Shown here: positions 1-64,000 of the stretch, piece by piece | How the letters are laid out: the number at the start of each line of letters is the position of its first letter | Numbering within the stretch: position 1 is the stretch's first letter | DNA from: Rhodoglobus sp. | GTDB lineage: Bacteria; Actinomycetota; Actinomycetes; Actinomycetales; Microbacteriaceae | DNA: 64,000 bases | NCBI GenBank assembly: GCA_051646885.1 | Contig: JBOFDJ010000074.1 | Coordinates: forward strand, 6,756 to 70,755 | Direction of reading: 5' to 3' | The notes under the pieces: generated by a model | Told to the model about the DNA's origin: nothing | The model's input: the letters and a program-made list of their open reading frames with translations, nothing else | Database searches by the model: none | Translations under genes and position numbers: made by a program

Positions 1-278
1 CACTCGGTGTTCAAGGTTCCGGCTGGGCTGTTTTGGCTTGGGACTCGATAGGTCAAAACCTTATTGTTGTGCAATTTTTCGATCAGCAAGGAAATCTTCC
101 CGCGGGTATAATTCCTGTGCTTATGCTCGATGTTTGGGAGCATGCGTACTATTTGGACTACAAAAACGTTCGCGCAGAATACATTAAAGCGTTCTGGAAC
201 ATTGCAAACTGGGAGAATGCGCAGCAGCGGTTTGATGTTGCGCGTGAAAAGACTAGCGGCCTGCTGCTACTGTCGTAG
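1..278 (+). CDS. sodA: Fe/Mn superoxide dismutase, C-terminal part (5' truncated by window)
   Basis: Signature DVWEHAYYLDYKN; reading frame is open back to the window start. Confidence 0.93.
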   Translation, partial: LGVQGSGWAVLAWDSIGQNLIVVQFFDQQGNLPAGIIPVLMLDVWEHAYYLDYKNVRAEYIKAFWNIANWENAQQRFDVAREKTSGLLLLS

Positions 279-416
279 CGGCATGGCGGCTGCAGTCTGA
301 GTAATTTCGCTTCCACCATCACCATATTCCACCACCACAACATATGCTGAGCGATTCGCCGAGGGCGATCTCTCGGTTCCATCACGACAGTGGCTTTACG
401 GGGTCCTGTCACATAA

Positions 417-1439
<1,023 letters not shown>

Positions 1440-1453
1440 GCCATTGCGGGACT

Positions 1454-2671
1454 ATGTCAATTCATACCCTTGAGCAGTGCGGTGATCTGAGAGGCAGAAA
1501 AGTCATCCTTCGCTGTGATCTGAACGTTCCCTTGAACGAAGGCCACATTTCTGATGATGGGCGCATTCGTGCTTCCTTGCCGACTATCGCAAGGTTAGTT
1601 GAGGCTGGTGCACAAGTTGTTGTGCTGTCTCATCTGGGACGCCCAGACGGGAAGCCTGAACCTCGCTACAGCCTGGCACCGGTGGCCTCGCGTATCAGCG
1701 AGTTATTGGGTCAACAGATAGCTTTCGCAACAGACGTCGTAGGGGTGGCAGCGACTGCGGCGGTGGCCGAGCTTCGGGACGGTGATGTTCTTCTTCTAGA
1801 AAATCTGCGCTTCGATCCACGAGAAGCCAGCAAAGATGAGGGTGAGCGTGCTGAGTTTGCAGCAGAACTAGCTCGCTTCGGAGATTTCTTTGTCTCCGAT
1901 GGATTTGGCGTTGTGCATCGAAAACAAGCGAGCGTCTATGAACTGGCAAAGGCATTACCGAGCTGCGCCGGGCTTCTCATTCAGAAAGAATGCGAAGTGC
2001 TTGAAAAGCTTACTGTCGCTCCCTCGAAACCGTATACCGTCGTGCTCGGGGGCTCGAAGGTCTCCGATAAGCTTGATGTCATCGGCGCTCTTCTGCCGAA
2101 AGTTGATCGACTGCTGATCGGCGGGGGCATGGTGTTCACTTTTCTCGCGGCACGTGGTTACGCCGTCGGAGCCAGCATTCTTGACAGTGATCAGATAGCG
2201 ACCGTGCAGCGCTACATCACTGAGGCAGAAAGCCTGGGTGTTGAGATCATCCTTCCGACCGATATCGTGGTTGCCTCAGAGTTTTCTGTCGATGCTGAGT
2301 ACGTCACCGTGGCAGTGGATTCCCTAGAAAATACGAAATTTGGTGTCACGGGTCTCGGACTTGATATCGGCCCAGAAAGCTCGGAACGCTTCAGTTCGGT
2401 AATTGTAGACTCCCAAACGGTGTTTTGGAACGGCCCTATGGGGGTATTTGAGTTCACCCCATTTGCTGCAGGAACGCGTGCTGTGGCATCCGCGGTTTCT
2501 CAGTGCAAAGGTTTCGGAGTAGTAGGCGGTGGTGATTCTGCTGCGGCGGTTCGAGCACTGGGTTTTGCTGACGAGCAATTCGGTCATATTTCGACTGGTG
2601 GTGGTGCGAGTCTCGAGTTTCTTGAGGGCAAGCCACTTCCTGGCTTGGAGGTTTTGGGATGGCAACGTTAG
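1454..2671 (+). CDS. pgk: Phosphoglycerate kinase
   Basis: RCDLNVP, LENLRF, GGSKVSDK, VGGGDS, STGGGASLE motifs; follows gap. Confidence 0.99.
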   Translation: MSIHTLEQCGDLRGRKVILRCDLNVPLNEGHISDDGRIRASLPTIARLVEAGAQVVVLSHLGRPDGKPEPRYSLAPVASRISELLGQQIAFATDVVGVAATAAVAELRDGDVLLLENLRFDPREASKDEGERAEFAAELARFGDFFVSDGFGVVHRKQASVYELAKALPSCAGLLIQKECEVLEKLTVAPSKPYTVVLGGSKVSDKLDVIGALLPKVDRLLIGGGMVFTFLAARGYAVGASILDSDQIATVQRYITEAESLGVEIILPTDIVVASEFSVDAEYVTVAVDSLENTKFGVTGLGLDIGPESSERFSSVIVDSQTVFWNGPMGVFEFTPFAAGTRAVASAVSQCKGFGVVGGGDSAAAVRALGFADEQFGHISTGGGASLEFLEGKPLPGLEVLGWQR

Positions 2672-3456
2672 GGCGCGTTCCGCTTATCGCGGGGAATTGG
2701 AAGATGAACCTCGATCATCTTCAGTCAATTGCTTTTGTGCAGAAACTCGCATGGACTCTGAAGGATGCGCGACACGATTTCGGTATCGATGGTGCCGAAA
2801 TCGCAGTGTTTCCGCCTTTTACCGACGTGCGCTCGGTGCAGAATCTTATCGTTGCAGACAAACTAGAGATTGTCTTTGGAGCCCAGGATGTATCAGAACA
2901 CGAGTCTGGTGCCTACACCGGTGAGATATCAGCTTCTTTTCTTGCGGCGCTGGAGTGCCGTTATGTGATCGTTGGCCATTCCGAGCGAAGAGCACTACAT
3001 AACGAAACCGATGATCAAATCGGCCGTAAAGTGGCAGCAGCTCTCAAGCATGGGCTCGTTCCCGTGCTGTGTGTTGGAGAAACGGCAGAAGACCTTGACC
3101 GTCATGGCTCCAGCGCGGTACCGGTCGCGCAGCTGCGCGCTGCTCTCGCTGGTCTGAGCGGAACACCTGAGCTGGTGGTCGCCTACGAGCCTGTCTGGGC
3201 AATTGGGTCAGGTCAAGCGGCTACTCCTGATCAAGCGGAAAGTGTTGCAGCTAGATTGCGCGAAACTCTTGGTGAACTACTGGGTGGCTCGGTAGCCGAT
3301 GCCACCCGAATTCTCTATGGCGGCTCGGTCAAATCTGGGAACATTGCGGGCTTTATGCGCCAAGCTAATGTTGATGGTGCTCTTGTTGGGGGTGCCAGCC
3401 TTGATATTGCAGAGTTCGCCAGCATCGCTCGCTTCCAGAAGCACGTTGGAACCTGA
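2659..3456 (+). CDS. tpiA: Triosephosphate isomerase
   Basis: AGNWKMN, GHSERR, AYEPVWAIG, LYGGSV, LVGGASL. Confidence 0.99.
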   Translation: MATLGRVPLIAGNWKMNLDHLQSIAFVQKLAWTLKDARHDFGIDGAEIAVFPPFTDVRSVQNLIVADKLEIVFGAQDVSEHESGAYTGEISASFLAALECRYVIVGHSERRALHNETDDQIGRKVAAALKHGLVPVLCVGETAEDLDRHGSSAVPVAQLRAALAGLSGTPELVVAYEPVWAIGSGQAATPDQAESVAARLRETLGELLGGSVADATRILYGGSVKSGNIAGFMRQANVDGALVGGASLDIAEFASIARFQKHVGT

Positions 3457-3488
3457 GTTAGACTATATCCAGTGTGTGAAAGGTTGAT

Positions 3489-3740
3489 GTGGTGGAAATT
3501 CTTCAAGTCGTAGTGCAAGTGGTGCTTGGTGTCACCAGCCTGCTACTAACGTTGCTTATTTTGCTTCATCGCGGTCGGGGTGGTGGTCTTTCCGATATGT
3601 TCGGCGGCGGTGTGACATCTAACCTAGGCGCATCGGGTGTTGCAGAGCGAAATCTGAATCGTATTACTGTCGTTCTCGGGATTGTATGGATATCCTGTGT
3701 CGTGGTTCTCGGTCTTATTACCAAATTCAGTGGCGTTTAG
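3489..3740 (+). CDS. secG: Preprotein translocase subunit SecG
   Basis: Two TM segments flanking HRGRGGGLSDMFGGG; position after tpiA. Confidence 0.95.
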   Translation: MVEILQVVVQVVLGVTSLLLTLLILLHRGRGGGLSDMFGGGVTSNLGASGVAERNLNRITVVLGIVWISCVVVLGLITKFSGV

Positions 3741-3779
3741 CGCGCATCCGACTGAGAAAGTTTTGAATTTAGGAGCATC

Positions 3780-4142
3780 ATGGCGTCAGGTGGAAATGCA
3801 ATTAGGGGCTCCCGTGTTGGTGCCGGTCCTATGGGTGAGCAGGATCGTGGTTTCCATGCTGACCGTATTCAGGTTTCTTATTGGGATGAGATGGGTAACG
3901 AAACCATCCGTAATTTTGCGGCGAATCTTCCTGAAGAAGAGATCCCTGAGATCATAGATTCTCCATCGAGCGGACTTCCCGCTGGTCGCGATAAAGACAA
4001 CCCACCCTTGGTGGCTAAGCTTGAGCCATACAAAACTCATCTTGCCTATGTTAAAGAACGTCGAACCGAAGAAGAAGCCGCGCAACTCTTGGAAGAGGCA
4101 CTCATGCAACTTCGTGTGCGCCGAGGAACTGTTGTTAACTAA
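3780..4142 (+). CDS. rbpA: RNA polymerase-binding protein RbpA
   Basis: AIRGSRVGAG N-terminus and KTHLAYVKERRTEEEA sigma-interaction helix typical of actinobacterial RbpA. Confidence 0.9.
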   Translation: MASGGNAIRGSRVGAGPMGEQDRGFHADRIQVSYWDEMGNETIRNFAANLPEEEIPEIIDSPSSGLPAGRDKDNPPLVAKLEPYKTHLAYVKERRTEEEAAQLLEEALMQLRVRRGTVVN

Positions 4143-4186
4143 GACTGTTGACAACCCTGTATCGAGTGGAAGATAATTTTTTCTTC

Positions 4187-4993
4187 TTAGGGGGCGACGA
4201 GGTCCTCGTCTTTTTCTGTCCAGAACTCACCCGGCATGATGAGATTCTCGGGAACGTGAGCCGCGGCTTGACCATCGATAAAGAATATTGTTGTTTCTCG
4301 GCCTTCAACTCCCGCTGCGGGAACTTCGTTTGGGCTGGCACCGGCCAGGGTTAAGCCTAGGGCGGCAGCTTTATCGGCACCGGACGCCACCAGCCATATC
4401 TGTGAGGAGGAGTTGATGGCTGCAAGAGTGAGGCTTAATCTCTCAGGTGGAGGTTTGGGGGAGTTACGAACGGGGACCACACTTTTTTCGTCCTCACGGA
4501 TTTCGGCACGATCAGGAAAAAGTGACGCGATATGTCCATCAGGGCCCATGCCAAGGAAGGTTATATCGAAATCTGGCAACGAAGAACCCGACGGAGTGTG
4601 GGCAGCGATCTGGTCTGCATATTGCACAGAAGCTGCGACGAGGTCTATGCCGGAGTCAGACGTCGCATAAGGATGAACTCGGGCCGGGTCGAGCGCGATA
4701 TGGTCGAGGAGGGCTGCACGCGACTGAGTTTCATTGCGATCAGCGTGTCCTGCGGGGAGCCAGCGCTCATCACCCCACCAGACTGTGACCCGGCTCCAAT
4801 CCAGGTCGTCACGCATCGGTGAGGCATTGATCGCTTCAAGAACTGCAGCGCCCATAGTCCCTCCGGTCAAGACGACCGATGCTTCACCACGTTCAGCGAT
4901 GAGCTCCATCATGGCGTCGATAAACCGGTGAGCTACTGCGGTAGCCAGAGTGAATTTATCGGGATGAACTATCACCTGCCGCTCGCTGGTCAT
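4187..4993 (-). CDS. pgl: 6-phosphogluconolactonase
   Basis: LTGG, WWGDERW, LGMGPDGHIASLFP, PKPPPERLSLT; start moved to the ATG overlapping the opcA stop. Confidence 0.96.
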   Translation of the reverse strand: MTSERQVIVHPDKFTLATAVAHRFIDAMMELIAERGEASVVLTGGTMGAAVLEAINASPMRDDLDWSRVTVWWGDERWLPAGHADRNETQSRAALLDHIALDPARVHPYATSDSGIDLVAASVQYADQIAAHTPSGSSLPDFDITFLGMGPDGHIASLFPDRAEIREDEKSVVPVRNSPKPPPERLSLTLAAINSSSQIWLVASGADKAAALGLTLAGASPNEVPAAGVEGRETTIFFIDGQAAAHVPENLIMPGEFWTEKDEDLVAP

Positions 4994-5964
4994 GAGTTGG
5001 CACCAGTAATCTCTTCGGTCACCGCGGGGTTGGCTAATTGCTTTACACCGTGTTGGACTACGGAACCGAACAACTCGTCTGGGTCGAGTCTTCGTAACTC
5101 TTCGGCGAGACAATCGCGCAGGTTTCGGCGGGGGAGTGAAATATCGTGGACCGGTTGATTGGGCTGCATCAGTGTTGCAACGTTAGATAGGCTGCGCTCA
5201 AGTTTGATTGGTCCTGCTTCGCGAATGAGTTTTACCCCGTGGATTCCACTGTTCTCTTGCGATGGAGGAGTAACGGTCAGAGCAACCTCAACTTTGAGTT
5301 GCCACTGCAGCCAAGCGGCAAGCAAAACAGTGGACGGCGAGTTAGATGAACCATGAACCTCAATTGCAGTGACGGCCTGGTACGGCGGTTGGTCAAGCAC
5401 TGCAGCAAGCTGCGCCCGCCACAGTGTCAGTCGTGTCCAAGCGAAGTCAGTGTCTCCAGGTTCATAGGAATCCGCAAGAGTCGTCAGCGCCTGCTGAGGG
5501 TTGCTGCTTGCTGCTGCATCAGTAATCCTACGCTGAGCAATGCGACCGATAGCGGATTGCGACACACGGCTCGGAGCATCTCCTGGCCACCACGCCACTA
5601 CGGGAGCGTCGGGTAGCAACAGGCCAGTCACCAGGCTTTCCTGATCGCGCGAGGCGTCCCCATACGCTCTGACAACCACAACCTCGCTGGCCCCGGCATC
5701 TCCACCAACCCGGATCTGTGCATCGACTTTTGCGGTAACACCGCTGTTCTCTTGATCACCACCCGTTGACACGACAATGACGCGCATGGGGTGTTCACGT
5801 GAGGCGTCGTTTGCCGCCTCGATTGCTTCTTCTTCTTCACCATGACGCGTCGAGATGATGAGAGTCAGAACGCGCCCTAGGGCTACGGCTCCTCCTTCTT
5901 CTCGAATTTTCACGAGTGTTTTTGATATTTGGCTTGAGGTTGTGTTGGGCAAATCAACGATCAT
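4990..5964 (-). CDS. opcA: Glucose-6-phosphate dehydrogenase assembly protein OpcA
   Basis: [31 protein letters not shown]; lies between zwf and pgl. Confidence 0.93.
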
Positions 5965-7502
5965 GGTCGTCTCCAGGTTCTACCATCACGGGCCATGAGG
6001 TCATCTGCGGAGGAGGGCCCCCAGGTTCCCGGACGGTACTGTTCAGGTTGTCCTTGGGTTGCCCAGTACTGCTCAATCGGATCTAGTATTTTCCAACTGA
6101 GTTCAACCTCCTCATGACGAGGAAATAGCGGTGGATCGCCCAACAGCACATCAAGGATCAAGCGCTCGTATGCTTCGGGGCTGGCTTCGGTGAACGCATG
6201 ACCGTATCCAAAGTCCATGGTCACGTCTCGTACTTGCATTCCTGCTCCAGGAACTTTCGATCCGAACCGGATTGTCACTCCCTCGTCCGGCTGAACACGG
6301 ATCACGAGAGCATTTTGACCAAGCGCTGAGGTTTGACTTTCGGCAAAAAGATACTGCGGCGCTCTGGCGAAGACAACGGCGATCTCAGTCACACGACGAC
6401 CCAACCGTTTTCCAGTACGAAGATAGAAAGGAACTCCAGCCCATCGCCTAGTCCCTATATCAAGCCGGATGGCGGCAAAAGTTTCGGTTGTTGATTGAGG
6501 GTTCATTCCCTCTTCTTCGAGGAAACCGAGCACTTTTTCACCCCCAGACCAACCACCAGAATACTGTCCGCGTGCAGTGTGCTTGCCGAGATCCCGGGGA
6601 ATCCGTACAGCCGACAACACTTTCTCCTTTTCGGCGCGCAGATCGGCAGCATCGAACGAGACAGGCTCTTCCATAGCGGTGAGGGCAAGCAGTTGCAGCA
6701 GATGGTTCTGGATGACGTCCCGCGCGGCACCTATTCCGTCGTAATATCCTGCGCGACCACTTACCCCCACATCTTCGGCCATCGTAATCTGCACATGATC
6801 GACGTAGTTTGCATTCCATAGGGGTTCGAAAAGCTGGTTCGCGAAACGTAGTGCCAGGATATTCTGTACTGTTTCTTTACCCAAATAATGATCGATTCGG
6901 AACACGCTGTCTGGGGGAAACACTGATTCAACGACACTATTCAATGTGCGAGCAGTCGTCAGATCGCTGCCGAATGGTTTTTCAATAACAACTCGACGCC
7001 ATTGCCCGTCTTGCTGCTGCGCCAACCCAGAATCTCTTAGCCGCTCGGTGACTTCGGGAAACGATTTTGGAGGAATTGAGAGGTAAAAAGCGTGGTTACC
7101 CATTGTTCCACGATCACGATCAAGTTCTTCGATCGTGATCTTCAGCCGAGTAAAGGCTGCGGCGTCATCGAATTCACCCTGGACAAAGCGTATTCCTCGC
7201 GCGAGTTGTGCCCACACCTCTTCATCAAAAGGCGTGCGGGAGTAGAGCTTAACTGCGTCATGGACAACCTCCTCGAAGTCTTGGTTGTTCCAGTCGCGCC
7301 GCGCGAAGCCGACAAGCGCAAAGCCGGGTGGCAATAGCCCACGATTGGCGAGATCGTAGACCGCTGGCATCAGCTTCTTACGGGAAAGATCGCCGGTGAC
7401 GCCAAAAATGACCAGACCACTAGGCCCAGCAATTCGATTAAGCCTGCGATCAGAAAGCAATCTCAGCGGGTTGAAATCGGCTGTAATTTCCACAGGTGAC
7501 AT
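5961..7502 (-). CDS. zwf: Glucose-6-phosphate 1-dehydrogenase
   Basis: [37 protein letters not shown]. Confidence 0.99.
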
Positions 7503-7535
7503 GGTGCTGCTCCTAGAGTGCTCGATACCCGAATG

Positions 7536-9134
7536 TCAGTTGAGTGTGCCCAGGATGAGCGGTAGCGACACTGCCGGATCTTTCAGGTTGAGACTGAGGA
7601 CCGGGAGCCCAAGGTTGGCGAGTACACTCGCGTCGCCATCCGCTTGCGCGCGAATCAGTTGCCCAAACGTAAAAGGCCGATCCGGAATTTGAGCATCGAC
7701 CTCGTTATCAATGGTGATCTGCAGAAAGACGCCCACTGCTGGACCACCTTTGTGAAACTGGCCGGTGGAATGGAGAAACCGCGGCCCCCAACCAAAGGTG
7801 ACAGGTCGTTTCGTTGACCGTGCAACGTACTCACGAAGTAACGAGAATTCAGGATGCGCTACCCGGTCAACGTAAGCATGGATCGCAACATAACCATGAT
7901 CGGAAAGCTTCGCCAGAAGTGCGGCTATCGCCTCGCGGAGTTGGGTCACGCCCGTAACCACGTCTGCTGTTCCGCGGATTTCGATAGTGTCAACGACACA
8001 AACCGGTGCAGTTCTGGGGGATGGGTTATCGATCAGCGCGCGGGTGGCAATTTTGGCAGATTCGACATCGGGTTGGTCAAAAGGATTGATCCCCAGGATT
8101 CGGCCTGCTATCGCTGTGGCGTACTCCCACAGCAGAATCTGCGCCCCAAGACTTCCCGTGATTTCTATCTCACCGTCTGCGATCTTATGAGTGTCGTTCT
8201 TATCGCCCACAAGTCGAATAATCTGGAGATCGGCAATATTTTCTTCTAACTCTGGGGAGTCTGCGTCAAGAACAACGGGAAGAATCCCTGTCCCCAGCTT
8301 GCCGGTAGATTCCGCGATGAGCTGCTCAGCCCACTCCCCGAAACCCTGGATATGAGTGCCATCAGCCACGATCCCCAGCTTGTCTTTGAGCGGCTGAGTT
8401 CCCGCCATGGCAGCAGCCAACACAAGACCTGGGTTGCCGGGATGGTCAACAGAGAGATCAAGCATGACCGCTTCGGCCTCAGCGAGCAGCTCACTGATCT
8501 CTACTCCAGCCAAGCCAGAAGGAACAAGGCCAAATGCTGTGAGCGCTGAGTATCGACCACCAACCGTAGGATCCGCGTTGAACACCCGGTAGCCGGCGCT
8601 ACGAGCCGTGACATCAAGAGGGGAACCGGGATCCGTCACCACAATGATTCGCTTGCGTGGATCAATTCCTGCTTCAAGAAAATACTGCTCATAGACGCGT
8701 TTTTGGCTGTCTGTCTCCACAGTCGATCCAGATTTTGATGAAATCACCACGGCGGATGTTTCGAGACGGTCACTAAGTGCACGAAGAACCTGCCCGGGCT
8801 CTGTTGAGTCGAGAACTGTCAGCTCTTTGGCATAGGTGCGGGTGATCACTTCGGGGGCGAGAGAGGATCCACCCATTCCAGCGAGGACGATGTGATTAAT
8901 CCCGGACTCAAGGAGTTCAGAACGAAGACGAAATATCTCGTCAACCAAGGGACGAGACTGAGAAACAGCCTGAACCCACCCCAGCCGTTGAGCAGATTCT
9001 TCCTCTGCATTGTCACCCCAGAGGGTGGAGTCGCCCCCGGTGAGGCGACTTGCAATCAGGTCGTCGACAAGCTGCGGCACGAGTCGGTCAACTGCCTCGG
9101 CAGCAGCACCTGAGACCGCAATCTTTACAGTCAT
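7536..9134 (-). CDS. pgi: Glucose-6-phosphate isomerase (SIS-type, actinobacterial)
   Basis: [42 protein letters not shown]. Confidence 0.92.
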
Positions 9135-10243
9135 TTAGGGCTCTCCAGCGCCGCAGCAACAGTATCGAGCAATTCATTCCAGGAACCAATAAATTTCTCA
9201 ACACCCTCCTTTTCGAGCAGTGTTGTCACCTCGTCGTAAGAAATTCCTAAAGAATCGAGTTCGTCGAGTGTCGTATTTGCGTCGGCGTAGCGATCTGTTA
9301 CCTGATCGCCCGTGATCACGCCGTGGTTGAAGGTTGCTTCCAGCGTCTTTTCTGGCATGGTGTTGACTGTGTCATTGACGGCAAGCTCTGTGACATAGAG
9401 AGTGTCGGGAAGATCGGGATCTTTGACACCGGTTGATGCCCATAAGGGGCGCTGTTTATTTGCGCCGGCAGCCAACAGAACTTTGGCTCGCTCAGAGTCG
9501 AAAGACTGTTCATATACTTGATAGGCAAGTCGCGCGTTGGCAACTCCCGCCTTACTTTTGAGCCCTGTGGCTGTGTCGGTACCGATTGCGGCAAGTCGCT
9601 TATCGATCTCAGTATCAACACGCGACACGAAGAATGATGCGACTGAGTGGATACTGGATAGATCATGGCCGAATGCTTTCGCCTGCTCAAGGCCGGTGAG
9701 ATATGCATTGATCACCTCACGGTGACGCGACAAACTAAAAATTAGTGTGACATTGACGCTGATTCCTGCAGCGATCGTCGCCGTGATGGCCTCAAGCCCT
9801 TCCACGGTTGCCGGAATTTTGATCATCGCGTTTGGTCGGTTGACTTGTGACCACAGTTCCTGCGCCTGCTGGATCGTGCCTGCGGTGTCGTGAGCCAGCC
9901 CAGGCTCAACCTCGATTGAGACGCGACCATCTTGCCCGCCAGTCGTGTCGTAGACGGGGCGGAAAATGTCGCAGGCCGCGGCCACATCGCGGGTGGTGAT
10001 CTCGAACACCGCCTCGGTGACGGAGGACCCGGTTGAAGCCAGTTCTTTAATCTGCGCGTCGTAGGCTTCGCCCTTGGCTAAAGCGCTGGCGAAGATCGTT
10101 GGATTGGTTGTAACACCGACGACGTTACGTTCAGCTATCAGCTTTTCTAGCCCACCCGAGGTGATCCGTTCGCGGGATAAATCATCGAGCCAGATGCTGA
10201 CCCCTAATCCCGATAGTGCTTCAGTCGGAGTTTCTCTGCTCAT
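9131..10243 (-). CDS. tal: Transaldolase
   Basis: [41 protein letters not shown]. Confidence 0.98.
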
Positions 10244-10269
10244 GATGCTCTTTTCTTTCTTTCCCGAGC

Positions 10270-12363
10270 CTAAACGGCTGCAAGCGATTCTTTAGCGGCG
10301 ATGACGGCGGCCTCGGCAGTGATGCCAAACTCTCGAAACAGAGTCTTGTAGTCAGCAGAGGCACCGAAATGTTCGATGGAGATGCTGCGGCCGGCATCTC
10401 CGACGTATTCGCGCCACGTTAGGGCGAGACCCGCTTCGATGGAAACCCGTGCTGTGATCGCGGCAGGTAATACTGACTCGCGGTATGCAGCATCCTGCTC
10501 ATCAAACCATTCGAGGCACGGTGCCGACACGACCCGGGCGTTGATCCCTTCACTCGTGAGGATTTCGCGGGCGGCAATGGCGATCTGAACCTCAGAGCCG
10601 GTAGCGATGAAGATAACATCGGGCGATCCGTTGGGAGCTTCCGCGAGTACATAAGCCCCCTTGGCTACGTGGTGGGCCGAGGCGAATACGTCACCGTTCG
10701 CAAGGTCATCACCTCGCTCGAAAACAGGAACATTTTGTCGCGTCAGAGCAATTCCCGCAGGACCCTCCCGGCGTTCGAGGATCGTTTTCCACGCCCACGC
10801 AGTTTCGTTTGCATCACTAGGCCTCACGATGTCAAGACCAGGGATTGCCCGCAAAGTAGAGAGCTGTTCGATCGGTTGGTGTGTTGGGCCATCTTCGCCC
10901 AGCGCCACTGAGTCGTGGGTCCAGACAAAGACTGACGGCGATTTCATGAGTGCGGCGAGGCGCACTGCGGGACGCATGTAGTCACTAAAAATTAGAAAAG
11001 TGCCACCGTAAGGACGAGTGTTGCCGTGCAACACAATGCCATTAAGGATGGCGGCCATCGCGTGCTCACGGATGCCAAAGTGCAAAGTTCGTCCGTAAGG
11101 ATTACCCGTCCACTCATGGGTAGAATGCTCGCTCGGAATAAACGACGGCGCGCCTTCGATCGTGGTGTTATTGGATTCTGCAAGGTCGGCTGAGCCGCCC
11201 CACAACTCAGGAATGACAGCGCCGAGTGCGCCTAACACCTTTCCGCTGGCAGCACGGGTTGACAGTTCTTTTCCTGCTTCGAAAACCGGCAGGGCTTCGA
11301 CAACGCCCTCAGGAAGCTCTCCTGAGGTGATTCGGTCGAGCAAGACCTTTTTCGAGGGATTGGCTTGCGCCCACGTCCCGAAAGAGACATTCCACTCAGC
11401 ACGGGCTTCTGCTCCACGATCAACAGCCTTACGCGTGTGGTTGATGGTCTTAGCCGACACTTCGAATGTCTTCTGCGGATCGAATCCTAGAAGCTCCTTA
11501 ACTCCCGCAAGTTCTTCTGCGCCAAGGGCGGAGCCGTGTATCTTGCCCGTGTTTTGTTTTTTGGGGCTCGGCCAGCCAATGATGGTGTTGAGGATAATCA
11601 GGCTGGGCCTATCGGTTACATCCTGCGCAGCCGAAATAGCTGCATAAAGTTCAACAACGTCTTCGTTGTAGGTGCCGTTCTTTTTCCAGTCGACAACTTG
11701 CACATGCCAGTGGTAAGACTCGTAACGCATCTTCACATCTTCTGTGAAGGCGATGTTGGTGTCGTCCTCAATCGATATCTGGTTTGAGTCGTAGATCGCA
11801 ATCAGATTTCCCAATTGCTGATGCCCGGCAAGGGATGATGCCTCGCTGGAGACGCCTTCCTGGAGGTCACCGTCGCCGGCAATGACGTAAACGAAGTGAT
11901 CAAAGGGACTAGTGCCGATTTCAGCATCTGGGTCAAACAAACCGCGCTCATATCGTGATGCATAGGCAAAACCCACCGCCGAGGCGATGCCCTGGCCAAG
12001 GGGTCCGGTGGTAATTTCGACACCATCAGTATGTCCGTACTCAGGGTGTCCCGGGGTTTTTGAGCCCCAAGTGCGTAGCGCCTTAAGGTCGTCCAGTTCC
12101 AGACCGTAACCGCCAAGATAAAGCTGCACATATTGGGTGAGAGAGCTGTGCCCAGCCGAGAGAATGAATCTGTCACGTCCAATCCACGTCGCATCTCGAG
12201 GGTCATGACGCATCACCTTCTGAAACAACAAATACGCCACGGGTGCCAGACTCATTGCTGTGCCCGGATGCCCATTTCCTACCTTCTCTACTGCATCTGC
12301 AGCGAGAATTTTGGCGGTATCTACTGCCCTAATGTCATGGGGATCCCATTGGAGAGTTGCCAC
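10270..12363 (-). CDS. tkt: Transketolase
   Basis: [38 protein letters not shown]; start set at GTG 12363 behind a GAAGGG RBS (the ORF track extends further upstream). Confidence 0.98.
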
Positions 12364-12647
12364 GAATTTCATACCCTTCTCAGACGTGGCGTGCCGAGCG
12401 TGTCGCCCGATACGCGGTGTTTGGTAGATCTGCTGGAGGACGACTTTGTCTCCACTGCGGACACCACAAACCGACGAAATAAATGAGGGAATCGAGATTG
12501 ATGCTGCAGAGGCAGGCCAGTCCAGTATAGAGAACAGCCATACCTTCTTGCGCACGTGTTACATCATGCAGATGCCGGGGACTCGAGGATACAGTGGAGA
12601 TCAGGCGGATCATGGAGAACATGCAGGTCATTTAGAATGAGAAAACT

Positions 12648-13568
12648 ATGGATACTGTGATCGCGCCCCGTCCCACAACGGAGCCCATCAGCATCCAGCG
12701 CAAGCTCAGTGCTTATATTGCCCTCACAAAACCGCGGGTAATCGAATTATTGCTTGTGACCACTGCTCCGGTAATGATTCTGGCCGCGGGAGAAATCCCG
12801 GACCTCTGGCTTGTGCTGGGGACGCTATTTGGTGGCACGATGAGCGCAAGTTCGGCGAACGCATTCAATTGCTATCTTGACCGCGATATTGACCGGGTTA
12901 TGGATCGCACCAAGAAACGACCACTGGTTACCGGAGAACTCAGTGATCGTGAAGCCGTTGTTTTTGCCTGGGCGTCTGGGACTGTATCCGTGCTCTTTTT
13001 CGGCCTGGTGATTAACTGGCTTGCAGCAGCACTGTCGCTTGCAGCGATTCTTTTCTACGTTTTTGTGTACACGCTTGTGCTGAAGCGTAGGACCCCACAG
13101 AATATCGTCTGGGGCGGAGCTGCTGGTTGCATGCCTGTGTTAATTGGATGGGCTTCTGTCACGGGCGACATTAGCTGGGCAGCCGTCATTCTCTTCGCCA
13201 TTGTTTTTCTCTGGACGCCCGCGCACTACTGGCCGTTGTCGATGAAGTACCGCTCCGACTATCAGTCGGTTAGCGTTCCCATGCTTGCTGTTGTCCGTGG
13301 GCGCGCCGTGGTTGGTCTGCAGATCATCCTGTATACATGGGCAACCGTTGTGTGCTCGCTGTTGCTGATTCCCATCGCCGAGCTAGGAATTCTTTACACC
13401 ACCGTTGCGGTTCTTAGCGGCGGTTGGTTTATCGTTGAGTCGCATCGTCTCTACAGCAGCACTATTTGGCACGACGACGTGCGCCCGATGCGCGTATTCC
13501 ATAGCTCAATTAGCTATCTCACCTTGGTTTTTCTCGCTGTGGGTATTGATCCTTTGCTCACTTTCTAA
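12648..13568 (+). CDS. ctaB: Heme o synthase (protoheme IX farnesyltransferase)
   Basis: LTKPRV, NCYLDRDIDRVMDRTKKRP, LKRRTPQNIVWGG, WTPAHYW. Confidence 0.96.
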   Translation: MDTVIAPRPTTEPISIQRKLSAYIALTKPRVIELLLVTTAPVMILAAGEIPDLWLVLGTLFGGTMSASSANAFNCYLDRDIDRVMDRTKKRPLVTGELSDREAVVFAWASGTVSVLFFGLVINWLAAALSLAAILFYVFVYTLVLKRRTPQNIVWGGAAGCMPVLIGWASVTGDISWAAVILFAIVFLWTPAHYWPLSMKYRSDYQSVSVPMLAVVRGRAVVGLQIILYTWATVVCSLLLIPIAELGILYTTVAVLSGGWFIVESHRLYSSTIWHDDVRPMRVFHSSISYLTLVFLAVGIDPLLTF

Positions 13569-14527
13569 GCGTCTGACAGTGATGAATTCGCGGACTTTCT
13601 GTGCTGCTTCAGTCTGATCCCAGCCGGTAGAGCAAGAATTGTTGCTGTCATCGCCGCTACGAGAATTCCTGCAAGAACCATGTGGATGCCCACCAGTATT
13701 TCAGGCAGGCCGAGCTGTGCTTGGGTGATCCCCACGCAGATCTGCGCGATCTCAGTTGCGAGAAGCCACACGATCCAGCGGCGCTCGACCGATAAGCGCA
13801 TTATCGCGACCATAAGAATGAGGCTAAGGGTAAAGGCGAGATACGCTGGCCAACTATGAATGTGCTGGAGCACAGCAGGGTCGAATCCGTTTCGAGGGGC
13901 GGGCTTCTCGGGGTGTGAATTATCTCCTGAATGTGGCCCTGAACCCGTGGTGAGAATACCTAAGACCACGGTGAGACATACTGCCGCTGCGGTTGACCAG
14001 CTGAGGGCTGTTACCCAGTCGGGCACTGAAGGAGAGTGGTTATTGACGCTGCGGTGTGTTCGCCACACCAAAATGGTCGTGATAACGACCAAAATTATTG
14101 ATACAGCGAAGTGTGCGCCGACGAGATAAGGATTGAGTCCGGTCAACACTGTGATGCCACCGAGTACCGCTTGAAAAGGAATGCTAAGACCTTGCAGAAG
14201 AGTGAGTGTGAAGAGGTCTCGACGTTGACGACGGAAGCGAAATATCGAAAAAAACGCTGCGATTGTAATAGCGGCTAAAACGAAAGTTAGGAGTCGGTTG
14301 GCAAACTCAATAACACCATGGACTCCCATTTCTGGGGTGTTTATTAGCGAGTCATCTGTGCACTGTGGCCACGTCGGACATCCCAATCCGGACGCCGTGA
14401 GCCGCACAGCACCTCCGGTGCCAATCAAGACAAGTTGGAAGAGTAGCGATAGCCATGCAACTGTCTTCACGCGTCGGTCAAGCTGCGAGGGAAATAAGCC
14501 GATGAAACGCTGGAACACCCGGTTCAT
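13565..14527 (-). CDS. ctaA: Heme A synthase, COX15/CtaA family
   Basis: GGAVRLTASGLGCPTWPQC, IEFANR, conserved TM histidines; convergent with ctaB. Confidence 0.92.
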   Translation of the reverse strand: MNRVFQRFIGLFPSQLDRRVKTVAWLSLLFQLVLIGTGGAVRLTASGLGCPTWPQCTDDSLINTPEMGVHGVIEFANRLLTFVLAAITIAAFFSIFRFRRQRRDLFTLTLLQGLSIPFQAVLGGITVLTGLNPYLVGAHFAVSIILVVITTILVWRTHRSVNNHSPSVPDWVTALSWSTAAAVCLTVVLGILTTGSGPHSGDNSHPEKPAPRNGFDPAVLQHIHSWPAYLAFTLSLILMVAIMRLSVERRWIVWLLATEIAQICVGITQAQLGLPEILVGIHMVLAGILVAAMTATILALPAGIRLKQHRKSANSSLSDA

Positions 14528-14659
14528 GCAAACCTTTCCGAGCTCTGACTGGGCTGCTCTATCTTAGATGGCTACATCAGTAAATCAGTTGCAGCTGCTC
14601 TTTGAATGTGAAGACTGTCGTGTTTTCTTGTGCATCCAGCGCGGACAGCTCTTGCCCTG

Positions 14660-14855
14660 TACGATTGAGTCGTTCCGATAAGTACATCCGCGCTGTGAAG
14701 TCAACGTTGACGGCGGGCTCCGAGGCCCTATTCCTGCCAGCTATTCGACAGGCCATGGACACGCCCCACGTCCATGAGAAAACACTGATGCGCTAATTGC
14801 TTCGGAATGTTGCGGCAGCCGCCTCGGTTGATGTCGTTAGGAAATGAGGGAGTTT
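14660..14855 (+). promoter_or_regulatory. Long structured leader upstream of sufB
   Basis: Putative -10 TACGAT, palindrome GTCAACGTTGAC, hairpins GGGC/GCCC and CATGGAC/GTCCATG, long-range CGACA/TGTCG. Confidence 0.35.
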
Positions 14856-16274
14856 ATGTCTGACGTACTGATCGACCGCCCAGAGCTTAGTGGCCTTGGG
14901 CAGTATGAGTTTGGGTGGTCCGACTCCGATTCCGCTGGGGCCTCTGCGCGACGCGGTATTAACGAGGAGGTGGTGGCTGACATCTCGCGCCGGAAGAGCG
15001 AGCCGCAGTCGATGCTAGACAGGCGTCTTAAGGGCCTCGAGCTGTTTCGTCGCAAGCCGATGCCAACGTGGGGGGCAGATCTCTCCGGCATTGATTTTGA
15101 GAACATTAAATATTTTGTGCGCTCTACCGAAAAACCGGCTCAGTCGTGGGAAGACCTCCCCGAAGACATCCGAAACACTTACGAGAAGCTAGGTATTCCT
15201 GAAGCAGAGCGTAAGCGTTTGGTTTCTGGCGTCGCTGCTCAGTACGAGTCGGAGGTAGTTTTTCATTCGATCAATGCTGAACTAGAGGCGCAGGGTGTGA
15301 TTTTTATGGACACCGATACTGCCTTACGTGAGCACCCCGAGTTTTTTGAAGAGTTTTTCGGTACCGTCATTCCTGCTGGCGACAACAAATTCGCGGCACT
15401 CAATACCGCAGTGTGGTCAGGAGGTTCCTTCGTTTACGTGCCGAAAGGTGTTCACGTTCAGATTCCTCTTCAGGCATATTTTCGCATCAACACCGAAAAT
15501 ATGGGCCAGTTTGAACGCACGTTGATTATTGCTGACGAGGGTTCCTATGTTCATTACATTGAAGGATGCACCGCGCCGATCTACACTTCAGACTCATTGC
15601 ACTCGGCGGTTGTCGAGATCATCGTCAAAAAGAACGCTCGTGTTCGCTATACGACTATTCAAAACTGGTCGAATAACGTCTACAACCTGGTCACCAAGCG
15701 TGCAATAGCTCACGAGGGCGCGACGATGGAGTGGGTCGACGGTAATATTGGCTCCAAAGTCACCATGAAGTATCCATCGATCTATCTTGTTGGAGAACAT
15801 GCCAAGGGTGAGACCCTCTCCGTCGCTTTTGCTGGTCCTGGGCAGCACCAAGATGCGGGTGCCAAGATGATTCATATGGCACCATACACAACGTCGTCTA
15901 TCGTGTCGAAATCAATCGCTCGAGGTGGGGGGCGCGCGGGGTACCGTGGTGAAGTGCGCGTGGATAGTAAGGCACATCACTCTGCTAACACTGTGCGCTG
16001 TGACGCTCTTCTCGTCGACACTGTTTCGCGTTCAGATACCTATCCTGCAATTGATATCAGGGTTGATGACGTGCAACTCGGACACGAGGCCACAGTGTCT
16101 CGTGTGAGTGCTGAGCAGCTTTTTTACTTACAGTCACGGGGCATGCCTGAAGATGAAGCGATGGCGATGATAGTTCGTGGTTTTATTGAGCCCATCGCTC
16201 GTGAACTTCCCATGGAATACGCTCTCGAGCTCAATAAACTCATTGAAATGAGTATGGAAGGAAGCGTCGGATGA
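14856..16274 (+). CDS. sufB: Fe-S cluster assembly protein SufB
   Basis: [34 protein letters not shown]; start at ATG behind GAGGGAG. Confidence 0.98.
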
Positions 16275-16309
16275 CCTTTCTGCGCTCGTCGAAAGGACCT
16301 CTCGGCTAG

Positions 16310-17530
16310 ATGTCGGTAGCAACACAGACTCCTCAACAACAGGGAGCCACAGCACACAGCGACGGTGGGTGGGGCCAGGCGGGATACATCCCTGTCCAAA
16401 CCAGATCGGCGCGGTTCTCATCGTTTACACATGACGATTTTGCCTCTGTCACAGGACTTGAAGCTGAATGGAAGTTGACTCCAGTTTCTCTGGTGCGGAC
16501 TCTTCTTGATGACAAGTTGAATGGCTCAGCCTATTCTGCGCACTCTGATGAGATTCCCGGTGTGAGCGTCGAGTGGGTGCCTCGGGAGGACCCCCGTGTC
16601 GGTCGTGCCGGTGTTCCCGAGGAACGGGCCTCGGCCAATGCCTGGTCGCATTGTGACCAGGTGCTGGTTGTCACCGTTACTGCGCAAGAGCACACTGATT
16701 TCACCGTGCGTCGCTCAGGTTTGAGCACTACGCCACGAGCGGCCCATACCATTATTACCGCGCGAGCCAATAGCAACGCGACGGTGATCCTTGAGTCGAC
16801 CGGATCAGCAGTGCTCAGTGAGAATATCGAGATCATCGTAGAAGAGGGTGCTCATCTCACTGTGATATCGCTTCAGGAATGGTCCGATGACGCATTGCAC
16901 TTGGCTAGCCACTTTGCCACTGTGGGACGCGCGGCTCACCTTACGCACATTGTGGTGTCACTGAGCGGCACCGTAGTGCGCGTTAATCCTTCTGTCTGTT
17001 TAGCGGGGGAGGGCTCCTCTGCCGAGTTGTACGGATTGTATTTTGCGGATGCAGGTCAGCACTTCGAACACCGCGTTTATCTGCACCATCGTGCCCAGAA
17101 CACAACAGGTCGGGTGAACTATAAAGGTGCGTTACAGGGAACAGGTGCGCGCACTGTATGGATTGGTGATGTTCTCATCGGCCCTGATGCGACAGGTACT
17201 GATAGCTACGAACAGAATCGTAACCTGGTCCTGACGGAGGGAACTAGAGCTGACTCTATTCCCAATCTTGAGATCGAGACCGGGGATATTATCGGAGCCG
17301 GTCATGCGAGTGCAAGCGGTCGTTTCGATGATGAGCAACTATTCTACTTACAGTCCCGCGGGATAACCGAGGTAGAGGCTCGTCGTCTTGTCGTCATCGG
17401 GTTCTTTTCTGAGATCGTTCAGAAGATCGACAACTCGTTTCTTCGTACCCGTTTACACAAGGCAATCGAGTCTGAGCTTGCCTTATCAACTCCCGCTATC
17501 GAGCCCATGACGACTGGAAGAGAGCAATGA
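16310..17530 (+). CDS. sufD: Fe-S cluster assembly protein SufD
   Basis: EWKLTP, YKGALQG, ADSIPNLEIETG, GHASASG, FYLQSRGI. Confidence 0.95.
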   Translation: MSVATQTPQQQGATAHSDGGWGQAGYIPVQTRSARFSSFTHDDFASVTGLEAEWKLTPVSLVRTLLDDKLNGSAYSAHSDEIPGVSVEWVPREDPRVGRAGVPEERASANAWSHCDQVLVVTVTAQEHTDFTVRRSGLSTTPRAAHTIITARANSNATVILESTGSAVLSENIEIIVEEGAHLTVISLQEWSDDALHLASHFATVGRAAHLTHIVVSLSGTVVRVNPSVCLAGEGSSAELYGLYFADAGQHFEHRVYLHHRAQNTTGRVNYKGALQGTGARTVWIGDVLIGPDATGTDSYEQNRNLVLTEGTRADSIPNLEIETGDIIGAGHASASGRFDDEQLFYLQSRGITEVEARRLVVIGFFSEIVQKIDNSFLRTRLHKAIESELALSTPAIEPMTTGREQ

Positions 17531-17859
17531 CCGCGAAACGTGTCTGCACAGTAGCAGAGCTCGAGGAAAATAAGGCTTTTCGAGTTGTGTTGGAAGGTCT
17601 TGCGATTGTTATTGTCAAGGACTCCCACGGTGTGGTGCACGCACTGGGAGATACCTGTACACACGGGGATATCTCGCTCTCGGAAGGTTTCGTCGAGGAC
17701 GAGACTATCGAGTGTTGGGCCCACGGTTCACAGTTCTCGCTCTCCACCGGAAAACCGCTTAATTTGCCGGCTTACGAGCCAGTTCCCGTTTTCGACGTTA
17801 TCGTTGATGATTCTGGTGTTGTATGCGTCGACCCGACAACCAGCACTCTGGCCTCGTGA
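17527..17859 (+). CDS. Rieske-type ferredoxin of the suf operon
   Basis: CTH...CWAHGS Rieske ligands; ATGA overlap with sufD. Confidence 0.92.
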   Translation: MTAKRVCTVAELEENKAFRVVLEGLAIVIVKDSHGVVHALGDTCTHGDISLSEGFVEDETIECWAHGSQFSLSTGKPLNLPAYEPVPVFDVIVDDSGVVCVDPTTSTLAS

Positions 17860-17894
17860 CGTCACACTCACGGCCACCTCAAAGGAAATAAGCA

Positions 17895-18659
17895 ATGTCA
17901 GTACTTGAAGTCAGAGATCTCTACGTCAGTGTCGAAACAGACCAGGGCACCAGACAGATTCTCAAGGGTGTCAATTTGAGCATCACGCAGGGTGAGATTC
18001 ACGCAATTATGGGCCCGAATGGTTCAGGGAAATCGACACTCGCCTATACGATCGCCGGGCATCCGAAATATTCTGTCGACAGTGGTTCCATCACGCTGGA
18101 TGGTGTGGACGTGCTCACGATGAGTGTTGATGAGCGTGCCCGTGCCGGTCTCTTTCTCGCTATGCAGTATCCGGTCGAGATACCAGGTGTGCGGATGGGT
18201 GACTTCCTCAGAACGGCAAAGACCGCTATTGACGGCAAAGCTCCCGCCCTTCGACCATGGATTAAAGAGGTGAATGAGGCGATGAAAGGCTTGCGGATGG
18301 ACAAGGCCTTCTCTGAGCGCAATGTCAATGAGGGCTTTTCCGGCGGGGAGAAAAAACGTCATGAGATTTTGCAGTTAGAGCTCCTCAAACCTAAGTTTTC
18401 TCTTCTTGATGAAACTGATTCTGGTCTTGATGTTGATGCGCTAAAAATCGTGGCTGAAGGAATCAATCGCGCCAAAGTTGCCAATAATCTCGGCGTTCTT
18501 CTGATCACTCACTACACTCGTATTCTGCGCTACATCACCCCGGATTTCGTGCACGTTTTTGTTGATGGTCGTGTGGCCGAACAGGGCGGGGCCGAGCTCG
18601 CTGAGCGTCTTGAGAATGAAGGCTATGATCGCTTTCTTGTTGGCCCGAGCGTAATCTAA
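17895..18659 (+). CDS. sufC: Fe-S cluster assembly ATPase SufC
   Basis: MGPNGSGKST, FLAMQYPVEIPG, FSGGEKKR, LDETDSGLD. Confidence 0.98.
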   Translation: MSVLEVRDLYVSVETDQGTRQILKGVNLSITQGEIHAIMGPNGSGKSTLAYTIAGHPKYSVDSGSITLDGVDVLTMSVDERARAGLFLAMQYPVEIPGVRMGDFLRTAKTAIDGKAPALRPWIKEVNEAMKGLRMDKAFSERNVNEGFSGGEKKRHEILQLELLKPKFSLLDETDSGLDVDALKIVAEGINRAKVANNLGVLLITHYTRILRYITPDFVHVFVDGRVAEQGGAELAERLENEGYDRFLVGPSVI

Positions 18660-18663
18660 AAGA

Positions 18664-18993
18664 ATGTCGACCACCCTTGCTCCCGCACTCTTCGATCAAG
18701 TTGAAGAGGGTCTCAAAGATGTCATGGATCCCGAACTTGGGGTAAACATTGTCGACCTCGGTCTTATTTACGATCTCAGCTGGGACGAGCACAGCTCAGC
18801 GCTCATCATTAGCATGACGCTGACATCGGCTGGTTGTCCGCTCACTGATGTCATCGAGGAACAGATCGCCCAATCGCTGGATGGCGTTGTCGATGCTTTT
18901 CGTATTAATTGGGTGTGGATGCCACCGTGGGGCCCCGAAAAGATCACAGATGACGGGCGGGACATGATGCGCGCTCTCGGTTTTTCGATCTAA
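18664..18993 (+). CDS. sufT: Metal-sulfur cluster assembly factor (SufT/DUF59)
   Basis: DPELGVNIVDLGLIY, LTSAGCP, WMPPW. Confidence 0.92.
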   Translation: MSTTLAPALFDQVEEGLKDVMDPELGVNIVDLGLIYDLSWDEHSSALIISMTLTSAGCPLTDVIEEQIAQSLDGVVDAFRINWVWMPPWGPEKITDDGRDMMRALGFSI

Positions 18994-19074
18994 AAAGCCG
19001 AGGTAGAGGCGAAAACCGCCACCGACGAGGTAGTCATCCGAGCACTCGTCTTGACCGATTCGCAAGGAGCGATA

Positions 19075-20091
19075 ATGACCACAGAGAGAATCCCCGCCAG
19101 CGACATCTTGGTTGTGGCACGTGAGCAAGTCCTCGAGCGTGGTGAGGCGCTGAGCGAAGAGCAGGTGTTACAGATTCTACAACTCGGCGATGAACGCCTT
19201 CCCGAGGCACTTCAGCTGGCACATGAAGTCCGACTGCGGTACTGCGGAGATGATGTGGAAGTGGAGGGTATCGTCTCGATAAAGACCGGAGGCTGCCCCG
19301 AGGACTGCCATTTTTGTAGCCAGTCTGGTGTTTTCGATTCTCCGGTTCGTTCCGTGTGGCTTGACATTCCTGAACTGGTCAAGGCTGCGAAGGAGACCGC
19401 GGCATCGGGCGCATCAGAGTTCTGCATCGTTGCGGCGGTTCGCGGGCCGGATATCAAACTCATGAACCAGATCAAGTTTGCTATCGACCGCATTCGCAAA
19501 GAAGTCGATATTAATATTGCCTGCTCACTGGGTATGCTCACACAACATCAAGTCGACCAACTGGCGCAGTGGGGTGTCCATCGCTACAACCATAACCTGG
19601 AGACTGCGCGCAGCTTCTTTAGCGAGGTGGTGACGACCCATACCTACGAGGAGCGCCTCGAGACATGCGAGATGGTGAGAGCTGCTGGCATGGAGTTGTG
19701 CTGTGGCGCTCTCTTGGGTATGGGAGAGTCAGTCCCGCAACGTGCAGAGCTGGCTGTTCAGCTAGCGGCCCTTTCGCCTCATGAAGTCCCGGTGAATTTT
19801 TTGAATCCACGCCCTGGGACGCCGCTCGAGGGCCAGGCCATCATGGATGGTAAAGATGCTTTGCGTGCGATCGTCGCTTTTCGTTTGGCGATGCCGCACA
19901 CCGTGTTGCGGTACGCCGGGGGGCGTGAACTCACGCTCGGTGATCTCGGGACACGCGATGGCCTCTTGGGTGGCATCAATGCAATTATCGTAGGAAACTA
20001 TCTCACCACGCTTGGGCGACCAGCGGATGCAGATCTTGACCTTCTGGTTGAGCTGAATATGCCCATTAAGGAACTTCAGAAGACTCTGTGA
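19075..20091 (+). CDS. bioB: Biotin synthase
   Basis: CPEDCHFC radical-SAM motif, YNHNLET, auxiliary-cluster ligands FCIV/IACS/ELCCG/LRYAGG; start at ATG behind AAGGAG. Confidence 0.98.
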
Positions 20092-20318
20092 CTAGGCCCT
20101 CGACTTTCTCTTCACGTTTCCGCTATTGCCAGCATTGTGGTGGGACTGATACCGCGGATGCTGTTATTGGGTCGCCGGGGCACGCATCCTGCGCGATTCG
20201 ACTGCGGCTTGAACCACCGCGATACTGTTCTGATTGCGGTCGACGCTTGGTCGTTCAGGTTACCCCGCTGACCTGGGTGGCACAGTGTTCACGGCACGGT
20301 AAGACGACTTACCCGTGA
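20088..20318 (+). CDS. bsaP: Biotin synthase auxiliary protein (BsaP/Rv1590-like)
   Basis: 76 aa with CQHCG...H..C and [25 protein letters not shown]; GTGA-coupled to bioB. Confidence 0.85.
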
Positions 20319-21616
20319 TGTCGCTCATCGAAAGGGATCGTGCCGTGTTGTGGCATCCGTATTCCGCTCCGAACTCGGCAGCACCGTTATGGGAGGTGAT
20401 GAGTGCGCAGGGAATTCGCTTTAAACTGCGTGATGAATCTGGTGGACGACACGATGTTATCGACGCAATGTCGTCCTGGTGGTGTGCGATTCATGGCTAC
20501 CGCAATCCCGTGCTGGATGCTGCCGCCCACCACCAGCTGGGCCAGTTCAGCCATGTGATGTTCGGAGGGCTTACCCACTCTCCAGCGGTTCATCTTGCCG
20601 AGCAACTGAACGGCATCACCCCGCGCGGCCTTGACCGTGTATTTTTCGCGGACTCAGGTTCGGTTTCGATTGAGGTCGCTCTTAAGCTGGCGGTTCAATA
20701 TCAGGCATCGCTGGGTTTTTCTCGACGGCAGCGTGTGCTGAGCATTCGCGGCGGCTATCACGGCGATACGGCTGGCGCGATGGCAGTGTGCGATCCGATC
20801 AACGGAATGCATTCAGAATTTTCAGGAATGCTTGCGCAGCAAATTTTCGCACCACGGCCACCAGCTGCTGCACATGCTACCGACGATGATATTGTGGCGT
20901 GGGCGCAGGAGGTTGCCGACATCGCTCGGAGATCGAGTGTGCAGCTCGCCGCCATCATTGTCGAACCGGTGCTTCAGGGCGCTGGCGGTATGTTTATCTA
21001 TCCCGCGGAGTGCCTACAACACCTCCGTGCTATCGCCGATGAACACGGCCTGCTTCTCATCGTCGATGAAATTGCCACCGGATTTGGTCGTACAGGAACC
21101 TTTTTTGCCGTTGAGCACGCCGGTGTCACTCCCGACATTATGTGTGTAGGTAAGGCGCTCACCGGGGGTTACCTCAGTCTGGCAGCGATGCTGTGCACCG
21201 CTGCTGTGGCCAAAGCAATCACCGAGGGGCCGGTGGCCGCGCTGCTGCACGGGCCAACTTTTATGGCTAATCCGCTGGCCTGTGCTATAGCCACCGCGAG
21301 CCTTGAGCTTCTTCGCGAGATGAGATGGAGTGAATCCGTTGCCCGCATCGAAACTGAGCTTGCTGCTGGCCTGGCTCCGGCCCAAAAAATCGCTGCGGTA
21401 CGTGATGTGCGCACCATTGGTGCGGTGGGAGTGATTCAGCTCAATAGCACTGTAGATGTCCCCGCGATGACGCGCGCGGCTCTTCGCCGTGGTGTGTGGC
21501 TACGCCCATTTCGAGACCTCGTCTATACGATGCCGCCCTACATCAGTGAAACTGATGATATTAACAGCATCACCGCGGCGATGGTAGGGGCCGTGCAGGA
21601 GGTTTCAGCATCATGA
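20315..21616 (+). CDS. bioA: Adenosylmethionine-8-amino-7-oxononanoate transaminase
   Basis: [38 protein letters not shown] lysine in [18 protein letters not shown]. Confidence 0.97.
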
Positions 21617-22773
21617 CCGGGCCAACGATAAACGCGTGGATTGATCGTCAGGCTACCGTTCGCATCCAGCGCGCCACCGAGCGTTCGCTCCGTGTTCGGA
21701 CATCGGATGCCACTACGATTGATCTCGCCAGTAACGATTATCTGGGTCTCGTTCGGGATGAACGACTCGTTCGGGCTGCACAGGAAGCCTTAGAACAGTG
21801 GGGGACCGGCGCAACAGCATCTCGCCTCGTCGCGGGCACAACAGCACTGCACGATGATCTTGAGCAGTCACTCGCCCTGCTCACCGGGATGGATACTGCA
21901 CTGGTCTTCTCTTCGGGATACCTTGCCAATATCGGAGTGATCACTGCGCTCGGCGGCCCGGGTACCGGAATTTTTTCGGATGACCATTGTCATGCATCCA
22001 TCGTTGATGGTCTCAGGCTCAGCCGGTCGCCTGCACACAGTTTTGCTCATAATGATCTTGACGATCTGGAACGGTTATTGAGAAATCGGGCTCAACCACG
22101 GGCGCTCGTCATTGTGGAATCTGTGTACAGCGTCCTCGGTGATGCTGCCCCTCTAGGGGAGCTTCTTGCCCTGGTTGAACGCTACGACGCGATTCTCCTG
22201 GTTGATGAAGCGCATAGTCTTGGGGTGACGGGTGGCGGGCGAGGTTCAGTATTTGCAGCAGGGTTGGCTGGTCATCCTCATGTTATTGCCACGGCAACAC
22301 TCTCAAAAGCTTTGGCAAGTCAAGGCGGTGCCGTATTGGCGTCGGAGAAAATACGTGAGCATCTGATTAACCGCTCGCGCACATTTATTTTTGATACTGG
22401 ACTTGCACCAGCTTCTGCCGCAGCCGCACGCGCGGCAGTCGAGATTATTAACAGTGAACCGTGGCGCAGCGATCAGGTGCACAGGAATAGCGCACTACTC
22501 GAGAGTTACATTCAGGCGGCAACAGAAGGTCAACACCGATACGAACCCGGTGCGATGGGTGCCGTTCGTTCGATTCAACTGCGTGATGCCGCCAGCGCTG
22601 CGCTCGCGGCAGGTTTGGCTCTCGACGCTGGAGTGTGGGTGGGATGTTTCCGCCCGCCTTCGGTACCTGACGGTATCTCTCGACTGAGGGTGACGGCGCG
22701 GGCATCGCTGACCATCCCCGAGATCGCGCGAGCGAGCACGGTGCTTGCCGAGGTCTTGGCGGCGACGCGGTGA
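21613..22773 (+). CDS. bioF: 8-amino-7-oxononanoate synthase
   Basis: DLASNDYLGL, FSSGYLAN, HASIVDG, VDEAHSLG, TLSKAL, RPPSVP. Confidence 0.96.
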   Translation: MTGPTINAWIDRQATVRIQRATERSLRVRTSDATTIDLASNDYLGLVRDERLVRAAQEALEQWGTGATASRLVAGTTALHDDLEQSLALLTGMDTALVFSSGYLANIGVITALGGPGTGIFSDDHCHASIVDGLRLSRSPAHSFAHNDLDDLERLLRNRAQPRALVIVESVYSVLGDAAPLGELLALVERYDAILLVDEAHSLGVTGGGRGSVFAAGLAGHPHVIATATLSKALASQGGAVLASEKIREHLINRSRTFIFDTGLAPASAAAARAAVEIINSEPWRSDQVHRNSALLESYIQAATEGQHRYEPGAMGAVRSIQLRDAASAALAAGLALDAGVWVGCFRPPSVPDGISRLRVTARASLTIPEIARASTVLAEVLAATR

Positions 22774-23447
22774 CACTTCCCCCTATTATCCTGATTACCG
22801 GCACGGACACCGGTGTCGGCAAAACGGTGACCGCTGCCGCTCTGGCCTCCCACCTCACGCAACAGGGTTATGTCACCGCGGTGTACAAGCCCTGTCAAAC
22901 CGGTGCGCGACAGGGCGATTCGGATGCGCTCGAAATCGCTCGGCTTGCAGCTATCACGACTGTGGAGGTCGGTGTTACATTGACCGAACCGATGGCACCG
23001 GTTGCCGCGGCCAAGATTGATGGGGTCTTGCTTCCTGTTCTGAAGCAACATCGCCAAAAAATTCTGCAGCTTGCGGTTGCGTGCGATCATGTGATCGTCG
23101 AGGGTGCGGGTGGTCTACTAGTGGAACTGGATCACGACGGCGCAACCATGGCAGATCTTGCCCAAAGTTTGGGGAGTGTTGCTGGGATTATTCTCGTCGT
23201 TCGAGCGGCTCTGGGAACCCTCAACCACACGGCTTTGACCCGGGAGGCGATTGCACGACGACAGATCCGGCTGCTTGGTCTTGTTATTGGGTCGTGGCCC
23301 ACGTCACCTGGAGCAATTGAGTTGAGCAATCGGGAGCAATTCGACTCTGCTCTTATCGCCTCGATTCCAGCCAATGCAGCGCAACTCTCTCCGCGGGAGT
23401 TTCGAGAACAAGCACAGTTATGGTGTGAAGGGTTCGCTGATGCCTGA
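22770..23447 (+). CDS. bioD: Dethiobiotin synthase
   Basis: ITGTDTGVGKT, KPCQTG, VEGAGG, LGTLNHT. Confidence 0.97.
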   Translation: MTLPPIILITGTDTGVGKTVTAAALASHLTQQGYVTAVYKPCQTGARQGDSDALEIARLAAITTVEVGVTLTEPMAPVAAAKIDGVLLPVLKQHRQKILQLAVACDHVIVEGAGGLLVELDHDGATMADLAQSLGSVAGIILVVRAALGTLNHTALTREAIARRQIRLLGLVIGSWPTSPGAIELSNREQFDSALIASIPANAAQLSPREFREQAQLWCEGFADA

Positions 23448-24573
23448 TTCCTCCGGACAGCTCGATGCCTCGGTCGCGACCAAATATCACATCGTTGATG
23501 ACCCTCGACTCGTGCGTGAAGTCTTTAATCGTGCTGACAGTTTTGCAGCGTCTAATGCACTCACAGCAGTGACGCCACTCACTGCCCAGAGCCTTCGTGT
23601 TCTCACCGAGGTGGGTTTTGCGCTCCCACCGGTTTTAGCCAATAATGACGGCGATTCACATCGTGGAATTCGTCGCGTGGTCAGTAGTTTTTTCACCCCG
23701 GCAATCGTGGCGGGCATCGAGCCACGGATCCGTGAGTTGGCGCGGGTTGCTGTAGCATGTGCATCCGAGCTGCTGGAGACTCAGGGCTCGGTTGATTTGG
23801 CGCAGACGGTGACGGCAGAGCCTCCGGCAATCCTCATGCTCGACATGCTGGGCTTGCCGACTACCGACCTTAAGCTCCTTAAGGCGTGGAGCAGAGATTC
23901 CCTTGAGCTGTTTTGGGGCTGGCCAGATAGTGAGCGTCAATGTGACCTCGCCCATAGTGCTGCCGAGTTTTACGAATGGCTGTGTGATCTCGTTCTGGTT
24001 TCTCTCAGCGATGGTTCCGACAACCTATTCCGAGCGTTATCTCAGCATGGCCTGTCGCAGGAAGAGGTCTGCTCGATTGGTTATTTTCTTCTCATCGCCG
24101 CTCAAGAAACCACCTCCCAGCTTGCCAGTACCGCTCTGATCAGAGTGCTCGATGGTACCGTTGGTCCTTCTTGGGGGTTGACCGCTGACCGGAAGGTTGC
24201 GACAGCAGCTATTCGTTATGTCTTGGCTCACGACTCTTCGGGCCCAACAGCTCGCCGGGTTGCCCGTCACGATATCGAGTTTGATGGGGCGCTGATACCT
24301 GCTGGTGCAGAGATACTACTTGAACTTACGGGTCATCACGGTCCTGGTGCGACGGAAAGTTCTTACAGCATCGCCTTTGGTTCTGGGATGCATCGATGTA
24401 TCGGAGCCAGGCTGGCTGAGCTAGAAGCAACGGTAATTCTCCAGGAGACCGCTACAGGTCTTCCACAGATAGGTCTGATCAACTCGGTAACACCATGGAG
24501 AAGACTGCTGTCATTCCGGGCCCCTGAGTCGGTAGTTGTTGAGCAACCCCAGGAACTACAATATTCTTTTTAG
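23440..24573 (+). CDS. Divergent cytochrome P450, last gene of the biotin operon
   Basis: Heme motif FGSGMHRCIG, I-helix AAQETT; ATG at 23440 overlaps the bioD stop by 8 nt. Confidence 0.9.
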   Translation: MPDSSGQLDASVATKYHIVDDPRLVREVFNRADSFAASNALTAVTPLTAQSLRVLTEVGFALPPVLANNDGDSHRGIRRVVSSFFTPAIVAGIEPRIRELARVAVACASELLETQGSVDLAQTVTAEPPAILMLDMLGLPTTDLKLLKAWSRDSLELFWGWPDSERQCDLAHSAAEFYEWLCDLVLVSLSDGSDNLFRALSQHGLSQEEVCSIGYFLLIAAQETTSQLASTALIRVLDGTVGPSWGLTADRKVATAAIRYVLAHDSSGPTARRVARHDIEFDGALIPAGAEILLELTGHHGPGATESSYSIAFGSGMHRCIGARLAELEATVILQETATGLPQIGLINSVTPWRRLLSFRAPESVVVEQPQELQYSF

Positions 24574-24621
24574 CGCATTTTCTGCGGCTCTTCTCACTCT
24601 CGACCGAACTGGATTTTTGCT

Positions 24622-26220
24622 GTGCTGTCTGTGCACGACCTTGAGTTGCGCGTCGGCGCACGCCTATTGATGGATGAAGTGTCGTTCCGGGTAGATCGTG
24701 GTGACAAAATCGGTCTGGTTGGTCGCAACGGGGCAGGAAAAACAACGCTAACAAAAACCCTAGCGGGGGAGCTGCAACCCGCGGCAGGTAGAATTGACCG
24801 GACGGGTGAGATTGGGTACCTGCCTCAAGACCCCCGTTCCGGTAATCCGGAAGATCTGGCGCGGACGCGCATCCTCGATGCGCGCGGCCTCGGAACCGTC
24901 GCCCTAGGTATGACCCAAGCTATGCACGACATGGCAAGCAAAGATGCAGCGGTCAGCGGCGCTGCGATGAAAAAATACGGCACTTTGGAAGAGCGGTTTA
25001 CTGCTCTTGGTGGTTACGCCGCCGAAGCCGAAGCGGCCTCGATTGCCAGCAATCTGAGCCTCCCAGACCATATTCTCAACCAAAAACTATCGACACTTTC
25101 TGGTGGTCAGCGCCGACGGATCGAATTAGCAAGAATTCTGTTTTCGGGAGCAGACACGATGCTTCTTGATGAACCCACTAATCACCTCGACGCTGACTCT
25201 GTAGTCTGGTTGAGAGAGTTTCTCAAAAACTTTTCCGGTGGGTTAATCGTCATCACCCATGATGTGAATCTCGTGGAAGAGACGGTCAATAAAGTTTTTT
25301 ATCTTGACGCAAACCGTCAGACCATCGACCAGTACAACATGGGGTGGAAAAATTATCATAAGCAGCGCGCGGCCGATGAAGAACGCCGGAAAAAGGAGCG
25401 TGTCAACGCTGAGAAAAAGGCTGGAGCTCTGACAACACAAGCGGCAAAGTTTGGCGCAAAAGCGTCGAAGGCTGCGGCAGCACACCAAATGGTTGCCCGT
25501 GCAGAAAAATTGCTCGCCGGGCTTGATGAGGTGCGAACAGTTGATCGGGTGGCTAAGTTGCGGTTTCCGGATCCAGCCCCGTGCGGGCGGACACCGTTAA
25601 TGGCCTCCAATCTCAGCAAGAGTTATGGGTCCTTAGAAATATTTACCGCCGTTGATCTCGCCATTGATCGGGGATCTAAGGTGGTAATTCTCGGTTTCAA
25701 CGGGGCAGGAAAAACAACTTTGTTGCGAATGCTGGCTGGCGTCGATCAGCCTGATACGGGTCAGATCGAGCCCGGCCACGGGCTTCGTGTCGGGTACTAC
25801 GCCCAGGAACATGAAACTATTGATGTTAAGCGCACGGTCCTCGAGAACATGGTGTCTTCTTCGCTGAGCATCACCGAAATGGAAGCCCGCCGGGTGCTTG
25901 GCTCCTTTCTTTTCACGGGAGACGATGGTCATAAGCTTGCCGGGGTGCTCTCCGGCGGAGAGAAAACCAGATTAGCTCTCGCGATGATCGTCGTCAGTGG
26001 GGCGAATGTGCTTTTGCTGGATGAGCCGACCAACAACCTCGATCCGGCCAGTCGTGAAGAGATTCTGGGTGCTTTAGCAAGCTACAGCGGGGCGGTAGTT
26101 CTGGTGAGTCATGATGAGGGAGCAGTAGAAGCACTCAACCCCGAGCGCGTGCTTATTTTACCCGACGGCGTTGAGGACCATTGGAATAAAGACTACGCAG
26201 AGCTGATTTCACTCGCCTAG
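24622..26220 (+). CDS. ABC-F family ATP-binding protein
   Basis: Two ABC domains (GRNGAGKTT/LSGGQ/LDEPTNHLD and GFNGAGKTT/LSGGE/LDEPTNNLD), charged linker, no TM segments. Confidence 0.95.
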   Translation: MLSVHDLELRVGARLLMDEVSFRVDRGDKIGLVGRNGAGKTTLTKTLAGELQPAAGRIDRTGEIGYLPQDPRSGNPEDLARTRILDARGLGTVALGMTQAMHDMASKDAAVSGAAMKKYGTLEERFTALGGYAAEAEAASIASNLSLPDHILNQKLSTLSGGQRRRIELARILFSGADTMLLDEPTNHLDADSVVWLREFLKNFSGGLIVITHDVNLVEETVNKVFYLDANRQTIDQYNMGWKNYHKQRAADEERRKKERVNAEKKAGALTTQAAKFGAKASKAAAAHQMVARAEKLLAGLDEVRTVDRVAKLRFPDPAPCGRTPLMASNLSKSYGSLEIFTAVDLAIDRGSKVVILGFNGAGKTTLLRMLAGVDQPDTGQIEPGHGLRVGYYAQEHETIDVKRTVLENMVSSSLSITEMEARRVLGSFLFTGDDGHKLAGVLSGGEKTRLALAMIVVSGANVLLLDEPTNNLDPASREEILGALASYSGAVVLVSHDEGAVEALNPERVLILPDGVEDHWNKDYAELISLA

Positions 26221-26232
26221 GTGCAGGCCTGC

Positions 26233-27078
26233 TCACGATCTTTCTGAGTCCAGGATCGAATCTTCGATTTCGGCATCCTTGAGGGGTTTTGATGCGTTAC
26301 GACGGTCTCTGATCGTGGCCCGCTGGCGCTCTTGAGGGTGGTCAGCATTTTTGATTCGATATTCTTGACGCACAGCCCACCCCAGTCCGAGGAAGGCCAA
26401 GAGAGCGAACACAAGCCACTGTAGGGCGTATGACAGATGCGGTCCTTCGTCGGGGATCGGTGCCGTCATCGGCAACGGTCGTGGTGCAGCTTCTGGGTCT
26501 TCGCGGGAGAGCAGTCCGTACACGCCGCTATACATTGGTTTGTCGAGGGTGGCAGAGATCATCGGCACATTGATGGTGGCAATCTGGCCTTCGGGCGCTG
26601 ATCTTCCCGCAATCAGCGGTTCGCTAGCTCTCAGCCGCGCCGTCACGGTGACTTCGCCAGTGGGGACCGCGGGGATCAGATCCGGTTCATCCTGTTTATT
26701 GCCGACCGGGAGCCAGCCTCGATTGATAAGAAAAATTTTTCCATCAGCACGCTCAAGTGGAACAAGTTGTTCGAATCCTGGGCTTCCTTCTCGGGGACGT
26801 CCGCGGACTAGAAGTTCTTCGCTATGGAGGTACCGTCCGGTGATCGTCACGGGACGCCACTGGTCATCCTCGGTGAAACTCTCGAGCCCCGGAAGCACTT
26901 CATTCAGGGGTTGTGGCGTTTTTGTCCAGTTAGCAGCTACCCGCTCGATTTCAGCGCGAGCCTCTTCCCGGCGAGTAAGCTGCCATTGCGATAGGCCAAT
27001 GCAGCCCACGACAAACACGATCACCAACGCTAAATAGCCCATCCAGTTTCGAGAAAAAACAAAGCTCCAACGCTTCAC
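26233..27078 (-). CDS. SURF1 family protein
   Basis: N-terminal TM then WQLTRR, LINRGW, GPHLSYALQW and a C-terminal TM. Confidence 0.9.
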   Translation of the reverse strand: MKRWSFVFSRNWMGYLALVIVFVVGCIGLSQWQLTRREEARAEIERVAANWTKTPQPLNEVLPGLESFTEDDQWRPVTITGRYLHSEELLVRGRPREGSPGFEQLVPLERADGKIFLINRGWLPVGNKQDEPDLIPAVPTGEVTVTARLRASEPLIAGRSAPEGQIATINVPMISATLDKPMYSGVYGLLSREDPEAAPRPLPMTAPIPDEGPHLSYALQWLVFALLAFLGLGWAVRQEYRIKNADHPQERQRATIRDRRNASKPLKDAEIEDSILDSERS

Positions 27079-27305
27079 GATGGCACCATATCGAGTGTGT
27101 GACCGAGGTCAGTTACGAGCACAGGAAAGCCACGGGACGCAAGATAATCACGCAAGTATTCAGTGTGTTCGGTACAGGCCAGCCAGATTTTTACTCGATC
27201 AACCGGGTGAATTCGCGGATTACGCCAATTGACTTTAGCGGTCGCCGACTGATGACACCCGGCGCGCGAGCATTGTACGTTAGCTGTCGTTTCGATGCCC
27301 ATCAT
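27075..27305 (-). CDS. Small conserved actinobacterial hypothetical protein (Cys/His motifs)
   Basis: CSRAGC, WRNPRIH, WLACTEH..YL..YL..RGF; overlaps the SURF1 start. Confidence 0.75.
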   Translation of the reverse strand: MMGIETTANVQCSRAGCHQSATAKVNWRNPRIHPVDRVKIWLACTEHTEYLRDYLASRGFPVLVTDLGHTLDMVPS

Positions 27306-27318
27306 GACCACAAACCGA

Positions 27319-27603
27319 TCACCGTTCATCCTTGTCTGAGGCGGTGTGTTCGGCAAGAACAATAGACCCTGGACGAATAACGGTGTCGGACTCCCGCGCT
27401 CCTACGTTGGCGAGGATGACGGCTATGTAGGGCAGTACAATGGCGGCCATAACGCAGACGAGTAGCCACCACCCCTGTGCAAAGAAGCAGGCAATAACAC
27501 AAGCGACCCGGATGCTCATTGCAATGCCGTAGCGGATAACTCTGCGCTGTCGATCATCGTCAGGGGACTGAGGAAGCGCCGTTATCGACTGTTTTTGTTT
27601 CAC
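27319..27603 (-). CDS. DUF3099 membrane protein
   Basis: SITALP...RQRR..RY..AMSIRVAC...A..LPYIAV..AN pattern. Confidence 0.85.
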   Translation of the reverse strand: MKQKQSITALPQSPDDDRQRRVIRYGIAMSIRVACVIACFFAQGWWLLVCVMAAIVLPYIAVILANVGARESDTVIRPGSIVLAEHTASDKDER

Positions 27604-27649
27604 TGTGCCTGCTTCGCTCTGATTATCGAATATACGCTAGTACAGAGCC

Positions 27650-27675
27650 AGGCTGGAACTCACTTGTTCCAGCCT
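27650..27675. promoter_or_regulatory. 10-bp perfect inverted repeat between divergent DUF3099 and fabG
   Basis: AGGCTGGAAC-N6-GTTCCAGCCT, overlapping a minus-strand TAGGCT -10-like box. Confidence 0.45.
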
Positions 27676-27708
27676 ACGTCGCCACTCCTGCGGCGATAAG
27701 CTGATTGT

Positions 27709-28443
27709 ATGAGCGCCACTGCAACGTCCAGCGAATTTTTTCCCAGGACTGTCCTGGTCACCGGAGGAAATCGCGGAATTGGATGGGCGATTGCCGAAGA
27801 GTTTGTGAGATTAGGGCACCGGGTAGCGGTAACAGCTCGCGCCGGAACTGGACCTCAAGGGTGCCTTACCGTCATCGCAGATGTTACTGACCCCTCTAGT
27901 ATTGATGCGGCTTTCACGGAGGTGGAGGCCAAACTCGGGCCGGTAGAGGTGGTGATCGCCAATGCTGGGATCACTCGCGATACCTTGTTGATCAGGATGA
28001 CCGAGGAAGACTTTACTGACGTGATTGACACGAATCTGTCGGGGACATTCAGGGTTGTTAAGCGAGCCTCAAAGAACATGATGAGGGCCCGTTTTGGGCG
28101 CATCATTTTGGTGTCCAGTGTTGTTGGTCTCCTCGGCTCCGCTGGCCAGGTAAATTATTCTGCCTCCAAGAGTGGTCTTATTGGCATGGCTCGTTCTCTG
28201 ACCCGCGAATTAGCCGGTCGAGGGATCACCGCTAATGTCGTTGCTCCCGGGTTCATTGAAACCGATATGACCGCTGAACTGCCGCAGGAGCAACAAAAAG
28301 AGTATGTCAAGCAGATTCCCGCAGGACGTTTCGCTAGCCCGATCGAGGTGGCGCGTATCGTGAGGTGGCTTGCTAGCGACGAGGCGAGCTACATTTCTGG
28401 GGCGGTTATTCCTATTGACGGAGGCCTCGGAATGGGCCACTAG
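27709..28443 (+). CDS. fabG: 3-oxoacyl-ACP reductase (FabG1/MabA-like SDR)
   Basis: TGGNRGIG, NAGITRD, YSASK, NVVAPGFIETDMT. Confidence 0.93.
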   Translation: MSATATSSEFFPRTVLVTGGNRGIGWAIAEEFVRLGHRVAVTARAGTGPQGCLTVIADVTDPSSIDAAFTEVEAKLGPVEVVIANAGITRDTLLIRMTEEDFTDVIDTNLSGTFRVVKRASKNMMRARFGRIILVSSVVGLLGSAGQVNYSASKSGLIGMARSLTRELAGRGITANVVAPGFIETDMTAELPQEQQKEYVKQIPAGRFASPIEVARIVRWLASDEASYISGAVIPIDGGLGMGH

Positions 28444-29096
28444 CTTCTTCTGTTGTGCGTTGAGCCTAACCCTAGGAGGGGAAGAACTTGTCGAAGATCT
28501 CGAACATCGATGAGCACACTGGCTCGCTCGCGAACAGAGGCCTTGGCATCGAAACCTACTGAGAGCCCGGCACACTCCATCATGCGTAGGTCATTGGCAC
28601 CGTCCCCTACAGCTACTGTGCGAGAGAGGGGGACATCGAACTCCGCTGCCCATTCTTTTAGGCTTGTTGCTTTCGCCTCGGCATCGATGATGGGGCCGAT
28701 CAGGCGACCGGTGAGAATCCCACCGATGACCTCAAGCCGATTGGCTCGGCAATAATCAATGCTGAGTTTATCGGCAAGAGGATCGATCACCTCATGAAAT
28801 CCACCAGACACGACACCTACTCGTCCCTGTGCGGTATGGATAGCGTCGACCATGTCGGCAGCACCGGTCGTTATTCGCACTTGCGCTCGCACAGTGTCAA
28901 AGACGGAGTGAGGAAGGCCCGCCAGTGTCGCGACACGCGCCAGCAGGCTTTCCTCGAAATCAAGCTCACCATTCATGGCTTTTAGTGTGATCTGCGCAAC
29001 TTCAGCATGTGTTCCTGCCTGTGCGGCTAGTAGTTCGATCACCTCATCTTCGATCAGTGTCGAATCGACATCAAGAACTACAAGGAAGCTGGGCAT
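28440..29096 (-). CDS. serB: Phosphoserine phosphatase (HAD)
   Basis: DVDSTLIEDE, VVSGGF, K in motif III, AVGDGANDL. Confidence 0.92.
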   Translation of the reverse strand: MPSFLVVLDVDSTLIEDEVIELLAAQAGTHAEVAQITLKAMNGELDFEESLLARVATLAGLPHSVFDTVRAQVRITTGAADMVDAIHTAQGRVGVVSGGFHEVIDPLADKLSIDYCRANRLEVIGGILTGRLIGPIIDAEAKATSLKEWAAEFDVPLSRTVAVGDGANDLRMMECAGLSVGFDAKASVRERASVLIDVRDLRQVLPLLGLGSTHNRRS

Positions 29097-29128
29097 GGAA
29101 TGATGGGGCCTTCCTTGACATAAAAGAC

Positions 29129-30367
29129 TTAGGTGACGACTACACCTTTGCCGACTACAGTGATTCCAGTTTCCGTGACAGTAAAGCCGCGCGCACGATC
29201 AGCTTCATGATCCACACCAACGCTGGCACCTTCACGGATCACGACTTCTTTGTCGAGGATAGCGCGTCGCACAGTCACATTGGGGTGAATCCGGGTGCGC
29301 TCGAACACCACTGAGTCGATGACGCTGGCTCCCGATTCGAGAGAAACCCAGGGACCAATCATGCTGCGCTCAATATGGGCTCCGGAGATCACGCAGCCGA
29401 GTGAAACAATCGAGTCGATGGTGGTGCCTTGATTGCCCCGACTATCACGCACGAATTTGGCCGGAGGTGAGTTAAGTTGCTGGCTGAAAATAGGCCATTC
29501 AGTGTTGTAGAGATTGAAGATGGGTAGTGCCGCAATGAGGTCTTGGTGGGCATCGAAGAACGATTCGATCGTGCCGACATCCCTCCAGTAGAAACGATCT
29601 CGTTCGGTGGACCCCGGGACATCATTGCGATTGAGGTCATAGACTCCAGCGAGCCCCCGAGAAACAAAGTCAGGGACGATATCGCCACCCATGTCATGGT
29701 TCGAATCCGAACGTTCCCCATCTCGTTGCACAGCATCCATGAGAACATCAGCGGTAAAAATATAGTTTCCCATTGATGCCAACACTTCACCGGGTGAATC
29801 AGAAAGTCCAGTTGGTTTTTGTGGTTTCTCGTGAAAGGCTGCGATCTTCGATGGATTGTCAGGATCAACTTCAATCACCCCGAACTGGTCGGCAAGGGCG
29901 ATAGGCTGCCGAATTGCAGCAACGGTAACCCCGAAACCCGTAGCAAGGTGAGCCTCAACCATTTGACTAAAATCCATCCGGTACACGTGGTCAGCACCGA
30001 CGACGATGACAATATCCGGTTTTTCGTCTCGGAGAAGGTTCAAACTTTGCAGGATTGCATCGGCGGAACCACTAAACCAGCGTTTCCCCAGTCTTTGCTG
30101 CGCCGGCACGGAGGCCACATAAGAATTTAACATTCCGCTGAGTCGCCACGTCTGGGAAATATGTCTGTCGAGGCTGTGAGATTTATATTGCGTCAATACG
30201 ACAATCTGACGAAGTCCAGAGTTGATGAGATTGCTGAGAGCGAAATCGATCAGTCGATAGCCACCAGCAAAAGGTACAGCTGGCTTTGCCCGATCTGCCG
30301 TAAGAGGCATAAGACGCTTACCTTCACCGCCAGCGAGGACGATACCGAAGATCTTGTGTGATGGCAT
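29129..30367 (-). CDS. glgC: Glucose-1-phosphate adenylyltransferase
   Basis: [42 protein letters not shown]. Confidence 0.98.
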
Positions 30368-30430
30368 AGGCCAACAGTAATGCGAGAGGGGGATCCCTTA
30401 CTAGCACCATACGTGCAGTAACGTTTTGCC

Positions 30431-31612
30431 ATGCGCGTAGACCTGATCAGCCGTGAATATCCTCCTGAAGTCTATGGAGGGGCCGGCGTTCATGTCGCAG
30501 AGTTGGTGGCGGCGTTACGGGGGGATCTCGATGTCGTCGTCAGATGTTTTGGAATTCCGCGGGCTGAGGCGGGCGTACACTCATATTCCGTTCCGACAGA
30601 TATGATCGCGGCAAACCCCGCTCTGGCAACTCTGGGGATTGATCTCCAGATCGCTCAGGAGGTTGCAGGTGCCGATATCGTTCATTCCCATACTTGGTAC
30701 GCGAATGCTGCTGGACACCTGGCATCGCTGCTGCACGGTATCCCGCATGTTGTCACTGCTCACAGTCTCGAGCCGTTGCGTCCGTGGAAGGCTGAGCAAT
30801 TGGGTGGTGGTTATCGGATTTCGAGTTGGATCGAAAAAATGGCTTTCACCGACGCGGCAGCGATCATTGCGGTGAGTGAGGGTATGAGGCGCGATATCCT
30901 CCGTTCTTACCCCTGGTTAGATGAGAACAAAGTGATGACTGTGCACAACGGAATCGATCTGAGCCGCTGGAAACCAGTACACGACGTAGAACGTATTCGT
31001 GAGTTGGGCATAGATCCTGATCGGCCTGCCGTGGTTTTCGTCGGCAGGATCACCCGACAAAAGGGTCTCCCGTACCTGCTTCGCGCGGTCGCTGCGTTGC
31101 CCGCGGATGTGCAACTCATACTGTGCGCGGGAGCGCCTGATACTCCCGAGATACTTGCTGAAGTGCAGCGTGGAGTCCGAATGTTGCAAGCAGAGCGATC
31201 CGGGGTGGTGTGGATTGACCGGCAACTCAGCCAACATGATCTTTCAGTTGTACTGACCTCAGCTACCACTTTTGTTTGCCCTTCGGTTTATGAACCTCTC
31301 GGGATTGTGAATCTGGAAGCAATGGCTTGCGGAGTTCCTGTGGTCGGTACGGCAACCGGAGGAATCCCTGAAGTGATTGTCGACGGCGTCACGGGTCGCT
31401 TGGTGCCGATCACACAACGCGACGATGGCACCGGTACTCCGACAGAACCGGATCGCTTCGTCGCTGACCTAGCGGCGACGTTAACAGAAGTTATCAGCGA
31501 CCCTGCCGCAGCGCGACGGATGGGGGAGATGGGCCGTCAGCGTGCTGAAAATCACTTCAGTTGGGCAAGTATCGGGGCTCGCACTCAGGAGATATACGCA
31601 AAACTCGTCTAA
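30431..31612 (+). CDS. glgA: Glycogen synthase / alpha-maltose-1-phosphate synthase (GlgA/GlgM type)
   Basis: REYPPEVYGGAGVH, HSHTWYA, VGRITRQKG, YEPLGIVNLEAMAC; divergent from glgC. Confidence 0.95.
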   Translation: MRVDLISREYPPEVYGGAGVHVAELVAALRGDLDVVVRCFGIPRAEAGVHSYSVPTDMIAANPALATLGIDLQIAQEVAGADIVHSHTWYANAAGHLASLLHGIPHVVTAHSLEPLRPWKAEQLGGGYRISSWIEKMAFTDAAAIIAVSEGMRRDILRSYPWLDENKVMTVHNGIDLSRWKPVHDVERIRELGIDPDRPAVVFVGRITRQKGLPYLLRAVAALPADVQLILCAGAPDTPEILAEVQRGVRMLQAERSGVVWIDRQLSQHDLSVVLTSATTFVCPSVYEPLGIVNLEAMACGVPVVGTATGGIPEVIVDGVTGRLVPITQRDDGTGTPTEPDRFVADLAATLTEVISDPAAARRMGEMGRQRAENHFSWASIGARTQEIYAKLV

Positions 31613-31644
31613 GCCAGGGCTTTCAGGTCGTAGGCTATTTAATC

Positions 31645-32427
31645 ATGGCAAGTGTTCTTAAATTCTCTGATGTCAGCGTTGTACGTGACGGCAATCCGAT
31701 TCTTGTCTCTGCTGACTGGGTTGTGGATTCTCGTGAGCGATGGGTTATCCTCGGACCGAATGGAGCAGGAAAAACTACTTTGCTGCAGCTCGCCGCCGCC
31801 CAAATGCACCCGTCCTCTGGGCGTGTAGAGATTCTTGATGACTCCTTGGGGAGCGTCGATGTTTTTGAACTTCGCTCTCGAATTGGATTCGCTTCCAGTG
31901 CCCTTGCACGGAGGGTTCCCCGCGACGAGAAGGTTATCGATGTTGTGCTCACGGCAGCATATTCGGTCACCGGGCGGTGGAACGAGTCCTATGAGGAGGT
32001 TGATATCAGGCGCGCTCAACGCGTGCTGGGTCAATGGAGGCTGAGTCATCTCGAAAATCGTCGTTTTGGCGAATTGAGTGATGGTGAGCAGAAGCGTGTA
32101 CAAATCGCCAGGTCTGTTATGACTGACCCAGAACTCTTACTATTAGACGAGCCAGCAGCAAGTCTTGATCTCGGCGCGCGCGAGGAGCTTGTGGCACTTC
32201 TCGGAGGGTTTGCTAGCGTCGAGAGTTCGCCTGCAATTATTATGGTGACTCATCACGTCGAGGAGATTCCCCCCGGTTTTGGACATGCCTTACTGCTCGC
32301 AGACGGTGAGGTGACAGCAGCAGGGCCGATCTCTGAGGTGTTGACCTCAGAGAATCTCAGTGAAGCTTTTGGGCTCTCCCTCAAGCTGACTCATGACAAA
32401 GATCGATTTGCGGTACGTCTGGCCTAA
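31645..32427 (+). CDS. ABC transporter ATP-binding protein
   Basis: GPNGAGKTT, LSDGE signature variant, LDEP, VTHH; start moved to ATG 31645. Confidence 0.9.
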   Translation: MASVLKFSDVSVVRDGNPILVSADWVVDSRERWVILGPNGAGKTTLLQLAAAQMHPSSGRVEILDDSLGSVDVFELRSRIGFASSALARRVPRDEKVIDVVLTAAYSVTGRWNESYEEVDIRRAQRVLGQWRLSHLENRRFGELSDGEQKRVQIARSVMTDPELLLLDEPAASLDLGAREELVALLGGFASVESSPAIIMVTHHVEEIPPGFGHALLLADGEVTAAGPISEVLTSENLSEAFGLSLKLTHDKDRFAVRLA

Positions 32428-32536
32428 AACTTTGGTAGCCTTTTTACTTTGCAGAGTGGAAAGCCGTCCTGAGCGATATGGCTACACTTGTCTTGCCTAA
32501 CTCGTATTTTTATCTGCACTCTCGTAAGGAATTTTC

Positions 32537-32794
32537 ATGAAGACCGATATTCATCCGACGTATAGTGAGATTGTGTTTCGCGATCTCGCCTCCGGGGCCA
32601 CATTCCTCACTCGATCTACTGCGACGAGTAGTAAAACCATTGATCTTGATGGCATAACCTACCCCGTGATCGATGTCGAGATATCTTCGGAATCGCACCC
32701 GTTTTATACCGGTAAACAGCGCATCATGGACTCTGCTGGCCGCGTTGAGAAGTTCAACTCTCGCTACGCAGGTTTTGGTACCAAGAAAGAGTAG
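32537..32794 (+). CDS. rpmE2: 50S ribosomal protein L31 type B (zinc-free)
   Basis: [30 protein letters not shown]; no CxxC. Confidence 0.95.
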
Positions 32795-32802
32795 CCCCTC
32801 GT

Positions 32803-32840
32803 GCAATGATGTCGTCCAGATCCAATAGCGACATCATTGC
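32803..32840. terminator. Hairpin between convergent rpmE2 and the exonuclease gene
   Basis: 12-bp perfect inverted repeat GCAATGATGTCG / CGACATCATTGC; no U-tract. Confidence 0.6.
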
Positions 32841-32866
32841 TTAACGACAGCGGTCGTTGACCTTGC

Positions 32867-34327
32867 TCACAAGCGGTCTGCACGCCTCGTGATCCACAGT
32901 GGCACGATCACGTCTCGGGTGAGGGAGTCAAGTTCAATGCCTGCGGGATCTTCGTTATCAATCCACGTTAGTTCTTCGATTTCTTCTGTGGCGGAGAAAT
33001 TTTGATCGCAGATCAGCGCGAATACTTCGGCTCTGGTTACTGTCTCGGCCTCGTGGCTAGCGTCTGAACGGAAGCTGCCGAGATATTCAGTAACCCCGAG
33101 GTCAAGTTCAAGGCCAAGCTCTGTAAAGAGTTCACGCGAAAGGGCATCCACTGCGCTTTCCCCACGCTCGATCTTGGCGCTCGGCTGCAGAAAAATTGAA
33201 CTGCCGCGGTGACGTACGAGCAGGGCTCGGCCTGCTGAATCTGTAATAATCGCGGCGGCAAGCCTCACAGTAGTTGGTCGCAGCGCAGTGCGAGTAGCCG
33301 AAACCTCTTCGGTAACAACGCTGGGGGAGTCCACTGCAGCAGAAGTGATGTCGTCCGTGGGATCACGAGACAAATCTGCCGTACCTGAATCACCATCATC
33401 AAGTGCCACAGCTTCGTGTGACAGAACTTCTTCGGACGAATTCCCTTGACCGGTTTCAGATTTTTTGGGGATCTCAGTATCGGAGATAGCGGTGTCAGCG
33501 GAGGCTGCGGTTGCTGCGGGGACAGGTTCCTCGAGTGTGAGAACACCTGTGCTGAAATCGAGGTGTGGCACGGTTCGACTGGGGCGGGGGCTTGGAGCCT
33601 GAATAGGCTGTGTGTCAAGGATGCTCGCGAGATGATTACTGACGCGCATGGGCCATGAGGTGTCTGCTACAAAATCCTGATCGCCTTTAGTCCGACGAAT
33701 GTAATCAGCAAAACTTGCAGCCTGTTCCGCATACCAGATGCTCTGGAGGTCATGAAGCTCGACTACATCGACACTGAGCTCTTGAGGGAAGGCGGCAGCC
33801 AGTCCTTGCGCGAGGCGACCAGCAGCAATCGCATCAGCACCGGCATCATGGGCCTCGGCGAGTGGGATTTTGTAGCGCGCGGCAGTAGCCTCAAGGGTTC
33901 GTTTACCTTTGCGATATTTGTCGACATGTTTATCGAGTACGAGCGGGTCGATAATGGGCTTGGGCATGTTCAGCGATGTGAGCTGGTGACGTCGACACTC
34001 TCGGTCGAGAAGCGTCAGATCGTAGGGGGAGTTGTACACGACCAGTGGAACACCGAGGGCAAAAATCACGCGCAGGCTTTGCGTGATTTCACCCACAACA
34101 GTCTGAGCATCACGGCCGTGAGCGTGAGCGTGTTCTGTTGTGATTCCATGAACAGCAGCAGCCGAAGCAGGGATTTCGATCCCTGGGTTTGCGAGCCAAT
34201 CCCAGCGGGTGATGACTGAACCATCCGCATCGAGTATGGCAACGCAGGCTGACACGATTCGGGCAGTATCGACCTCGACACCGGTGGTCTCGAGGTCGAA
34301 AACGCCAATGCGGCCCCAATTATTCAT
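32867..34327 (-). CDS. DEDDh 3'-5' exonuclease fused to a C-terminal NUDIX-like domain
   Basis: FDLETTG, YNSPYD, AHDAGAD; acidic linker; then AAAIITD.GRALLVR...PSAKIERGES...RELFTELG. Confidence 0.85.
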   Translation of the reverse strand: MNNWGRIGVFDLETTGVEVDTARIVSACVAILDADGSVITRWDWLANPGIEIPASAAAVHGITTEHAHAHGRDAQTVVGEITQSLRVIFALGVPLVVYNSPYDLTLLDRECRRHQLTSLNMPKPIIDPLVLDKHVDKYRKGKRTLEATAARYKIPLAEAHDAGADAIAAGRLAQGLAAAFPQELSVDVVELHDLQSIWYAEQAASFADYIRRTKGDQDFVADTSWPMRVSNHLASILDTQPIQAPSPRPSRTVPHLDFSTGVLTLEEPVPAATAASADTAISDTEIPKKSETGQGNSSEEVLSHEAVALDDGDSGTADLSRDPTDDITSAAVDSPSVVTEEVSATRTALRPTTVRLAAAIITDSAGRALLVRHRGSSIFLQPSAKIERGESAVDALSRELFTELGLELDLGVTEYLGSFRSDASHEAETVTRAEVFALICDQNFSATEEIEELTWIDNEDPAGIELDSLTRDVIVPLWITRRADRL

Positions 34328-34518
34328 AAGATCAGGCTAGGGCTGGTGGACCGTAGCGTCGTGCAGGCTCGCTGTGGGAGGGTGACGGGATGTCGGCAAT
34401 GCTGTGATGGATCAGGTAATAAAATCTCCGCCATAAAAAATATTGCACAGTCAAACAGCTGTCTCGGTAGGGTTTCTTGTGATTTTCAATCTCTGATTGA
34501 CTACATAGAATCATGTGG

Positions 34519-35424
34519 ATGACCGTTGATTCTCCCTATGCTGCTCTGCTCTCCGATACTCCGGTACGCAAGGCTTCAGTGGATGTGCTCGGCAGCCGAA
34601 CACACTACTGGGAGTATGGGCCTTCGGAGTCCGTTATCACGCTGGTGTTGGTTCATGGATACCGTGGAGAGCATCATGGACTGGAGCCGGTGGTTGCTCA
34701 TCTTCGCGGGCTGCGGATCCTCTGTCCAGACCTACCAGGATTCGGCGAATCGACGCCCCTGGTAGGGGTTCGACATGATATTGCGGGCTATGTTGTCTGG
34801 CTGCGCGGTTTTGTTGATGCGCTCTCACTCGGAAGCACTGTCGTGATTCTCGGGCATTCATTTGGGTCTATCGTCGTCTCGTCAGCTGTTGCCAACGGTC
34901 TGAATGCTTCACGGCTTATTTTTGTCAATCCGATTGCAGGACCGGCTCTCGAAGGTCCCAACGCAATAATGAGCCGTCTCACTCTGCTCTACTACCGAAC
35001 TTGCCGGGCTTTACCTGAGCGCCTCGGTCGGAGACTGTTGAGTAGCTGGCTGATGGTGCGCACTATGAGTGTGTTTCTCGTCCAGACAAAAGATAAGGCA
35101 CTCCGGAGATGGATTCATGACCAGCACCATACGTACTACAGCCGCTATGCCAATTGTGACACGGTGATCGAGGGTTTTGAGGCATCCATCGGATCAGATA
35201 TGAGTATGTTTGCGGCAAAAATCACACCTCCCAGCATCTTGATTGGTGCGGATCGAGACCCCATAACGTCAGTAAAATCATTACACGCCTTGAAGCGACT
35301 ATTTCCCCATGCTCGGCTCGAAATCTTGACTCATGTCGGTCACCTCGTGCATTACGAAAAACCGCGCGCGACTGCAGAACTGATCGTCGATTTTCTCGGC
35401 GAGGGAAGGGTGGCTGACCTGTGA
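34519..35424 (+). CDS. Alpha/beta hydrolase
   Basis: HGYRGEH, DLPGFG, nucleophile GHSFG, GHLVHYE; start at ATG 34519, 7 nt after TAGAAT. Confidence 0.9.
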   Translation: MTVDSPYAALLSDTPVRKASVDVLGSRTHYWEYGPSESVITLVLVHGYRGEHHGLEPVVAHLRGLRILCPDLPGFGESTPLVGVRHDIAGYVVWLRGFVDALSLGSTVVILGHSFGSIVVSSAVANGLNASRLIFVNPIAGPALEGPNAIMSRLTLLYYRTCRALPERLGRRLLSSWLMVRTMSVFLVQTKDKALRRWIHDQHHTYYSRYANCDTVIEGFEASIGSDMSMFAAKITPPSILIGADRDPITSVKSLHALKRLFPHARLEILTHVGHLVHYEKPRATAELIVDFLGEGRVADL

Positions 35425-35531
35425 AGATTATCCTTAGATCCCAGAGGTCAAGCATCGCTTGCACCCATGATCAGATATCTGACACCCAACAAAAAACCAT
35501 GCAATACCATGGGGACAACCCGGAAATCTAG
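35421..35531 (+). pseudogene. Possible vestigial 5' fragment of a glycosyltransferase gene
   Basis: 36-codon ORF MKIILRSQ...HDQIS with a GTGA overlap on the hydrolase stop; resemblance to a GT N-terminus is from recall only. Confidence 0.25.
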
Positions 35532-35711
35532 CTTCAGAAAATCTTATTCCCCGCGACCGGGGGCGATTCACACAGCAGGCAAAACCCCCGCCTGGGTTGT
35601 CGTTTTAAAGTAGAAAGTCTTCGAAGAAGCTATGAGCAGAAAGAACTGCATAAACGTTCTTGCAGAGTCAACATTCGGGTCGAGTTTCAGTGGTCCAGAG
35701 TCGAGTGTCGC

Positions 35712-36896
35712 ATGAGCCGGTACCTAATTGTGGCGGACTACTCGCTCTCCTATCTGGGGGGAGCGCAGACGGCTATTGTGCGCCAAGCCTCTGCCTTGGC
35801 GGCGGGCGGGCATACAGTAGGAGTGGTCGCGCCGCAAACCGATACTTTCGCTTCAGAGTTGCGCAGGGCAGGCGTCGTAGTCATTGACCCTCCCTTTTTT
35901 CGCGTGATTCCTGGGATTCCAGTCCCGATATTTCTCGCACACGCACCTTTGCTTAGGTGGATGACCCAGAAACTCGAGGGTTTTGTTCCCGATGTAGTGC
36001 TCATTCACTCAGAATTTGGGCTTTCTGTTGCTGCAATGCGTGTCGCTCAGGAACGAGGAATTCTTGTCATTCATACTATTCATACTTTCTTTTTTCAGGC
36101 TTCCCCATGGCTAGGTTTCCTGAGCCCACTTGCCGGAATTGGCCACTGGTTCGCAACCCGCATTAAGGCACCTCGCATCCGACTCGCGAAGAGACCCTTT
36201 GATAGTGCCCTCCGACGAATGACACTAGCCATCGCTTTAAAGGCAGACTGGGTGCTGTCACCCTCACATCACCAAGCCGCGCGACTTCGCGAGGCAGGTG
36301 TTCGCCGTATAAGTGTCGTGTCTAACACCACTTCTCCTGAAGCAGTATCGAGTCACGCTCTGCACCGTTCAGTGTCGGACGGTCCACTGCGCCTCGTTTG
36401 GGCGGCGCGGTTCGCACCCGAGAAACGTCTCGCCGTGGCACTAGAGGCTGTTGCACTTGCAAATGATTTGGCTGGGAAAGAAGCAATCACCTTGCAGGTA
36501 GCGGGTGGATCTGGCCCTGCGACACCTGGAGTGACTTTTCACGGTCGGATCTCAGAATCACGTGTGCGAGAACTTTTAGCCTCCGCAGATGCGGCATTGA
36601 TCACGTCTGTTGGTTTTGATAATCAGCCCATGATTGCCTTGGAGGCATTCGCCAGGGGAAAGCCAGTCATCGTCAGCGACCCAGTCCTCGCTCAAGAGTT
36701 CAAAGGGCCTGCTTTAGAGGCGAGTGGGCCTTCTGGGGCTGACTTATCTGCACTGCTACTCGAACTCGTAGCGAGGCCGGATCGTCTCACTGCTGCTGCG
36801 GCTGCCGCGAGTTTCCGTGCCGAGCAACAAACAGCAGAGGCCCACACTCAGGCCATAGAGTCGCTTGTTTTAAGTCTTAGAGATCGTGCCCATTGA
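35712..36896 (+). CDS. GT-B glycosyltransferase (family 4-like)
   Basis: GGAQT, IHSEFG, IHTIHT, RFAPEKR, DNQPMIALEA. Confidence 0.88.
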   Translation: MSRYLIVADYSLSYLGGAQTAIVRQASALAAGGHTVGVVAPQTDTFASELRRAGVVVIDPPFFRVIPGIPVPIFLAHAPLLRWMTQKLEGFVPDVVLIHSEFGLSVAAMRVAQERGILVIHTIHTFFFQASPWLGFLSPLAGIGHWFATRIKAPRIRLAKRPFDSALRRMTLAIALKADWVLSPSHHQAARLREAGVRRISVVSNTTSPEAVSSHALHRSVSDGPLRLVWAARFAPEKRLAVALEAVALANDLAGKEAITLQVAGGSGPATPGVTFHGRISESRVRELLASADAALITSVGFDNQPMIALEAFARGKPVIVSDPVLAQEFKGPALEASGPSGADLSALLLELVARPDRLTAAAAAASFRAEQQTAEAHTQAIESLVLSLRDRAH

Positions 36897-36974
36897 TCAT
36901 CATTCTTATGTTTCTCTGAAATCACGATGAATCGCCCCGTCATGCACGAGCATCGCGCTATATTTGCAGTCCTA

Positions 36975-37859
36975 TTAGCTACTGAGACGGTGTAACAAGG
37001 TAACCAAGGTCTCCGAGGTTCCGGCATCGATCTTGACTGACGCTCGGCTATCACCTTTCGTGACCCCGCGATTGATAATCACGATCGGCAGACGGCGACG
37101 GCGTGCTTGCTCAAGCAATCGGACCCCCGAGTTGACCGCAAGCGAAGAGCCTGCGACGAGAAAGGCCTCGCCAGAAGCCACTAAGGCGGAGGCTTCCTCG
37201 AATTTTTCTTGAGGTAAGTACTCTCCGAAGAAAACCACATCTGGCTTGAGTACGCCGCTACAGACAGTGCACCTGGGCATAACAAAGGCGGTGATGTCAT
37301 TCCCCCCGACATCGCCGTCGGGGCCCAGTTCGCCGATGATGTCATGATCAATCCAAGGATTATGGCTCGTGATGTGATCAGCAATGCTGCTACGCGAGTA
37401 ATACTGCCCGCAGTCTAGGCAGCAAACTCGATCCATGCTGCCGTGCAGGTCAACGACTCGTTGTGAGCCAGCTTTTTGGTGCAGACCATCGACGTTCTGG
37501 GTGATGATTCCGTTGACGGCTCCACGGCGTTCAAGCTCGACCAGAGCTACATGTCCGTTGTTGGGAACGGCGGCGGAGAACCGTTTCCAACCGAAGTGGC
37601 TTCCAGCCCAGTATCTCTTTTGATACTCAAAATCGGAGAGAAAATGCTGGAACGTCATGGGCGAGCGAGCAGGGGCACCAGCTCCGCGGTAATCAGGGAT
37701 ACCAGAATCGGTGCTTACCCCGGCACCGGTCAGAACAACAATGCTCTTCCCTGTGAGGATGCTGATTGCGGTATCCAGTGTTTCGTCAGCTGAGCTCGCC
37801 TGTGTGGCAGATGACCGGCGAGACGAGTGACCGGGGGAGGTCGCGCCAAGTTGTGCCAC
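36975..37859 (-). CDS. cobB: NAD-dependent deacylase, Sir2 family
   Basis: GAGVSTDSGIPDYRG, TQNVDGLH, LHG, CLDC/CTVC zinc site, KPDVVFFGE; GTG start behind AAAGGAGG. Confidence 0.92.
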   Translation of the reverse strand: MAQLGATSPGHSSRRSSATQASSADETLDTAISILTGKSIVVLTGAGVSTDSGIPDYRGAGAPARSPMTFQHFLSDFEYQKRYWAGSHFGWKRFSAAVPNNGHVALVELERRGAVNGIITQNVDGLHQKAGSQRVVDLHGSMDRVCCLDCGQYYSRSSIADHITSHNPWIDHDIIGELGPDGDVGGNDITAFVMPRCTVCSGVLKPDVVFFGEYLPQEKFEEASALVASGEAFLVAGSSLAVNSGVRLLEQARRRRLPIVIINRGVTKGDSRASVKIDAGTSETLVTLLHRLSS

Positions 37860-37958
37860 GGTACCCCTCCTTTCACTGCTCAATAAGACTAAATGCAGAG
37901 GATCGTATATGGTGCTGTTTGCTGTCGGCGTGCATCAACTGTTGCAGCGCAACTCTGA

Positions 37959-38774
37959 TTGGAGTATCTCATCCACGTTGTTCGTATCACCGACCTCACC
38001 GACGAGCGTCTTGGCGATTTTGCGCGGCTCACCGATGTCGCCCTGCGGCGTCGCAGCGAACCAGCGGGCGGTCTGTATATTGCTGAATCGCCTAAAGTAA
38101 TCTCGCGTGCCCTCGCGGCGGGTCATCGTCCTCGAGCGGTTCTTGTGTTGGAGCGATGGCTCACCGATCTTGACACCCTGCTCGAAGGATTCGATATTCC
38201 TGTTTTCGTAGGCGAATCCTCACTGCTGGAGGCTCTGACGGGGTTCAATATGCACCGAGGTGCTCTTGCCTCTGTGCAACGACCGGCCCTGCTGCCGGTC
38301 TCCGATCTGCTCCGAGATGCCCGGCGCGTTGTGATCTTGGAAAATATCGTCGATCACACCAATGTGGGCGCGATTTTTCGTTCAGCCGCCGCTCTCGGTG
38401 CTGATGCCGTGCTCGTTACCTCAGGGTGCGCCGATCCGTTGTATCGCCGAAGCGTGCGGGTGAGCATGGGAACAGTGTTTCAGGTTCCGTGGACGCGGCT
38501 TCCTGACTGGACTGCGACCGCAGAGCAACTGCTGGCAGCAGATTTCCACATCGTCGCTTGTGCCCTATCAGACGAGGCGGTTTCACTCGACAGCTTCGCA
38601 TCGTCTATGCCTGACCGAGTGGCCATTGTGCTGGGTACTGAAGGCGACGGTCTCAGCCGCGCGGCTGTGGAGTCAGCGCAGACGGTGGTGACTATTCCCA
38701 TGAGGCATGGTGTTGATTCCCTCAATGTCGCTGCGGCGTGTGCTGTGGCGCTGTACACTCTCAGGGTTCGCTGA
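37959..38774 (+). CDS. TrmH/SpoU family RNA methyltransferase
   Basis: DHTNVGAIFR, RVSMG, GTEGDGLS, IPM.HGVDSLNVA; start uncertain. Confidence 0.92.
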   Translation: MEYLIHVVRITDLTDERLGDFARLTDVALRRRSEPAGGLYIAESPKVISRALAAGHRPRAVLVLERWLTDLDTLLEGFDIPVFVGESSLLEALTGFNMHRGALASVQRPALLPVSDLLRDARRVVILENIVDHTNVGAIFRSAAALGADAVLVTSGCADPLYRRSVRVSMGTVFQVPWTRLPDWTATAEQLLAADFHIVACALSDEAVSLDSFASSMPDRVAIVLGTEGDGLSRAAVESAQTVVTIPMRHGVDSLNVAAACAVALYTLRVR

Positions 38775-38821
38775 TCTGGCCGACTGGTAGCACTACGTGA
38801 AAAGTGACTTAGCATAGGCGA

Positions 38822-40048
38822 GTGCCCTTGTCCCGACGCCACAGTGTGTTCCGGCGGTGGCTTGCCGTCTCGAGCTGGGCATTATCTCTTCTTGTTGTCG
38901 TACCCTACGTCGCCGTGACCTTGATTGCTTCTCCGCCCGAGACTTCTGGTCGAGTCAGATCGGGTGAATTACCCGCCGCGGTATCACCGGTGTTGACTTT
39001 TCCTCCCTACGGCGCTTCAGCACTTGGAGCGCTAGAGTACCCGGGTGTGCTGGCCAGTAGCGGCTCCGCTCGAGCGTTACCGATTGCCTCGATTTCCAAA
39101 ATAATCACTGCGCTTGTCGTCCTTGAGGTCAAGCCACTGGAGTCGAATGAGACAGGCCCCCCGATCACCTTCACTGATGCTGATGTTCAGCTTTACCAGG
39201 CTCAGCTCGCCGATAATGGCAGTGTCGCAACGGTCTATACAGGTTTGGTCATGTCGCAGCGTTCTGCACTGAGCGTGATGCTGATGGCTTCCGCTAATAA
39301 TTACGCCGAGTCGCTTGCCCGATGGGCGTTCGGGTCGCAAGAAAATTTCGTGCACGCGGCAACCGACTGGCTAGCACGCACCGGGCTAAAGAACACTGTG
39401 ATGACAGAGCCGACCGGTGCGTCACCAGATAACGTCAGCACTTCTGTCGATCTTGTCGAACTCGCTCGACACGCTCTCGGCAGTCCGGTGCTAGCCGATA
39501 TCGTCTCTACACCTCGTCTCGACATTCCAGGCGTGGGAACCATCGATAATACAAACGCTCTGCTTGGCGTTGATGGCGTTGATGGTATTAAGACTGGGAC
39601 GCTCGAGGAGGCCGGATCCTGCCTCCTGTTTTCTCAGGATTTCATGGTGGGTGCGACCGTGATTACCCTCATCGGTGTTGTACTGGGCGGCCCTGATCAC
39701 CAAACCATTGATACGGCAGTTCGCTCTTTGCTGGCCGAAGCCGATGCGGGGTTCCGTGAGATTACTCTCGCGAGCCGTGGTCAAGCCTTTGCGGACTACC
39801 GTACTGAATGGGGCGATATGGCGACTGCGGTCGCGGGTGACGATGCACGTGTTGTGGCCTGGTCAGCCACACCCATCAGTGTTGAGGTCACACTAAGAAC
39901 GCTGACATCAGCCCAATCTGGCTCTGTAGTCGGAGAACTGAAGTTTCGGGTTGGTAAAAAGATCATCTCGTTGCCTCTGACGCTCGAATCATCTATTGAA
40001 GGCCCTGAGCCCTGGTGGAGATTGACGCATCCGCTGGAATTCCTCTGA
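38822..40048 (+). CDS. D-alanyl-D-alanine carboxypeptidase (peptidase S11)
   Basis: ASISK (SxxK), SANN (SxN), IKTG; N-terminal TM. Confidence 0.92.
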   Translation: MPLSRRHSVFRRWLAVSSWALSLLVVVPYVAVTLIASPPETSGRVRSGELPAAVSPVLTFPPYGASALGALEYPGVLASSGSARALPIASISKIITALVVLEVKPLESNETGPPITFTDADVQLYQAQLADNGSVATVYTGLVMSQRSALSVMLMASANNYAESLARWAFGSQENFVHAATDWLARTGLKNTVMTEPTGASPDNVSTSVDLVELARHALGSPVLADIVSTPRLDIPGVGTIDNTNALLGVDGVDGIKTGTLEEAGSCLLFSQDFMVGATVITLIGVVLGGPDHQTIDTAVRSLLAEADAGFREITLASRGQAFADYRTEWGDMATAVAGDDARVVAWSATPISVEVTLRTLTSAQSGSVVGELKFRVGKKIISLPLTLESSIEGPEPWWRLTHPLEFL

Positions 40049-40149
40049 GAGTCGTAGGCTGTTTCTCGTCTCGCCCGCTACGCTTGCTCTATCTTGAGCG
40101 CTCGCTCGCCTACCTGTGACTGTGAAGTCATCTGAACTTCTGGGGTCAC

Positions 40150-41241
40150 GTGACTGCTATAGAATCCGCCCGCATCATTAAGACCGGTCCGCGTGGCATC
40201 GCAAATCCTATTTCAGAGTTTTCTTCCTTGCTTCATACTGTTCGCGATGCTGGCCTATTACGGCGGCGTAAGGGATTTTATGCTGCTACTTTTAGCGTCA
40301 TTACTCTTGCCATGATTGGTGCCTGGGTGGGTTTCGCTCTGTTGCATCACACGTGGTATCTGCTGCTCATCGCCGCTGGTATGGGAATCATTTTTACCCA
40401 ATACGCTTTCATCACCCATGAACTCTCACACCGTCAGGTTTTCGCTTCGGGAAAGATCAATGACTTCGTGGGGCGCATCATGGCCGACCTAGTGGTGGGC
40501 ATTAGTTACTCCTGGTGGATGAGTAAACATTCACGTCACCACGCTAACCCCAATACGGTTGGCAAAGATCCCGATGTTGAAACGGACTTCATTATTTTCC
40601 AGGCGGAAGAGGCCGCTGGACTCGCCGGAGTGAAGAAATTTTTCGCGCAGCGACAGGGATACCTATTTTTTCCTGCGCTTCTGCTTGAGGGCATCAATCT
40701 GCATCGTCACGCTTTTGTGACGGTGCTCTCGAAAAGAAAAGTTGATAAGCGTGCCCTGGAGATTGTCCTCCTGGCCGTACGTAATGTCGGTTACCTCACG
40801 ATCTTGTTCACCTTCATGCCGCTCGGAATGGCCTTTGCTTTCCTTGGCGTGCAGCTCGCAATTTTTGGCTTGTATATGGGTGCGTCTTTTGCGCCAAACC
40901 ACGTTGGCATGCCGATTTTGACTCAGGGCTCTACCGTCGATTTCTTGCGCCGGCAGGTGCTGACGAGTCGTAATATTCGGGGTGGACATGTGATGAACCA
41001 CTTTATGGGTGGGCTCAACTATCAGATAGAGCATCACCTATTCCCCACCATGGCGCGACCGCACCTCCGGCGCGCCAGCGAGATGGTTCGTGAGTATTGC
41101 GCTGCTCGAGGAATTCTTTACACCCAAGTCGGACTGGGGGCAGCTTATGGGAAGGTTGTCACTTACCTGAATGATGTGGGCCGCACTGTCGACCCTTTCA
41201 ACTGTCCAGTGGCAGCGAGGGGAGGCTACAGCGCACGGTAA
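40150..41241 (+). CDS. Membrane fatty acid (acyl-CoA/lipid) desaturase
   Basis: His boxes HELSH, HSRHH, QIEHH. Confidence 0.9.
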   Translation: MTAIESARIIKTGPRGIANPISEFSSLLHTVRDAGLLRRRKGFYAATFSVITLAMIGAWVGFALLHHTWYLLLIAAGMGIIFTQYAFITHELSHRQVFASGKINDFVGRIMADLVVGISYSWWMSKHSRHHANPNTVGKDPDVETDFIIFQAEEAAGLAGVKKFFAQRQGYLFFPALLLEGINLHRHAFVTVLSKRKVDKRALEIVLLAVRNVGYLTILFTFMPLGMAFAFLGVQLAIFGLYMGASFAPNHVGMPILTQGSTVDFLRRQVLTSRNIRGGHVMNHFMGGLNYQIEHHLFPTMARPHLRRASEMVREYCAARGILYTQVGLGAAYGKVVTYLNDVGRTVDPFNCPVAARGGYSAR

Positions 41242-41320
41242 GTTGCCTGCGTGACGTACCGCTTTATCAAGGATTCCATGAAACCTGTGGTAGCCGGTTC
41301 TGCCGTGCGAAGATGACCGT

Positions 41321-42568
41321 ATGGGCAAACAGGATGGGCGGGATCGCCAGATCACGGTCGGTGCTATCGATGATAGTCACGCCACCATCCTTCATGTGGA
41401 TATGGACGCGTTCTTCGCCTCAGTCGAACTTTTAGATCACCCAGAATTGATCGGTAAACCGGTAATCGTTGCCCATAGATCCGCTAGATCTATTGTGACT
41501 GCAGCTACCTACGAAGCGCGCAGGTTCGGCGTCAACTCGGCCTTGCCCATGGCAATAGCTCTGCGGCGCTGCCCTCAAGCTATTGTGCTGGAGCCGCATT
41601 TTGATCGTTACCAGCATTTTTCGGCACAGGTTATGGCGATTTTGGAGGGCATCACACCGAAGCTTGAACAATTCGGAATAGATGAAGCGTTCCTTGATGT
41701 CGCGGGTGCGGGACAGGTATTGGGGTCACCCCTTGCTATCGCAAAGGTGATTCGACATCGCGTTCGCAGTGAAACAGGGCTGGTGTGTTCGATCGGGGCA
41801 GCATCCACCAAATTCTTGGCAAAGCTAGCGTCGGGCCTGTCGAAACCTGATGGTCTGCTCGTTGTTCCACCTCAGGAAAGTATTGCGTTCCTGCATCCGT
41901 TGCCCATTGCGAAACTCTGGGGTGTCGGACCAAAAACGGAGGAACTGCTTCGGGCTCGTGGCTACCATACGGTAGGTGACCTCGCAGTTGTTTCGCTGGT
42001 CGATCTGCAACGTGTTGTGGGAGTTGCCGCTGCACAGCGTCTGCATGATCTTGCGTGGGGTGTCGATCCTCGACCGGTTCAGGCGCGTGCAGAGGAGAAA
42101 AGTATCGGTCATGAGATCACTTTCGAGGCCGATGTGACCGAACCACAGATCATTCGCCGTGAATTGCTGCGAATGTCGAATATGGTTGCGGGCCGACTAC
42201 GCCGGGCCCGTTTTGTTGCACGAACCATAGTTCTCAAGCTGCGTTTCTCCGACTTCACCACCATCACCCGATCACGGACCCTCGCAGAATCCACTGATCT
42301 TGCTCGGACGATCTACCAGGAGGTCGTGAACATTTACGATACGGTAGGCCATCGGGATGCCGCGATCAGGCTGGTAGGGGTCCGCACCGAACAGTTGCAG
42401 GACTCAGCCACGGTTCAGCGTGGATTGTGGGATGAGTCAGAAGGATGGCGGGAGATCGAAGATGCCATCGATGCCGTGGGTGCACGTTTTGGTCGAGATG
42501 CGGTGAAACAGGCACGACTCATCGGTCACGCTGTTCACGAAAGGCCACGGCTGGGGCAACGTGACTGA
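41321..42568 (+). CDS. dinB: DNA polymerase IV
   Basis: HVDMDAFFASVE, YEARRFG, GIDEAFLD, KLASGLSKPDG. Confidence 0.96.
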   Translation: MGKQDGRDRQITVGAIDDSHATILHVDMDAFFASVELLDHPELIGKPVIVAHRSARSIVTAATYEARRFGVNSALPMAIALRRCPQAIVLEPHFDRYQHFSAQVMAILEGITPKLEQFGIDEAFLDVAGAGQVLGSPLAIAKVIRHRVRSETGLVCSIGAASTKFLAKLASGLSKPDGLLVVPPQESIAFLHPLPIAKLWGVGPKTEELLRARGYHTVGDLAVVSLVDLQRVVGVAAAQRLHDLAWGVDPRPVQARAEEKSIGHEITFEADVTEPQIIRRELLRMSNMVAGRLRRARFVARTIVLKLRFSDFTTITRSRTLAESTDLARTIYQEVVNIYDTVGHRDAAIRLVGVRTEQLQDSATVQRGLWDESEGWREIEDAIDAVGARFGRDAVKQARLIGHAVHERPRLGQRD

Positions 42569-42626
42569 GGCTTCTGGTTGATCGAACTGCGGATTACTGT
42601 CGGCAGCAGAAGATAGTATTTTTCCA

Positions 42627-44411
42627 GTGAGTAGTTCGTCATCAAGCGCCGGGTTTTTTAGCCCGAACATTGGAACTTTTGCTGCTGAACATCTTTCACC
42701 TTCTTATCCTGAGCGTGCCGCTAGAGGGACCGCGCAGAAGTTGCGGGCCTGGCAGGCAGAGGCCCTTGATGCCTATTTTCAGCACGAGCCGCGAGATTTT
42801 CTTACCGCTGCAACTCCTGGTGCAGGAAAAACGACTTTTGCTCTGCGGCTTGCTGTGGAGCTCATTGCCCGCCGGGCCGTTGAGCGGGTTACTGTCGTGA
42901 CCCCGACTGATCATCTCAAACGACAGTGGGCCGATGCAGCGCATCGAGTCGGCTTGCGCCTCGATCCAGACTATTCCAACGGTGACGCCTACGGCGGGCG
43001 ACGGTTCCATGGAATTGCCATTACCTATGCACAACTTGCGGTGCGCGCATCCCTTCACCAAGAGATCACTGAATCATCTCGCACGCTGGTTATCCTCGAC
43101 GAGGTACACCACGGTGGTGACGCGCTGAGCTGGGGAGATGCTATTAGGGTGGCATTCGAGAACGCAACCCGGCGGCTCTCACTGACGGGCACTCCTTTTC
43201 GCAGTGATACAGCACCGATCCCCTTCGTGCAGTATGCGCCGGATGATGCGGGAATCCGGACATCTGTTACCGATTACTCCTATGGATACGGTCGTGCGCT
43301 TGCCGATGGCGTTGTGCGACCGGTGATCTTCATGGCATACGCCGGAAAAATGCGCTGGCGCACCACCATGGGTGACGAAATGGAGGCACGGCTTGGCCAA
43401 GATGATACGAAGGATGTTACCGCCCAAGCGTGGCGCACAGCGTTAGACCCAAGTGGGGAGTGGATGCAGTCCGTCCTGCAGTCGGCTGACCGTCGCTTGA
43501 GCGAGGTTCGACACTCGATTCCGGATGCTGGTGGTCTCGTTATCGCGACAGATCAAGAGGCTGCACGCGCCTACGTTAAACTGCTCCACCAGATTACGGG
43601 AGAGTCCCCGATGGTGGTCCTGTCGGACGAGAAAGAGTCCTCTTCACGGATCGAGACTTTCGCGCAAGGACAGCAGCGCTGGATGGTGGCGGTGCGGATG
43701 GTCTCGGAAGGTGTTGATATTCCGCGTCTCGCTGTCGGCGTGTATGCGACTTCTGCTGCTACCCCCCTCTATTTCGCCCAAGCGGTTGGACGCTTCGTGC
43801 GTGCACGGCGTCGCGGGGAAACGGCATCCATTTTTCTGCCCAGCGTGCCGACGCTCATGACTCTTGCGCGCTTGCTTGAACTGGAGCGTAATCACGCGTT
43901 AGATCGGAGGTCCGAACATAATGGACTTCTTGACGATGATTCTTTGACCCAAGAGAATCGCACCGAAACAGCCTCCGATACGTTGGCACAGGAGTTTATG
44001 TGGGAGGCCATCGACTCCGATGCGAACTTCGACAGGGTGCTATTCGACGGAGATGAATTTGGCTTCGCTGCCGCAACAGGTAGTGATGAAGAACTGGATT
44101 TTATTGGGCTTCCGGGTGTTCTCGAACCCGAGCAGGTGCGCGAACTGCTTCGGCAGCGTCAATCGCGTCAATCGCGTCGAACTGCCGGAAAGCCGAAGAA
44201 CGAGCAGCCGCGCGCACTGTTCCGTGATCTCAAAGAGCAGCGTAGTCTGTTGAATTCTTTGGTAGGGATGCGCGCAAAAATGTCCCACGAGCCGCACGGA
44301 GTGATCCATGCCGAACTTCGCCGCATCTGTGGTGGGCCGGCTGTCGCGCAGGCTACGGTAACTCAGCTGCAGGCCCGGATCGATTATCTACGCCGAGGGA
44401 TTCGTTCCTAG
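42627..44411 (+). CDS. SF2 DEAD/DEAH-box helicase (conserved actinobacterial type)
   Basis: ATPGAGKT, DEVHH, LTGTP, MVSEGVDIP, QAVGRFVR. Confidence 0.9.
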   Translation: MSSSSSSAGFFSPNIGTFAAEHLSPSYPERAARGTAQKLRAWQAEALDAYFQHEPRDFLTAATPGAGKTTFALRLAVELIARRAVERVTVVTPTDHLKRQWADAAHRVGLRLDPDYSNGDAYGGRRFHGIAITYAQLAVRASLHQEITESSRTLVILDEVHHGGDALSWGDAIRVAFENATRRLSLTGTPFRSDTAPIPFVQYAPDDAGIRTSVTDYSYGYGRALADGVVRPVIFMAYAGKMRWRTTMGDEMEARLGQDDTKDVTAQAWRTALDPSGEWMQSVLQSADRRLSEVRHSIPDAGGLVIATDQEAARAYVKLLHQITGESPMVVLSDEKESSSRIETFAQGQQRWMVAVRMVSEGVDIPRLAVGVYATSAATPLYFAQAVGRFVRARRRGETASIFLPSVPTLMTLARLLELERNHALDRRSEHNGLLDDDSLTQENRTETASDTLAQEFMWEAIDSDANFDRVLFDGDEFGFAAATGSDEELDFIGLPGVLEPEQVRELLRQRQSRQSRRTAGKPKNEQPRALFRDLKEQRSLLNSLVGMRAKMSHEPHGVIHAELRRICGGPAVAQATVTQLQARIDYLRRGIRS

Positions 44412-44461
44412 TCGATAAGCTTCAGCCTCGCGCTCCAATGGTGAACACACTGCCACGACAT

Positions 44462-44498
44462 AAGAAACGCCCCGGTATCGGACCGAGGCGTTTCTTTT
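44462..44498. terminator. Intrinsic terminator between the convergent helicase and cspA genes
   Basis: AAGAAACGCC...GGCGTTTCTT stem with T-runs on both strands. Confidence 0.85.
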
Positions 44499-44513
44499 AC
44501 TGAACTATCAAGA

Positions 44514-44717
44514 TCAGAGGGGGCGAATATTCTCCGCCTGGGGACCTTTCGGTCCCTGCGTAATGTCGAACTCAACTTTTTGATTCTCGTCGAGCGACTT
44601 GTAACCACCGGTTGCGATGGCCGAGTAGTGGGCAAACACGTCAGGACTTCCGTCCTCAGGGGCAATGAAACCAAAACCCTTTTCTGCGTTGAACCACTTG
44701 ACGGTACCTAATGCCAT
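44514..44717 (-). CDS. cspA: Cold-shock protein
   Basis: [30 protein letters not shown]; start behind GGAGGAG. Confidence 0.97.
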
Positions 44718-44971
44718 GTAAAACTCCTCCAGGAGCGTTCTTCTAGCCCCGACAGTCGAGGCCGCATCCACGCATCACATGCGCGAACGATGTTTCTAGG
44801 CTATAGCAGTACTTGCCTGAGTTCGCCATGTATTCACTAAATAGTGCGAAATGGTAACCAAGCGTCATCTGTTGTTCATCTTTCGGTCGCGATATGTGCC
44901 GTAGATAGCGACATTGCGTAATAGTCGTCTGATTGGTATTCAATGTCCTTGAACTCCACTAACCTCACAGT

Positions 44972-45994
44972 GTGAGTTTTATCGAAGCCACCCAGCTAAC
45001 CAAAACGTACCTGCCGCGGGCTGCCCAAGCCGTTCACGCTCTCGCGGGGTTGGATCTTGTCGTGCCGCAGGGTACTGTCACGGCGTTGCTCGGACCGAAC
45101 GGTGCCGGTAAAACTACCACAGTTAAGGTGCTCACCACCCTGCTCAAGCCCGATTCTGGCACCGCGATCATTGATGGCATCGACGTGGTCCGCCACCCAG
45201 AGCGCATCAGGCCAATTATCGGTGTCTCTGGTCAGTATGCAGCGGTTGATGAGAACCTGACCGGTTTTGAGAACCTTGAGATGGTGGGTCGTCTCTATCA
45301 CCTTGGTGCTCGGCAGTCCCGCATCCGCGCGAAAGAGCTCATCGAGCTCTTCGACCTCAGTGATGCTCAAAACAGGCCAGTAAAAGGGTTCTCTGGCGGA
45401 ATGCGGCGGCGCATCGACTTAGCCGGGGCACTCGTCACACGACCCAGAGTGTTGTTTCTTGACGAACCGACCACAGGACTAGACCCGCGCAGCCGTCTAG
45501 GCATGTGGGACATTATTACCCATCTTGTTGGTCAAGGAACGACTGTCCTGCTCACCACACAGTATCTTGAGGAAGCAGACCAACTCGCTGATAGCATCTC
45601 AGTGATCGATGGGGGTGCCGTTATCGCACAGGGCACGTCTGACGAGTTGAAAGCCTCGATTGGTGGGCAGCGGGTCGAGTTGAGTCTCGTTTCTGCCGAA
45701 GACGCTGATGCGGTCTACGAGATTCTTGGCCGGGTTGGCACCTCCGAACCCACACGATCAGCTGATGGTCGCAGTCTGACCGTCACCGCAGAAGATGCTC
45801 CTACCGCGCTGCAGTTGATTTTGAAAGAGCTCGGTAGTCGCGGTATTCAGCTTTTCGACGCGGGCATGCGCAGACCAACTCTGGATGATGTATTCCTTCG
45901 GTTAACGGGCCATGTCGCTTCGGATGACGATAGCGCCGAAGAGGAAAAGACCCAAGGTAAAAGCGGAAAAAAGAAAAAAACAGGGAACCAATAA
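44972..45994 (+). CDS. DrrA-like ABC exporter ATP-binding protein
   Basis: GPNGAGKTT, GQYAAVDE.LTG.ENL, FSGGMRRR, LDEPTTGLDP, LTTQYLEEA, PTLDDVFL. Confidence 0.92.
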   Translation: MSFIEATQLTKTYLPRAAQAVHALAGLDLVVPQGTVTALLGPNGAGKTTTVKVLTTLLKPDSGTAIIDGIDVVRHPERIRPIIGVSGQYAAVDENLTGFENLEMVGRLYHLGARQSRIRAKELIELFDLSDAQNRPVKGFSGGMRRRIDLAGALVTRPRVLFLDEPTTGLDPRSRLGMWDIITHLVGQGTTVLLTTQYLEEADQLADSISVIDGGAVIAQGTSDELKASIGGQRVELSLVSAEDADAVYEILGRVGTSEPTRSADGRSLTVTAEDAPTALQLILKELGSRGIQLFDAGMRRPTLDDVFLRLTGHVASDDDSAEEEKTQGKSGKKKKTGNQ

Positions 45995-46866
45995 TGAGTG
46001 CATCAACTCCAGCGACGCCATCGACTCTTGCACCGGGAAATTCATCGGGATCGCCGCTCTCGCAGAGCGCAGTCTTCAGATGGTTTTCTGATGGGTGGAT
46101 CACTACTCGCCGTAACCTGATCAAAATTAAGCGTGTCCCGGACATTCTCGTCTTTACGACAGTGCAGCCGATTATGTTTGTTCTGCTGTTTACCTATGTC
46201 TATGCCGGGGTGATCACCATTCCCGGAAGCACCTATGCAGAGTTTATTATGGCGGGAATTTTTGCTCAGACGGTCGTGTTTGGCTCGACCTATTCTGGCT
46301 CGGCCATGGCTCAAGATCTCAAAGATGGCATCATTGATCGATTCCGGACTCTGCCGATGAGTCCGTCTTCTGTGCTCGTTGGTCGAACCAACGGTGACCT
46401 TCTCATCAACTCCCTTTCCATGGTTGTCATGATGACGACCGGGCTTATTGTGGGGTGGAGAATTGAATCCAGTGTTCTCGAAGCTTTGGCAGCCGTTTCA
46501 CTGATTCTTTTGTTTGCTTATGCTCTTTCCTGGGTGATGGCTTTTCTGGGAATGAGTGTGAGGAGTCCAGAAATTATCAACAATGTTTCCTTCCTCGTGT
46601 TGTTTCCGCTGACATTTCTCTCCAGTGCATTTGTGCCGACTGACACGTTACCCACTCCGCTAAGAATCTTCGCCGAACTCAACCCGGTGACATCGCTGGT
46701 GAACGCTGCTCGAGAGTTATTTGGTAACGTTCCGGCAAATGTACCTGAGCCCACGGTCTGGACCCAGCAACATCCAATATTGACGGTACTCATCGGTATT
46801 GCCGTGCTTTTGGTCGTGTTCGTTCCTTTGTCAATTAGAAAATACCGAAGTATCAGCACGCGTTAG
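45994..46866 (+). CDS. DrrB-like ABC-2 type permease
   Basis: QP.MFVLLF, DLKDGIIDRFRTLPM, FLSSAFVP, NPVT; about 6 TM; coupled to the ATPase. Confidence 0.92.
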   Translation: MSASTPATPSTLAPGNSSGSPLSQSAVFRWFSDGWITTRRNLIKIKRVPDILVFTTVQPIMFVLLFTYVYAGVITIPGSTYAEFIMAGIFAQTVVFGSTYSGSAMAQDLKDGIIDRFRTLPMSPSSVLVGRTNGDLLINSLSMVVMMTTGLIVGWRIESSVLEALAAVSLILLFAYALSWVMAFLGMSVRSPEIINNVSFLVLFPLTFLSSAFVPTDTLPTPLRIFAELNPVTSLVNAARELFGNVPANVPEPTVWTQQHPILTVLIGIAVLLVVFVPLSIRKYRSISTR

Positions 46867-46931
46867 CTGGGCACGATCCGGTGGTTGATGTTATAGCTGC
46901 TTAATGAAAATTACTCGCAGTAGTACCGGGG

Positions 46932-47576
46932 ATGGGGATCGGGGTGAGCGCACGACGAACGACCGGCGTAGTGCGACTTGCTCTCGCTAGTGTCGGCGCG
47001 GTCGCCCTTATCGCTCGCTTTATCTGGGGAATGGGCTCGGCAGCTTTTACACCCATCAACTACTTCGCTTATCTCACCATTCAGAGCACTGTTGTTTTCG
47101 TCGTGGTGACGCTGATCGCCGCCGTTTACGCTTTTGGCAAAGAGCGGGATCCTGCTCGTCTGACCGCTATTCGTGCTTGCGTTGTGACGTGCACAGTGAC
47201 CGCGGGGATTCTCTTTGCTGCGATTGTGTCACAAGCGGGTTCGAACACCGTTCCCATCGATGTGTCATGGTCAGATGCCGTGCTGCACTTTTGGTTACCC
47301 CCTCTCGCAGTTCTTGAATGGTTTCTTTCGCCGGGGCGCGGCCATGCTCCCTGGCGCGTAGCGATCTTTGTGCTTGGCTACACTTTGATCTGGGGAGGCT
47401 TGACCATGGTGCGTGGCGATATCGTCGGATGGTACCCGTATTACTTTCTTGACCCAGGTCAACTCGAGAGTGTGGGAGAGTTCGCGATGTTCTCCGGGAT
47501 GGCACTAACGGTGTTCGCAGCGGTCGCCTTCGGCGTGGTTGCCCTTAGCCGGATTGGGCGAAAGGAAGCAGACTAG
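46932..47576 (+). CDS. Pr6Pr-like integral membrane protein
   Basis: YFAYLTIQS, LH..P...LEW, G.WYPYYFLDP. Confidence 0.75.
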   Translation: MGIGVSARRTTGVVRLALASVGAVALIARFIWGMGSAAFTPINYFAYLTIQSTVVFVVVTLIAAVYAFGKERDPARLTAIRACVVTCTVTAGILFAAIVSQAGSNTVPIDVSWSDAVLHFWLPPLAVLEWFLSPGRGHAPWRVAIFVLGYTLIWGGLTMVRGDIVGWYPYYFLDPGQLESVGEFAMFSGMALTVFAAVAFGVVALSRIGRKEAD

Positions 47577-48984
47577 TCCTGATAAGCGTAGTGAGATCGT
47601 CGTCGCTAAGTTCATGAAGCGCAAGGGCAGCATCTGCTCCGATCAATCCCACGAGAACCGATTCCCCGGTCAACGGAAGCAGGTTAACCCAGGTCGTGAT
47701 CAGTTCGCTGGTTCCGAGCAGACTCCAGTTAACGGCATCCGTTTTCCAAAACTGTTGATCGAAGCGAACGATAACAAGCTCGATATTTCCCACAGAAATA
47801 GCGTCAATAGCTGCCCGATGGACGAGAGGCAATAGGGGGCTGAACTCGATAGATCCTGCTTTGAGTACTCCGAGGGGAACGGTCACTACGGTTCGATCAA
47901 CACTCAGCGATTCCCCGGTTCCCAATCGAAGCCGCACACCGTCGTTGTCGTATGAGATACCTGCCACGACTGTGGAGAGAAAAGTCTCAACACCCTCAAG
48001 ATCCTTGTCGACTATGGCTGCAAGTGAGCCAGTCACCAGCCGACTGTTTTTCAGGACAGAGCGTGGGGCAAACCACGCGGAAAGAGAGGATGCCTCTGCT
48101 CCTGTGCGGGTAGCGAGCAGTCGTAGATGCTGCTCAAGCAGGACTTGTCCACTCAGCTCCTCGAACTGAGTGGATTCGGCGGTCTCTGAGGCCCCCGAGT
48201 CAAGCAAAGCCTCGGCGAGGGTGGAGTCTGTTGTCTGTTCGACCGCCCAGGTGAGCGCAGCCTCAAGCGCGGCCTCACCGATTGTTCGGGACCGTTGTGA
48301 TGGGTCTCCTGACGCGAGCACCGGTGTCACAATCATCGCATCCGATGTGGAATCCCTCACGAAATCTGATGCCAGTATCGGAACCGAAGCCACCCCTAGT
48401 TTGGCTATTGCGTCGAGGAGCTCGGCGTCAGACTCCTCATCAAGGTGCCAAGCACCTAACTGAAGGAATCTACTGCCGGTGCCGGCGACACTGTGGATGC
48501 GCCCTCCGATGCGATCTCGCGCTTCGATGACGATAACTTTGTGCCCCAGTGCTAATAGACGGCGCGCGCATTCAGCCCCCGCCGCTCCTGCGCCAATGAC
48601 TGCTATTCGCTCATCAGGGCTCGAAAGATCGTGGATTTCGGTAGCTGCCCTAGCGCCCGAACTGCGGGCCCCGCGAATAGTGGATGGCTCGGTAGCTGTG
48701 GCTTCACCGGCGAAAAACAAACGATCCTTTACAGGCTGCGCAAGGTTTTCGCGATGCGATGGGGTCGCTCCCACCGGAAGGTAGCTCACGGCCCCTAGTG
48801 CAAAAGGATCGGCTGCCCAGTTGCTTCGTATGAGAGCAGAAGGTGCCGGTATGTCCTCTATGCTTCTGCCCGTCGACGTTGCCCCAGGTGTGGGAGCAGG
48901 GTCGGCCTGTGTGCATGCGGTCACAATAAGCCAAGACGATCCAAGTCCAGCCACGAGGAGAAAGTTCCGTCGTGTAAATGACAT
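47545..48984 (-). CDS. Tat-exported lipoprotein, flavin amine oxidase family, circularly permuted
   Basis: TRRNFL + IVTAC; W..DPFA.G and LFFAGEAT come before GAGAAG/EARDRIGGR. Confidence 0.82.
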   Translation of the reverse strand: MSFTRRNFLLVAGLGSSWLIVTACTQADPAPTPGATSTGRSIEDIPAPSALIRSNWAADPFALGAVSYLPVGATPSHRENLAQPVKDRLFFAGEATATEPSTIRGARSSGARAATEIHDLSSPDERIAVIGAGAAGAECARRLLALGHKVIVIEARDRIGGRIHSVAGTGSRFLQLGAWHLDEESDAELLDAIAKLGVASVPILASDFVRDSTSDAMIVTPVLASGDPSQRSRTIGEAALEAALTWAVEQTTDSTLAEALLDSGASETAESTQFEELSGQVLLEQHLRLLATRTGAEASSLSAWFAPRSVLKNSRLVTGSLAAIVDKDLEGVETFLSTVVAGISYDNDGVRLRLGTGESLSVDRTVVTVPLGVLKAGSIEFSPLLPLVHRAAIDAISVGNIELVIVRFDQQFWKTDAVNWSLLGTSELITTWVNLLPLTGESVLVGLIGADAALALHELSDDDLTTLIRTSLLPFAQSG

Positions 48985-49135
48985 CGCGTTCCTCACTGTA
49001 GTGAATGGCTAGTTTTCTGAAAAACAATGGCGCACTTATCTCTAGTGTAAGGAGCAGTGCTAGGCAAGCCGCAGTAGAAAATACTGCGACTTGCGATATT
49101 GTGTGAGCAGTTGGGATAGCAACGGGGGATTTGGC

Positions 49136-50491
49136 ATGTTGATCGAGCCGGGGAATTGGCCCAGTGGGCTGCTGCGTCGCTACACGCCCTTAGTGCTTAT
49201 CGCCCATGGGGGGATGGCAAGCGTGTATCGGGCTCGTGATAATTTTCTGGGCCGGGATGTTGCGATTAAGATTTTTCGAGCTAGCGCAACTACCGAGGTT
49301 GAATTTCGCAAACAAGAAGTTGAAGTAAACCTCTTAGCTCGACTAAATCATCCCAACCTGGTGACTTTATTGGATGCTGCTGTTGATCGTGGAAACCCGG
49401 AAAAGACTCAAATCTACTACGTCATGGAGCTTGTCGAAGGTACCGACTTGAAACGTCGCCTCGACGATGGTCCTCTTTGCGGGCGTCAGGTGGCGCAGAT
49501 CGGTTATTCGATTGCCACTGCTCTCGAACATGTACACGGCCTGAAGATCGTTCATCGAGATGTTAAACCCGCCAATATTTTGATTACCATGAGTTCAGAT
49601 GGTGTGACACTCAAGGCCACACTGGGCGATTTCGGTATCGCCTCACTGGGTAATGCGAAAGCGATCACGGATGATGAAGTAGTCAGCGGCACTGTCGCCT
49701 ATTTCAGTCCCGAGCAGGCAATGGGTGACGAGGTGGGGGCGGCAAGTGACGTTTACTCTTTGGGCCTTGTGTTGTTACAGTGCCTTACTGCGGAGCTAGC
49801 ATTCCCCGGTCCTGCTGAGTACTCAGCACTAGCGAGATTATTCGATGATCCGGTGATTCCTCAGAGTGTTCCGGCTGACTGGCATCAGCTCCTGAGGGCA
49901 ATGACCGCACGGCGCGCTGTTGATCGTCCTGACATCCACGATGTAGCGGTGGCACTAGATCAACTTGCTTTCAGGGAATCTGGTCGTCATAGATCGACCT
50001 TAAAGTCCAACTCTTCGGAGCTGACCGAACTGGTTCCCGACGGGGCTTTCGATAAAATTACTGCCCTCGCATCACGGGTTCTAGCGATGCCGATCGCGCT
50101 CATTAGCGTTCTTGGCCATGATCGGATCTGGTTCACCGCGCGACAAGACATAGATATGAATCGCATTGCCATCGATGCCGGTCGCTATGCCGGTGCATTA
50201 CTCCAGCCATGGCCCTGGGTTATTGAGGATGCGCTGCTCGACTCGCGCGCAGCCGATAACCCGCTACTGCCTGGTGATAACATCTTCAGATCTTACGTCG
50301 GGGTTCCCTTAGTGCGAGGGGATGGCATCGTGACCGGTACCCTGTGCCTACTATCACCTGAACCCCGCCGGATCACAGTAGATGACCTCGCGACCCTCAA
50401 GGATCTTGCAGCCATGGCGATGCGAGAACTTGAGCTACGTGTCGACATACCTGAGTTGACCTCCGGGGCTTTTCATAGCTCTCTTCGTTAG
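49136..50491 (+). CDS. Hanks-type Ser/Thr protein kinase with C-terminal GAF domain
   Basis: GGMASVY, VAIK, HRDVKPAN, DFG, GTVAYFSPE; GAF pattern FD.IT.LA...PIALIS...NP...YVGVPL...GTLCL. Confidence 0.88.
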   Translation: MLIEPGNWPSGLLRRYTPLVLIAHGGMASVYRARDNFLGRDVAIKIFRASATTEVEFRKQEVEVNLLARLNHPNLVTLLDAAVDRGNPEKTQIYYVMELVEGTDLKRRLDDGPLCGRQVAQIGYSIATALEHVHGLKIVHRDVKPANILITMSSDGVTLKATLGDFGIASLGNAKAITDDEVVSGTVAYFSPEQAMGDEVGAASDVYSLGLVLLQCLTAELAFPGPAEYSALARLFDDPVIPQSVPADWHQLLRAMTARRAVDRPDIHDVAVALDQLAFRESGRHRSTLKSNSSELTELVPDGAFDKITALASRVLAMPIALISVLGHDRIWFTARQDIDMNRIAIDAGRYAGALLQPWPWVIEDALLDSRAADNPLLPGDNIFRSYVGVPLVRGDGIVTGTLCLLSPEPRRITVDDLATLKDLAAMAMRELELRVDIPELTSGAFHSSLR

Positions 50492-50584
50492 TTTTCTTTC
50501 TGTTGACATCAGTAATGGTCGACCACCGGGTCGTAATAGACGTAGCGTTAGTCGGGATACCAATCATGTCTCGAGAGGACTGCT

Positions 50585-51304
50585 GTGCCGGAGTGTATCC
50601 ATGGACTTGAAATTCCAGTATGCGATAGCTGTTTTCCCCAAGCCGTTCCTCAGCGACCGGTTCTCGCGCGTTCGAGCTCACGCTCCCGAGTCAGTGCCCC
50701 AACGCCGGTCTCCCGAAAGTCTTATAACTCCGGGGCTCAACGGATCTATCACGTCACGCATATCAATAATCTGGAACCGATCCTGGCGCGAGGAGCTCTT
50801 ATCGCCGAGGCGGTTCCCGTTGTTGATCTGAGTACCGAACTGACTCGAGAGCTTCGTCGTTCAGCCCAGGTTACTGCGGAGGGCTCGATGGTCAGCGAGT
50901 ATGTCGCTTTCTCTCTCAGCCCCCACGCTACTTTTTGGGAGCGACTGCGAACCGGGGCTCACGACGAGACACGGTGGTCGTCGGCTGCCCGGTCAGCGGC
51001 ATCCGTCGACTTCGTGTTTCTCGTGAGCACGGTGGGAATTCTGGGTTCTGACGCTGTGATCGCAGATGGCGATGCCGCCCACAGCCTTACACGTTTCGCG
51101 AGGGGGGAATCCGCGACCAGAATGCTCGAACAGCTGTATAGCAGCGATCAACTCCAGGAAGCCGAGGTTCTCTGCCCAACCTCCGTTCCCTTCGGGTCTG
51201 TGCAGCTCATTGGGGTGGCTAATAATCTGGTCCGAGATCGCGTCAAGAAACTCACAACGACGAAGGTGGTGGTCTATCCTCCATGGTTTCAGATAACCGA
51301 GTAG
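50585..51304 (+). CDS. DarT-like (DUF4433) ADP-ribosyltransferase family protein with N-terminal Cys/His motif
   Basis: IYHVTHINNL..IL..G.L, EYVAF, FLVST, DGDAA, catalytic-position AEVL, IGV, C-terminal PPWF align with DarT motifs. Confidence 0.8.
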   Translation: MPECIHGLEIPVCDSCFPQAVPQRPVLARSSSRSRVSAPTPVSRKSYNSGAQRIYHVTHINNLEPILARGALIAEAVPVVDLSTELTRELRRSAQVTAEGSMVSEYVAFSLSPHATFWERLRTGAHDETRWSSAARSAASVDFVFLVSTVGILGSDAVIADGDAAHSLTRFARGESATRMLEQLYSSDQLQEAEVLCPTSVPFGSVQLIGVANNLVRDRVKKLTTTKVVVYPPWFQITE

Positions 51305-52599
51305 ATGATACCTCTGCGGTGCGCTTGCGAAATAAGGGACTGCACCTTGACCTTGTTGATACTCAGGAACTCACGGAGTTCGCAGCGTGGTTGAGAGCGG
51401 ATAGACGCGGCTTTCATCTTGCTGAGCCCGATGAGCAGAGAGTCAAGGATACTCATGCAGGTATCGGTGATCGGCGCACGACCGGTGTCTGGGATAGCCG
51501 CATACCTGAACCGTCGATTCCGATTGCGACCGTCAGCTCCTGGAAGACAGAGATGACGGTTCCTGGGCACCGCACCGTGCCAGCATGGGCCATCAGTTCA
51601 GTGACAGTGGCCCCGACTCATCGGCGCCAAGGAATCGCTAGGGCGTTGCTGGAAGCAGAACTGCGGACCGCTTCTAGCAAGGGGGTACCCATGGCGATAT
51701 TGACTGTGTCGGAGTCGACGATCTACGGAAGATTCGGTTTTGCGCCTGCCGCCTACGCCAGCACTCTGACGATCAACACTCGCCGCGCGAAATGGGTCGG
51801 GCCTGAGGCATCCGGTCGCGTCAGTTTCATGACAACCGCGCAGTTCCGTAGTAACGTCGCTGCAGTTCACGAGCGGGTCAGACCTACCAACCCAGGAGAG
51901 ATTCCTGTTGGGGATTTCGAGTGGGATCAGATCGCCGGTATCGTGACTGAAGATAAAAACCATGCGCTCTCTTTGCGTGCGGTGCGTTATGACACTGCGG
52001 CTGGTGAGCTTCAGGGGTTGGCCCTTTATCGGGTGAAGGAACAAAGTCAAGACTTTGCGGAACAGACGCTGACGGTCGAATACTTGGTGACGGAAACAGC
52101 TGAGGCCTACGCAGCACTGTGGCAATATCTGCTCGACATTGATCTTGTGGCTCAGGTTAAAGGTGTGCATCGTTCGGTAGACGAGCCCCTGTTATGGCAG
52201 CTCAGCGACCGTCGAGGCGTGACTGAGAAGGTTTGGGATCATCTGTGGTTACGTATTCTTGATGTCACAACAGCACTGGAGGGACGAACCTACTCGGCTG
52301 CTGGCGACTGTATCCTTCAGGTGCATGACGACTTGAGTTTCGCGGCAGGCAACTATGTTCTGAGAGTTGATCACAACGGCGCAGCTCGTGTTGCGGCGAT
52401 CACTACCCGGGCTGCTGAGAATGCCGTAGCTTCTGTTTCTTTGGGCGTTCGTGAACTGTCAGCGCTCTATCTCGGGGGTGTTTCCGCAGCGACTCTTGCC
52501 GCTGCAGGGCTCATCATTGAACAGCATCCTGGATCACTGAACGCTCTCGATTCGATGTTCCGATCAGCCTGCGCCCCTTGGCTTTCGTTTTGGTTCTAG
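51283..52599 (+). CDS. Eis-like GNAT acetyltransferase with SCP-like C-terminus
   Basis: VTVAPTHRRQGIA, SESTIYGRFGF, HLWLRILDV..AL..R.Y, LSALYLGG, C-terminal FW. Confidence 0.88.
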   Translation: MVSDNRVDDTSAVRLRNKGLHLDLVDTQELTEFAAWLRADRRGFHLAEPDEQRVKDTHAGIGDRRTTGVWDSRIPEPSIPIATVSSWKTEMTVPGHRTVPAWAISSVTVAPTHRRQGIARALLEAELRTASSKGVPMAILTVSESTIYGRFGFAPAAYASTLTINTRRAKWVGPEASGRVSFMTTAQFRSNVAAVHERVRPTNPGEIPVGDFEWDQIAGIVTEDKNHALSLRAVRYDTAAGELQGLALYRVKEQSQDFAEQTLTVEYLVTETAEAYAALWQYLLDIDLVAQVKGVHRSVDEPLLWQLSDRRGVTEKVWDHLWLRILDVTTALEGRTYSAAGDCILQVHDDLSFAAGNYVLRVDHNGAARVAAITTRAAENAVASVSLGVRELSALYLGGVSAATLAAAGLIIEQHPGSLNALDSMFRSACAPWLSFWF

Positions 52600-52612
52600 A
52601 CAGGAGAAAACT

Positions 52613-53422
52613 GTGCCCGAAGAAATGCCCGACAGTGTTCACGAACATAATGAAGCCGCAGCATCACCACCTACCGCTCTCGAGATCCATGGTCTTCGCA
52701 AAAAATTCGGAGATAAGCTCGCGGTCAACGACGTGGAACTGACGGTTCCCCGTGGCTCGTTTTATGGTTTGGTCGGTCCGAACGGTGCTGGTAAAACCAC
52801 CACTCTCGCGATGGCGACTGGTTTGCTGAGACCTGATGCTGGCCAGATCAGCATTCATGGTGTAGATGTGTGGACTAATCTTCTTGAGGCGAAGAGGCTT
52901 GTCGGTAATCTGAGCGACGGTGTTCGTCTTTTTGATCGCCTCACCGGTCGGCAGTTGATCACCTACGCCGGGCTTCTTAGCGGGATGCCTCGCGATCTTG
53001 TGACCGAACGTGCAGTAGATCTGCTGCAGCTGCTCGACCTTGAGGATGCGGGAGGAACGCTTGTCGTTGACTACTCCGCAGGAATGACCAAAAAGATCGC
53101 CCTCGCCTGTGCACTTGTACACGCGCCTCGCTTGCTGGTGCTTGACGAGCCATTCGAGTCGGTTGATCCGGTATCGGCAGCGAATATCCGCGATATCTTG
53201 GATGGTTTCGTCGCCTCGGGTGGCACCGTCATTGTGTCAAGCCATGTGATGGATATGGTGCAGCGTATGTGCGACCACGTTGCGGTCATCGCGCAGGGGC
53301 GCGTGTTGGCCTCCGGGACCATTGACGAGGTTCGGGAAGAGTCAAGTCTGGAAGATCGTTTTGTCGAGCTCGTGGGTGGTCGTCGAGTGGGGGAGGGGCC
53401 GGCATGGTTGCGACTCTCATAA
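52613..53422 (+). CDS. ABC transporter ATP-binding protein
   Basis: GPNGAGKTT, YSAGM, LDEPFESVDP, SSH, LEDRFVELVG. Confidence 0.92.
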   Translation: MPEEMPDSVHEHNEAAASPPTALEIHGLRKKFGDKLAVNDVELTVPRGSFYGLVGPNGAGKTTTLAMATGLLRPDAGQISIHGVDVWTNLLEAKRLVGNLSDGVRLFDRLTGRQLITYAGLLSGMPRDLVTERAVDLLQLLDLEDAGGTLVVDYSAGMTKKIALACALVHAPRLLVLDEPFESVDPVSAANIRDILDGFVASGGTVIVSSHVMDMVQRMCDHVAVIAQGRVLASGTIDEVREESSLEDRFVELVGGRRVGEGPAWLRLS

Positions 53423-54975
53423 GATTGCGCTTTCTCCTCTTGACCAACTCGTTGAAGAAACATCCATGGCAGATCGTTGCTGTCGTCTGTGGCGGGATTT
53501 ATGGGCTCGGTATTCTCGGCGCTGTCGTCGTCGGACTTTTTGGATTAAGTTTTGCCGACCGGGATTTCGCTCGCGCGGTCACGGTTCTTGCGGGCGCTGC
53601 GCTCACGTTTGGCTGGATTGTGTTGCCGGTCTTGACCTCAGGTATTGACCAGACGGTAGACCCTACTCGGCTCGTGACTTTCCCCATACCGCTCAATACG
53701 CTGCTGTTGTCATTGGCTATCAGCGGTGTGTTGGGGGTTCCCGGGATCGTTACTTCAGTAGCCGCACTGGCGACCGCGACAACCTGGTGGCAGCAACCGG
53801 TGGTTGTGATAGTCGCTGTTATATGCGCCACCATCGGTGTATTGACCTGCGTTATTGGATCACGAATGCTTGTTGCTCTCAGCTCACGGATCGGGGCTGG
53901 TCGTCGCGCTCGTGAGGCCAAGGGAATTGTCGTCTTTCTGCCGATCTTGCTCTTGGGGCCGATTATCCTTGCGCTCACGCGGTTGCTCCGAGATACGTCC
54001 GACCTTCTGCCGCGCAGTGCCGATATCGTATCCTGGACTCCCTTCGGTGCGATCTGGGCCGTGCCAGCGGATATGGCTTCCGGAGATTTTGGACGTGCCG
54101 GCCTTGAATTTCTTATTGGTCTCGCCACTCTCGTGGCTCTGATACTTCTGTGGCGCTGGAGCCTTGCGGTAGCTCTCGAAACATCAGATCGATCGGCCAC
54201 GGCCACAGCGGGCAAGCGAAGGCTTAACCTGTTCACGGTGTTCCCGGGAACGCCCTCCGGTGCAGTCGCAGCGCGAGCCCTCACGTACTGGATTCGTGAT
54301 CCACGGTACGCGCAATCCCTCATCACGATCCCGGTGGTCCCTGTGCTGATTTTTTTCTACGCTGGTAGCAGCGACGGCCTTGGACCGCTTAATGCAGTTG
54401 CCCCAATCATTGCCGTTCTGCTCTCACTGTCAATTTATACAGATGTTTCCTATGACAACACGGCTTTTGCCCTGCACCTGCAAACCGGGTTGAGGGGGCG
54501 AGATGACCGCAGCGGACGGGTCATAGGCTTGGCTGTTTTCGCAATGCCGCTCTGCTTAGTCTTAGCTATTGCCTCGGTGTGGGTCACGACCTCCTGGGAA
54601 ATCCTGCCCGGCATACTCGGGATCACGATCGGAATTCTGCTCACGGGGTTCGCGGTTTCCTCGCTGATCTCGGGGCGTTTCACGTTTATGGTTCCGGCCC
54701 CGGGGGAGAGTCCCTTCACAGCGAAACCTGGTGGAGGAATGAGTTTGATGTTATCCACATTCGCTTCGTGGAGCGTTCTGACGATTCTCACGCTTCCAGA
54801 GCTTGTGCTCGCGATTGTGGGTTTCGTTACGGGCATCGCTATTTTTGGCTGGCTGTCGCTTGTGGTGGCAATTCTTCTCGGCCTTGGCCTGCTGATCGTG
54901 GGGGTTCGTGTCGGCGGGGCCATTCTGGATCGACGTGGCCCCGATCTCTTAGCACAGTTGCAAAAGCAGAGATAA
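53404..54975 (+). CDS. Large multi-TM ABC-2-type permease
   Basis: 523 aa, many TM segments in two halves; overlaps the ATPase stop. Confidence 0.8.
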   Translation: MVATLIRLRFLLLTNSLKKHPWQIVAVVCGGIYGLGILGAVVVGLFGLSFADRDFARAVTVLAGAALTFGWIVLPVLTSGIDQTVDPTRLVTFPIPLNTLLLSLAISGVLGVPGIVTSVAALATATTWWQQPVVVIVAVICATIGVLTCVIGSRMLVALSSRIGAGRRAREAKGIVVFLPILLLGPIILALTRLLRDTSDLLPRSADIVSWTPFGAIWAVPADMASGDFGRAGLEFLIGLATLVALILLWRWSLAVALETSDRSATATAGKRRLNLFTVFPGTPSGAVAARALTYWIRDPRYAQSLITIPVVPVLIFFYAGSSDGLGPLNAVAPIIAVLLSLSIYTDVSYDNTAFALHLQTGLRGRDDRSGRVIGLAVFAMPLCLVLAIASVWVTTSWEILPGILGITIGILLTGFAVSSLISGRFTFMVPAPGESPFTAKPGGGMSLMLSTFASWSVLTILTLPELVLAIVGFVTGIAIFGWLSLVVAILLGLGLLIVGVRVGGAILDRRGPDLLAQLQKQR

Positions 54976-54976
54976 T

Positions 54977-55507
54977 TTAGAACAGGCTGGGTGGCTCCAC
55001 TGTTGTGGAAACCACTGTCTCGGGCACGACAGAATGCTCGGGTGCTCCCGGGTACCCGGGGCCGGTAGGGATCGCTATGCCGCGCTGAAACGCCTCTGCG
55101 GCTCCTCGGGCGCGGGTGTCCGCAGCCTCATTGAGGGCATGACCGATGTGGCCCCGAATCCACTCAAAGCGGTAGCGGCGACCGGTAATGGCCTCATCGA
55201 GCTCTTTCAGCAACTCAAGATTCATCACAGGCTTACCGTCACCCTTACGCCAGCCTTTTTTCTTCCAACCGGGCATCCATGCAGTTATTGAGTTAATCAC
55301 GTATTGGCTGTCGCACAGAATAAGCAATTCGTCGTCAACATGTGCCGTTGCCCTGAAAAGTTCCAGCACCGCTTTCAGCTCGCCCATGTTATTGGTCGCA
55401 TGCGGCCAACCACCCGCGGACCAGGTAGCGTCGTCAACGTACCAGGCCCAACCCGCGGGCCCCGGGTTGCCCAACGCAGAACCGTCGGCGGCAGCAGTAA
55501 TAGTCAT
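54977..55507 (-). CDS. rnhA: Ribonuclease HI
   Basis: ADGSALGNPG, TNNMGEL, DSQY, WIRGH.G..LNEAAD. Confidence 0.93.
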   Translation of the reverse strand: MTITAAADGSALGNPGPAGWAWYVDDATWSAGGWPHATNNMGELKAVLELFRATAHVDDELLILCDSQYVINSITAWMPGWKKKGWRKGDGKPVMNLELLKELDEAITGRRYRFEWIRGHIGHALNEAADTRARGAAEAFQRGIAIPTGPGYPGAPEHSVVPETVVSTTVEPPSLF

Positions 55508-55603
55508 CTCGTACAGCGTAGCGAGCCTGTGTGTTCCCAGCGGTCATTTCTTTTTAGCGCTGCTGACTGATGGGGTAATTGTTCGAGGATCAGCCTTGGC
55601 TGT

Positions 55604-55870
55604 TCACAACGCTGCTTGACTGTTCACCACGTTGTGGTGACAACAGGACTCAGTGCCGCACGATTGAGGAGACGTCAGAGCAGGTTCGGTAGCAAAGGAT
55701 TCTGCCGGAACGTAGTCGATTGTGACAGTTTCTACCTCGACAAGTGTGGGCGCTGCTAGTGATCGGACGTCGTTGGTCCAGTTGATGCCATCCCACCATC
55801 GCAAGCTACCTTCGCTTACTCCGTCTGGGTACCATCCGGCAGCAACGCATGCGTATTCGATGACAGACAT
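55604..55870 (-). CDS. Short DUF2510-domain protein (possibly truncated)
   Basis: AGWYPD....LRWWDG..WT motif; no downstream domain. Confidence 0.6.
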   Translation of the reverse strand: MSVIEYACVAAGWYPDGVSEGSLRWWDGINWTNDVRSLAAPTLVEVETVTIDYVPAESFATEPALTSPQSCGTESCCHHNVVNSQAAL

Positions 55871-55983
55871 TTCGGCCCCCCGCCGTTATTTCTTAGTAAT
55901 AACATTACGTATCAGATTGCTCTTCGGGCGATCCCCATTTCACGGGGTGTAGTTGTCTGTCTATTAAATTGGGGACGTGCTGA

Positions 55984-57948
55984 ATGCAGAAAAAGGGGTT
56001 GCGAGATGGCCCGCTAGCAGCAAAATTCTGGCCACATAGCCCTGCCAACACTGCGGGCAAAAGAACGTCTTCAGCCTTGCGCAACCGCGTGCGACAGGTA
56101 CTCGGCTCCGCTGTGGTTCTTGCCATGGTCATGGTGTCGGTCCCGGTCGCCGCCTCTGCAGATACGAATGATTTCACGTTTGATTCATTCAATGCCGACT
56201 ACACCCTCAGCCGACTGGAAGACGGCACAGCTCACCTTGAGGTGGTGGAGACGATGGTGGCGCGATTTCCGCAGAGCAACCAGAACCACGGTATCGTGCG
56301 GGCGATACCCACCGATTATGACGGTGTTGATCTCAAGACCACTGTAATCTCTGTTTCGGATGCGAGCGGTCTCGCCAGACCATACACAGTCGAAGAGTCA
56401 GAAGGATTCCTGAGGATCGCTATAGCAGATGAGAATTTCGTGCACGGAGCTGTTACCTATGTCGTGAAGTATTCACAGGAAAATGTGGTGCGCTCTTTTG
56501 CTGACACAAACTCTGATGAGTTCTATTGGGATGTCAATGGCACGGGGTGGGGTCAACTCTTCTACAGGGTGAGCGCTATCGTGAACGTCGAGGGTTCCGC
56601 GGCTAGCTCGCTGACGGGAAAGGCAGCCTGTTATGTGGGGGATAGCGGGCGCACAACACGGTGTCCGATTCAGCTCCCCGCTGCGCCCAGCGACGAAGCA
56701 GCCCAGAGCGACTCGCTATACCCTATGACGTCAGCCAGCTTCCAAGCTGTGTCGCAGTCGTTGGCACCCGGTCAGACCATGACAGTGGCTCTCGGTTTCA
56801 CTAAAGGAACCTTCACGATCCCGGCAGCAACAGTTGGCGTGCCACTGCCGATCCCCGTCGAATGTGATGTTGCGACGCTGAGTCTTGGACTGCTGAGTTT
56901 TGGCGTGTTGGGTGCGGCTGTTATCTCTCGTGTACGCGCTGGTCGCGGGCCCCGGGGTCGCGGAATAATCATTCCGCACTACAACGAACCAGATGAGATC
57001 ACCATCATGCAGTCAGCGCATCTTATGAAGCGCGCAGGAACCGCCATCCCCGCGGCGTTGATTCGCTTGGCTGTGCGTAAAAATATCCGAATCCTTGCTT
57101 ATCCCGTCAGTGAGGCAGGCGGGCCGTACACACTTCAGTTCTTGAACATGACTGGAGCTAATGCTGAGGATGCCGATCTGCTGCGGCAGCTTTTTGGTCC
57201 CACCCCCGAGGTCGGAATGCTCAAGGAATTTGGCGCAATCCAGCAAGGTCTGGCGGCCACACTGACCAGACTGTCATACCGTGTGAAGACACTCTTGCCG
57301 ACGGCAGGATTTCTTGAGACAACTCCAGGTCACCGGGCAAGGATCCTCTGTGTTTTCGGGCAAATCTCATTGATCGTGATCGCCATCATGGTGCACACCG
57401 CATCGTGGAAGCAGTTTATGAACCTGAGCCTTTTTGCGGTACCGGTGATGAGTTTCGGTCTTCTTGCCCTGCTGGTGTGCATCGTGCTCGCGGTAAGGCC
57501 TCTGCGGCCCACTGCGAAAGGGGTAGCAGCCCGCGAGTATCTCCGGGGCATGCGGATGTACCTGATGCTGGCCGAGCAGGATCGCCTCCGTGCTCTGCAG
57601 AGTCCCAGTGGAGCGCAACGAGTCAACGTGAGTGACAGTCTTGACATGATCAAGCTCTATGAAAAATTGCTGCCCTGGGCCATACTTTGGGGCGTCGAAG
57701 AGCAATGGATGCGCGAACTTTCTCTTCGAATCGATGCGCTTTCCGAGAAGCCTGACTGGTTACTCGGAGCGAACGGATTCGATGCAGCGCTGTTCGGCGT
57801 AACTCTGCACAGTTTCACCACTGGGTTACAGGTTGCAAACACCGGGTCTAGCTGGAGTGGCAGTGGTGGCGGTTCTTTCAGCGGTGGTTCTGACGGCGGC
57901 GGCTCCGCGGGTGGTGGTGGTGGCGGTGGCGGTGGCGGTGGAATTTAG
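55984..57948 (+). CDS. DUF2207 family membrane protein
   Basis: Signal-like segment, EFYWDVNGTGW, TM helices, YEKLLPWA..GV, Gly-rich tail; true start probably about 30 codons downstream. Confidence 0.85.
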   Translation: MQKKGLRDGPLAAKFWPHSPANTAGKRTSSALRNRVRQVLGSAVVLAMVMVSVPVAASADTNDFTFDSFNADYTLSRLEDGTAHLEVVETMVARFPQSNQNHGIVRAIPTDYDGVDLKTTVISVSDASGLARPYTVEESEGFLRIAIADENFVHGAVTYVVKYSQENVVRSFADTNSDEFYWDVNGTGWGQLFYRVSAIVNVEGSAASSLTGKAACYVGDSGRTTRCPIQLPAAPSDEAAQSDSLYPMTSASFQAVSQSLAPGQTMTVALGFTKGTFTIPAATVGVPLPIPVECDVATLSLGLLSFGVLGAAVISRVRAGRGPRGRGIIIPHYNEPDEITIMQSAHLMKRAGTAIPAALIRLAVRKNIRILAYPVSEAGGPYTLQFLNMTGANAEDADLLRQLFGPTPEVGMLKEFGAIQQGLAATLTRLSYRVKTLLPTAGFLETTPGHRARILCVFGQISLIVIAIMVHTASWKQFMNLSLFAVPVMSFGLLALLVCIVLAVRPLRPTAKGVAAREYLRGMRMYLMLAEQDRLRALQSPSGAQRVNVSDSLDMIKLYEKLLPWAILWGVEEQWMRELSLRIDALSEKPDWLLGANGFDAALFGVTLHSFTTGLQVANTGSSWSGSGGGSFSGGSDGGGSAGGGGGGGGGGGI

Positions 57949-57965
57949 CCTCAGCCCAGAGCAGA

Positions 57966-58460
57966 TCAACCCTCAGGTTGTGGCAGTGAACTTTCAATAA
58001 GCGATACCAGCGCCGGGTCATCGGGTTCGACCGCAGAACGAAACCGGTGTACCGCACCTGCTGGAGTAATCACGAATTTTTCAAAATTCCACTTCACTTT
58101 GCCTGCTGTGCCGCTGGCGTCCGGTATTTGGGTCAGTTCACGGTAGAGCGGATGTGCAGCAGAACCGTTGAGCTTGACTTTGGCAAACAGCGGAAACGTG
58201 ACACCCCAGGTTCTGGAACAGTACTGCTTGATCTTGTCTTCCGTCGCCAGTTCTTGGAGAAACTGATTGCTCGGGAATCCCAGTATGGTGAACCCGCGCT
58301 GATCATATTTTTTCTGCAATGCCTCAAGCTTCTGGTATTGAGGTGTCAGACCACAGCGGGAGGCAACGTTGACAATAAGAAGGACCTTCGAGCCGTACTG
58401 CGCGAGGGTCGTCGTCACGCCGTCAATGGTGGTTAGGGCAATATCGTGGAGGATGGTCAC
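57966..58460 (-). CDS. Glutathione peroxidase family protein (Cys type)
   Basis: VNVASRCGLT, LGFPSNQF, WNFEKF; Cys codon is TGT. Confidence 0.93.
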   Translation of the reverse strand: MTILHDIALTTIDGVTTTLAQYGSKVLLIVNVASRCGLTPQYQKLEALQKKYDQRGFTILGFPSNQFLQELATEDKIKQYCSRTWGVTFPLFAKVKLNGSAAHPLYRELTQIPDASGTAGKVKWNFEKFVITPAGAVHRFRSAVEPDDPALVSLIESSLPQPEG

Positions 58461-58557
58461 CACTCCACGATACGCCGACCAGCTGAATCGAGCATCCGGT
58501 TATAGGCGATGCTGGGTATTCTAGGCAAGCCCCACTCCACTGGTCGAAAGCTACAGC

Positions 58558-59472
58558 ATGTCCGAGAGCCCTCTGTTTCCGAGCCCATATGAAGTGCTCG
58601 GTGTAGCAGCATCCGTCACTGAGCGAGAACTCCGTCGCGCTTTTCGTCGTGCGCTACGTGAGACGCATCCAGATACGGGTGGTGATCCTCGACGTTTCGA
58701 TGCTGTCCAGCAGGCATGGGATCAAGTAGGTACCGCCCAGAAACGGGCTGCATACGATGCTGGCCTCGGTCGCTCTTTCGTACCCAGTGAAACTTTCACT
58801 GCGCAGGCGGCCCGGCCACGGCAGGACACCAGACCGAAGGCTCGCTCATACGGACACCCCGGCGGCTGGCGACGCGAGAAATTTTTGGAACAGCTCAGGG
58901 AGTGGGTGGGTCGTGGTGTGGAGATCCCCAACCCTTATGACCCTGCTTTAATCGCTGCAGCACCCCGTGAGATCCAGCGCACTCTTGCTGATGCGCTTGC
59001 AGAGGAATCAACAGCACGCACCCTTAGTGCTTTGGGCATAGGTTTTACTGTGTGGCATGACGTTGCAACGGGGGTTCCCGAATCCAAAATTGACCATATT
59101 GTGCTGGGTCCCAGTGGCTTATTTGCCATGATTTCCGAAGACTTCGGCGGATCTGTGCGAATCCGTAAAGGTGAATTGATTGGAGAAGCCGTTACCGGCG
59201 AGCGACCCATGTATCAACTGGCTGCTCGCGCCAAAATTCTCTCCCGTCAGTGGCGAATAAGGTTTAGTGCTCTGGTGATCGTGCTTCCGGATGATGCTCT
59301 CGACCAAGCCATGATTGTTCTTGGAACCGCTCGGGGCGTTGTGACTCTTGCGGTGCGACAATCGCATCTGGCGCAGTTATTACGCCGTGGCGTTTCTGGT
59401 ACCCCTATCATGGGCGGTACCGAGTTGTTCGAGGTGCGAACGCGGGTTAGTGCTGGGGTTCGCTTTCTGTGA
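58558..59472 (+). CDS. J-domain protein with C-terminal NERD-like domain
   Basis: PYEVLGV...HPDTGG; HD......IDHIVLGPSG.F. Confidence 0.8.
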   Translation: MSESPLFPSPYEVLGVAASVTERELRRAFRRALRETHPDTGGDPRRFDAVQQAWDQVGTAQKRAAYDAGLGRSFVPSETFTAQAARPRQDTRPKARSYGHPGGWRREKFLEQLREWVGRGVEIPNPYDPALIAAAPREIQRTLADALAEESTARTLSALGIGFTVWHDVATGVPESKIDHIVLGPSGLFAMISEDFGGSVRIRKGELIGEAVTGERPMYQLAARAKILSRQWRIRFSALVIVLPDDALDQAMIVLGTARGVVTLAVRQSHLAQLLRRGVSGTPIMGGTELFEVRTRVSAGVRFL

Positions 59473-59622
59473 GCTCGCGCAATTCTGCTCAGGATTCTCG
59501 ATCTTGTCACTCTCTGCTGAGCTGCCAGTAATGCCATCACCATGGGTTATAGCGGTCGCTGTCATCACACTGCAGAGCATAAGCTGGTGTCTGCCGCGGG
59601 GAAAGTAAGGGGATTGACGACC

Positions 59623-60321
59623 ATGATCCGTGTTATCAGCTACAACCTTCGAAAAAATCGTGCGAACAAAGAACTCGCCCAGCTTGCTCAGACATCAGAT
59701 CTTGACGCTTTGTGCCTACAGGAGTGCAACACAGCTGAGTTGCCCGCTGAGATCGGGAACCTTCACCTTGCAGACTCTACAAAACGCAATCGACTTGGGC
59801 TTGCAGTTTATTACCGCAAAGCGCGTTACGAGCAATTGACGAGCCAGTCGTTCGAGCTCAAGAAATCCTTACATGATCTGGTTTTTTCGCCAACACCAGA
59901 ACGATTGGTGGGGACCAAACTGCTTGACCGGCAATCGGGACATCAGCTCGTTCTGGCATCGTTTCACGCCGCGCCGCTGACCGCACTGAATTCGCTTCGT
60001 CGAAAACAGATTAAGGCCGCTCATCAGTTGTTACACACCCTAGGATCAGGTGCACCCATCATCATGGTTGGTGATTACAATTACCCACTTTTTAAGGCGG
60101 ATTTATCCAGCCGTGTCGCACAGTCTGGTTATGACCTCACCCTGAGTGACCAACGTACATACACGGCTTACAGATTTGTCCGCGGTCATTTTGATTTTGT
60201 TACTTCACAAGGTTTTACCGTGAATAAGGTGCAGACGATGCCGCGCGGATCATCCGATCACATCCCGATTTTGGTGACCGCTTCGTATGGTGCGCTCACC
60301 AAAGAGGTCGCCGTGGCCTAA
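59623..60321 (+). CDS. Endonuclease/exonuclease/phosphatase family protein
   Basis: SYNL, LCLQE, GDYN, FDFV, SDHIP. Confidence 0.88.
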   Translation: MIRVISYNLRKNRANKELAQLAQTSDLDALCLQECNTAELPAEIGNLHLADSTKRNRLGLAVYYRKARYEQLTSQSFELKKSLHDLVFSPTPERLVGTKLLDRQSGHQLVLASFHAAPLTALNSLRRKQIKAAHQLLHTLGSGAPIIMVGDYNYPLFKADLSSRVAQSGYDLTLSDQRTYTAYRFVRGHFDFVTSQGFTVNKVQTMPRGSSDHIPILVTASYGALTKEVAVA

Positions 60322-60408
60322 CAGCGTGCCGAGCACTCATCGAGTTTTGCCAGATCGGGGAGCAGGGTTATAGGCCAAACCACAAACCACATAACCACAT
60401 AAAAAACG

Positions 60409-60443
60409 TAGAGGACCCACAGATAGAGTCTGTGGGTCCTCTA
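60409..60443 (-). terminator. Intrinsic terminator downstream of tRNA-Leu
   Basis: 15-bp perfect stem TAGAGGACCCACAGA / TCTGTGGGTCCTCTA followed by CGTTTTTT on the minus strand. Confidence 0.85.
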
Positions 60444-60462
60444 GCTTGCTGTCTTCACAACG

Positions 60463-60547
60463 TGCGCGAAGGGGGACTTGAACCCCCACGCCCTATACGG
60501 GCACTAGCACCTCAAGCTAGCGCGTCTGCCATTTCCGCCATCCGCGC
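60463..60547 (-). tRNA. tRNA-Leu (anticodon GAG)
   Basis: Acceptor stem GCGCGGA/TTCGCGC, anticodon loop TTGAGGT, long variable arm, GGTTCAAGTCC T-arm; CCA not encoded. Confidence 0.97.
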
Positions 60548-60649
60548 AAAGTGGTAAACCCAATGAGCCTACCGAGGTACGACAATAGCACTCTTAGGCT
60601 GCCTTCTCTGCACACTCCGAGTCAAAGTAGCCACGCTTAGGCTAGTGCT

Positions 60650-61954
60650 ATGGCCATGAACACCGAGTGTGAATCGACAGTTCGAATCGCCCGTGACCTT
60701 ATTAGGTTTGATACAAGCAACTACGGTGAGGGGCGCGCAGCGGGAGAGACCGTAGCTGCTGAGTACCTCGGGGCGCTTCTCGAGGAGCTAGGCCTGTCCA
60801 CCGAGTATGTAAATGCGGCTCCCGGGCGCACGAGTGTCATTGCTCGTGTTCCCGGAACCGACGGCAACAAGCCTGCACTGGTAGTCCATGGACATACCGA
60901 CGTTGTGCCCGCCGATCCAGCAAATTGGAGCGTCGATCCATTCGCGGGTGAAATTCGTGACGGACTTTTGTGGGGCCGTGGAGCTGTCGACATGAAGAAT
61001 ATGGATGCGATGATCATCACCGCACTCCAAGACATCCTTGGCTCTGGAAAGCAGCCAAGCCGTGACGTGATCGTTGCGTTTTTCTCTGATGAAGAGAACG
61101 GGGGAGTTTTTGGCTCCCATCACATCGTCGATACTCGCCCTGATCTTTTTGAGGGGGCGACAGAGGCTATCAGCGAGGTCGGCGGCTACTCGGTATACCT
61201 CAACGAACAACGGGCTTACCTGCTCCAGACCGGCGAGAAGGCACTGATATGGATCAAATTAATTGCGCGTGGTACGGCGGCGCACGGTAGTCGTATCATC
61301 CGTAACAACGCCGTTACGAGACTTGCACACGCGGTCGCCGCCATCGGCCAGTATGAGTGGCCTATTTTTCTGACCGCAACCACTGCGCAATTGGTGGCCG
61401 AGTTAGGTCGTCTCATGCGTGTTGACCCTCAGCAGGTCGGTCCGGATTCCGTGGTGCTGAGCACGGGATCTGCGGCAGGTTTCATCCAGGCGACATTGCG
61501 CACCACAAGTAATCCGACACTTCTGAAAGCCGGTTACAAACACAACGTCATCCCTGATCTAGCGGAGGCCTTGGTCGACATCCGAACCCTACCCGGTGAA
61601 GAAGACAGTGCCCTAGCTCAGATACGCGCTCTGATTGATGATGACATTGAGATCGTGGTCATGCATCGTGATATCGGTCTCGAGAATAGTTTTGACGGCC
61701 CACTCGTGGGGGCGATGGTGAATACGCTACAGAAACATGATCCAGGAGCAGAGGTGTTGCCGTATCTACTGTCAGGTGGCACAGACAATAAAGCACTCGC
61801 CAAACTCGGTATCAAAGGCTATGGTTTTGCCCCGCTGCAGCTACCTGCTGATCTTGATTTCCCCGGTATGTTCCATGGGGTCAACGAGCGAGTACCGCTC
61901 GAAGCACTAGTGTTTGGCAGGCGGGTTCTTGGGGACCTGCTTCTGAATTACTAG
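60650..61954 (+). CDS. M20/M25/M40 family metallopeptidase
   Basis: HGHTDVVP, WGRGAVDMK, DEENGG, SEVGG, GGTD, HGVNER. Confidence 0.93.
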   Translation: MAMNTECESTVRIARDLIRFDTSNYGEGRAAGETVAAEYLGALLEELGLSTEYVNAAPGRTSVIARVPGTDGNKPALVVHGHTDVVPADPANWSVDPFAGEIRDGLLWGRGAVDMKNMDAMIITALQDILGSGKQPSRDVIVAFFSDEENGGVFGSHHIVDTRPDLFEGATEAISEVGGYSVYLNEQRAYLLQTGEKALIWIKLIARGTAAHGSRIIRNNAVTRLAHAVAAIGQYEWPIFLTATTAQLVAELGRLMRVDPQQVGPDSVVLSTGSAAGFIQATLRTTSNPTLLKAGYKHNVIPDLAEALVDIRTLPGEEDSALAQIRALIDDDIEIVVMHRDIGLENSFDGPLVGAMVNTLQKHDPGAEVLPYLLSGGTDNKALAKLGIKGYGFAPLQLPADLDFPGMFHGVNERVPLEALVFGRRVLGDLLLNY

Positions 61955-61986
61955 TCGGAATTCATAGCAAAAACAAGGAAAATCTC

Positions 61987-62838
61987 ATGGGCTACATAGA
62001 AGCAATGATTTTGGGGCTTATTCAGGGGCTGACAGAGTTTTTGCCGATTTCTTCTAGTGCCCACTTGCGCATCGCCGGAATTTTTTTGCCAGGGGCGACC
62101 GATCCGGGGGCAACATTTACGGCCATTACCCAACTCGGCACCGAATTTGCGGTGATCCTCTATTTTCGCAAAGATATTGTGCGTATTATGGGCCGCTGGT
62201 TTCGGCAATTCAGTTTCTCAAGTGCAAGCCGTGCGTTAGCCGTCGGATCACACGACCCAGATGTGCGTCTCGGCTGGCTCATCATCATCGGCACACTGCC
62301 GATTGTGGTGATCGGATTTCTGGCTCAAGACACTATTCGTACCGTATTTCGCTCGCTGTGGATCATCGCCATCGTGCTCATCCTTTTTGGAATCGTGTTG
62401 GGACTTGTCGACTATTTCGGCAAGAAAATCCGCCCCATTGAAGAAATGACGTACCGCCACGGAATTGCTATCGGAGTCGCGCAGATGCTGGCATTGGTAC
62501 CGGGCGTGTCACGCTCAGGGGCAACAATGACTATGGGACTTGCCCTCGGCTACACACGGACAGCCGCTGCCCGGTACGGTTTTCTCTTGGCGATTCCTGC
62601 CGTTTTCGGTAGTGGATTATACGAACTCGTGCACAGTTTTGGTGAGCCGGAGGGCGTCTATGGTTACGCTGAAACCCTCATCGCGACTCTGGTGGCTTTT
62701 TTGGTCGGCTATGCTGTCATTGCTTTTCTGATGCGCTACATTGCTCAGCGCTCGTTTCTGCCCTTTGTGATCTACCGCGTGCTGCTCGGTATCACTCTCC
62801 TCGTGCTGCTGTCTTTCAATATCATTGAGCCTGTATAA
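61987..62838 (+). CDS. uppP: Undecaprenyl-diphosphate phosphatase
   Basis: QGLTEFLPISSSAHL, QLG, ALVPGVSRSGAT. Confidence 0.97.
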   Translation: MGYIEAMILGLIQGLTEFLPISSSAHLRIAGIFLPGATDPGATFTAITQLGTEFAVILYFRKDIVRIMGRWFRQFSFSSASRALAVGSHDPDVRLGWLIIIGTLPIVVIGFLAQDTIRTVFRSLWIIAIVLILFGIVLGLVDYFGKKIRPIEEMTYRHGIAIGVAQMLALVPGVSRSGATMTMGLALGYTRTAAARYGFLLAIPAVFGSGLYELVHSFGEPEGVYGYAETLIATLVAFLVGYAVIAFLMRYIAQRSFLPFVIYRVLLGITLLVLLSFNIIEPV

Positions 62839-62856
62839 CGAGCATAGGTACACGCT

Positions 62857-64000
62857 GTGAGAGCCTGGAGCCGTCCGTTCATCCCACGACTACCCGGTAC
62901 GGGTAGTGCTCCCCGTCTCTTCGATACCATCACGGCCTCGTTAGTGAGTACCCAGTCTGGGCCCGCCGTCACTCTCTACGTGTGTGGCATCACACCGTAT
63001 GACGCGACGCATATTGGACATGCAGCGACCTACACTGCATACGACACTCTTGTGCGAGTTTGGCTGGATGCAGGCTTTCACGTCGGCTACGCACAAAATG
63101 TCACAGACATCGATGACCCACTCCTTGAGCGCGCCGAGGCGGCAGGAGTGGACTGGAAGGATCTGGCGCGGCAGCAGATTGAGCTGTTCCGATCTGACAT
63201 GCTGGCCCTGGCGATTATTCCGCCTGATCACTACATCGCAGTAACAGAGACGATCACGTTGGTGGCCCAGTCTGCACAAAATCTTTTGGGCCAGGGGCTG
63301 GCGTATTTTGTGGATCGCGATGTGTATTTTGATAGCACGGCAGCGGAATCATCCTTGTGGCAACTCAAGCGCCAGAGTCGACTAGATAGGGACTCCATGG
63401 TGCTCCTCTCAGCTGAGCGTGGCGGCGACCCAGAACGTGCAGGCAAGCGTGATCCGCTCGATCCGGTGCTCTGGGTTGGCGCTCGGTCCGGAGAACCCTC
63501 GTGGCCTAGCAGTCTGGGCGCGGGCAGACCGGGTTGGCACATCGAGTGCTCGGTGATCGCAGCTAAGTTTCTTACACTGCCGATGACAGTCGCGGGCGGA
63601 GGGCGCGATCTGATTTTTCCGCACCACGCTTTCACTGCGGGCCACAGCGTGGCACTCACCGGTCATCAGCACGCTCGCGTTCATGTTCACACTGGTTTAG
63701 TGGCCTATCGCGGTGAAAAGATGAGCAAATCACTTGGTAATCTCGTTTTTGTTTCTGAACTGTTGGACGAAGAGGTCGATTCACGAGCGGTGCGGCTCGC
63801 CATCCTGGCTCATCATTACCGTAGCGACTGGGAGTGGACGGACGAAGTGCTCGCCGCCGCCACGCAACGGCTTACTGCGTGGGTTTCCTGGGCAAAAACT
63901 TTTCGAGAACACTCGGTTAACACTGGAGATACTCTGGAGATGCTCGGTCAGCTTCGAGCTATTCTGAGCAACGATCTAAATACCCCCGCCGCGTTAGACG
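62857..64000 (+). CDS. mshC: Cysteine--GlcN-Ins ligase (mycothiol biosynthesis), 3' truncated by window; absent from the ORF track
   Basis: YVCGITPYDATHIGH, NVTDIDDPL, PGWHIEC, DLIFPHH, KMSKSLGN. Confidence 0.93.
   Translation, partial: MRAWSRPFIPRLPGTGSAPRLFDTITASLVSTQSGPAVTLYVCGITPYDATHIGHAATYTAYDTLVRVWLDAGFHVGYAQNVTDIDDPLLERAEAAGVDWKDLARQQIELFRSDMLALAIIPPDHYIAVTETITLVAQSAQNLLGQGLAYFVDRDVYFDSTAAESSLWQLKRQSRLDRDSMVLLSAERGGDPERAGKRDPLDPVLWVGARSGEPSWPSSLGAGRPGWHIECSVIAAKFLTLPMTVAGGGRDLIFPHHAFTAGHSVALTGHQHARVHVHTGLVAYRGEKMSKSLGNLVFVSELLDEEVDSRAVRLAILAHHYRSDWEWTDEVLAAATQRLTAWVSWAKTFREHSVNTGDTLEMLGQLRAILSNDLNTPAALD

Follow-up and report, generated by a model that had tools for sequence, protein, structure and literature searches.

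The early part of biotin synthesis is variable and incompletely mapped, and a survey of December 2025 lists four early routes, BioC/BioH, BioI/BioW, BioZ and BioE (PMC12704756). The window, by which we mean the whole stretch of 64,000 nucleotides from Rhodoglobus sp. analysed here, carries a biotin operon that ends in the gene of an unusual cytochrome P450, which raises the question of what this protein does there and whether it supplies the substrate of BioF. In the literature searched, which excludes subscription-only articles, we found neither a description of a P450 in primary bio operons of actinobacteria nor a gene assigned to the pimelate step in these bacteria. We consider that the window P450 is probably a dedicated enzyme of the biotin pathway, one that, like BioI, would use O2 to make the pimeloyl thioester on which BioF acts.

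The biotin operon and the pimelate genes sought beside it

The genes bioB, bsaP, bioA, bioF, bioD and the P450 gene occupy positions 19051 to 24573 of the forward strand, with stop and start codons overlapping by 4 to 8 nt through all six genes (Table 1). The first-pass annotation had counted the P450 as an operon member because of such overlaps, and the coordinates bear this out. The junctions from bioB through bioD each overlap by 4 nt, including those of bsaP with both of its neighbours. The bioD/P450 junction has an 8-nt overlap, ATGCCTGA, in which the bioD stop codon (TGA, 23445–23447) falls within the start region of the P450 gene, and GAAGGG lies 7 nt upstream of the P450 ATG. As the last cistron of the operon, the P450 would be translated in a manner coupled to bioD. 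A scan for promoters and terminators was uninformative, with no sigma-70-like promoter and with terminator-like matches at chance level.

The gene assignments rest mostly on profile matches. The longest bioB open reading frame opens at a TTG (19051) on inspection of the sequence, but the true start is likely to be the ATG at 19075, which is preceded by AAGGAG. The function of BsaP has been described (PMC11099021). The match of BioF to TIGR00858 (366.5 bits) falls below the equivalog cutoff of 426.45; the protein also matches Pfam Aminotran_1_2 at 3.9e-52 and is 50–63% identical to BioF of related loci. One of these loci (L001) is fully syntenic with the window, its SufB, SufC and ABC-F proteins being 80–90% identical to those found here.

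Table 1 Features of the biotin operon and motifs of its P450, in window coordinates.
Feature	Position	Strand	Evidence
bioB (biotin synthase)	19051..20091	+	TIGR00433, 348 bits; Radical_SAM and BATS domains
bsaP (biotin synthase auxiliary protein)	20088..20318	+	NF052237, 74.8 bits (cutoff 39)
bioA (DAPA aminotransferase)	20315..21616	+	TIGR00508, 535 bits
bioF (8-amino-7-oxononanoate synthase; consumes pimeloyl thioester)	21613..22773	+	TIGR00858; Pfam Aminotran_1_2
bioD (dethiobiotin synthase)	22770..23447	+	TIGR00347, 120.6 bits
P450, 377 aa (short-meander clade linked to bio operons; proposed oxygenase forming pimeloyl thioester)	23440..24573	+	sequence, profile, tree, AF2 model
I-helix AAQETT, residues 220–225 (acid-alcohol pair, O2 activation)	24097..24114	+	alignments A1 and A3
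K-helix AIRYVLAHDS, residues 257–266, with YVLA in place of ExxR	24208..24237	+	HMM alignment to CreJ; motif table
Meander remnant HHGPGATESSYSIA, 14 residues	24334..24375	+	HMM alignment to CreJ; motif table
Heme-thiolate loop FGSGMHRCIG, residues 313–322, Cys320	24376..24405	+	alignments A1 and A3

The absence of bioC, bioH and bioW from the window, also claimed in the first-pass annotation, held for these 64 kb in a scan of every ORF of 150 aa or more; a tblastn search for BioW gave no match in the window, and none in 1.73 Mb of related loci (88 loci). An alpha/beta hydrolase at 34513–35424, the sole such hydrolase in the window, was rejected as a BioH candidate (39.8 against a cutoff of 207). 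Searches for an electron donor were similarly negative, since no ferredoxin or reductase was conserved near the P450 loci and six-frame scans for Cys motifs produced only out-of-frame noise. A Rieske ferredoxin at 17527–17859 was considered as the redox partner and set aside, being part of the suf operon with nothing that ties it specifically to the P450.

A P450 with a short meander and no ExxR motif

Some criteria of the P450 superfamily are met by the protein (a Cys-ligand loop of the form FxxGxxxCxG, the I-helix acid-alcohol pair and a P450 fold) and others are not, namely the K-helix ExxR and a meander with the PERF-type Arg which completes the Glu-Arg-Arg triad. This agrees with what had been read from the window at first, that is, a retained heme loop and I-helix motif, a missing ExxR and the loss of the meander before the heme loop. 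In a profile alignment to CreJ (AVDEVLRYSG), the K-helix has Y and A at the positions of E and R. From the last beta strand to the FG of the heme loop there are 14 residues, against 25–26 in BioI and 30 other canonical P450s, with no conserved Arg among them, so that the PERF-type Arg is gone. The match to PF00067 is confined to the heme loop (42.9 bits at residues 305–335, cutoff 22.8), which places the window P450 far from the average P450. The Glu-Arg-Arg triad is commonly thought to stabilise the heme-binding core and, because it is missing here, incorporation of heme remains an assumption.

In order to see which residues the family keeps, we used an alignment of 27 close relatives (A1) and one of 86 sequences (A3). 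Invariant in all 86 sequences are F313, G314, G316, H318, C320 and G322 of the heme loop, A220 and T225 of the I-helix, and H74, R78, R272 and R273; Q222 and T224 reach a conservation of 90% or more. The I-helix residues Q-E-T-T are invariant among the 27 close relatives, although E223 appears in neither of the two groups from the larger alignment, and R319 is invariant in the close relatives only. We regard H74, R78, R272, R273 and R319 as candidate ligands of the heme propionates. Conservation of the P450 is close to that of BioD, the median identity to the window protein being 54.0% (P450), against 55.1% (BioD) and 60.1% (BioF), and the P450 is under purifying selection.

An AF2 model built on the 86-sequence alignment reached a pLDDT of 89.4 and a pTM of 0.90, and the top Foldseek matches to it were all P450s, with TM scores of 0.83–0.85 to CreJ and 0.77 to the BioI-ACP complexes. 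An earlier model built on 27 sequences had given pLDDT values below 50 at residues 298–321, but we do not take this as a sign of a disordered heme loop, as the low values resulted from the shallow alignment. The possibility of a decayed gene, which had been named as one that would refute the proposed P450 route, is contradicted by the invariant Cys loop, the conserved I-helix and candidate ligands, the BioD-like conservation and the confidence of the 86-sequence model, even though heme binding itself is inferred.

A rival reading is a protein that keeps the P450 fold without productive heme and assists BioF as a structural or allosteric subunit, like the activators of the EryCII/DesVIII type which have lost monooxygenase function. 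Such a role could be read from the loss of the triad, from the lack of a redox partner nearby, from the fusions to BioF described below and from a low-scoring match to TIGR04515 ("P450-derived glycosyltransferase activator"). The last of these reaches only 36.3 bits, where membership would require 343, and the window P450 retains the Cys, which the glycosyltransferase-activator class of P450-derived proteins is not known to have. Moreover, little or no variation is seen across the 86 sequences in the Cys, the greater part of its loop, the acid-alcohol pair or the basic residues in propionate-binding positions, as expected for a working heme-thiolate oxygenase, and a relative which retains the ExxR, MkpG, is needed for formation of an acyl moiety (see below). 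We consider a non-catalytic partner very unlikely.

A further precedent for a deviating K-helix may be the Streptomyces family CYP157, also a conserved bacterial family without the consensus ExxR and tied to fixed neighbour genes. According to PMC3599690, which cites Rupasinghe et al. 2006, CYP157 retains the Glu and alters only the Arg (EVLW or EQSLW), whereas the window family replaces both (YVLA) and has in addition deleted the meander. A natural family that lacks both ExxR and meander offers a direct test of what the triad is for. If the proposed function is correct, the triad and the meander, treated as near-universal in the P450 superfamily, are dispensed with by a conserved enzyme.

Linkage to biotin genes and fusion to BioF

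The link of this P450 family to the biotin pathway is strongly supported. Each of the best 80 relatives drawn from 185,579 species-representative genomes adjoins bioD or bioF (75 lie beside bioD and five between bioF and bioD), so that the co-occurrence with bio genes for which the first-pass annotation had asked is found, and it is joined by at least 18 protein clusters of fusions to BioF. These relatives span Micrococcaceae, Microbacteriaceae, Knoellia, Kribbella and uncultured Actinomycetota, and clustering of the ORFs around them revealed no conserved neighbour apart from the bio genes. The linkage persists through rearrangements of gene order. At four loci (L066, L068, L071 and L073) the order is bioA-bioF-P450-bioD and BioB is of a different type (32–34% identity), with no match to BsaP, and at several Kribbella loci the bioB-bsaP pair lies 1.7–3.5 kb from bioA, with the P450 still beside bioD.

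In the fusion proteins, which are 751–831 aa long, BioF is N-terminal and the P450 follows in frame. They are carried by Kocuria/Rothia-like bacteria, Luteococcus sp. H138, a Kocuria MAG, JGI/Logan assemblies and others, and one of them (P0281) occurs on 12 contigs in the order bioA-bioF::P450-bioD. Fusion was also considered at four loci with separate reading frames and rejected: at L066, L068 and L071 the two genes are separate and overlap, and at L073 they are separate with a gap of ~200 nt. At another locus (L069), bioF is truncated by the end of the contig.

The fusions also bear on which step the P450 serves. It is co-transcribed with bioB-bsaP at most loci and could, in principle, support BioB/BsaP by electron supply or repair, or modify dethiobiotin or biotin. 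However, the search with BioF showed that the partner in the fusions is always BioF and never BioB, and the Luteococcus fusion has no bioB nearby. The P450 is likewise kept at the four loci with the other BioB type and no BsaP match, and beside bioD at the Kribbella loci where bioB-bsaP lies apart. A role at another biotin step is, in our view, extremely unlikely.

Two members of the wider group lie outside biotin loci, as might be expected if the P450 were only a passenger of the operon, for instance a hydroxylase of xenobiotics or lipids that came to lie downstream of bioD by chance. The Paenarthrobacter plasmid pYJN5-2 carries an intact family member outside any bio cluster, and P0473 of S. 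chartreusis, which belongs to the sister clade, has no bio neighbour. Against this stand the linkage of all of the best 80 relatives across families and gene orders, the recurrence of in-frame fusions to BioF, and an Arthrobacter conjugative plasmid on which bioB-bioA-bioF-bioD-P450 is bracketed by two IS110 transposases, the bio genes and the P450 moving together as a unit between the IS110 copies. We give the passenger explanation next to no credence.

Relatives of the P450 and its proposed role in pimelate supply

The P450 that most obviously invites comparison is BioI of Bacillus subtilis (CYP107H1, PDB 3EJB/3EJD/3EJE), which is likewise encoded in a biotin operon and has a similar fold (TM 0.77), and whose accepted role is to form pimeloyl-ACP by C7–C8 cleavage of long-chain acyl-ACP (PMC12704756, PMC9302846). 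BioI differs from the window P450 in its canonical ExxR (VEECLRY) and its 25-residue meander, and has been reported only in Bacillaceae and Staphylococcaceae (PMC12704756). Direct orthology was rejected on three grounds: the proteins are only 19–21% identical, BioI ranks about 38th with the family profile (92.9 bits against 163.5 bits for CreJ), and the tree places them in different clades, so that the first-pass annotation was right to set the window P450 apart. The location in a biotin operon is met, but the sequence requirement for BioI (more than 40% identity to CYP107 and clustering with BioI) is not.

The closest solved structures are CreJ of Corynebacterium glutamicum (5GWE/5XJN) and the heme domains of CYP116B (profile E 5e-47, TM 0.81–0.85). 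These proteins have a canonical K-helix and meander, are 26–27% identical to the window P450 and have no link to bio genes. CreJ and CYP116B are not known to act on related substrates.

The nearest genetically studied relative is instead the MkpG/MdbD type of Streptomyces. The window P450 is 36% identical (E 1e-58) to a protein of S. lydicus, P0412, which we infer to be MdbD from the species name and the exact gene order, without an accession match; its locus, bioA-bioD-bioB-P450 / AONS-KS-ACP, corresponds gene for gene to mdbA-G. MdbD corresponds to MkpG, without which no alpha-methyl-KAPA is produced according to deletion data in a 2026 paper, in which MkpG is proposed, without in vitro proof of the chemistry, to produce 6-methylpimelate for the BioF-like MkpD, which condenses the acyl group with alanine. 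The short-meander and MdbD-like sequences form one clade (bootstrap 93), apart from BioI and from the CreJ/CYP116-like P450s. They share the motifs LELFWG, GYFLLIAGQ(E/T)TT, TWRR and LLSF(Q/R)AP, and both MdbD and the window P450 lie near a BioF-type AON synthase and bioA/bioD/bioB. Nevertheless, the identity is below the line of 40% for one CYP family, and MdbD keeps both the ExxR (AEEMLRR) and a full meander of 26 residues, neither of which the window P450 has. Among four sister-clade contexts examined, three include a BioF-like neighbour, and one protein of the sister clade is fused to an ACP domain. No biochemical or genetic data exist on any member of the short-meander clade itself.

In the short-meander clade, the ExxR is absent or partial throughout. 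As far as can be judged from sequence, loss of the triad is a feature of this clade and not decay, and its order is readable from living sequences, with deletion of the meander first and drift of the K-helix Glu and Arg later. An ancestor in the lineage that contains MkpG and MdbD would have lost ~12 meander residues, including the Arg, after which the E and R of the ExxR, its partners in the triad, would have drifted.

The comparison with Streptomyces also suggests other chemistry at the same position in the pathway, whereby the P450 would oxidise a C7 acyl thioester (heptanoyl-ACP or heptanoyl-CoA) at its terminal methyl, or omega-oxidise a short intermediate of fatty-acid synthesis, by way of the alcohol and the aldehyde to the acid, giving pimeloyl thioester. 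In our reading of the published mkp labelling, the +4 Da shift from d8-valine fits an iso-branched C8 chain in which one terminal methyl has been oxidised to a carboxylate, and the sister clade uses dedicated ACP/KS pairs which build short chains. However, the mkp paper also reports 2-methylbutyryl starters, which require C–C cleavage, and an odd-chain C7 acyl-ACP is not normal in fatty-acid synthesis. MdbD belongs to a secondary-metabolite (antimetabolite) cluster with its own ACP and ketosynthase, whereas the window family lies in a housekeeping bio operon, and no dedicated ACP or ketosynthase was found in the window or at the 80 related loci. We therefore regard terminal oxidation as unlikely, although it cannot be dismissed.

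For the BioI-like reading that we prefer, the inferred course is as follows. A housekeeping system, ferredoxin or flavodoxin, would supply the heme-thiolate P450 with electrons, which we propose because the operon encodes no donor, and the P450 would oxidise a fatty-acyl chain, most likely bound to ACP, at C7/C8. Repeated oxygenation would lead to cleavage between C7 and C8, or to full oxidation of the terminal C7, to yield pimeloyl thioester. BioF would condense this presumed product with L-alanine to KAPA, and BioA, BioD and BioB/BsaP would complete biotin. The P450 would be a functional analogue of Bacillus BioI from a different P450 lineage. The initial inference of a P450-based supply of pimelate distinct from BioI is supported by the bio linkage, the BioF fusions and the separate clade, while the enzymology remains inferred. 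Bacillus BioI is dispensable when BioW is present (PMC9302846), so that membership in the operon does not prove that the P450 is the main route.

Carriers of the clade include at least 580 species-representative genomes, among them Arthrobacter, Paenarthrobacter, Pseudarthrobacter, Sinomonas, Kocuria/Rothia, Microbacteriaceae, Knoellia, Kribbella and Luteococcus. On balance we favour the view that a large clade of Actinomycetota forms the pimelate of biotin with a conserved P450 which is not BioI, lacks the Glu-Arg-Arg triad and the meander, and also occurs as a bifunctional BioF-P450 protein leading from a fatty-acyl chain to KAPA. If so, the missing step would be assigned for a large group of actinobacteria from soil, skin and water, through a P450 entry into biotin synthesis that we did not find in the literature searched. 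The BioF-P450 fusions would be candidate one-protein modules from fatty acids to KAPA, which could aid biotin production strains.

A second lineage joins the same two activities in the opposite order, with CYP107-type, BioI-like P450s fused to BioF in the arrangement bioA-P450::bioF-bioD-bioB-bsaP, and BioI groups with the type-B P450-BioF fusions (bootstrap 75). Judged by sequence, we count these fusions as an apparent convergence in support of a P450 role in pimelate supply; were the proposed function true, P450-based pimelate formation would have arisen at least twice. The logic resembles that of BioWF of Corynebacterium amycolatum (characterised in PMC9544090), in which a supplier of pimeloyl thioester, the ATP-dependent pimelate-CoA ligase BioW, which requires free pimelate, is fused to BioF in the order W-F, as opposed to F-P450 in the present fusions. 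Fusions of BioF to BioW, the known supplier of pimeloyl-CoA, were also returned by our BioF search.

A P450 gene translationally coupled to the biotin operon

ORF listing and translation placed six co-directional genes on the plus strand, bioB-bsaP-bioA-bioF-bioD-P450 (Table). The first-pass annotation had proposed that stop/start overlaps join the P450 gene to the operon, and this holds: four junctions overlap by 4 nt and bioD and the P450 gene by 8 nt (ATGCCTGA), with GAAGGG located 7 nt 5' of the P450 ATG. The P450 gene is thus a translationally coupled member of the operon. A 6-bp inverted repeat, a possible operator or hairpin, lies in the sufT-bioB spacer just 5' of the bioB ribosome-binding site.

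Table. Coordinates of the features discussed (window positions unless a locus is named).
Feature	Position	Strand	Basis or remark
bioB	19051-20091	+	above cutoff (NCBIfam/Pfam); better start ATG 19075, AAGGAG upstream
bsaP	20088-20318	+	above cutoff (NCBIfam/Pfam)
bioA	20315-21616	+	above cutoff (NCBIfam/Pfam)
bioF	21613-22773	+	TIGR00858 (366.5 bits, under equivalog cutoff 426.45); further backed by Pfam Aminotran_1_2 and identity to bioF of related loci
bioD	22770-23447	+	above cutoff (NCBIfam/Pfam)
P450	23440-24573	+	ORF listing, translation
Inverted repeat	19024-19050		GACGAG-N15-CTCGTC
suf cluster	14844-18993	+	sufB-sufD-Rieske-sufC-DUF59/SufT
Rieske ferredoxin	17527-17859	+	in suf cluster
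FabG1-like 3-oxoacyl-ACP reductase	27709-28443	+	355.6 bits, under cutoff 420
Membrane fatty-acid desaturase	40150-41241	+	
Ser/Thr kinase with GAF domain	49091-50491		
DarT-like ssDNA ADP-ribosyltransferase	50585-51304	+	Pfam 58 bits; PADLOC DarT 64.6 bits
Eis-like GNAT acetyltransferase	51283-52599		
Plasmid bio unit (L081)	NZ_CP084557.1 29658-35334		bioB-(bsaP)-bioA-bioF-bioD-P450
IS110 transposase genes (L081)	26723-27955, 35522-36727		
P450 outside bio operon (L082)	8983-10125		plasmid pYJN5-2
P450(N)-BioF(C) fusion (L087)	5187-7571		

Conservation with biotin genes and fusion to BioF

A protein search with the window P450 returned 793 matches, the best non-self match being 65% identical. 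Named matches came mostly from Arthrobacter, Paenarthrobacter, Pseudarthrobacter, Sinomonas, Pengzhenrongella and Pseudolysinimonas, and all were annotated merely as 'cytochrome P450'. When genomes were scanned with one genome per species, at least 580 species representatives encoded a relative, and the 80 best loci were kept. The P450 is linked to bio genes in every one of these 80, directly adjoining bioD in 75 and lying between bioF and bioD in five. In the bioF-P450-bioD arrangement BioB is just 32-34% identical to that of the window and BsaP has no match, so the P450 is independent of which BioB/BsaP version is present. When all ORFs of the 80 loci were clustered, no other gene proved to be conserved around the P450. 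The P450 is under purifying selection: its median identity to the window protein across these loci (54.0%) is near that of BioD (55.1%) and BioF (60.1%), which indicates constraint comparable to that on bona fide biotin enzymes.

The same operon, P450 included, occurs on a 1.35-Mb Arthrobacter replicon. On a conjugative plasmid from Arthrobacter (L081) an IS110 transposase gene stands on either side of the six-gene unit, which, judging from this position, seems to be mobile as a module; the plasmid collection's gene table, described as incomplete, lists no bsaP for this locus. The single exception to the linkage is an intact P450 copy on plasmid pYJN5-2 of Paenarthrobacter sp. YJN-5, found among pyrimidine/hydantoin-utilisation genes (5' neighbours an NCS1 transporter, a dihydropyrimidinase and an M20 hydrolase). 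This copy has substitutions where the other family members are invariant (FFTP to FLMP, AELEA to AELVA); it may be a duplicate that is drifting or has taken on a new purpose.

The P450 is also found fused to BioF. A representative-library search identified an 803-aa protein (P0124) in which BioF forms the N-terminal domain and a P450 of the short-meander clade the C-terminal one. Searching with it yielded full-length BioF-P450 fusions of 751-831 aa, in at least 18 clusters, from NCBI, JGI, ENA and Logan assemblies, with Luteococcus sp. H138 and a Kocuria MAG among the carriers. One such fusion (P0281) is present on 12 contigs, where the gene order is bioA-bioF::P450-bioD. Another, from Rothia koreensis (P0287, 609 aa), has a P450 domain shortened by approximately 155 residues at its N-terminal end, BioF running straight into '...DSLELFWGWP'; it could be a decaying copy or an assembly/annotation artefact. 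The same search also recovered BioF fused to BioD, BioA, BioB and, most telling, BioW, the known supplier of pimeloyl-CoA. A BioW-BioF fusion has already been characterised (PMC9544090).

A second kind of fusion has the reverse order, P450(N)-BioF(C), and lies in bioA-P450::bioF-bioD-bioB-bsaP (L087; also P0288, P0295, P0296, P0298, P0302 and P0304). Its P450 is canonical and CYP107-like, grouping with Bacillus BioI (bootstrap 75), and this fusion is independent of the first. P450/BioF partnerships thus arose at least twice in actinobacteria. The grouping with BioI suggests that BioI-type enzymes are present in actinobacteria, despite literature to late 2025 restricting BioI to Bacillaceae/Staphylococcaceae.

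Motifs, kinship and proposed role of the P450

The first-pass annotation had described a P450 retaining the heme and I-helix motifs and lacking the K-helix ExxR and, apparently, the meander, and each of these points was borne out. The protein has a P450 fold with the thiolate and O2-activation motifs FGSGMHRCIG (residues 313-322) and AAQETT (220-225). Profile alignment sets its K-helix AIRYVLAHDS on AVDEVLRYSG of CreJ, with Y and A at the E and R positions, and 14 residues separate the last beta strand from the heme loop, versus 25-26 in BioI and 30 other canonical P450s. In a motif table the split is clean: ExxR and a meander of 26 residues are found in the canonical relatives, MdbD among them, against 8-17 residues at that position in the bio-operon clade. 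Arthrobacter, Paenarthrobacter and Pseudarthrobacter homologues carry low-complexity inserts, variable, rich in Gly/Pro/Ala and at most about 28 residues long (e.g. GPGARGPGAKGPGARG), exactly at the lost-meander site (columns ~370-396 of the alignment of 27 close relatives), which are absent from the window P450. Within the short-meander clade the K-helix reads GETLR in P0124, with both E and R kept, QTLR in P0281, HEVLS in P0277, RHVLA in most Micrococcaceae and YVLA in the window P450. The simplest reading is that a deletion first took the meander Arg of the Glu-Arg-Arg triad, and that its K-helix partners were then freed of constraint.

The remaining sequence requirements of a heme-thiolate oxygenase are conserved in the family, heme binding itself being inferred. 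Invariant in 86 aligned sequences are six residues of the heme loop (F313, G314, G316, H318, C320, G322), two of the I-helix (A220, T225), and H74, R78, R272 and R273, which occupy sites generally used by P450s to bind the heme propionates. In the same set Q222 and T224 reach at least 90% conservation, and E223 and R319 are invariant solely in the 27 close relatives. An AF2 model from a deep alignment was confident (pLDDT 89.4, pTM 0.90); an earlier one, built on a shallow alignment, modelled the heme-loop region poorly. For a P450 family that departs from the ExxR consensus the published precedent is CYP157 (PMC3599690), but it retains the Glu, where the window P450 has Tyr.

The closest solved structures were CreJ and CYP116B heme domains (profile E 5e-47, TM 0.81-0.85, identity 23-27%), whereas BioI ranked approximately 38th by profile (92.9 bits, TM 0.77, identity 19-21%). 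In a bootstrapped NJ tree, whose BioI sequence matches PDB 3EJB residue for residue, the short-meander family shares one clade with a sister group of Streptomyces and Pseudonocardiales that retains ExxR, apart from the CreJ/CYP116-like P450s and BioI (bootstrap 93). Short-meander sequences cluster together (64), and the window P450 joins those of Micrococcaceae and Microbacteriaceae (92).

The window P450 is kin to MkpG/MdbD. The sister group includes P0412 of S. lydicus (36% identical, E 1e-58), whose locus, bioA-bioD-bioB-P450 followed by convergent AONS-KS-ACP, corresponds gene for gene to the mdbA-G cluster tabulated in PMC13336041. There MdbD is the counterpart of MkpG, mkpG is essential for alpha-methyl-KAPA production, and MkpG is proposed to make 6-methylpimelate oxidatively for the BioF-like MkpD (PMC13336041). 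Sister-group members of Kutzneria and Streptantibioticus cattleyicolor adjoin a BioF-like gene; one Streptomyces member has none beside it. The wider clade may act on carrier-protein-bound acyl chains, as hinted by a C-terminal phosphopantetheine-attachment (ACP) domain (PF00550, E 3.9e-12) on the 538-aa sister-group protein P0147.

We are highly confident that the P450 has its place in biotin synthesis, at the BioF step or immediately ahead of it. It would oxidise C7/C8 of a fatty-acyl thioester, probably acyl-ACP, with electrons passed by a general ferredoxin or flavodoxin system, and free a pimeloyl thioester that BioF would condense with alanine; no ferredoxin or reductase was found near the P450 gene. 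This pimeloyl-forming oxygenase model as a whole, in which heme binding, activity and redox partner are all inferred, seems to us likely. Present data cannot tell whether a long chain is cleaved, as by BioI, or a short one is oxidised at its end. As previously noted for the window, no bioC, bioH or bioW candidate was present among its ORFs of at least 150 aa, and a BioW tblastn gave no match. The single alpha/beta hydrolase, considered as BioH, failed the BioH model.

Reviews and primary papers to late 2025 list BioC/BioH, BioI/BioW, BioZ and BioE as pimelate routes. In the non-subscription literature we found no paper on a P450 in actinobacterial housekeeping bio operons, on BioF-P450 fusions or on a P450 family without both ExxR and meander. 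The MkpG work of 2026, on secondary metabolism, comes close as a precedent both in concept and in phylogeny.

Genomic surroundings of the operon

The bio operon is set in a core-genome region (G+C of the window ~55%) with gap-pgk-tpi, pentose-phosphate genes, ctaB and ctaA as neighbours, together with sufB-sufD-Rieske-sufC-DUF59, an ABC-F ATPase, SURF1 and a FabG-like reductase. Synteny with a MAG of Pseudolysinimonas sp. (L001; protein identity 63-90%) extends over the entire arrangement, which makes an origin of the window in the Microbacteriaceae probable. The suf cluster, with neither sufS nor sufU between sufC and sufT, ends 81 nt before the bio operon, a layout shared with the MAG, and read-through from this Fe-S assembly operon into bioB, which encodes an Fe-S enzyme, is conceivable.

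Two genes of fatty-acyl chemistry lie 3' of the operon, a FabG1-like reductase at 3 kb and a desaturase at 16 kb, neither being kept beside the P450 in other genomes. Further along, a DarT-like gene with no adjoining DarG/macrodomain antitoxin gene overlaps an Eis-like acetyltransferase gene and is preceded by a Ser/Thr kinase gene.

Follow-up and report, generated by a model that had tools for sequence, protein, structure and literature searches.

A DarT2-like ADP-ribosyltransferase lineage in Microbacteriaceae with a putative zinc knuckle and no linked antitoxin

DarT enzymes are extremely toxic DNA modifiers, tolerated only beside a dedicated hydrolase, and the DarG of Mycobacterium tuberculosis is essential because of DarT. 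Since such enzymes are tolerated only with an adjoining hydrolase, a chromosomally fixed and selected DarT lineage that lacks a linked one would be unexpected. The DarT2 enzymes used for comparison here are the Thermus sp. 2.9 / T. aquaticus DarT (PDB 7OMV-7ON0) and Rv0059 of M. tuberculosis (PDB 7YK3); the guanine-specific DarT1 of E. coli C7 (PDB 8BAQ) has a NADAR antitoxin. DarT enzymes depend on a catalytic Arg (PMC11543638, PMC9967889), and Tyr71 of the H-Y-E triad serves in polarisation of NAD+ and stacking of its nicotinamide (Schuller et al. 2021, as summarised in PMC9967889 and PMC11543638). Met78, which is M71 in DarT1, stabilises the oxocarbenium intermediate; the M71A variant of DarT1 is inactive, and loss of this Met alone abolishes both activity and toxicity (PMC11543638). 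The base is locked by His119 in Thermus DarT2, by Asn in DarT2 of the M. tuberculosis type and by Asn104 in DarT1 (PMC11543638, PMC9967889). Among bacterial ADP-ribosyltransferases (ARTs), DarT is the closest to the PARPs (PMC5179494). Stand-alone macrodomains of the SCO6735 type, which reverse thymidine ADP-ribosylation, have been reported to be widespread in Actinobacteria (PMC9411070).

The window, by which we mean the whole 64-kb stretch of DNA analysed, contains a DarT-like gene with the following extent and domain.

50585..51304, + strand: coding sequence of a DarT-like ADP-ribosyltransferase with a putative zinc knuckle (239 aa, GTG start, TAG stop)
50741..51301, + strand: DarT (DUF4433) ADP-ribosyltransferase domain, residues 53-239 (Pfam, Foldseek)

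The GTG start is preceded at 5 nt by GAGAGGA. The product is a divergent but true DarT-family ADP-ribosyltransferase, with a match well past chance, and represents a form of this known enzyme family not described so far; we coin the name ZK-DarT for the zinc-knuckle DarT2-like lineage that contains it. The profile comparison proposed in a preliminary description of this DNA, made from the sequence alone, gave a significant match to Pfam PF14487 (E=1.3e-15, 58.1 bits against a gathering score of 22.5, residues 55-230 covering profile positions 1-195 of 201), and the PADLOC DarT profile matched at E=2.6e-18. The NCBIfam equivalog NF048013 (toxin_DarT) scored 50.2 bits, far under its 150-bit cut-off. 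A profile of the subfamily retrieved the M. tuberculosis DarT (7.3e-14) and Thermus DarT (6.6e-13) from the PDB. The structural comparison, likewise proposed earlier, employed an AF2 model (pLDDT 82.9 overall and 88-97 in the domain blocks), which Foldseek matched at E of about 1e-14 to both DarT2 comparators: 7omy of Thermus (E=6.7e-15, TM 0.75) and 7yk3 of M. tuberculosis (E=1.3e-14, TM 0.69), followed by 7omu (E=5.7e-11) and 8baq (E=7.6e-6), the top structures all being DarT. A sequence search gave 485 homologues, and the ZK-DarT lineage is monophyletic, with a median identity to actinobacterial DarT2 of only 22 %.

ZK-DarT is carried by 329 species genomes, and the best 80 of these 329 are all Microbacteriaceae. 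Across the 25 closest ortholog pairs, restricted to those with dS <0.45, dN/dS ranges from 0.01 to 0.22, which indicates purifying selection; an overall median of 0.54 was set aside because saturation of dS in GC-rich genomes makes it artefactual. Synteny around the gene is conserved across genera, its neighbours are of housekeeping type and its GC content (57.5 %, against 54.8 % for the window) is close to that of its surroundings, a setting distinct from the patchily distributed mobile, defence-island or restriction-modification contexts. A mobile origin was rejected, as no copy came up when 72,556 plasmids and 50,697 phage records were searched by tblastn. The earlier suggestion that the gene is domesticated draws support from the conserved synteny, the number of carrier genomes, the low dN/dS and the lack of plasmid or phage copies, and fits these data better than does a defence island.

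No hydrolase is linked to the gene. When the remaining 57 ORFs of 90 aa or more in the 64 kb were searched with Pfam, none contained a macrodomain, a NADAR or ADP-ribosylglycohydrolase domain, an integrase, a transposase or any recognised defence domain; ORFs under 90 aa were screened with the DarG profile only, and with that profile no reading frame of the window matched at E<=10, whereas the positive controls came up at about 1e-206. The same profile detected no DarG-like sequence in any frame of 82 orthologous loci (+/-10 kb), and recovers three controls; in all three of the canonical actinobacterial DarT2 controls, DarG lies 10-15 nt downstream. The adjacent cognate DarG or NADAR that defines DarTG was found neither in the window nor in the 82 loci, and the 10 kb around those loci likewise showed no macrodomain, ARH, integrase or defence gene. 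What the preliminary description had said of the 64 kb, namely that it holds no macrodomain or NADAR gene and that its housekeeping neighbourhood is free of integrase and defence genes, agrees with the ORFs surveyed, and the wider survey across Microbacteriaceae that it recommended revealed shared synteny without DarG. Its term "orphan" is established at the level of linkage only.

The residues expected of an active DarT were located as follows.

50750..50752, + strand: codon of H56, the ART His (Thermus H13), from alignment; invariant in the sampled lineage
50855..50857, + strand: codon of R91, matching the catalytic Arg51 of DarT2 and Arg52 of DarT1, from profile alignment to 7omv and 7yk3; invariant
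50912..50938, + strand: codons S110-W118 (SLSPHATFW), in which S110 corresponds to Tyr71 and F117 to Met78, from column counts
51071..51073, + strand: codon of D163 (in DGDAA), the base-locking position; invariant Asp in the lineage
51164..51166, + strand: codon of E194, invariant, the counterpart of the ART catalytic Glu residues E160 (Thermus) and E152 (E. coli DarT1)

The DarT motif order read earlier from the translation is present in full (RIYHVTHINNLEPIL, RELRRSAQV, EYVAFSLSPHATFW, FVFLVST, DGDAA, EAEVL, LIGVAN, PPWF), and the three further claims made for the catalytic domain were borne out: a Glu at the catalytic position (E194 aligns with Thermus E160), SPHATFW in place of PRSPML, and a shorter loop before AE. 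Column counts over 20 ZK-DarT and 121 canonical DarT2 sequences nevertheless separate the two groups. The catalytic Arg is common to both (20/20 and 119/121), whereas the Tyr71 column, Tyr in 121/121 DarT2, holds Y (9), F (5), S (4) or Q (1) in ZK-DarT and Ser110 in the window protein. Met78, present in 120/121 DarT2, is replaced by a variable residue (L/R/A/V/F; Phe117 here), and the position that follows is Trp in 20/20 ZK-DarT (W118) against Leu in 121/121 DarT2. The base-locking column is Asp in 20/20, against Asn in 116/121 DarT2 and His in Thermus. From DGDAA to the Glu there are 28-30 residues, compared with 39 in Thermus and 42 in M. tuberculosis, so that the ARTT region is 10-13 residues shorter than in canonical DarT2, and an insertion, RWSxAAR, is specific to the ZK-DarT lineage. 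The window protein keeps all four of His, Arg, Asp and Glu, as do 23 of the 29 representative clusters that are full-length. None of the four varies among 20-25 sampled orthologues of 37-68 % identity; a few full-length members of the lineage are without YHxTH.

Ahead of the catalytic domain lie two further segments.

50585..50644, + strand: putative zinc knuckle, residues 1-20 (MPECIHGLEIPVCDSCFPQA), with C4, H6, C13 and C16 invariant in the alignment
50645..50740, + strand: basic low-complexity linker, about residues 21-52, predicted to be disordered

The pattern C-x-H-x6-C-x2-C would provide four candidate metal ligands, all of them invariant, and the region is under constraint (median omega 0.20). 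Within 1.6 Mb of Microbacteriaceae DNA the motif occurs on DarT-like genes only, and a 20-column knuckle profile matches just 45 of 1.84 billion representatives, every one from the ZK-DarT lineage; an exhaustive profile search having returned this lineage only, the notion of a widespread mobile module was rejected. The knuckle has no Pfam match at E<=1, and AF2 pLDDT is below 50 there as well as for residues 17-43. Across the lineage the linker measures 38-70 aa and bears a net charge of +4 to +10 (median +8). By analogy alone, the knuckle may bind zinc and the tail nucleic acid. The CHCC knuckle and basic linker had gone unnoticed in the preliminary description, as had the Ser at the Tyr71 position, the Asp at the base-locking position, the adjacency of an Eis-type GNAT and the catalytically dead mini versions described below.

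The 93-nt gap behind the upstream gene contains two elements of possible regulatory significance.

50519..50548, + strand: promoter-like element TCGACC-N18-TAGCGT, read from the sequence, with function inferred
50565..50580, + strand: conserved leader CATGTCTCGAGAGGAC, with palindrome TCTCGAGA and Shine-Dalgarno GAGAGGA, from locus comparison

The arrangement TCGACC-N18-TA[G/C]CGT is common to the six closest orthologous loci, and 37 of 78 loci have GTA[GC]C[GCT]T in the 120 nt upstream of the gene; a consensus sigma-70 scan did not flag the element. All 16 leader bases are identical in the seven closest loci, though the proteins are only about 67 % identical. A known RNA element was rejected, as no Rfam family matches the leader, the window giving only a tRNA (60463-60547) at the gathering threshold. 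The upstream 80 nt are conserved to about the same degree as the coding sequence (74-76 % vs 69-72 %), which fits a promoter and ribosome binding site, not a riboswitch. SOS or DNA-damage control was likewise rejected: a scan of 250 nt upstream for the LexA box (TCGAAC-N4-GTTCGA, <=2 mismatches) and the RecA-NDp promoter gave two weak matches in 78 orthologues. A look-up of transcription data showed that no public run carries the locus.

The explanation that we prefer, and to which, taken as a whole, we assign roughly even chances, is that ZK-DarT is a vertically inherited lineage of DarT2-like ADP-ribosyltransferases, knuckle-tethered, retargeted, attenuated and without a dedicated neighbouring antitoxin, of which the window gene is the local copy. 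The protein would comprise a CHCC motif as putative zinc knuckle, then some 44 disordered linker residues with a net charge of about +8, and a DarT fold. Knuckle and basic tail would tether the protein to a nucleic acid, NAD+ would be bound by the ART domain via His56 and Arg91, and Glu194 would serve in the transfer of ADP-ribose. The acceptor is probably other than the TNTC thymidine of canonical DarT2, because of the Asp at the base lock, the shorter ARTT loop and the RWSxAAR insertion, and turnover is probably attenuated, since the equivalents of Tyr71 and Met78 are not conserved. With turnover attenuated, the gene could be maintained in the chromosome like any other, under a promoter of its own and without an adjoining antitoxin, in a regulatory or housekeeping role as opposed to one in toxin-antitoxin function or phage defence. 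As DarT1 becomes inactive on loss of its Met (PMC11543638), ZK-DarT could also be inactive, not attenuated. The suggestion in the preliminary description of a different substrate or built-in control gains plausibility from the lost Met, the shorter ARTT, the Asp base lock, the Ser at the Tyr71 position and the knuckle with its linker, with activity and substrate themselves a matter of inference.

Intact and invariant catalytic His, Arg and Glu, and nearest structures that are thymidine-specific DarT2 enzymes, would also suit a conventional toxic DarT whose antidote is unlinked: a stand-alone SCO6735/TARG1-type macrodomain, NADAR or ARH elsewhere on the chromosome would continuously reverse the DNA modification, DarTG being split over two loci, and the hydrolase search, which covered 64 kb of the source genome and +/-10 kb of the others, is compatible with such an arrangement. 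Yet Met78, essential in canonical enzymes, and Tyr71, invariant in DarT2, are not conserved, and with the base lock and ARTT loop differing as well, ordinary thymidine chemistry is doubtful. We consider a split DarTG unlikely, given also that the canonical actinobacterial controls (3/3) keep DarG directly downstream, that the literature searched describes no split arrangement, and that the gene stands outside any defence or mobile context.

The genes on either side offer other possible partners.

49091..50491, + strand: upstream gene, Ser/Thr protein kinase with a C-terminal GAF domain (Pfam)
51283..52599, + strand: Eis-type GNAT acetyltransferase, 438 aa (Acetyltransf_9 + Acetyltransf_17 + SCP2_2; Pfam), candidate functional partner

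The upstream gene was rejected as a partner for want of conservation, the kinase-GAF gene being replaced in relatives by SGNH or SGNH-GAF genes and in Frigoribacterium by TopIB; one group of neighbour proteins (cluster 2) lies directly upstream of ZK-DarT in 25/74 loci. A small DUF5997 protein, found upstream on the same strand in 43/83 loci at distances of 8 nt to about 10 kb, was considered as an antitoxin-like partner and judged to reflect synteny, being missing from the window and from 40 loci. Eis enzymes acetylate aminoglycosides, and Eis-type GNATs are common and housekeeping-like in actinobacteria. The GNAT here could serve as an enzymatic antidote, either by inactivating the transferase through acetylation or by blocking its target; alternatively, the two enzymes could act serially on one substrate. 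The GNAT gene starts within the DarT-like gene, at an ATG in the W234 codon region, so that the two overlap by 22 nt, and this start is backed by N-terminal conservation; the order, toxin first and partner second, is that of darT-darG; and the GNAT is adjacent (<500 nt) in 36/82 loci, in tandem downstream (21) or upstream (3), divergent (4) or convergent (8), so that the adjacency has outlived several rearrangements. Set against this, the convergent and divergent arrangements are not co-transcribable, the GNAT is missing within 10 kb in at least 21 full-flank loci, including all cultured Frigoribacterium and Cryobacterium, the literature searched gave no GNAT antidote of an ART, and the linkage may be residual synteny, since Eis-type GNATs are common in actinobacteria. 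A functional partnership is on balance improbable.

Catalysis itself may not be the constant function of the lineage. Nine of 45 representative clusters are complete mini versions of 134-161 aa that keep the knuckle, linker and C-terminal module and are without RELR, DGDAA and the catalytic Glu; one of them occupies the orthologous locus in two independent assemblies. Together with the full-length members that lack YHxTH, these minis argue that part of the lineage can do without catalysis, and the function held in common may therefore be non-catalytic. A mini paralogue beside the full-length gene, serving as decoy or antitoxin, was sought and rejected, as tblastn with the nine minis matched full-length genes only, in the window and all loci. 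A pseudo-enzyme with little or no transferase activity, binding nucleic acid, NAD+ or ADP-ribose on a DarT scaffold and functioning through its knuckle, basic tail and C-terminal IGVAN...VYPPWF module, would account for the minis, the loss of YHxTH and the non-conservation of the canonical active-site Met and Tyr; it has low probability, in that the window protein and most full-length clusters keep all of His, Arg, Asp and Glu, an invariance over 37-68 % identity that would be difficult to account for unless the protein is catalytic or, at a minimum, binds NAD+. A small-molecule ART following the logic of the rifampicin ADP-ribosyltransferase Arr, in a xenobiotic- or antibiotic-modifying cluster, could make use of a remodelled acceptor site for a new substrate and of the genes that follow (the Eis-type GNAT, with ABC ATPase and permease genes beyond it, the junctions being of 13 nt or overlapping), and is nonetheless very improbable, as the putative knuckle and +8 tail point to a polyanionic partner, the GNAT and ABC linkage is not conserved over the lineage and the fold is nearest DNA-modifying DarT2, not Arr.

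A bolder version of our preferred reading, an attenuated and retargeted ZK-DarT, can be offered only tentatively, and in its entirety seems rather unlikely. ZK-DarT would be a domesticated, antitoxin-independent nucleic-acid ADP-ribosyltransferase that owes a new acceptor specificity to its Asp base lock and short ARTT loop, with knuckle and tail recruiting or activating it on DNA or RNA as a bacterial counterpart of PARP logic, and would act as endogenous writer for stand-alone actinobacterial DarG/TARG1-like macrodomains or NADARs in a reversible, physiological signalling pathway built on nucleic-acid ADP-ribosylation and lying outside toxin-antitoxin function and defence. From a broader perspective, the lineage is a natural experiment in the taming and retargeting of a toxin fold. 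It could reveal a new specificity of nucleobase or macromolecule ADP-ribosylation, possibly of use as a DNA- or RNA-modifying tool, and could supply an endogenous writer for orphan actinobacterial macrodomains, and the dead minis could show a non-catalytic function of the DarT scaffold. On a practical level, PADLOC-type and Pfam-type "DarT" matches in Microbacteriaceae are not to be read as a DarTG defence system.

Among described systems, ZK-DarT resembles DarT2 (DarTG2) in its PF14487 match, fold (TM 0.69-0.75), motif order, ART His and the equivalents of Arg R51 and Glu E160, and shares with the M. tuberculosis enzyme the motifs ELR and DG-x-AA. It differs in being only 22-27 % identical, in the lack of a downstream DarG, in the Asp base lock, the RWSxAAR insertion and the VYPPWF C-terminus, in an N-terminal extension of 54-87 residues with CHCC knuckle and basic linker, and in being chromosomal and syntenic, with none on the plasmids or phages searched. 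With DarT1 it has in common the ART fold, the essential Arg and Glu, and a triad Tyr that can be Ser (S63 in DarT1, S110 in ZK-DarT; PMC11543638). The structural match to DarT1 is far weaker (E=7.6e-6, TM 0.55), no sequence-profile match was found at E<=1, and DarT1 has an essential Met (M71), Asn104 and Asp54, as well as a NADAR partner for which the window contains no gene. PARP1-type enzymes offer an analogy only, in that a putative metal-binding, nucleic-acid-sensing module would stand N-terminal to an ART domain of the H-Y-E class; ZK-DarT has one CHCC motif only, some 16 residues long and without detectable homology to PARP zinc fingers, lacks WGR and helical regulatory domains, and its allosteric activation by DNA is pure speculation. 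The SCO6735-type (ALC1/TARG1-like) macrodomains, no gene for which occurs in the window or the +/-10 kb loci, differ in regulation too, SCO6735 being under a RecA-NDp promoter and the ZK-DarT upstream region having neither such an element nor a LexA box beyond the two weak matches in 78 loci. They are perhaps best viewed as its mirror image: SCO6735 is an eraser of thymidine ADP-ribosylation without a linked or known writer (PMC9411070), and ZK-DarT would be a writer without a linked eraser.

The reading best supported by our analysis is that the protein is a domesticated, retargeted DarT2-like ADP-ribosyltransferase, probably attenuated. The data establish its family, fold, residue pattern and conservation and the lack of a linked hydrolase; activity, substrate, attenuation and metal binding are inferences from them. 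Its gene and immediate surroundings comprise the following features.

50519-50548, + strand: promoter-like TCGACC-N18-TAGCGT inside the 93-nt upstream gap; same arrangement in the six closest loci
50565-50580: 16-nt leader CATGTCTCGAGAGGAC, identical in all 7 closest loci despite a protein identity of only ~67 %
50585-51304, + strand: DarT-like ADP-ribosyltransferase ORF, 239 aa, GTG start
51283-52599, + strand: Eis-type GNAT, overlapping the DarT-like gene by 22 nt; start backed by N-terminal conservation

Every motif in the DarT order listed by the preliminary description is found in this ORF, which matches the Pfam DarT family (PF14487; 58.1 bits, gathering score 22.5, E=1.3e-15) over profile positions 1-195 of 201, as well as the PADLOC DarT model (E=2.6e-18). 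Its score with the NCBI DarT toxin equivalog model, 50.2 bits, falls below the cut-off of 150 and marks it as a divergent member rather than an orthologue of the characterised toxins. The top PDB matches of an AlphaFold2 model (25 homologues as input; pLDDT 82.9, residues 1-43 below 50) were exclusively DarT structures, the predicted fold resembling Thermus DarT2 (E=6.7e-15, TM 0.75), M. tuberculosis DarT (E=1.3e-14) and the Thermosipho DarTG fusion (E=5.7e-11), whereas E. coli DarT1 was a far weaker match (E=7.6e-6).

A Shine-Dalgarno sequence, GAGAGGA, lies 5 nt 5' of the GTG start and is overlapped by a perfect palindrome, TCTCGAGA, within the leader; an out-of-frame ATG, also in the leader, would open a 14-codon upstream ORF. 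Neither a LexA box nor a RecA-NDp promoter was found upstream of the gene, and that region matched no Rfam family; at gathering threshold, Rfam recognises nothing in the window but a tRNA gene (60463-60547, - strand). The locus was not found in public sequencing runs.

A feature overlooked in the preliminary description is an N-terminus common to all members of the lineage in the alignment, M-x-E-C-I-H-G-[LF]-x3-[LQ]-C-D-x-C-[FY]-P-K, in which C4, H6, C13 and C16 are invariant. It is followed by a linker of 38-70 residues, modelled as disordered by AlphaFold2, whose net charge ranges from +4 to +10 (median +8); the first DarT strand consequently starts at residue 54-87, compared with about 12 in Thermus. 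We interpret this module as a putative zinc knuckle of CHCC type carrying a putative nucleic-acid-binding tail, and refer to the lineage as ZK-DarT. The motif is confined to ZK-DarT genes within 1.6 Mb of Microbacteriaceae DNA, and a 20-column knuckle profile searched exhaustively with HMMER against 1.84 billion representative proteins returned only 45 matches at E<=1e-3, all from this lineage. The region is also constrained (median omega 0.20). Knuckle and tail would deliver the enzyme to a polyanionic partner, most likely nucleic acid.

To compare active sites, the lineage profile was aligned to PDB chains, with residue roles taken from PMC9967889 and PMC11543638.

Active-site positions by Thermus DarT2 numbering, in 20 ZK-DarT members and 121 DarT2 sequences
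H13, ART His: window H56; invariant in the lineage; conserved in DarT2
R51, catalytic Arg: window R91; invariant in the lineage; R in 119/121 DarT2
E160, catalytic Glu: window E194; invariant in the lineage; conserved in DarT2
Y71, NAD+ polarisation: window S110; lineage Y9/F5/S4/Q1; Y in 121/121 DarT2
M78, oxocarbenium ion stabilisation: window F117; variable in the lineage, next residue W118 invariant; M in 120/121 DarT2
H119, target-base lock: window D163; D in 20/20 of the lineage; N in 116/121 DarT2, H in Thermus, N104 in DarT1

The catalytic-position Glu and the shortened loop before the AE motif, both noted earlier, withstood this comparison: E194 is the equivalent of Thermus E160, and the segment from DGDAA to the catalytic Glu spans 28-30 residues, against 39 in Thermus and 42 in M. 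tuberculosis. This segment holds the ARTT substrate loop, and a conserved block, 'FVDFDLLCQ', is deleted from it; in the alignment the lineage has an RWSxAAR insertion and a VYPPWF C-terminus of its own. The pattern indicates that the core for NAD+ binding and transfer has been kept, whereas remodelling has affected the acceptor side and two residues that enhance catalysis. ZK-DarT very probably uses the same NAD+-dependent chemistry as DarT. An Asp-based acceptor pocket and a short ARTT loop would imply a target other than the thymidine of TNTC. In DarT1, alanine substitution of the equivalent Met (M71A) abolishes activity (PMC11543638); loss of Met78 and Tyr71 is perhaps what makes ZK-DarT tolerable without a dedicated antidote.

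Placed in a tree alongside 120 actinobacterial DarT2 sequences and Thermus DarT2, the lineage is monophyletic and sits on a long branch. Median identity is 47 % inside it, 22 % (maximum 30 %) to actinobacterial DarT2 and 27 % to Thermus DarT2, and its distance to Mtb-type DarT2 approximates that between Mtb-type and Thermus DarT2. A 5.8-billion-protein collection yielded 485 homologues, the best 120 of which share 49-70 % identity with the window protein, the named ones being from Salinibacterium, Rhodoglobus and Schumannella. Scanning one genome per GTDB species revealed relatives in 329; the best 80 of these, save a few obviously mislabelled MAGs, are all Microbacteriaceae (among them Salinibacterium, Rhodoglobus, Leifsonia, Lacisediminihabitans, Pseudolysinimonas, Lysinimonas, Cryobacterium, Frigoribacterium, Glaciihabitans, Planctomonas, Marisediminicola and Schumannella). 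No relative occurred among 72,556 plasmids and 50,697 phage records, the 25 least-diverged ortholog pairs (dS 0.14-0.44) gave dN/dS of 0.01-0.22, the gene's GC content (57.5 %) is like that of its surroundings, and flanking genes are syntenic across genera. Together these mark an ordinary chromosomal gene, vertically inherited and not part of an island. In Lacisediminihabitans changchengi the locus is present on two scaffolds of one assembly (L076, L081), its neighbours and their spacing being identical on both, which reflects either recent duplication or redundancy in the assembly. One MAG (locus L051) encodes, 5 kb from its ZK-DarT, a paralogue lacking the knuckle (15506-16162, - strand; 218 aa, 63.7 bits to Pfam DarT, YHLTH and PRSSAL motifs). 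A 215-aa ORF that matches nothing in Pfam follows on the same strand, and a divergently oriented MazG-like gene flanks the paralogue, which may represent a further DarT variant whose partner has escaped recognition.

The gene had been described as an orphan in housekeeping surroundings, and both points hold within the 64 kb. A Pfam scan of the other 57 translated ORFs of >=90 aa found no macrodomain, NADAR, ADP-ribosylglycohydrolase, integrase, transposase or recognised defence system. It found gap-pgk-tpi, a pgl-opcA-zwf-pgi-tal-tkt block, ctaA/B, sufBDC, biotin synthesis, ABC transporters, glgC, glycosyltransferases, an exonuclease-NUDIX fusion, a Sir2 protein, DinB, a ResIII/DEAD helicase, amine oxidase, RNase H, DUF2207, glutathione peroxidase, DnaJ, an EEP nuclease, M20 peptidase, BacA and a class-I Cys-type tRNA-synthetase-like gene, with Pkinase-GAF (5') and the GNAT (Acetyltransf_9/17 + SCP2_2; 3') directly flanking the DarT-like gene. 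Two products are NAD+/ADP-ribose-related, the Sir2-family protein (302 aa; 36975-37883, - strand) and the RNase T-type exonuclease-NUDIX fusion (486 aa; 32867-34327, - strand); in other genomes, as far as examined, the DarT-like gene shows linkage to neither of them. Damage-tolerance genes lie 5-9 kb or less from ZK-DarT: in the window DinB and the helicase (41321-44411, + strand), and in a Salinibacterium-like MAG (L001:1-4834) and Rhodoglobus vestalii (L002:1-5884) an imuA'-imuB-dnaE2 mutasome cassette; given that no SOS box was found 5' of the gene, this synteny may be coincidental.

As positive controls, canonical actinobacterial DarT2 genes were fetched with Mtb DarT as query; in Amycolatopsis, Nocardioides and Nocardiopsis a Macro-domain DarG of 355-359 aa begins 10-15 nt 3' of darT. 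With the three DarGs combined into a profile, each of them is retrieved at ~1e-206, but a search of every reading frame of the window and of 82 orthologous loci (~1.5 Mb in total) gave no hit at E<=10, which bears out the reported lack of a linked antitoxin. The main rival to domestication is a split toxin-eraser pair, with the antidote encoded away from the DarT-like gene; in keeping with such an arrangement, Actinobacteria widely encode stand-alone macrodomains of the SCO6735 type, erasers of thymidine-ADPr for which no writer is known (PMC9411070).

A second rival is partnership with the GNAT. Across the 82 loci a GNAT lies within 500 nt in 36 (tandem downstream in 21, tandem upstream in 3, divergent in 4, convergent in 8) and at 2.7-5.5 kb in nine, an adjacency outlasting several rearrangements that hints at a functional link; however, it is absent within 10 kb in at least 21 loci having >=9 kb on each side, including all cultured Frigoribacterium and Cryobacterium, and so is not obligatory. 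Across the loci examined, the gene has no universal neighbour and no ADP-ribose hydrolase neighbour. DUF5997, absent from the window, is upstream on the same strand in 43/83 loci at highly variable distance. At the position immediately upstream, the window has a Pkinase-GAF gene, Salinibacterium and Rhodoglobus have SGNH or SGNH-GAF, and Frigoribacterium has a bacterial TopIB. In the window (49091-50491, + strand) and loci L019-L030 this upstream gene retains a C-terminal GAF behind an N-terminal domain that differs between lineages, a Ser/Thr protein kinase in the former and an SGNH/GDSL hydrolase in Salinibacterium/Rhodoglobus; the closest MAG (L001) has SGNH without GAF. In Frigoribacterium (L067-L077) the DarT-like gene (~9992-10831) lies between fusA-tuf and rpsJ-rplC-rplD, immediately 3' of the type IB topoisomerase gene (Top1B_N_bact + Topoisom_I), with neither GNAT nor DUF5997 found within 10 kb.

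A pseudo-enzyme is a further rival since, judged by sequence, part of the lineage has lost catalysis and retained the scaffold. Among 45 knuckle-bearing representatives, 23 are full-length with all catalytic motifs, six are full-length with a degenerate motif (YHxTH being lost in P0263 and P0266, for example), seven are truncated or frameshifted, and nine are complete 'mini' proteins of 134-161 aa (P0245, P0247, P0251, P0264, P0271, P0273, P0274, P0278 and P0283). The minis keep the knuckle, basic linker, first strand-helix and C-terminal IGVAN...VRDRV...VYPPWF module, and lack RELR, DGDAA and the catalytic Glu. P0245 occupies the orthologous position in two independent assemblies (L086:3783-4268, L087:3920-4405) in the order LysR(-), DUF5997(+), mini(+), its start overlapping the DUF5997 stop by 4 nt; no mini stood beside a full-length copy in the orthologous loci examined. 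The window protein itself retains every catalytic residue of the lineage. The last rival would make it a small-molecule ADP-ribosyltransferase.

In the literature searched, no account was found of a chromosomal DarT lineage that bears a knuckle or lacks DarG, and a DarT fixed without a neighbouring eraser would surprise specialists. The only recognised DarT branches found there are DarT1 and DarT2 (e.g. PMC12945103); the window protein departs from DarTG toxins in three active-site features and in the linkage that defines the system, and so should not be catalogued as one.
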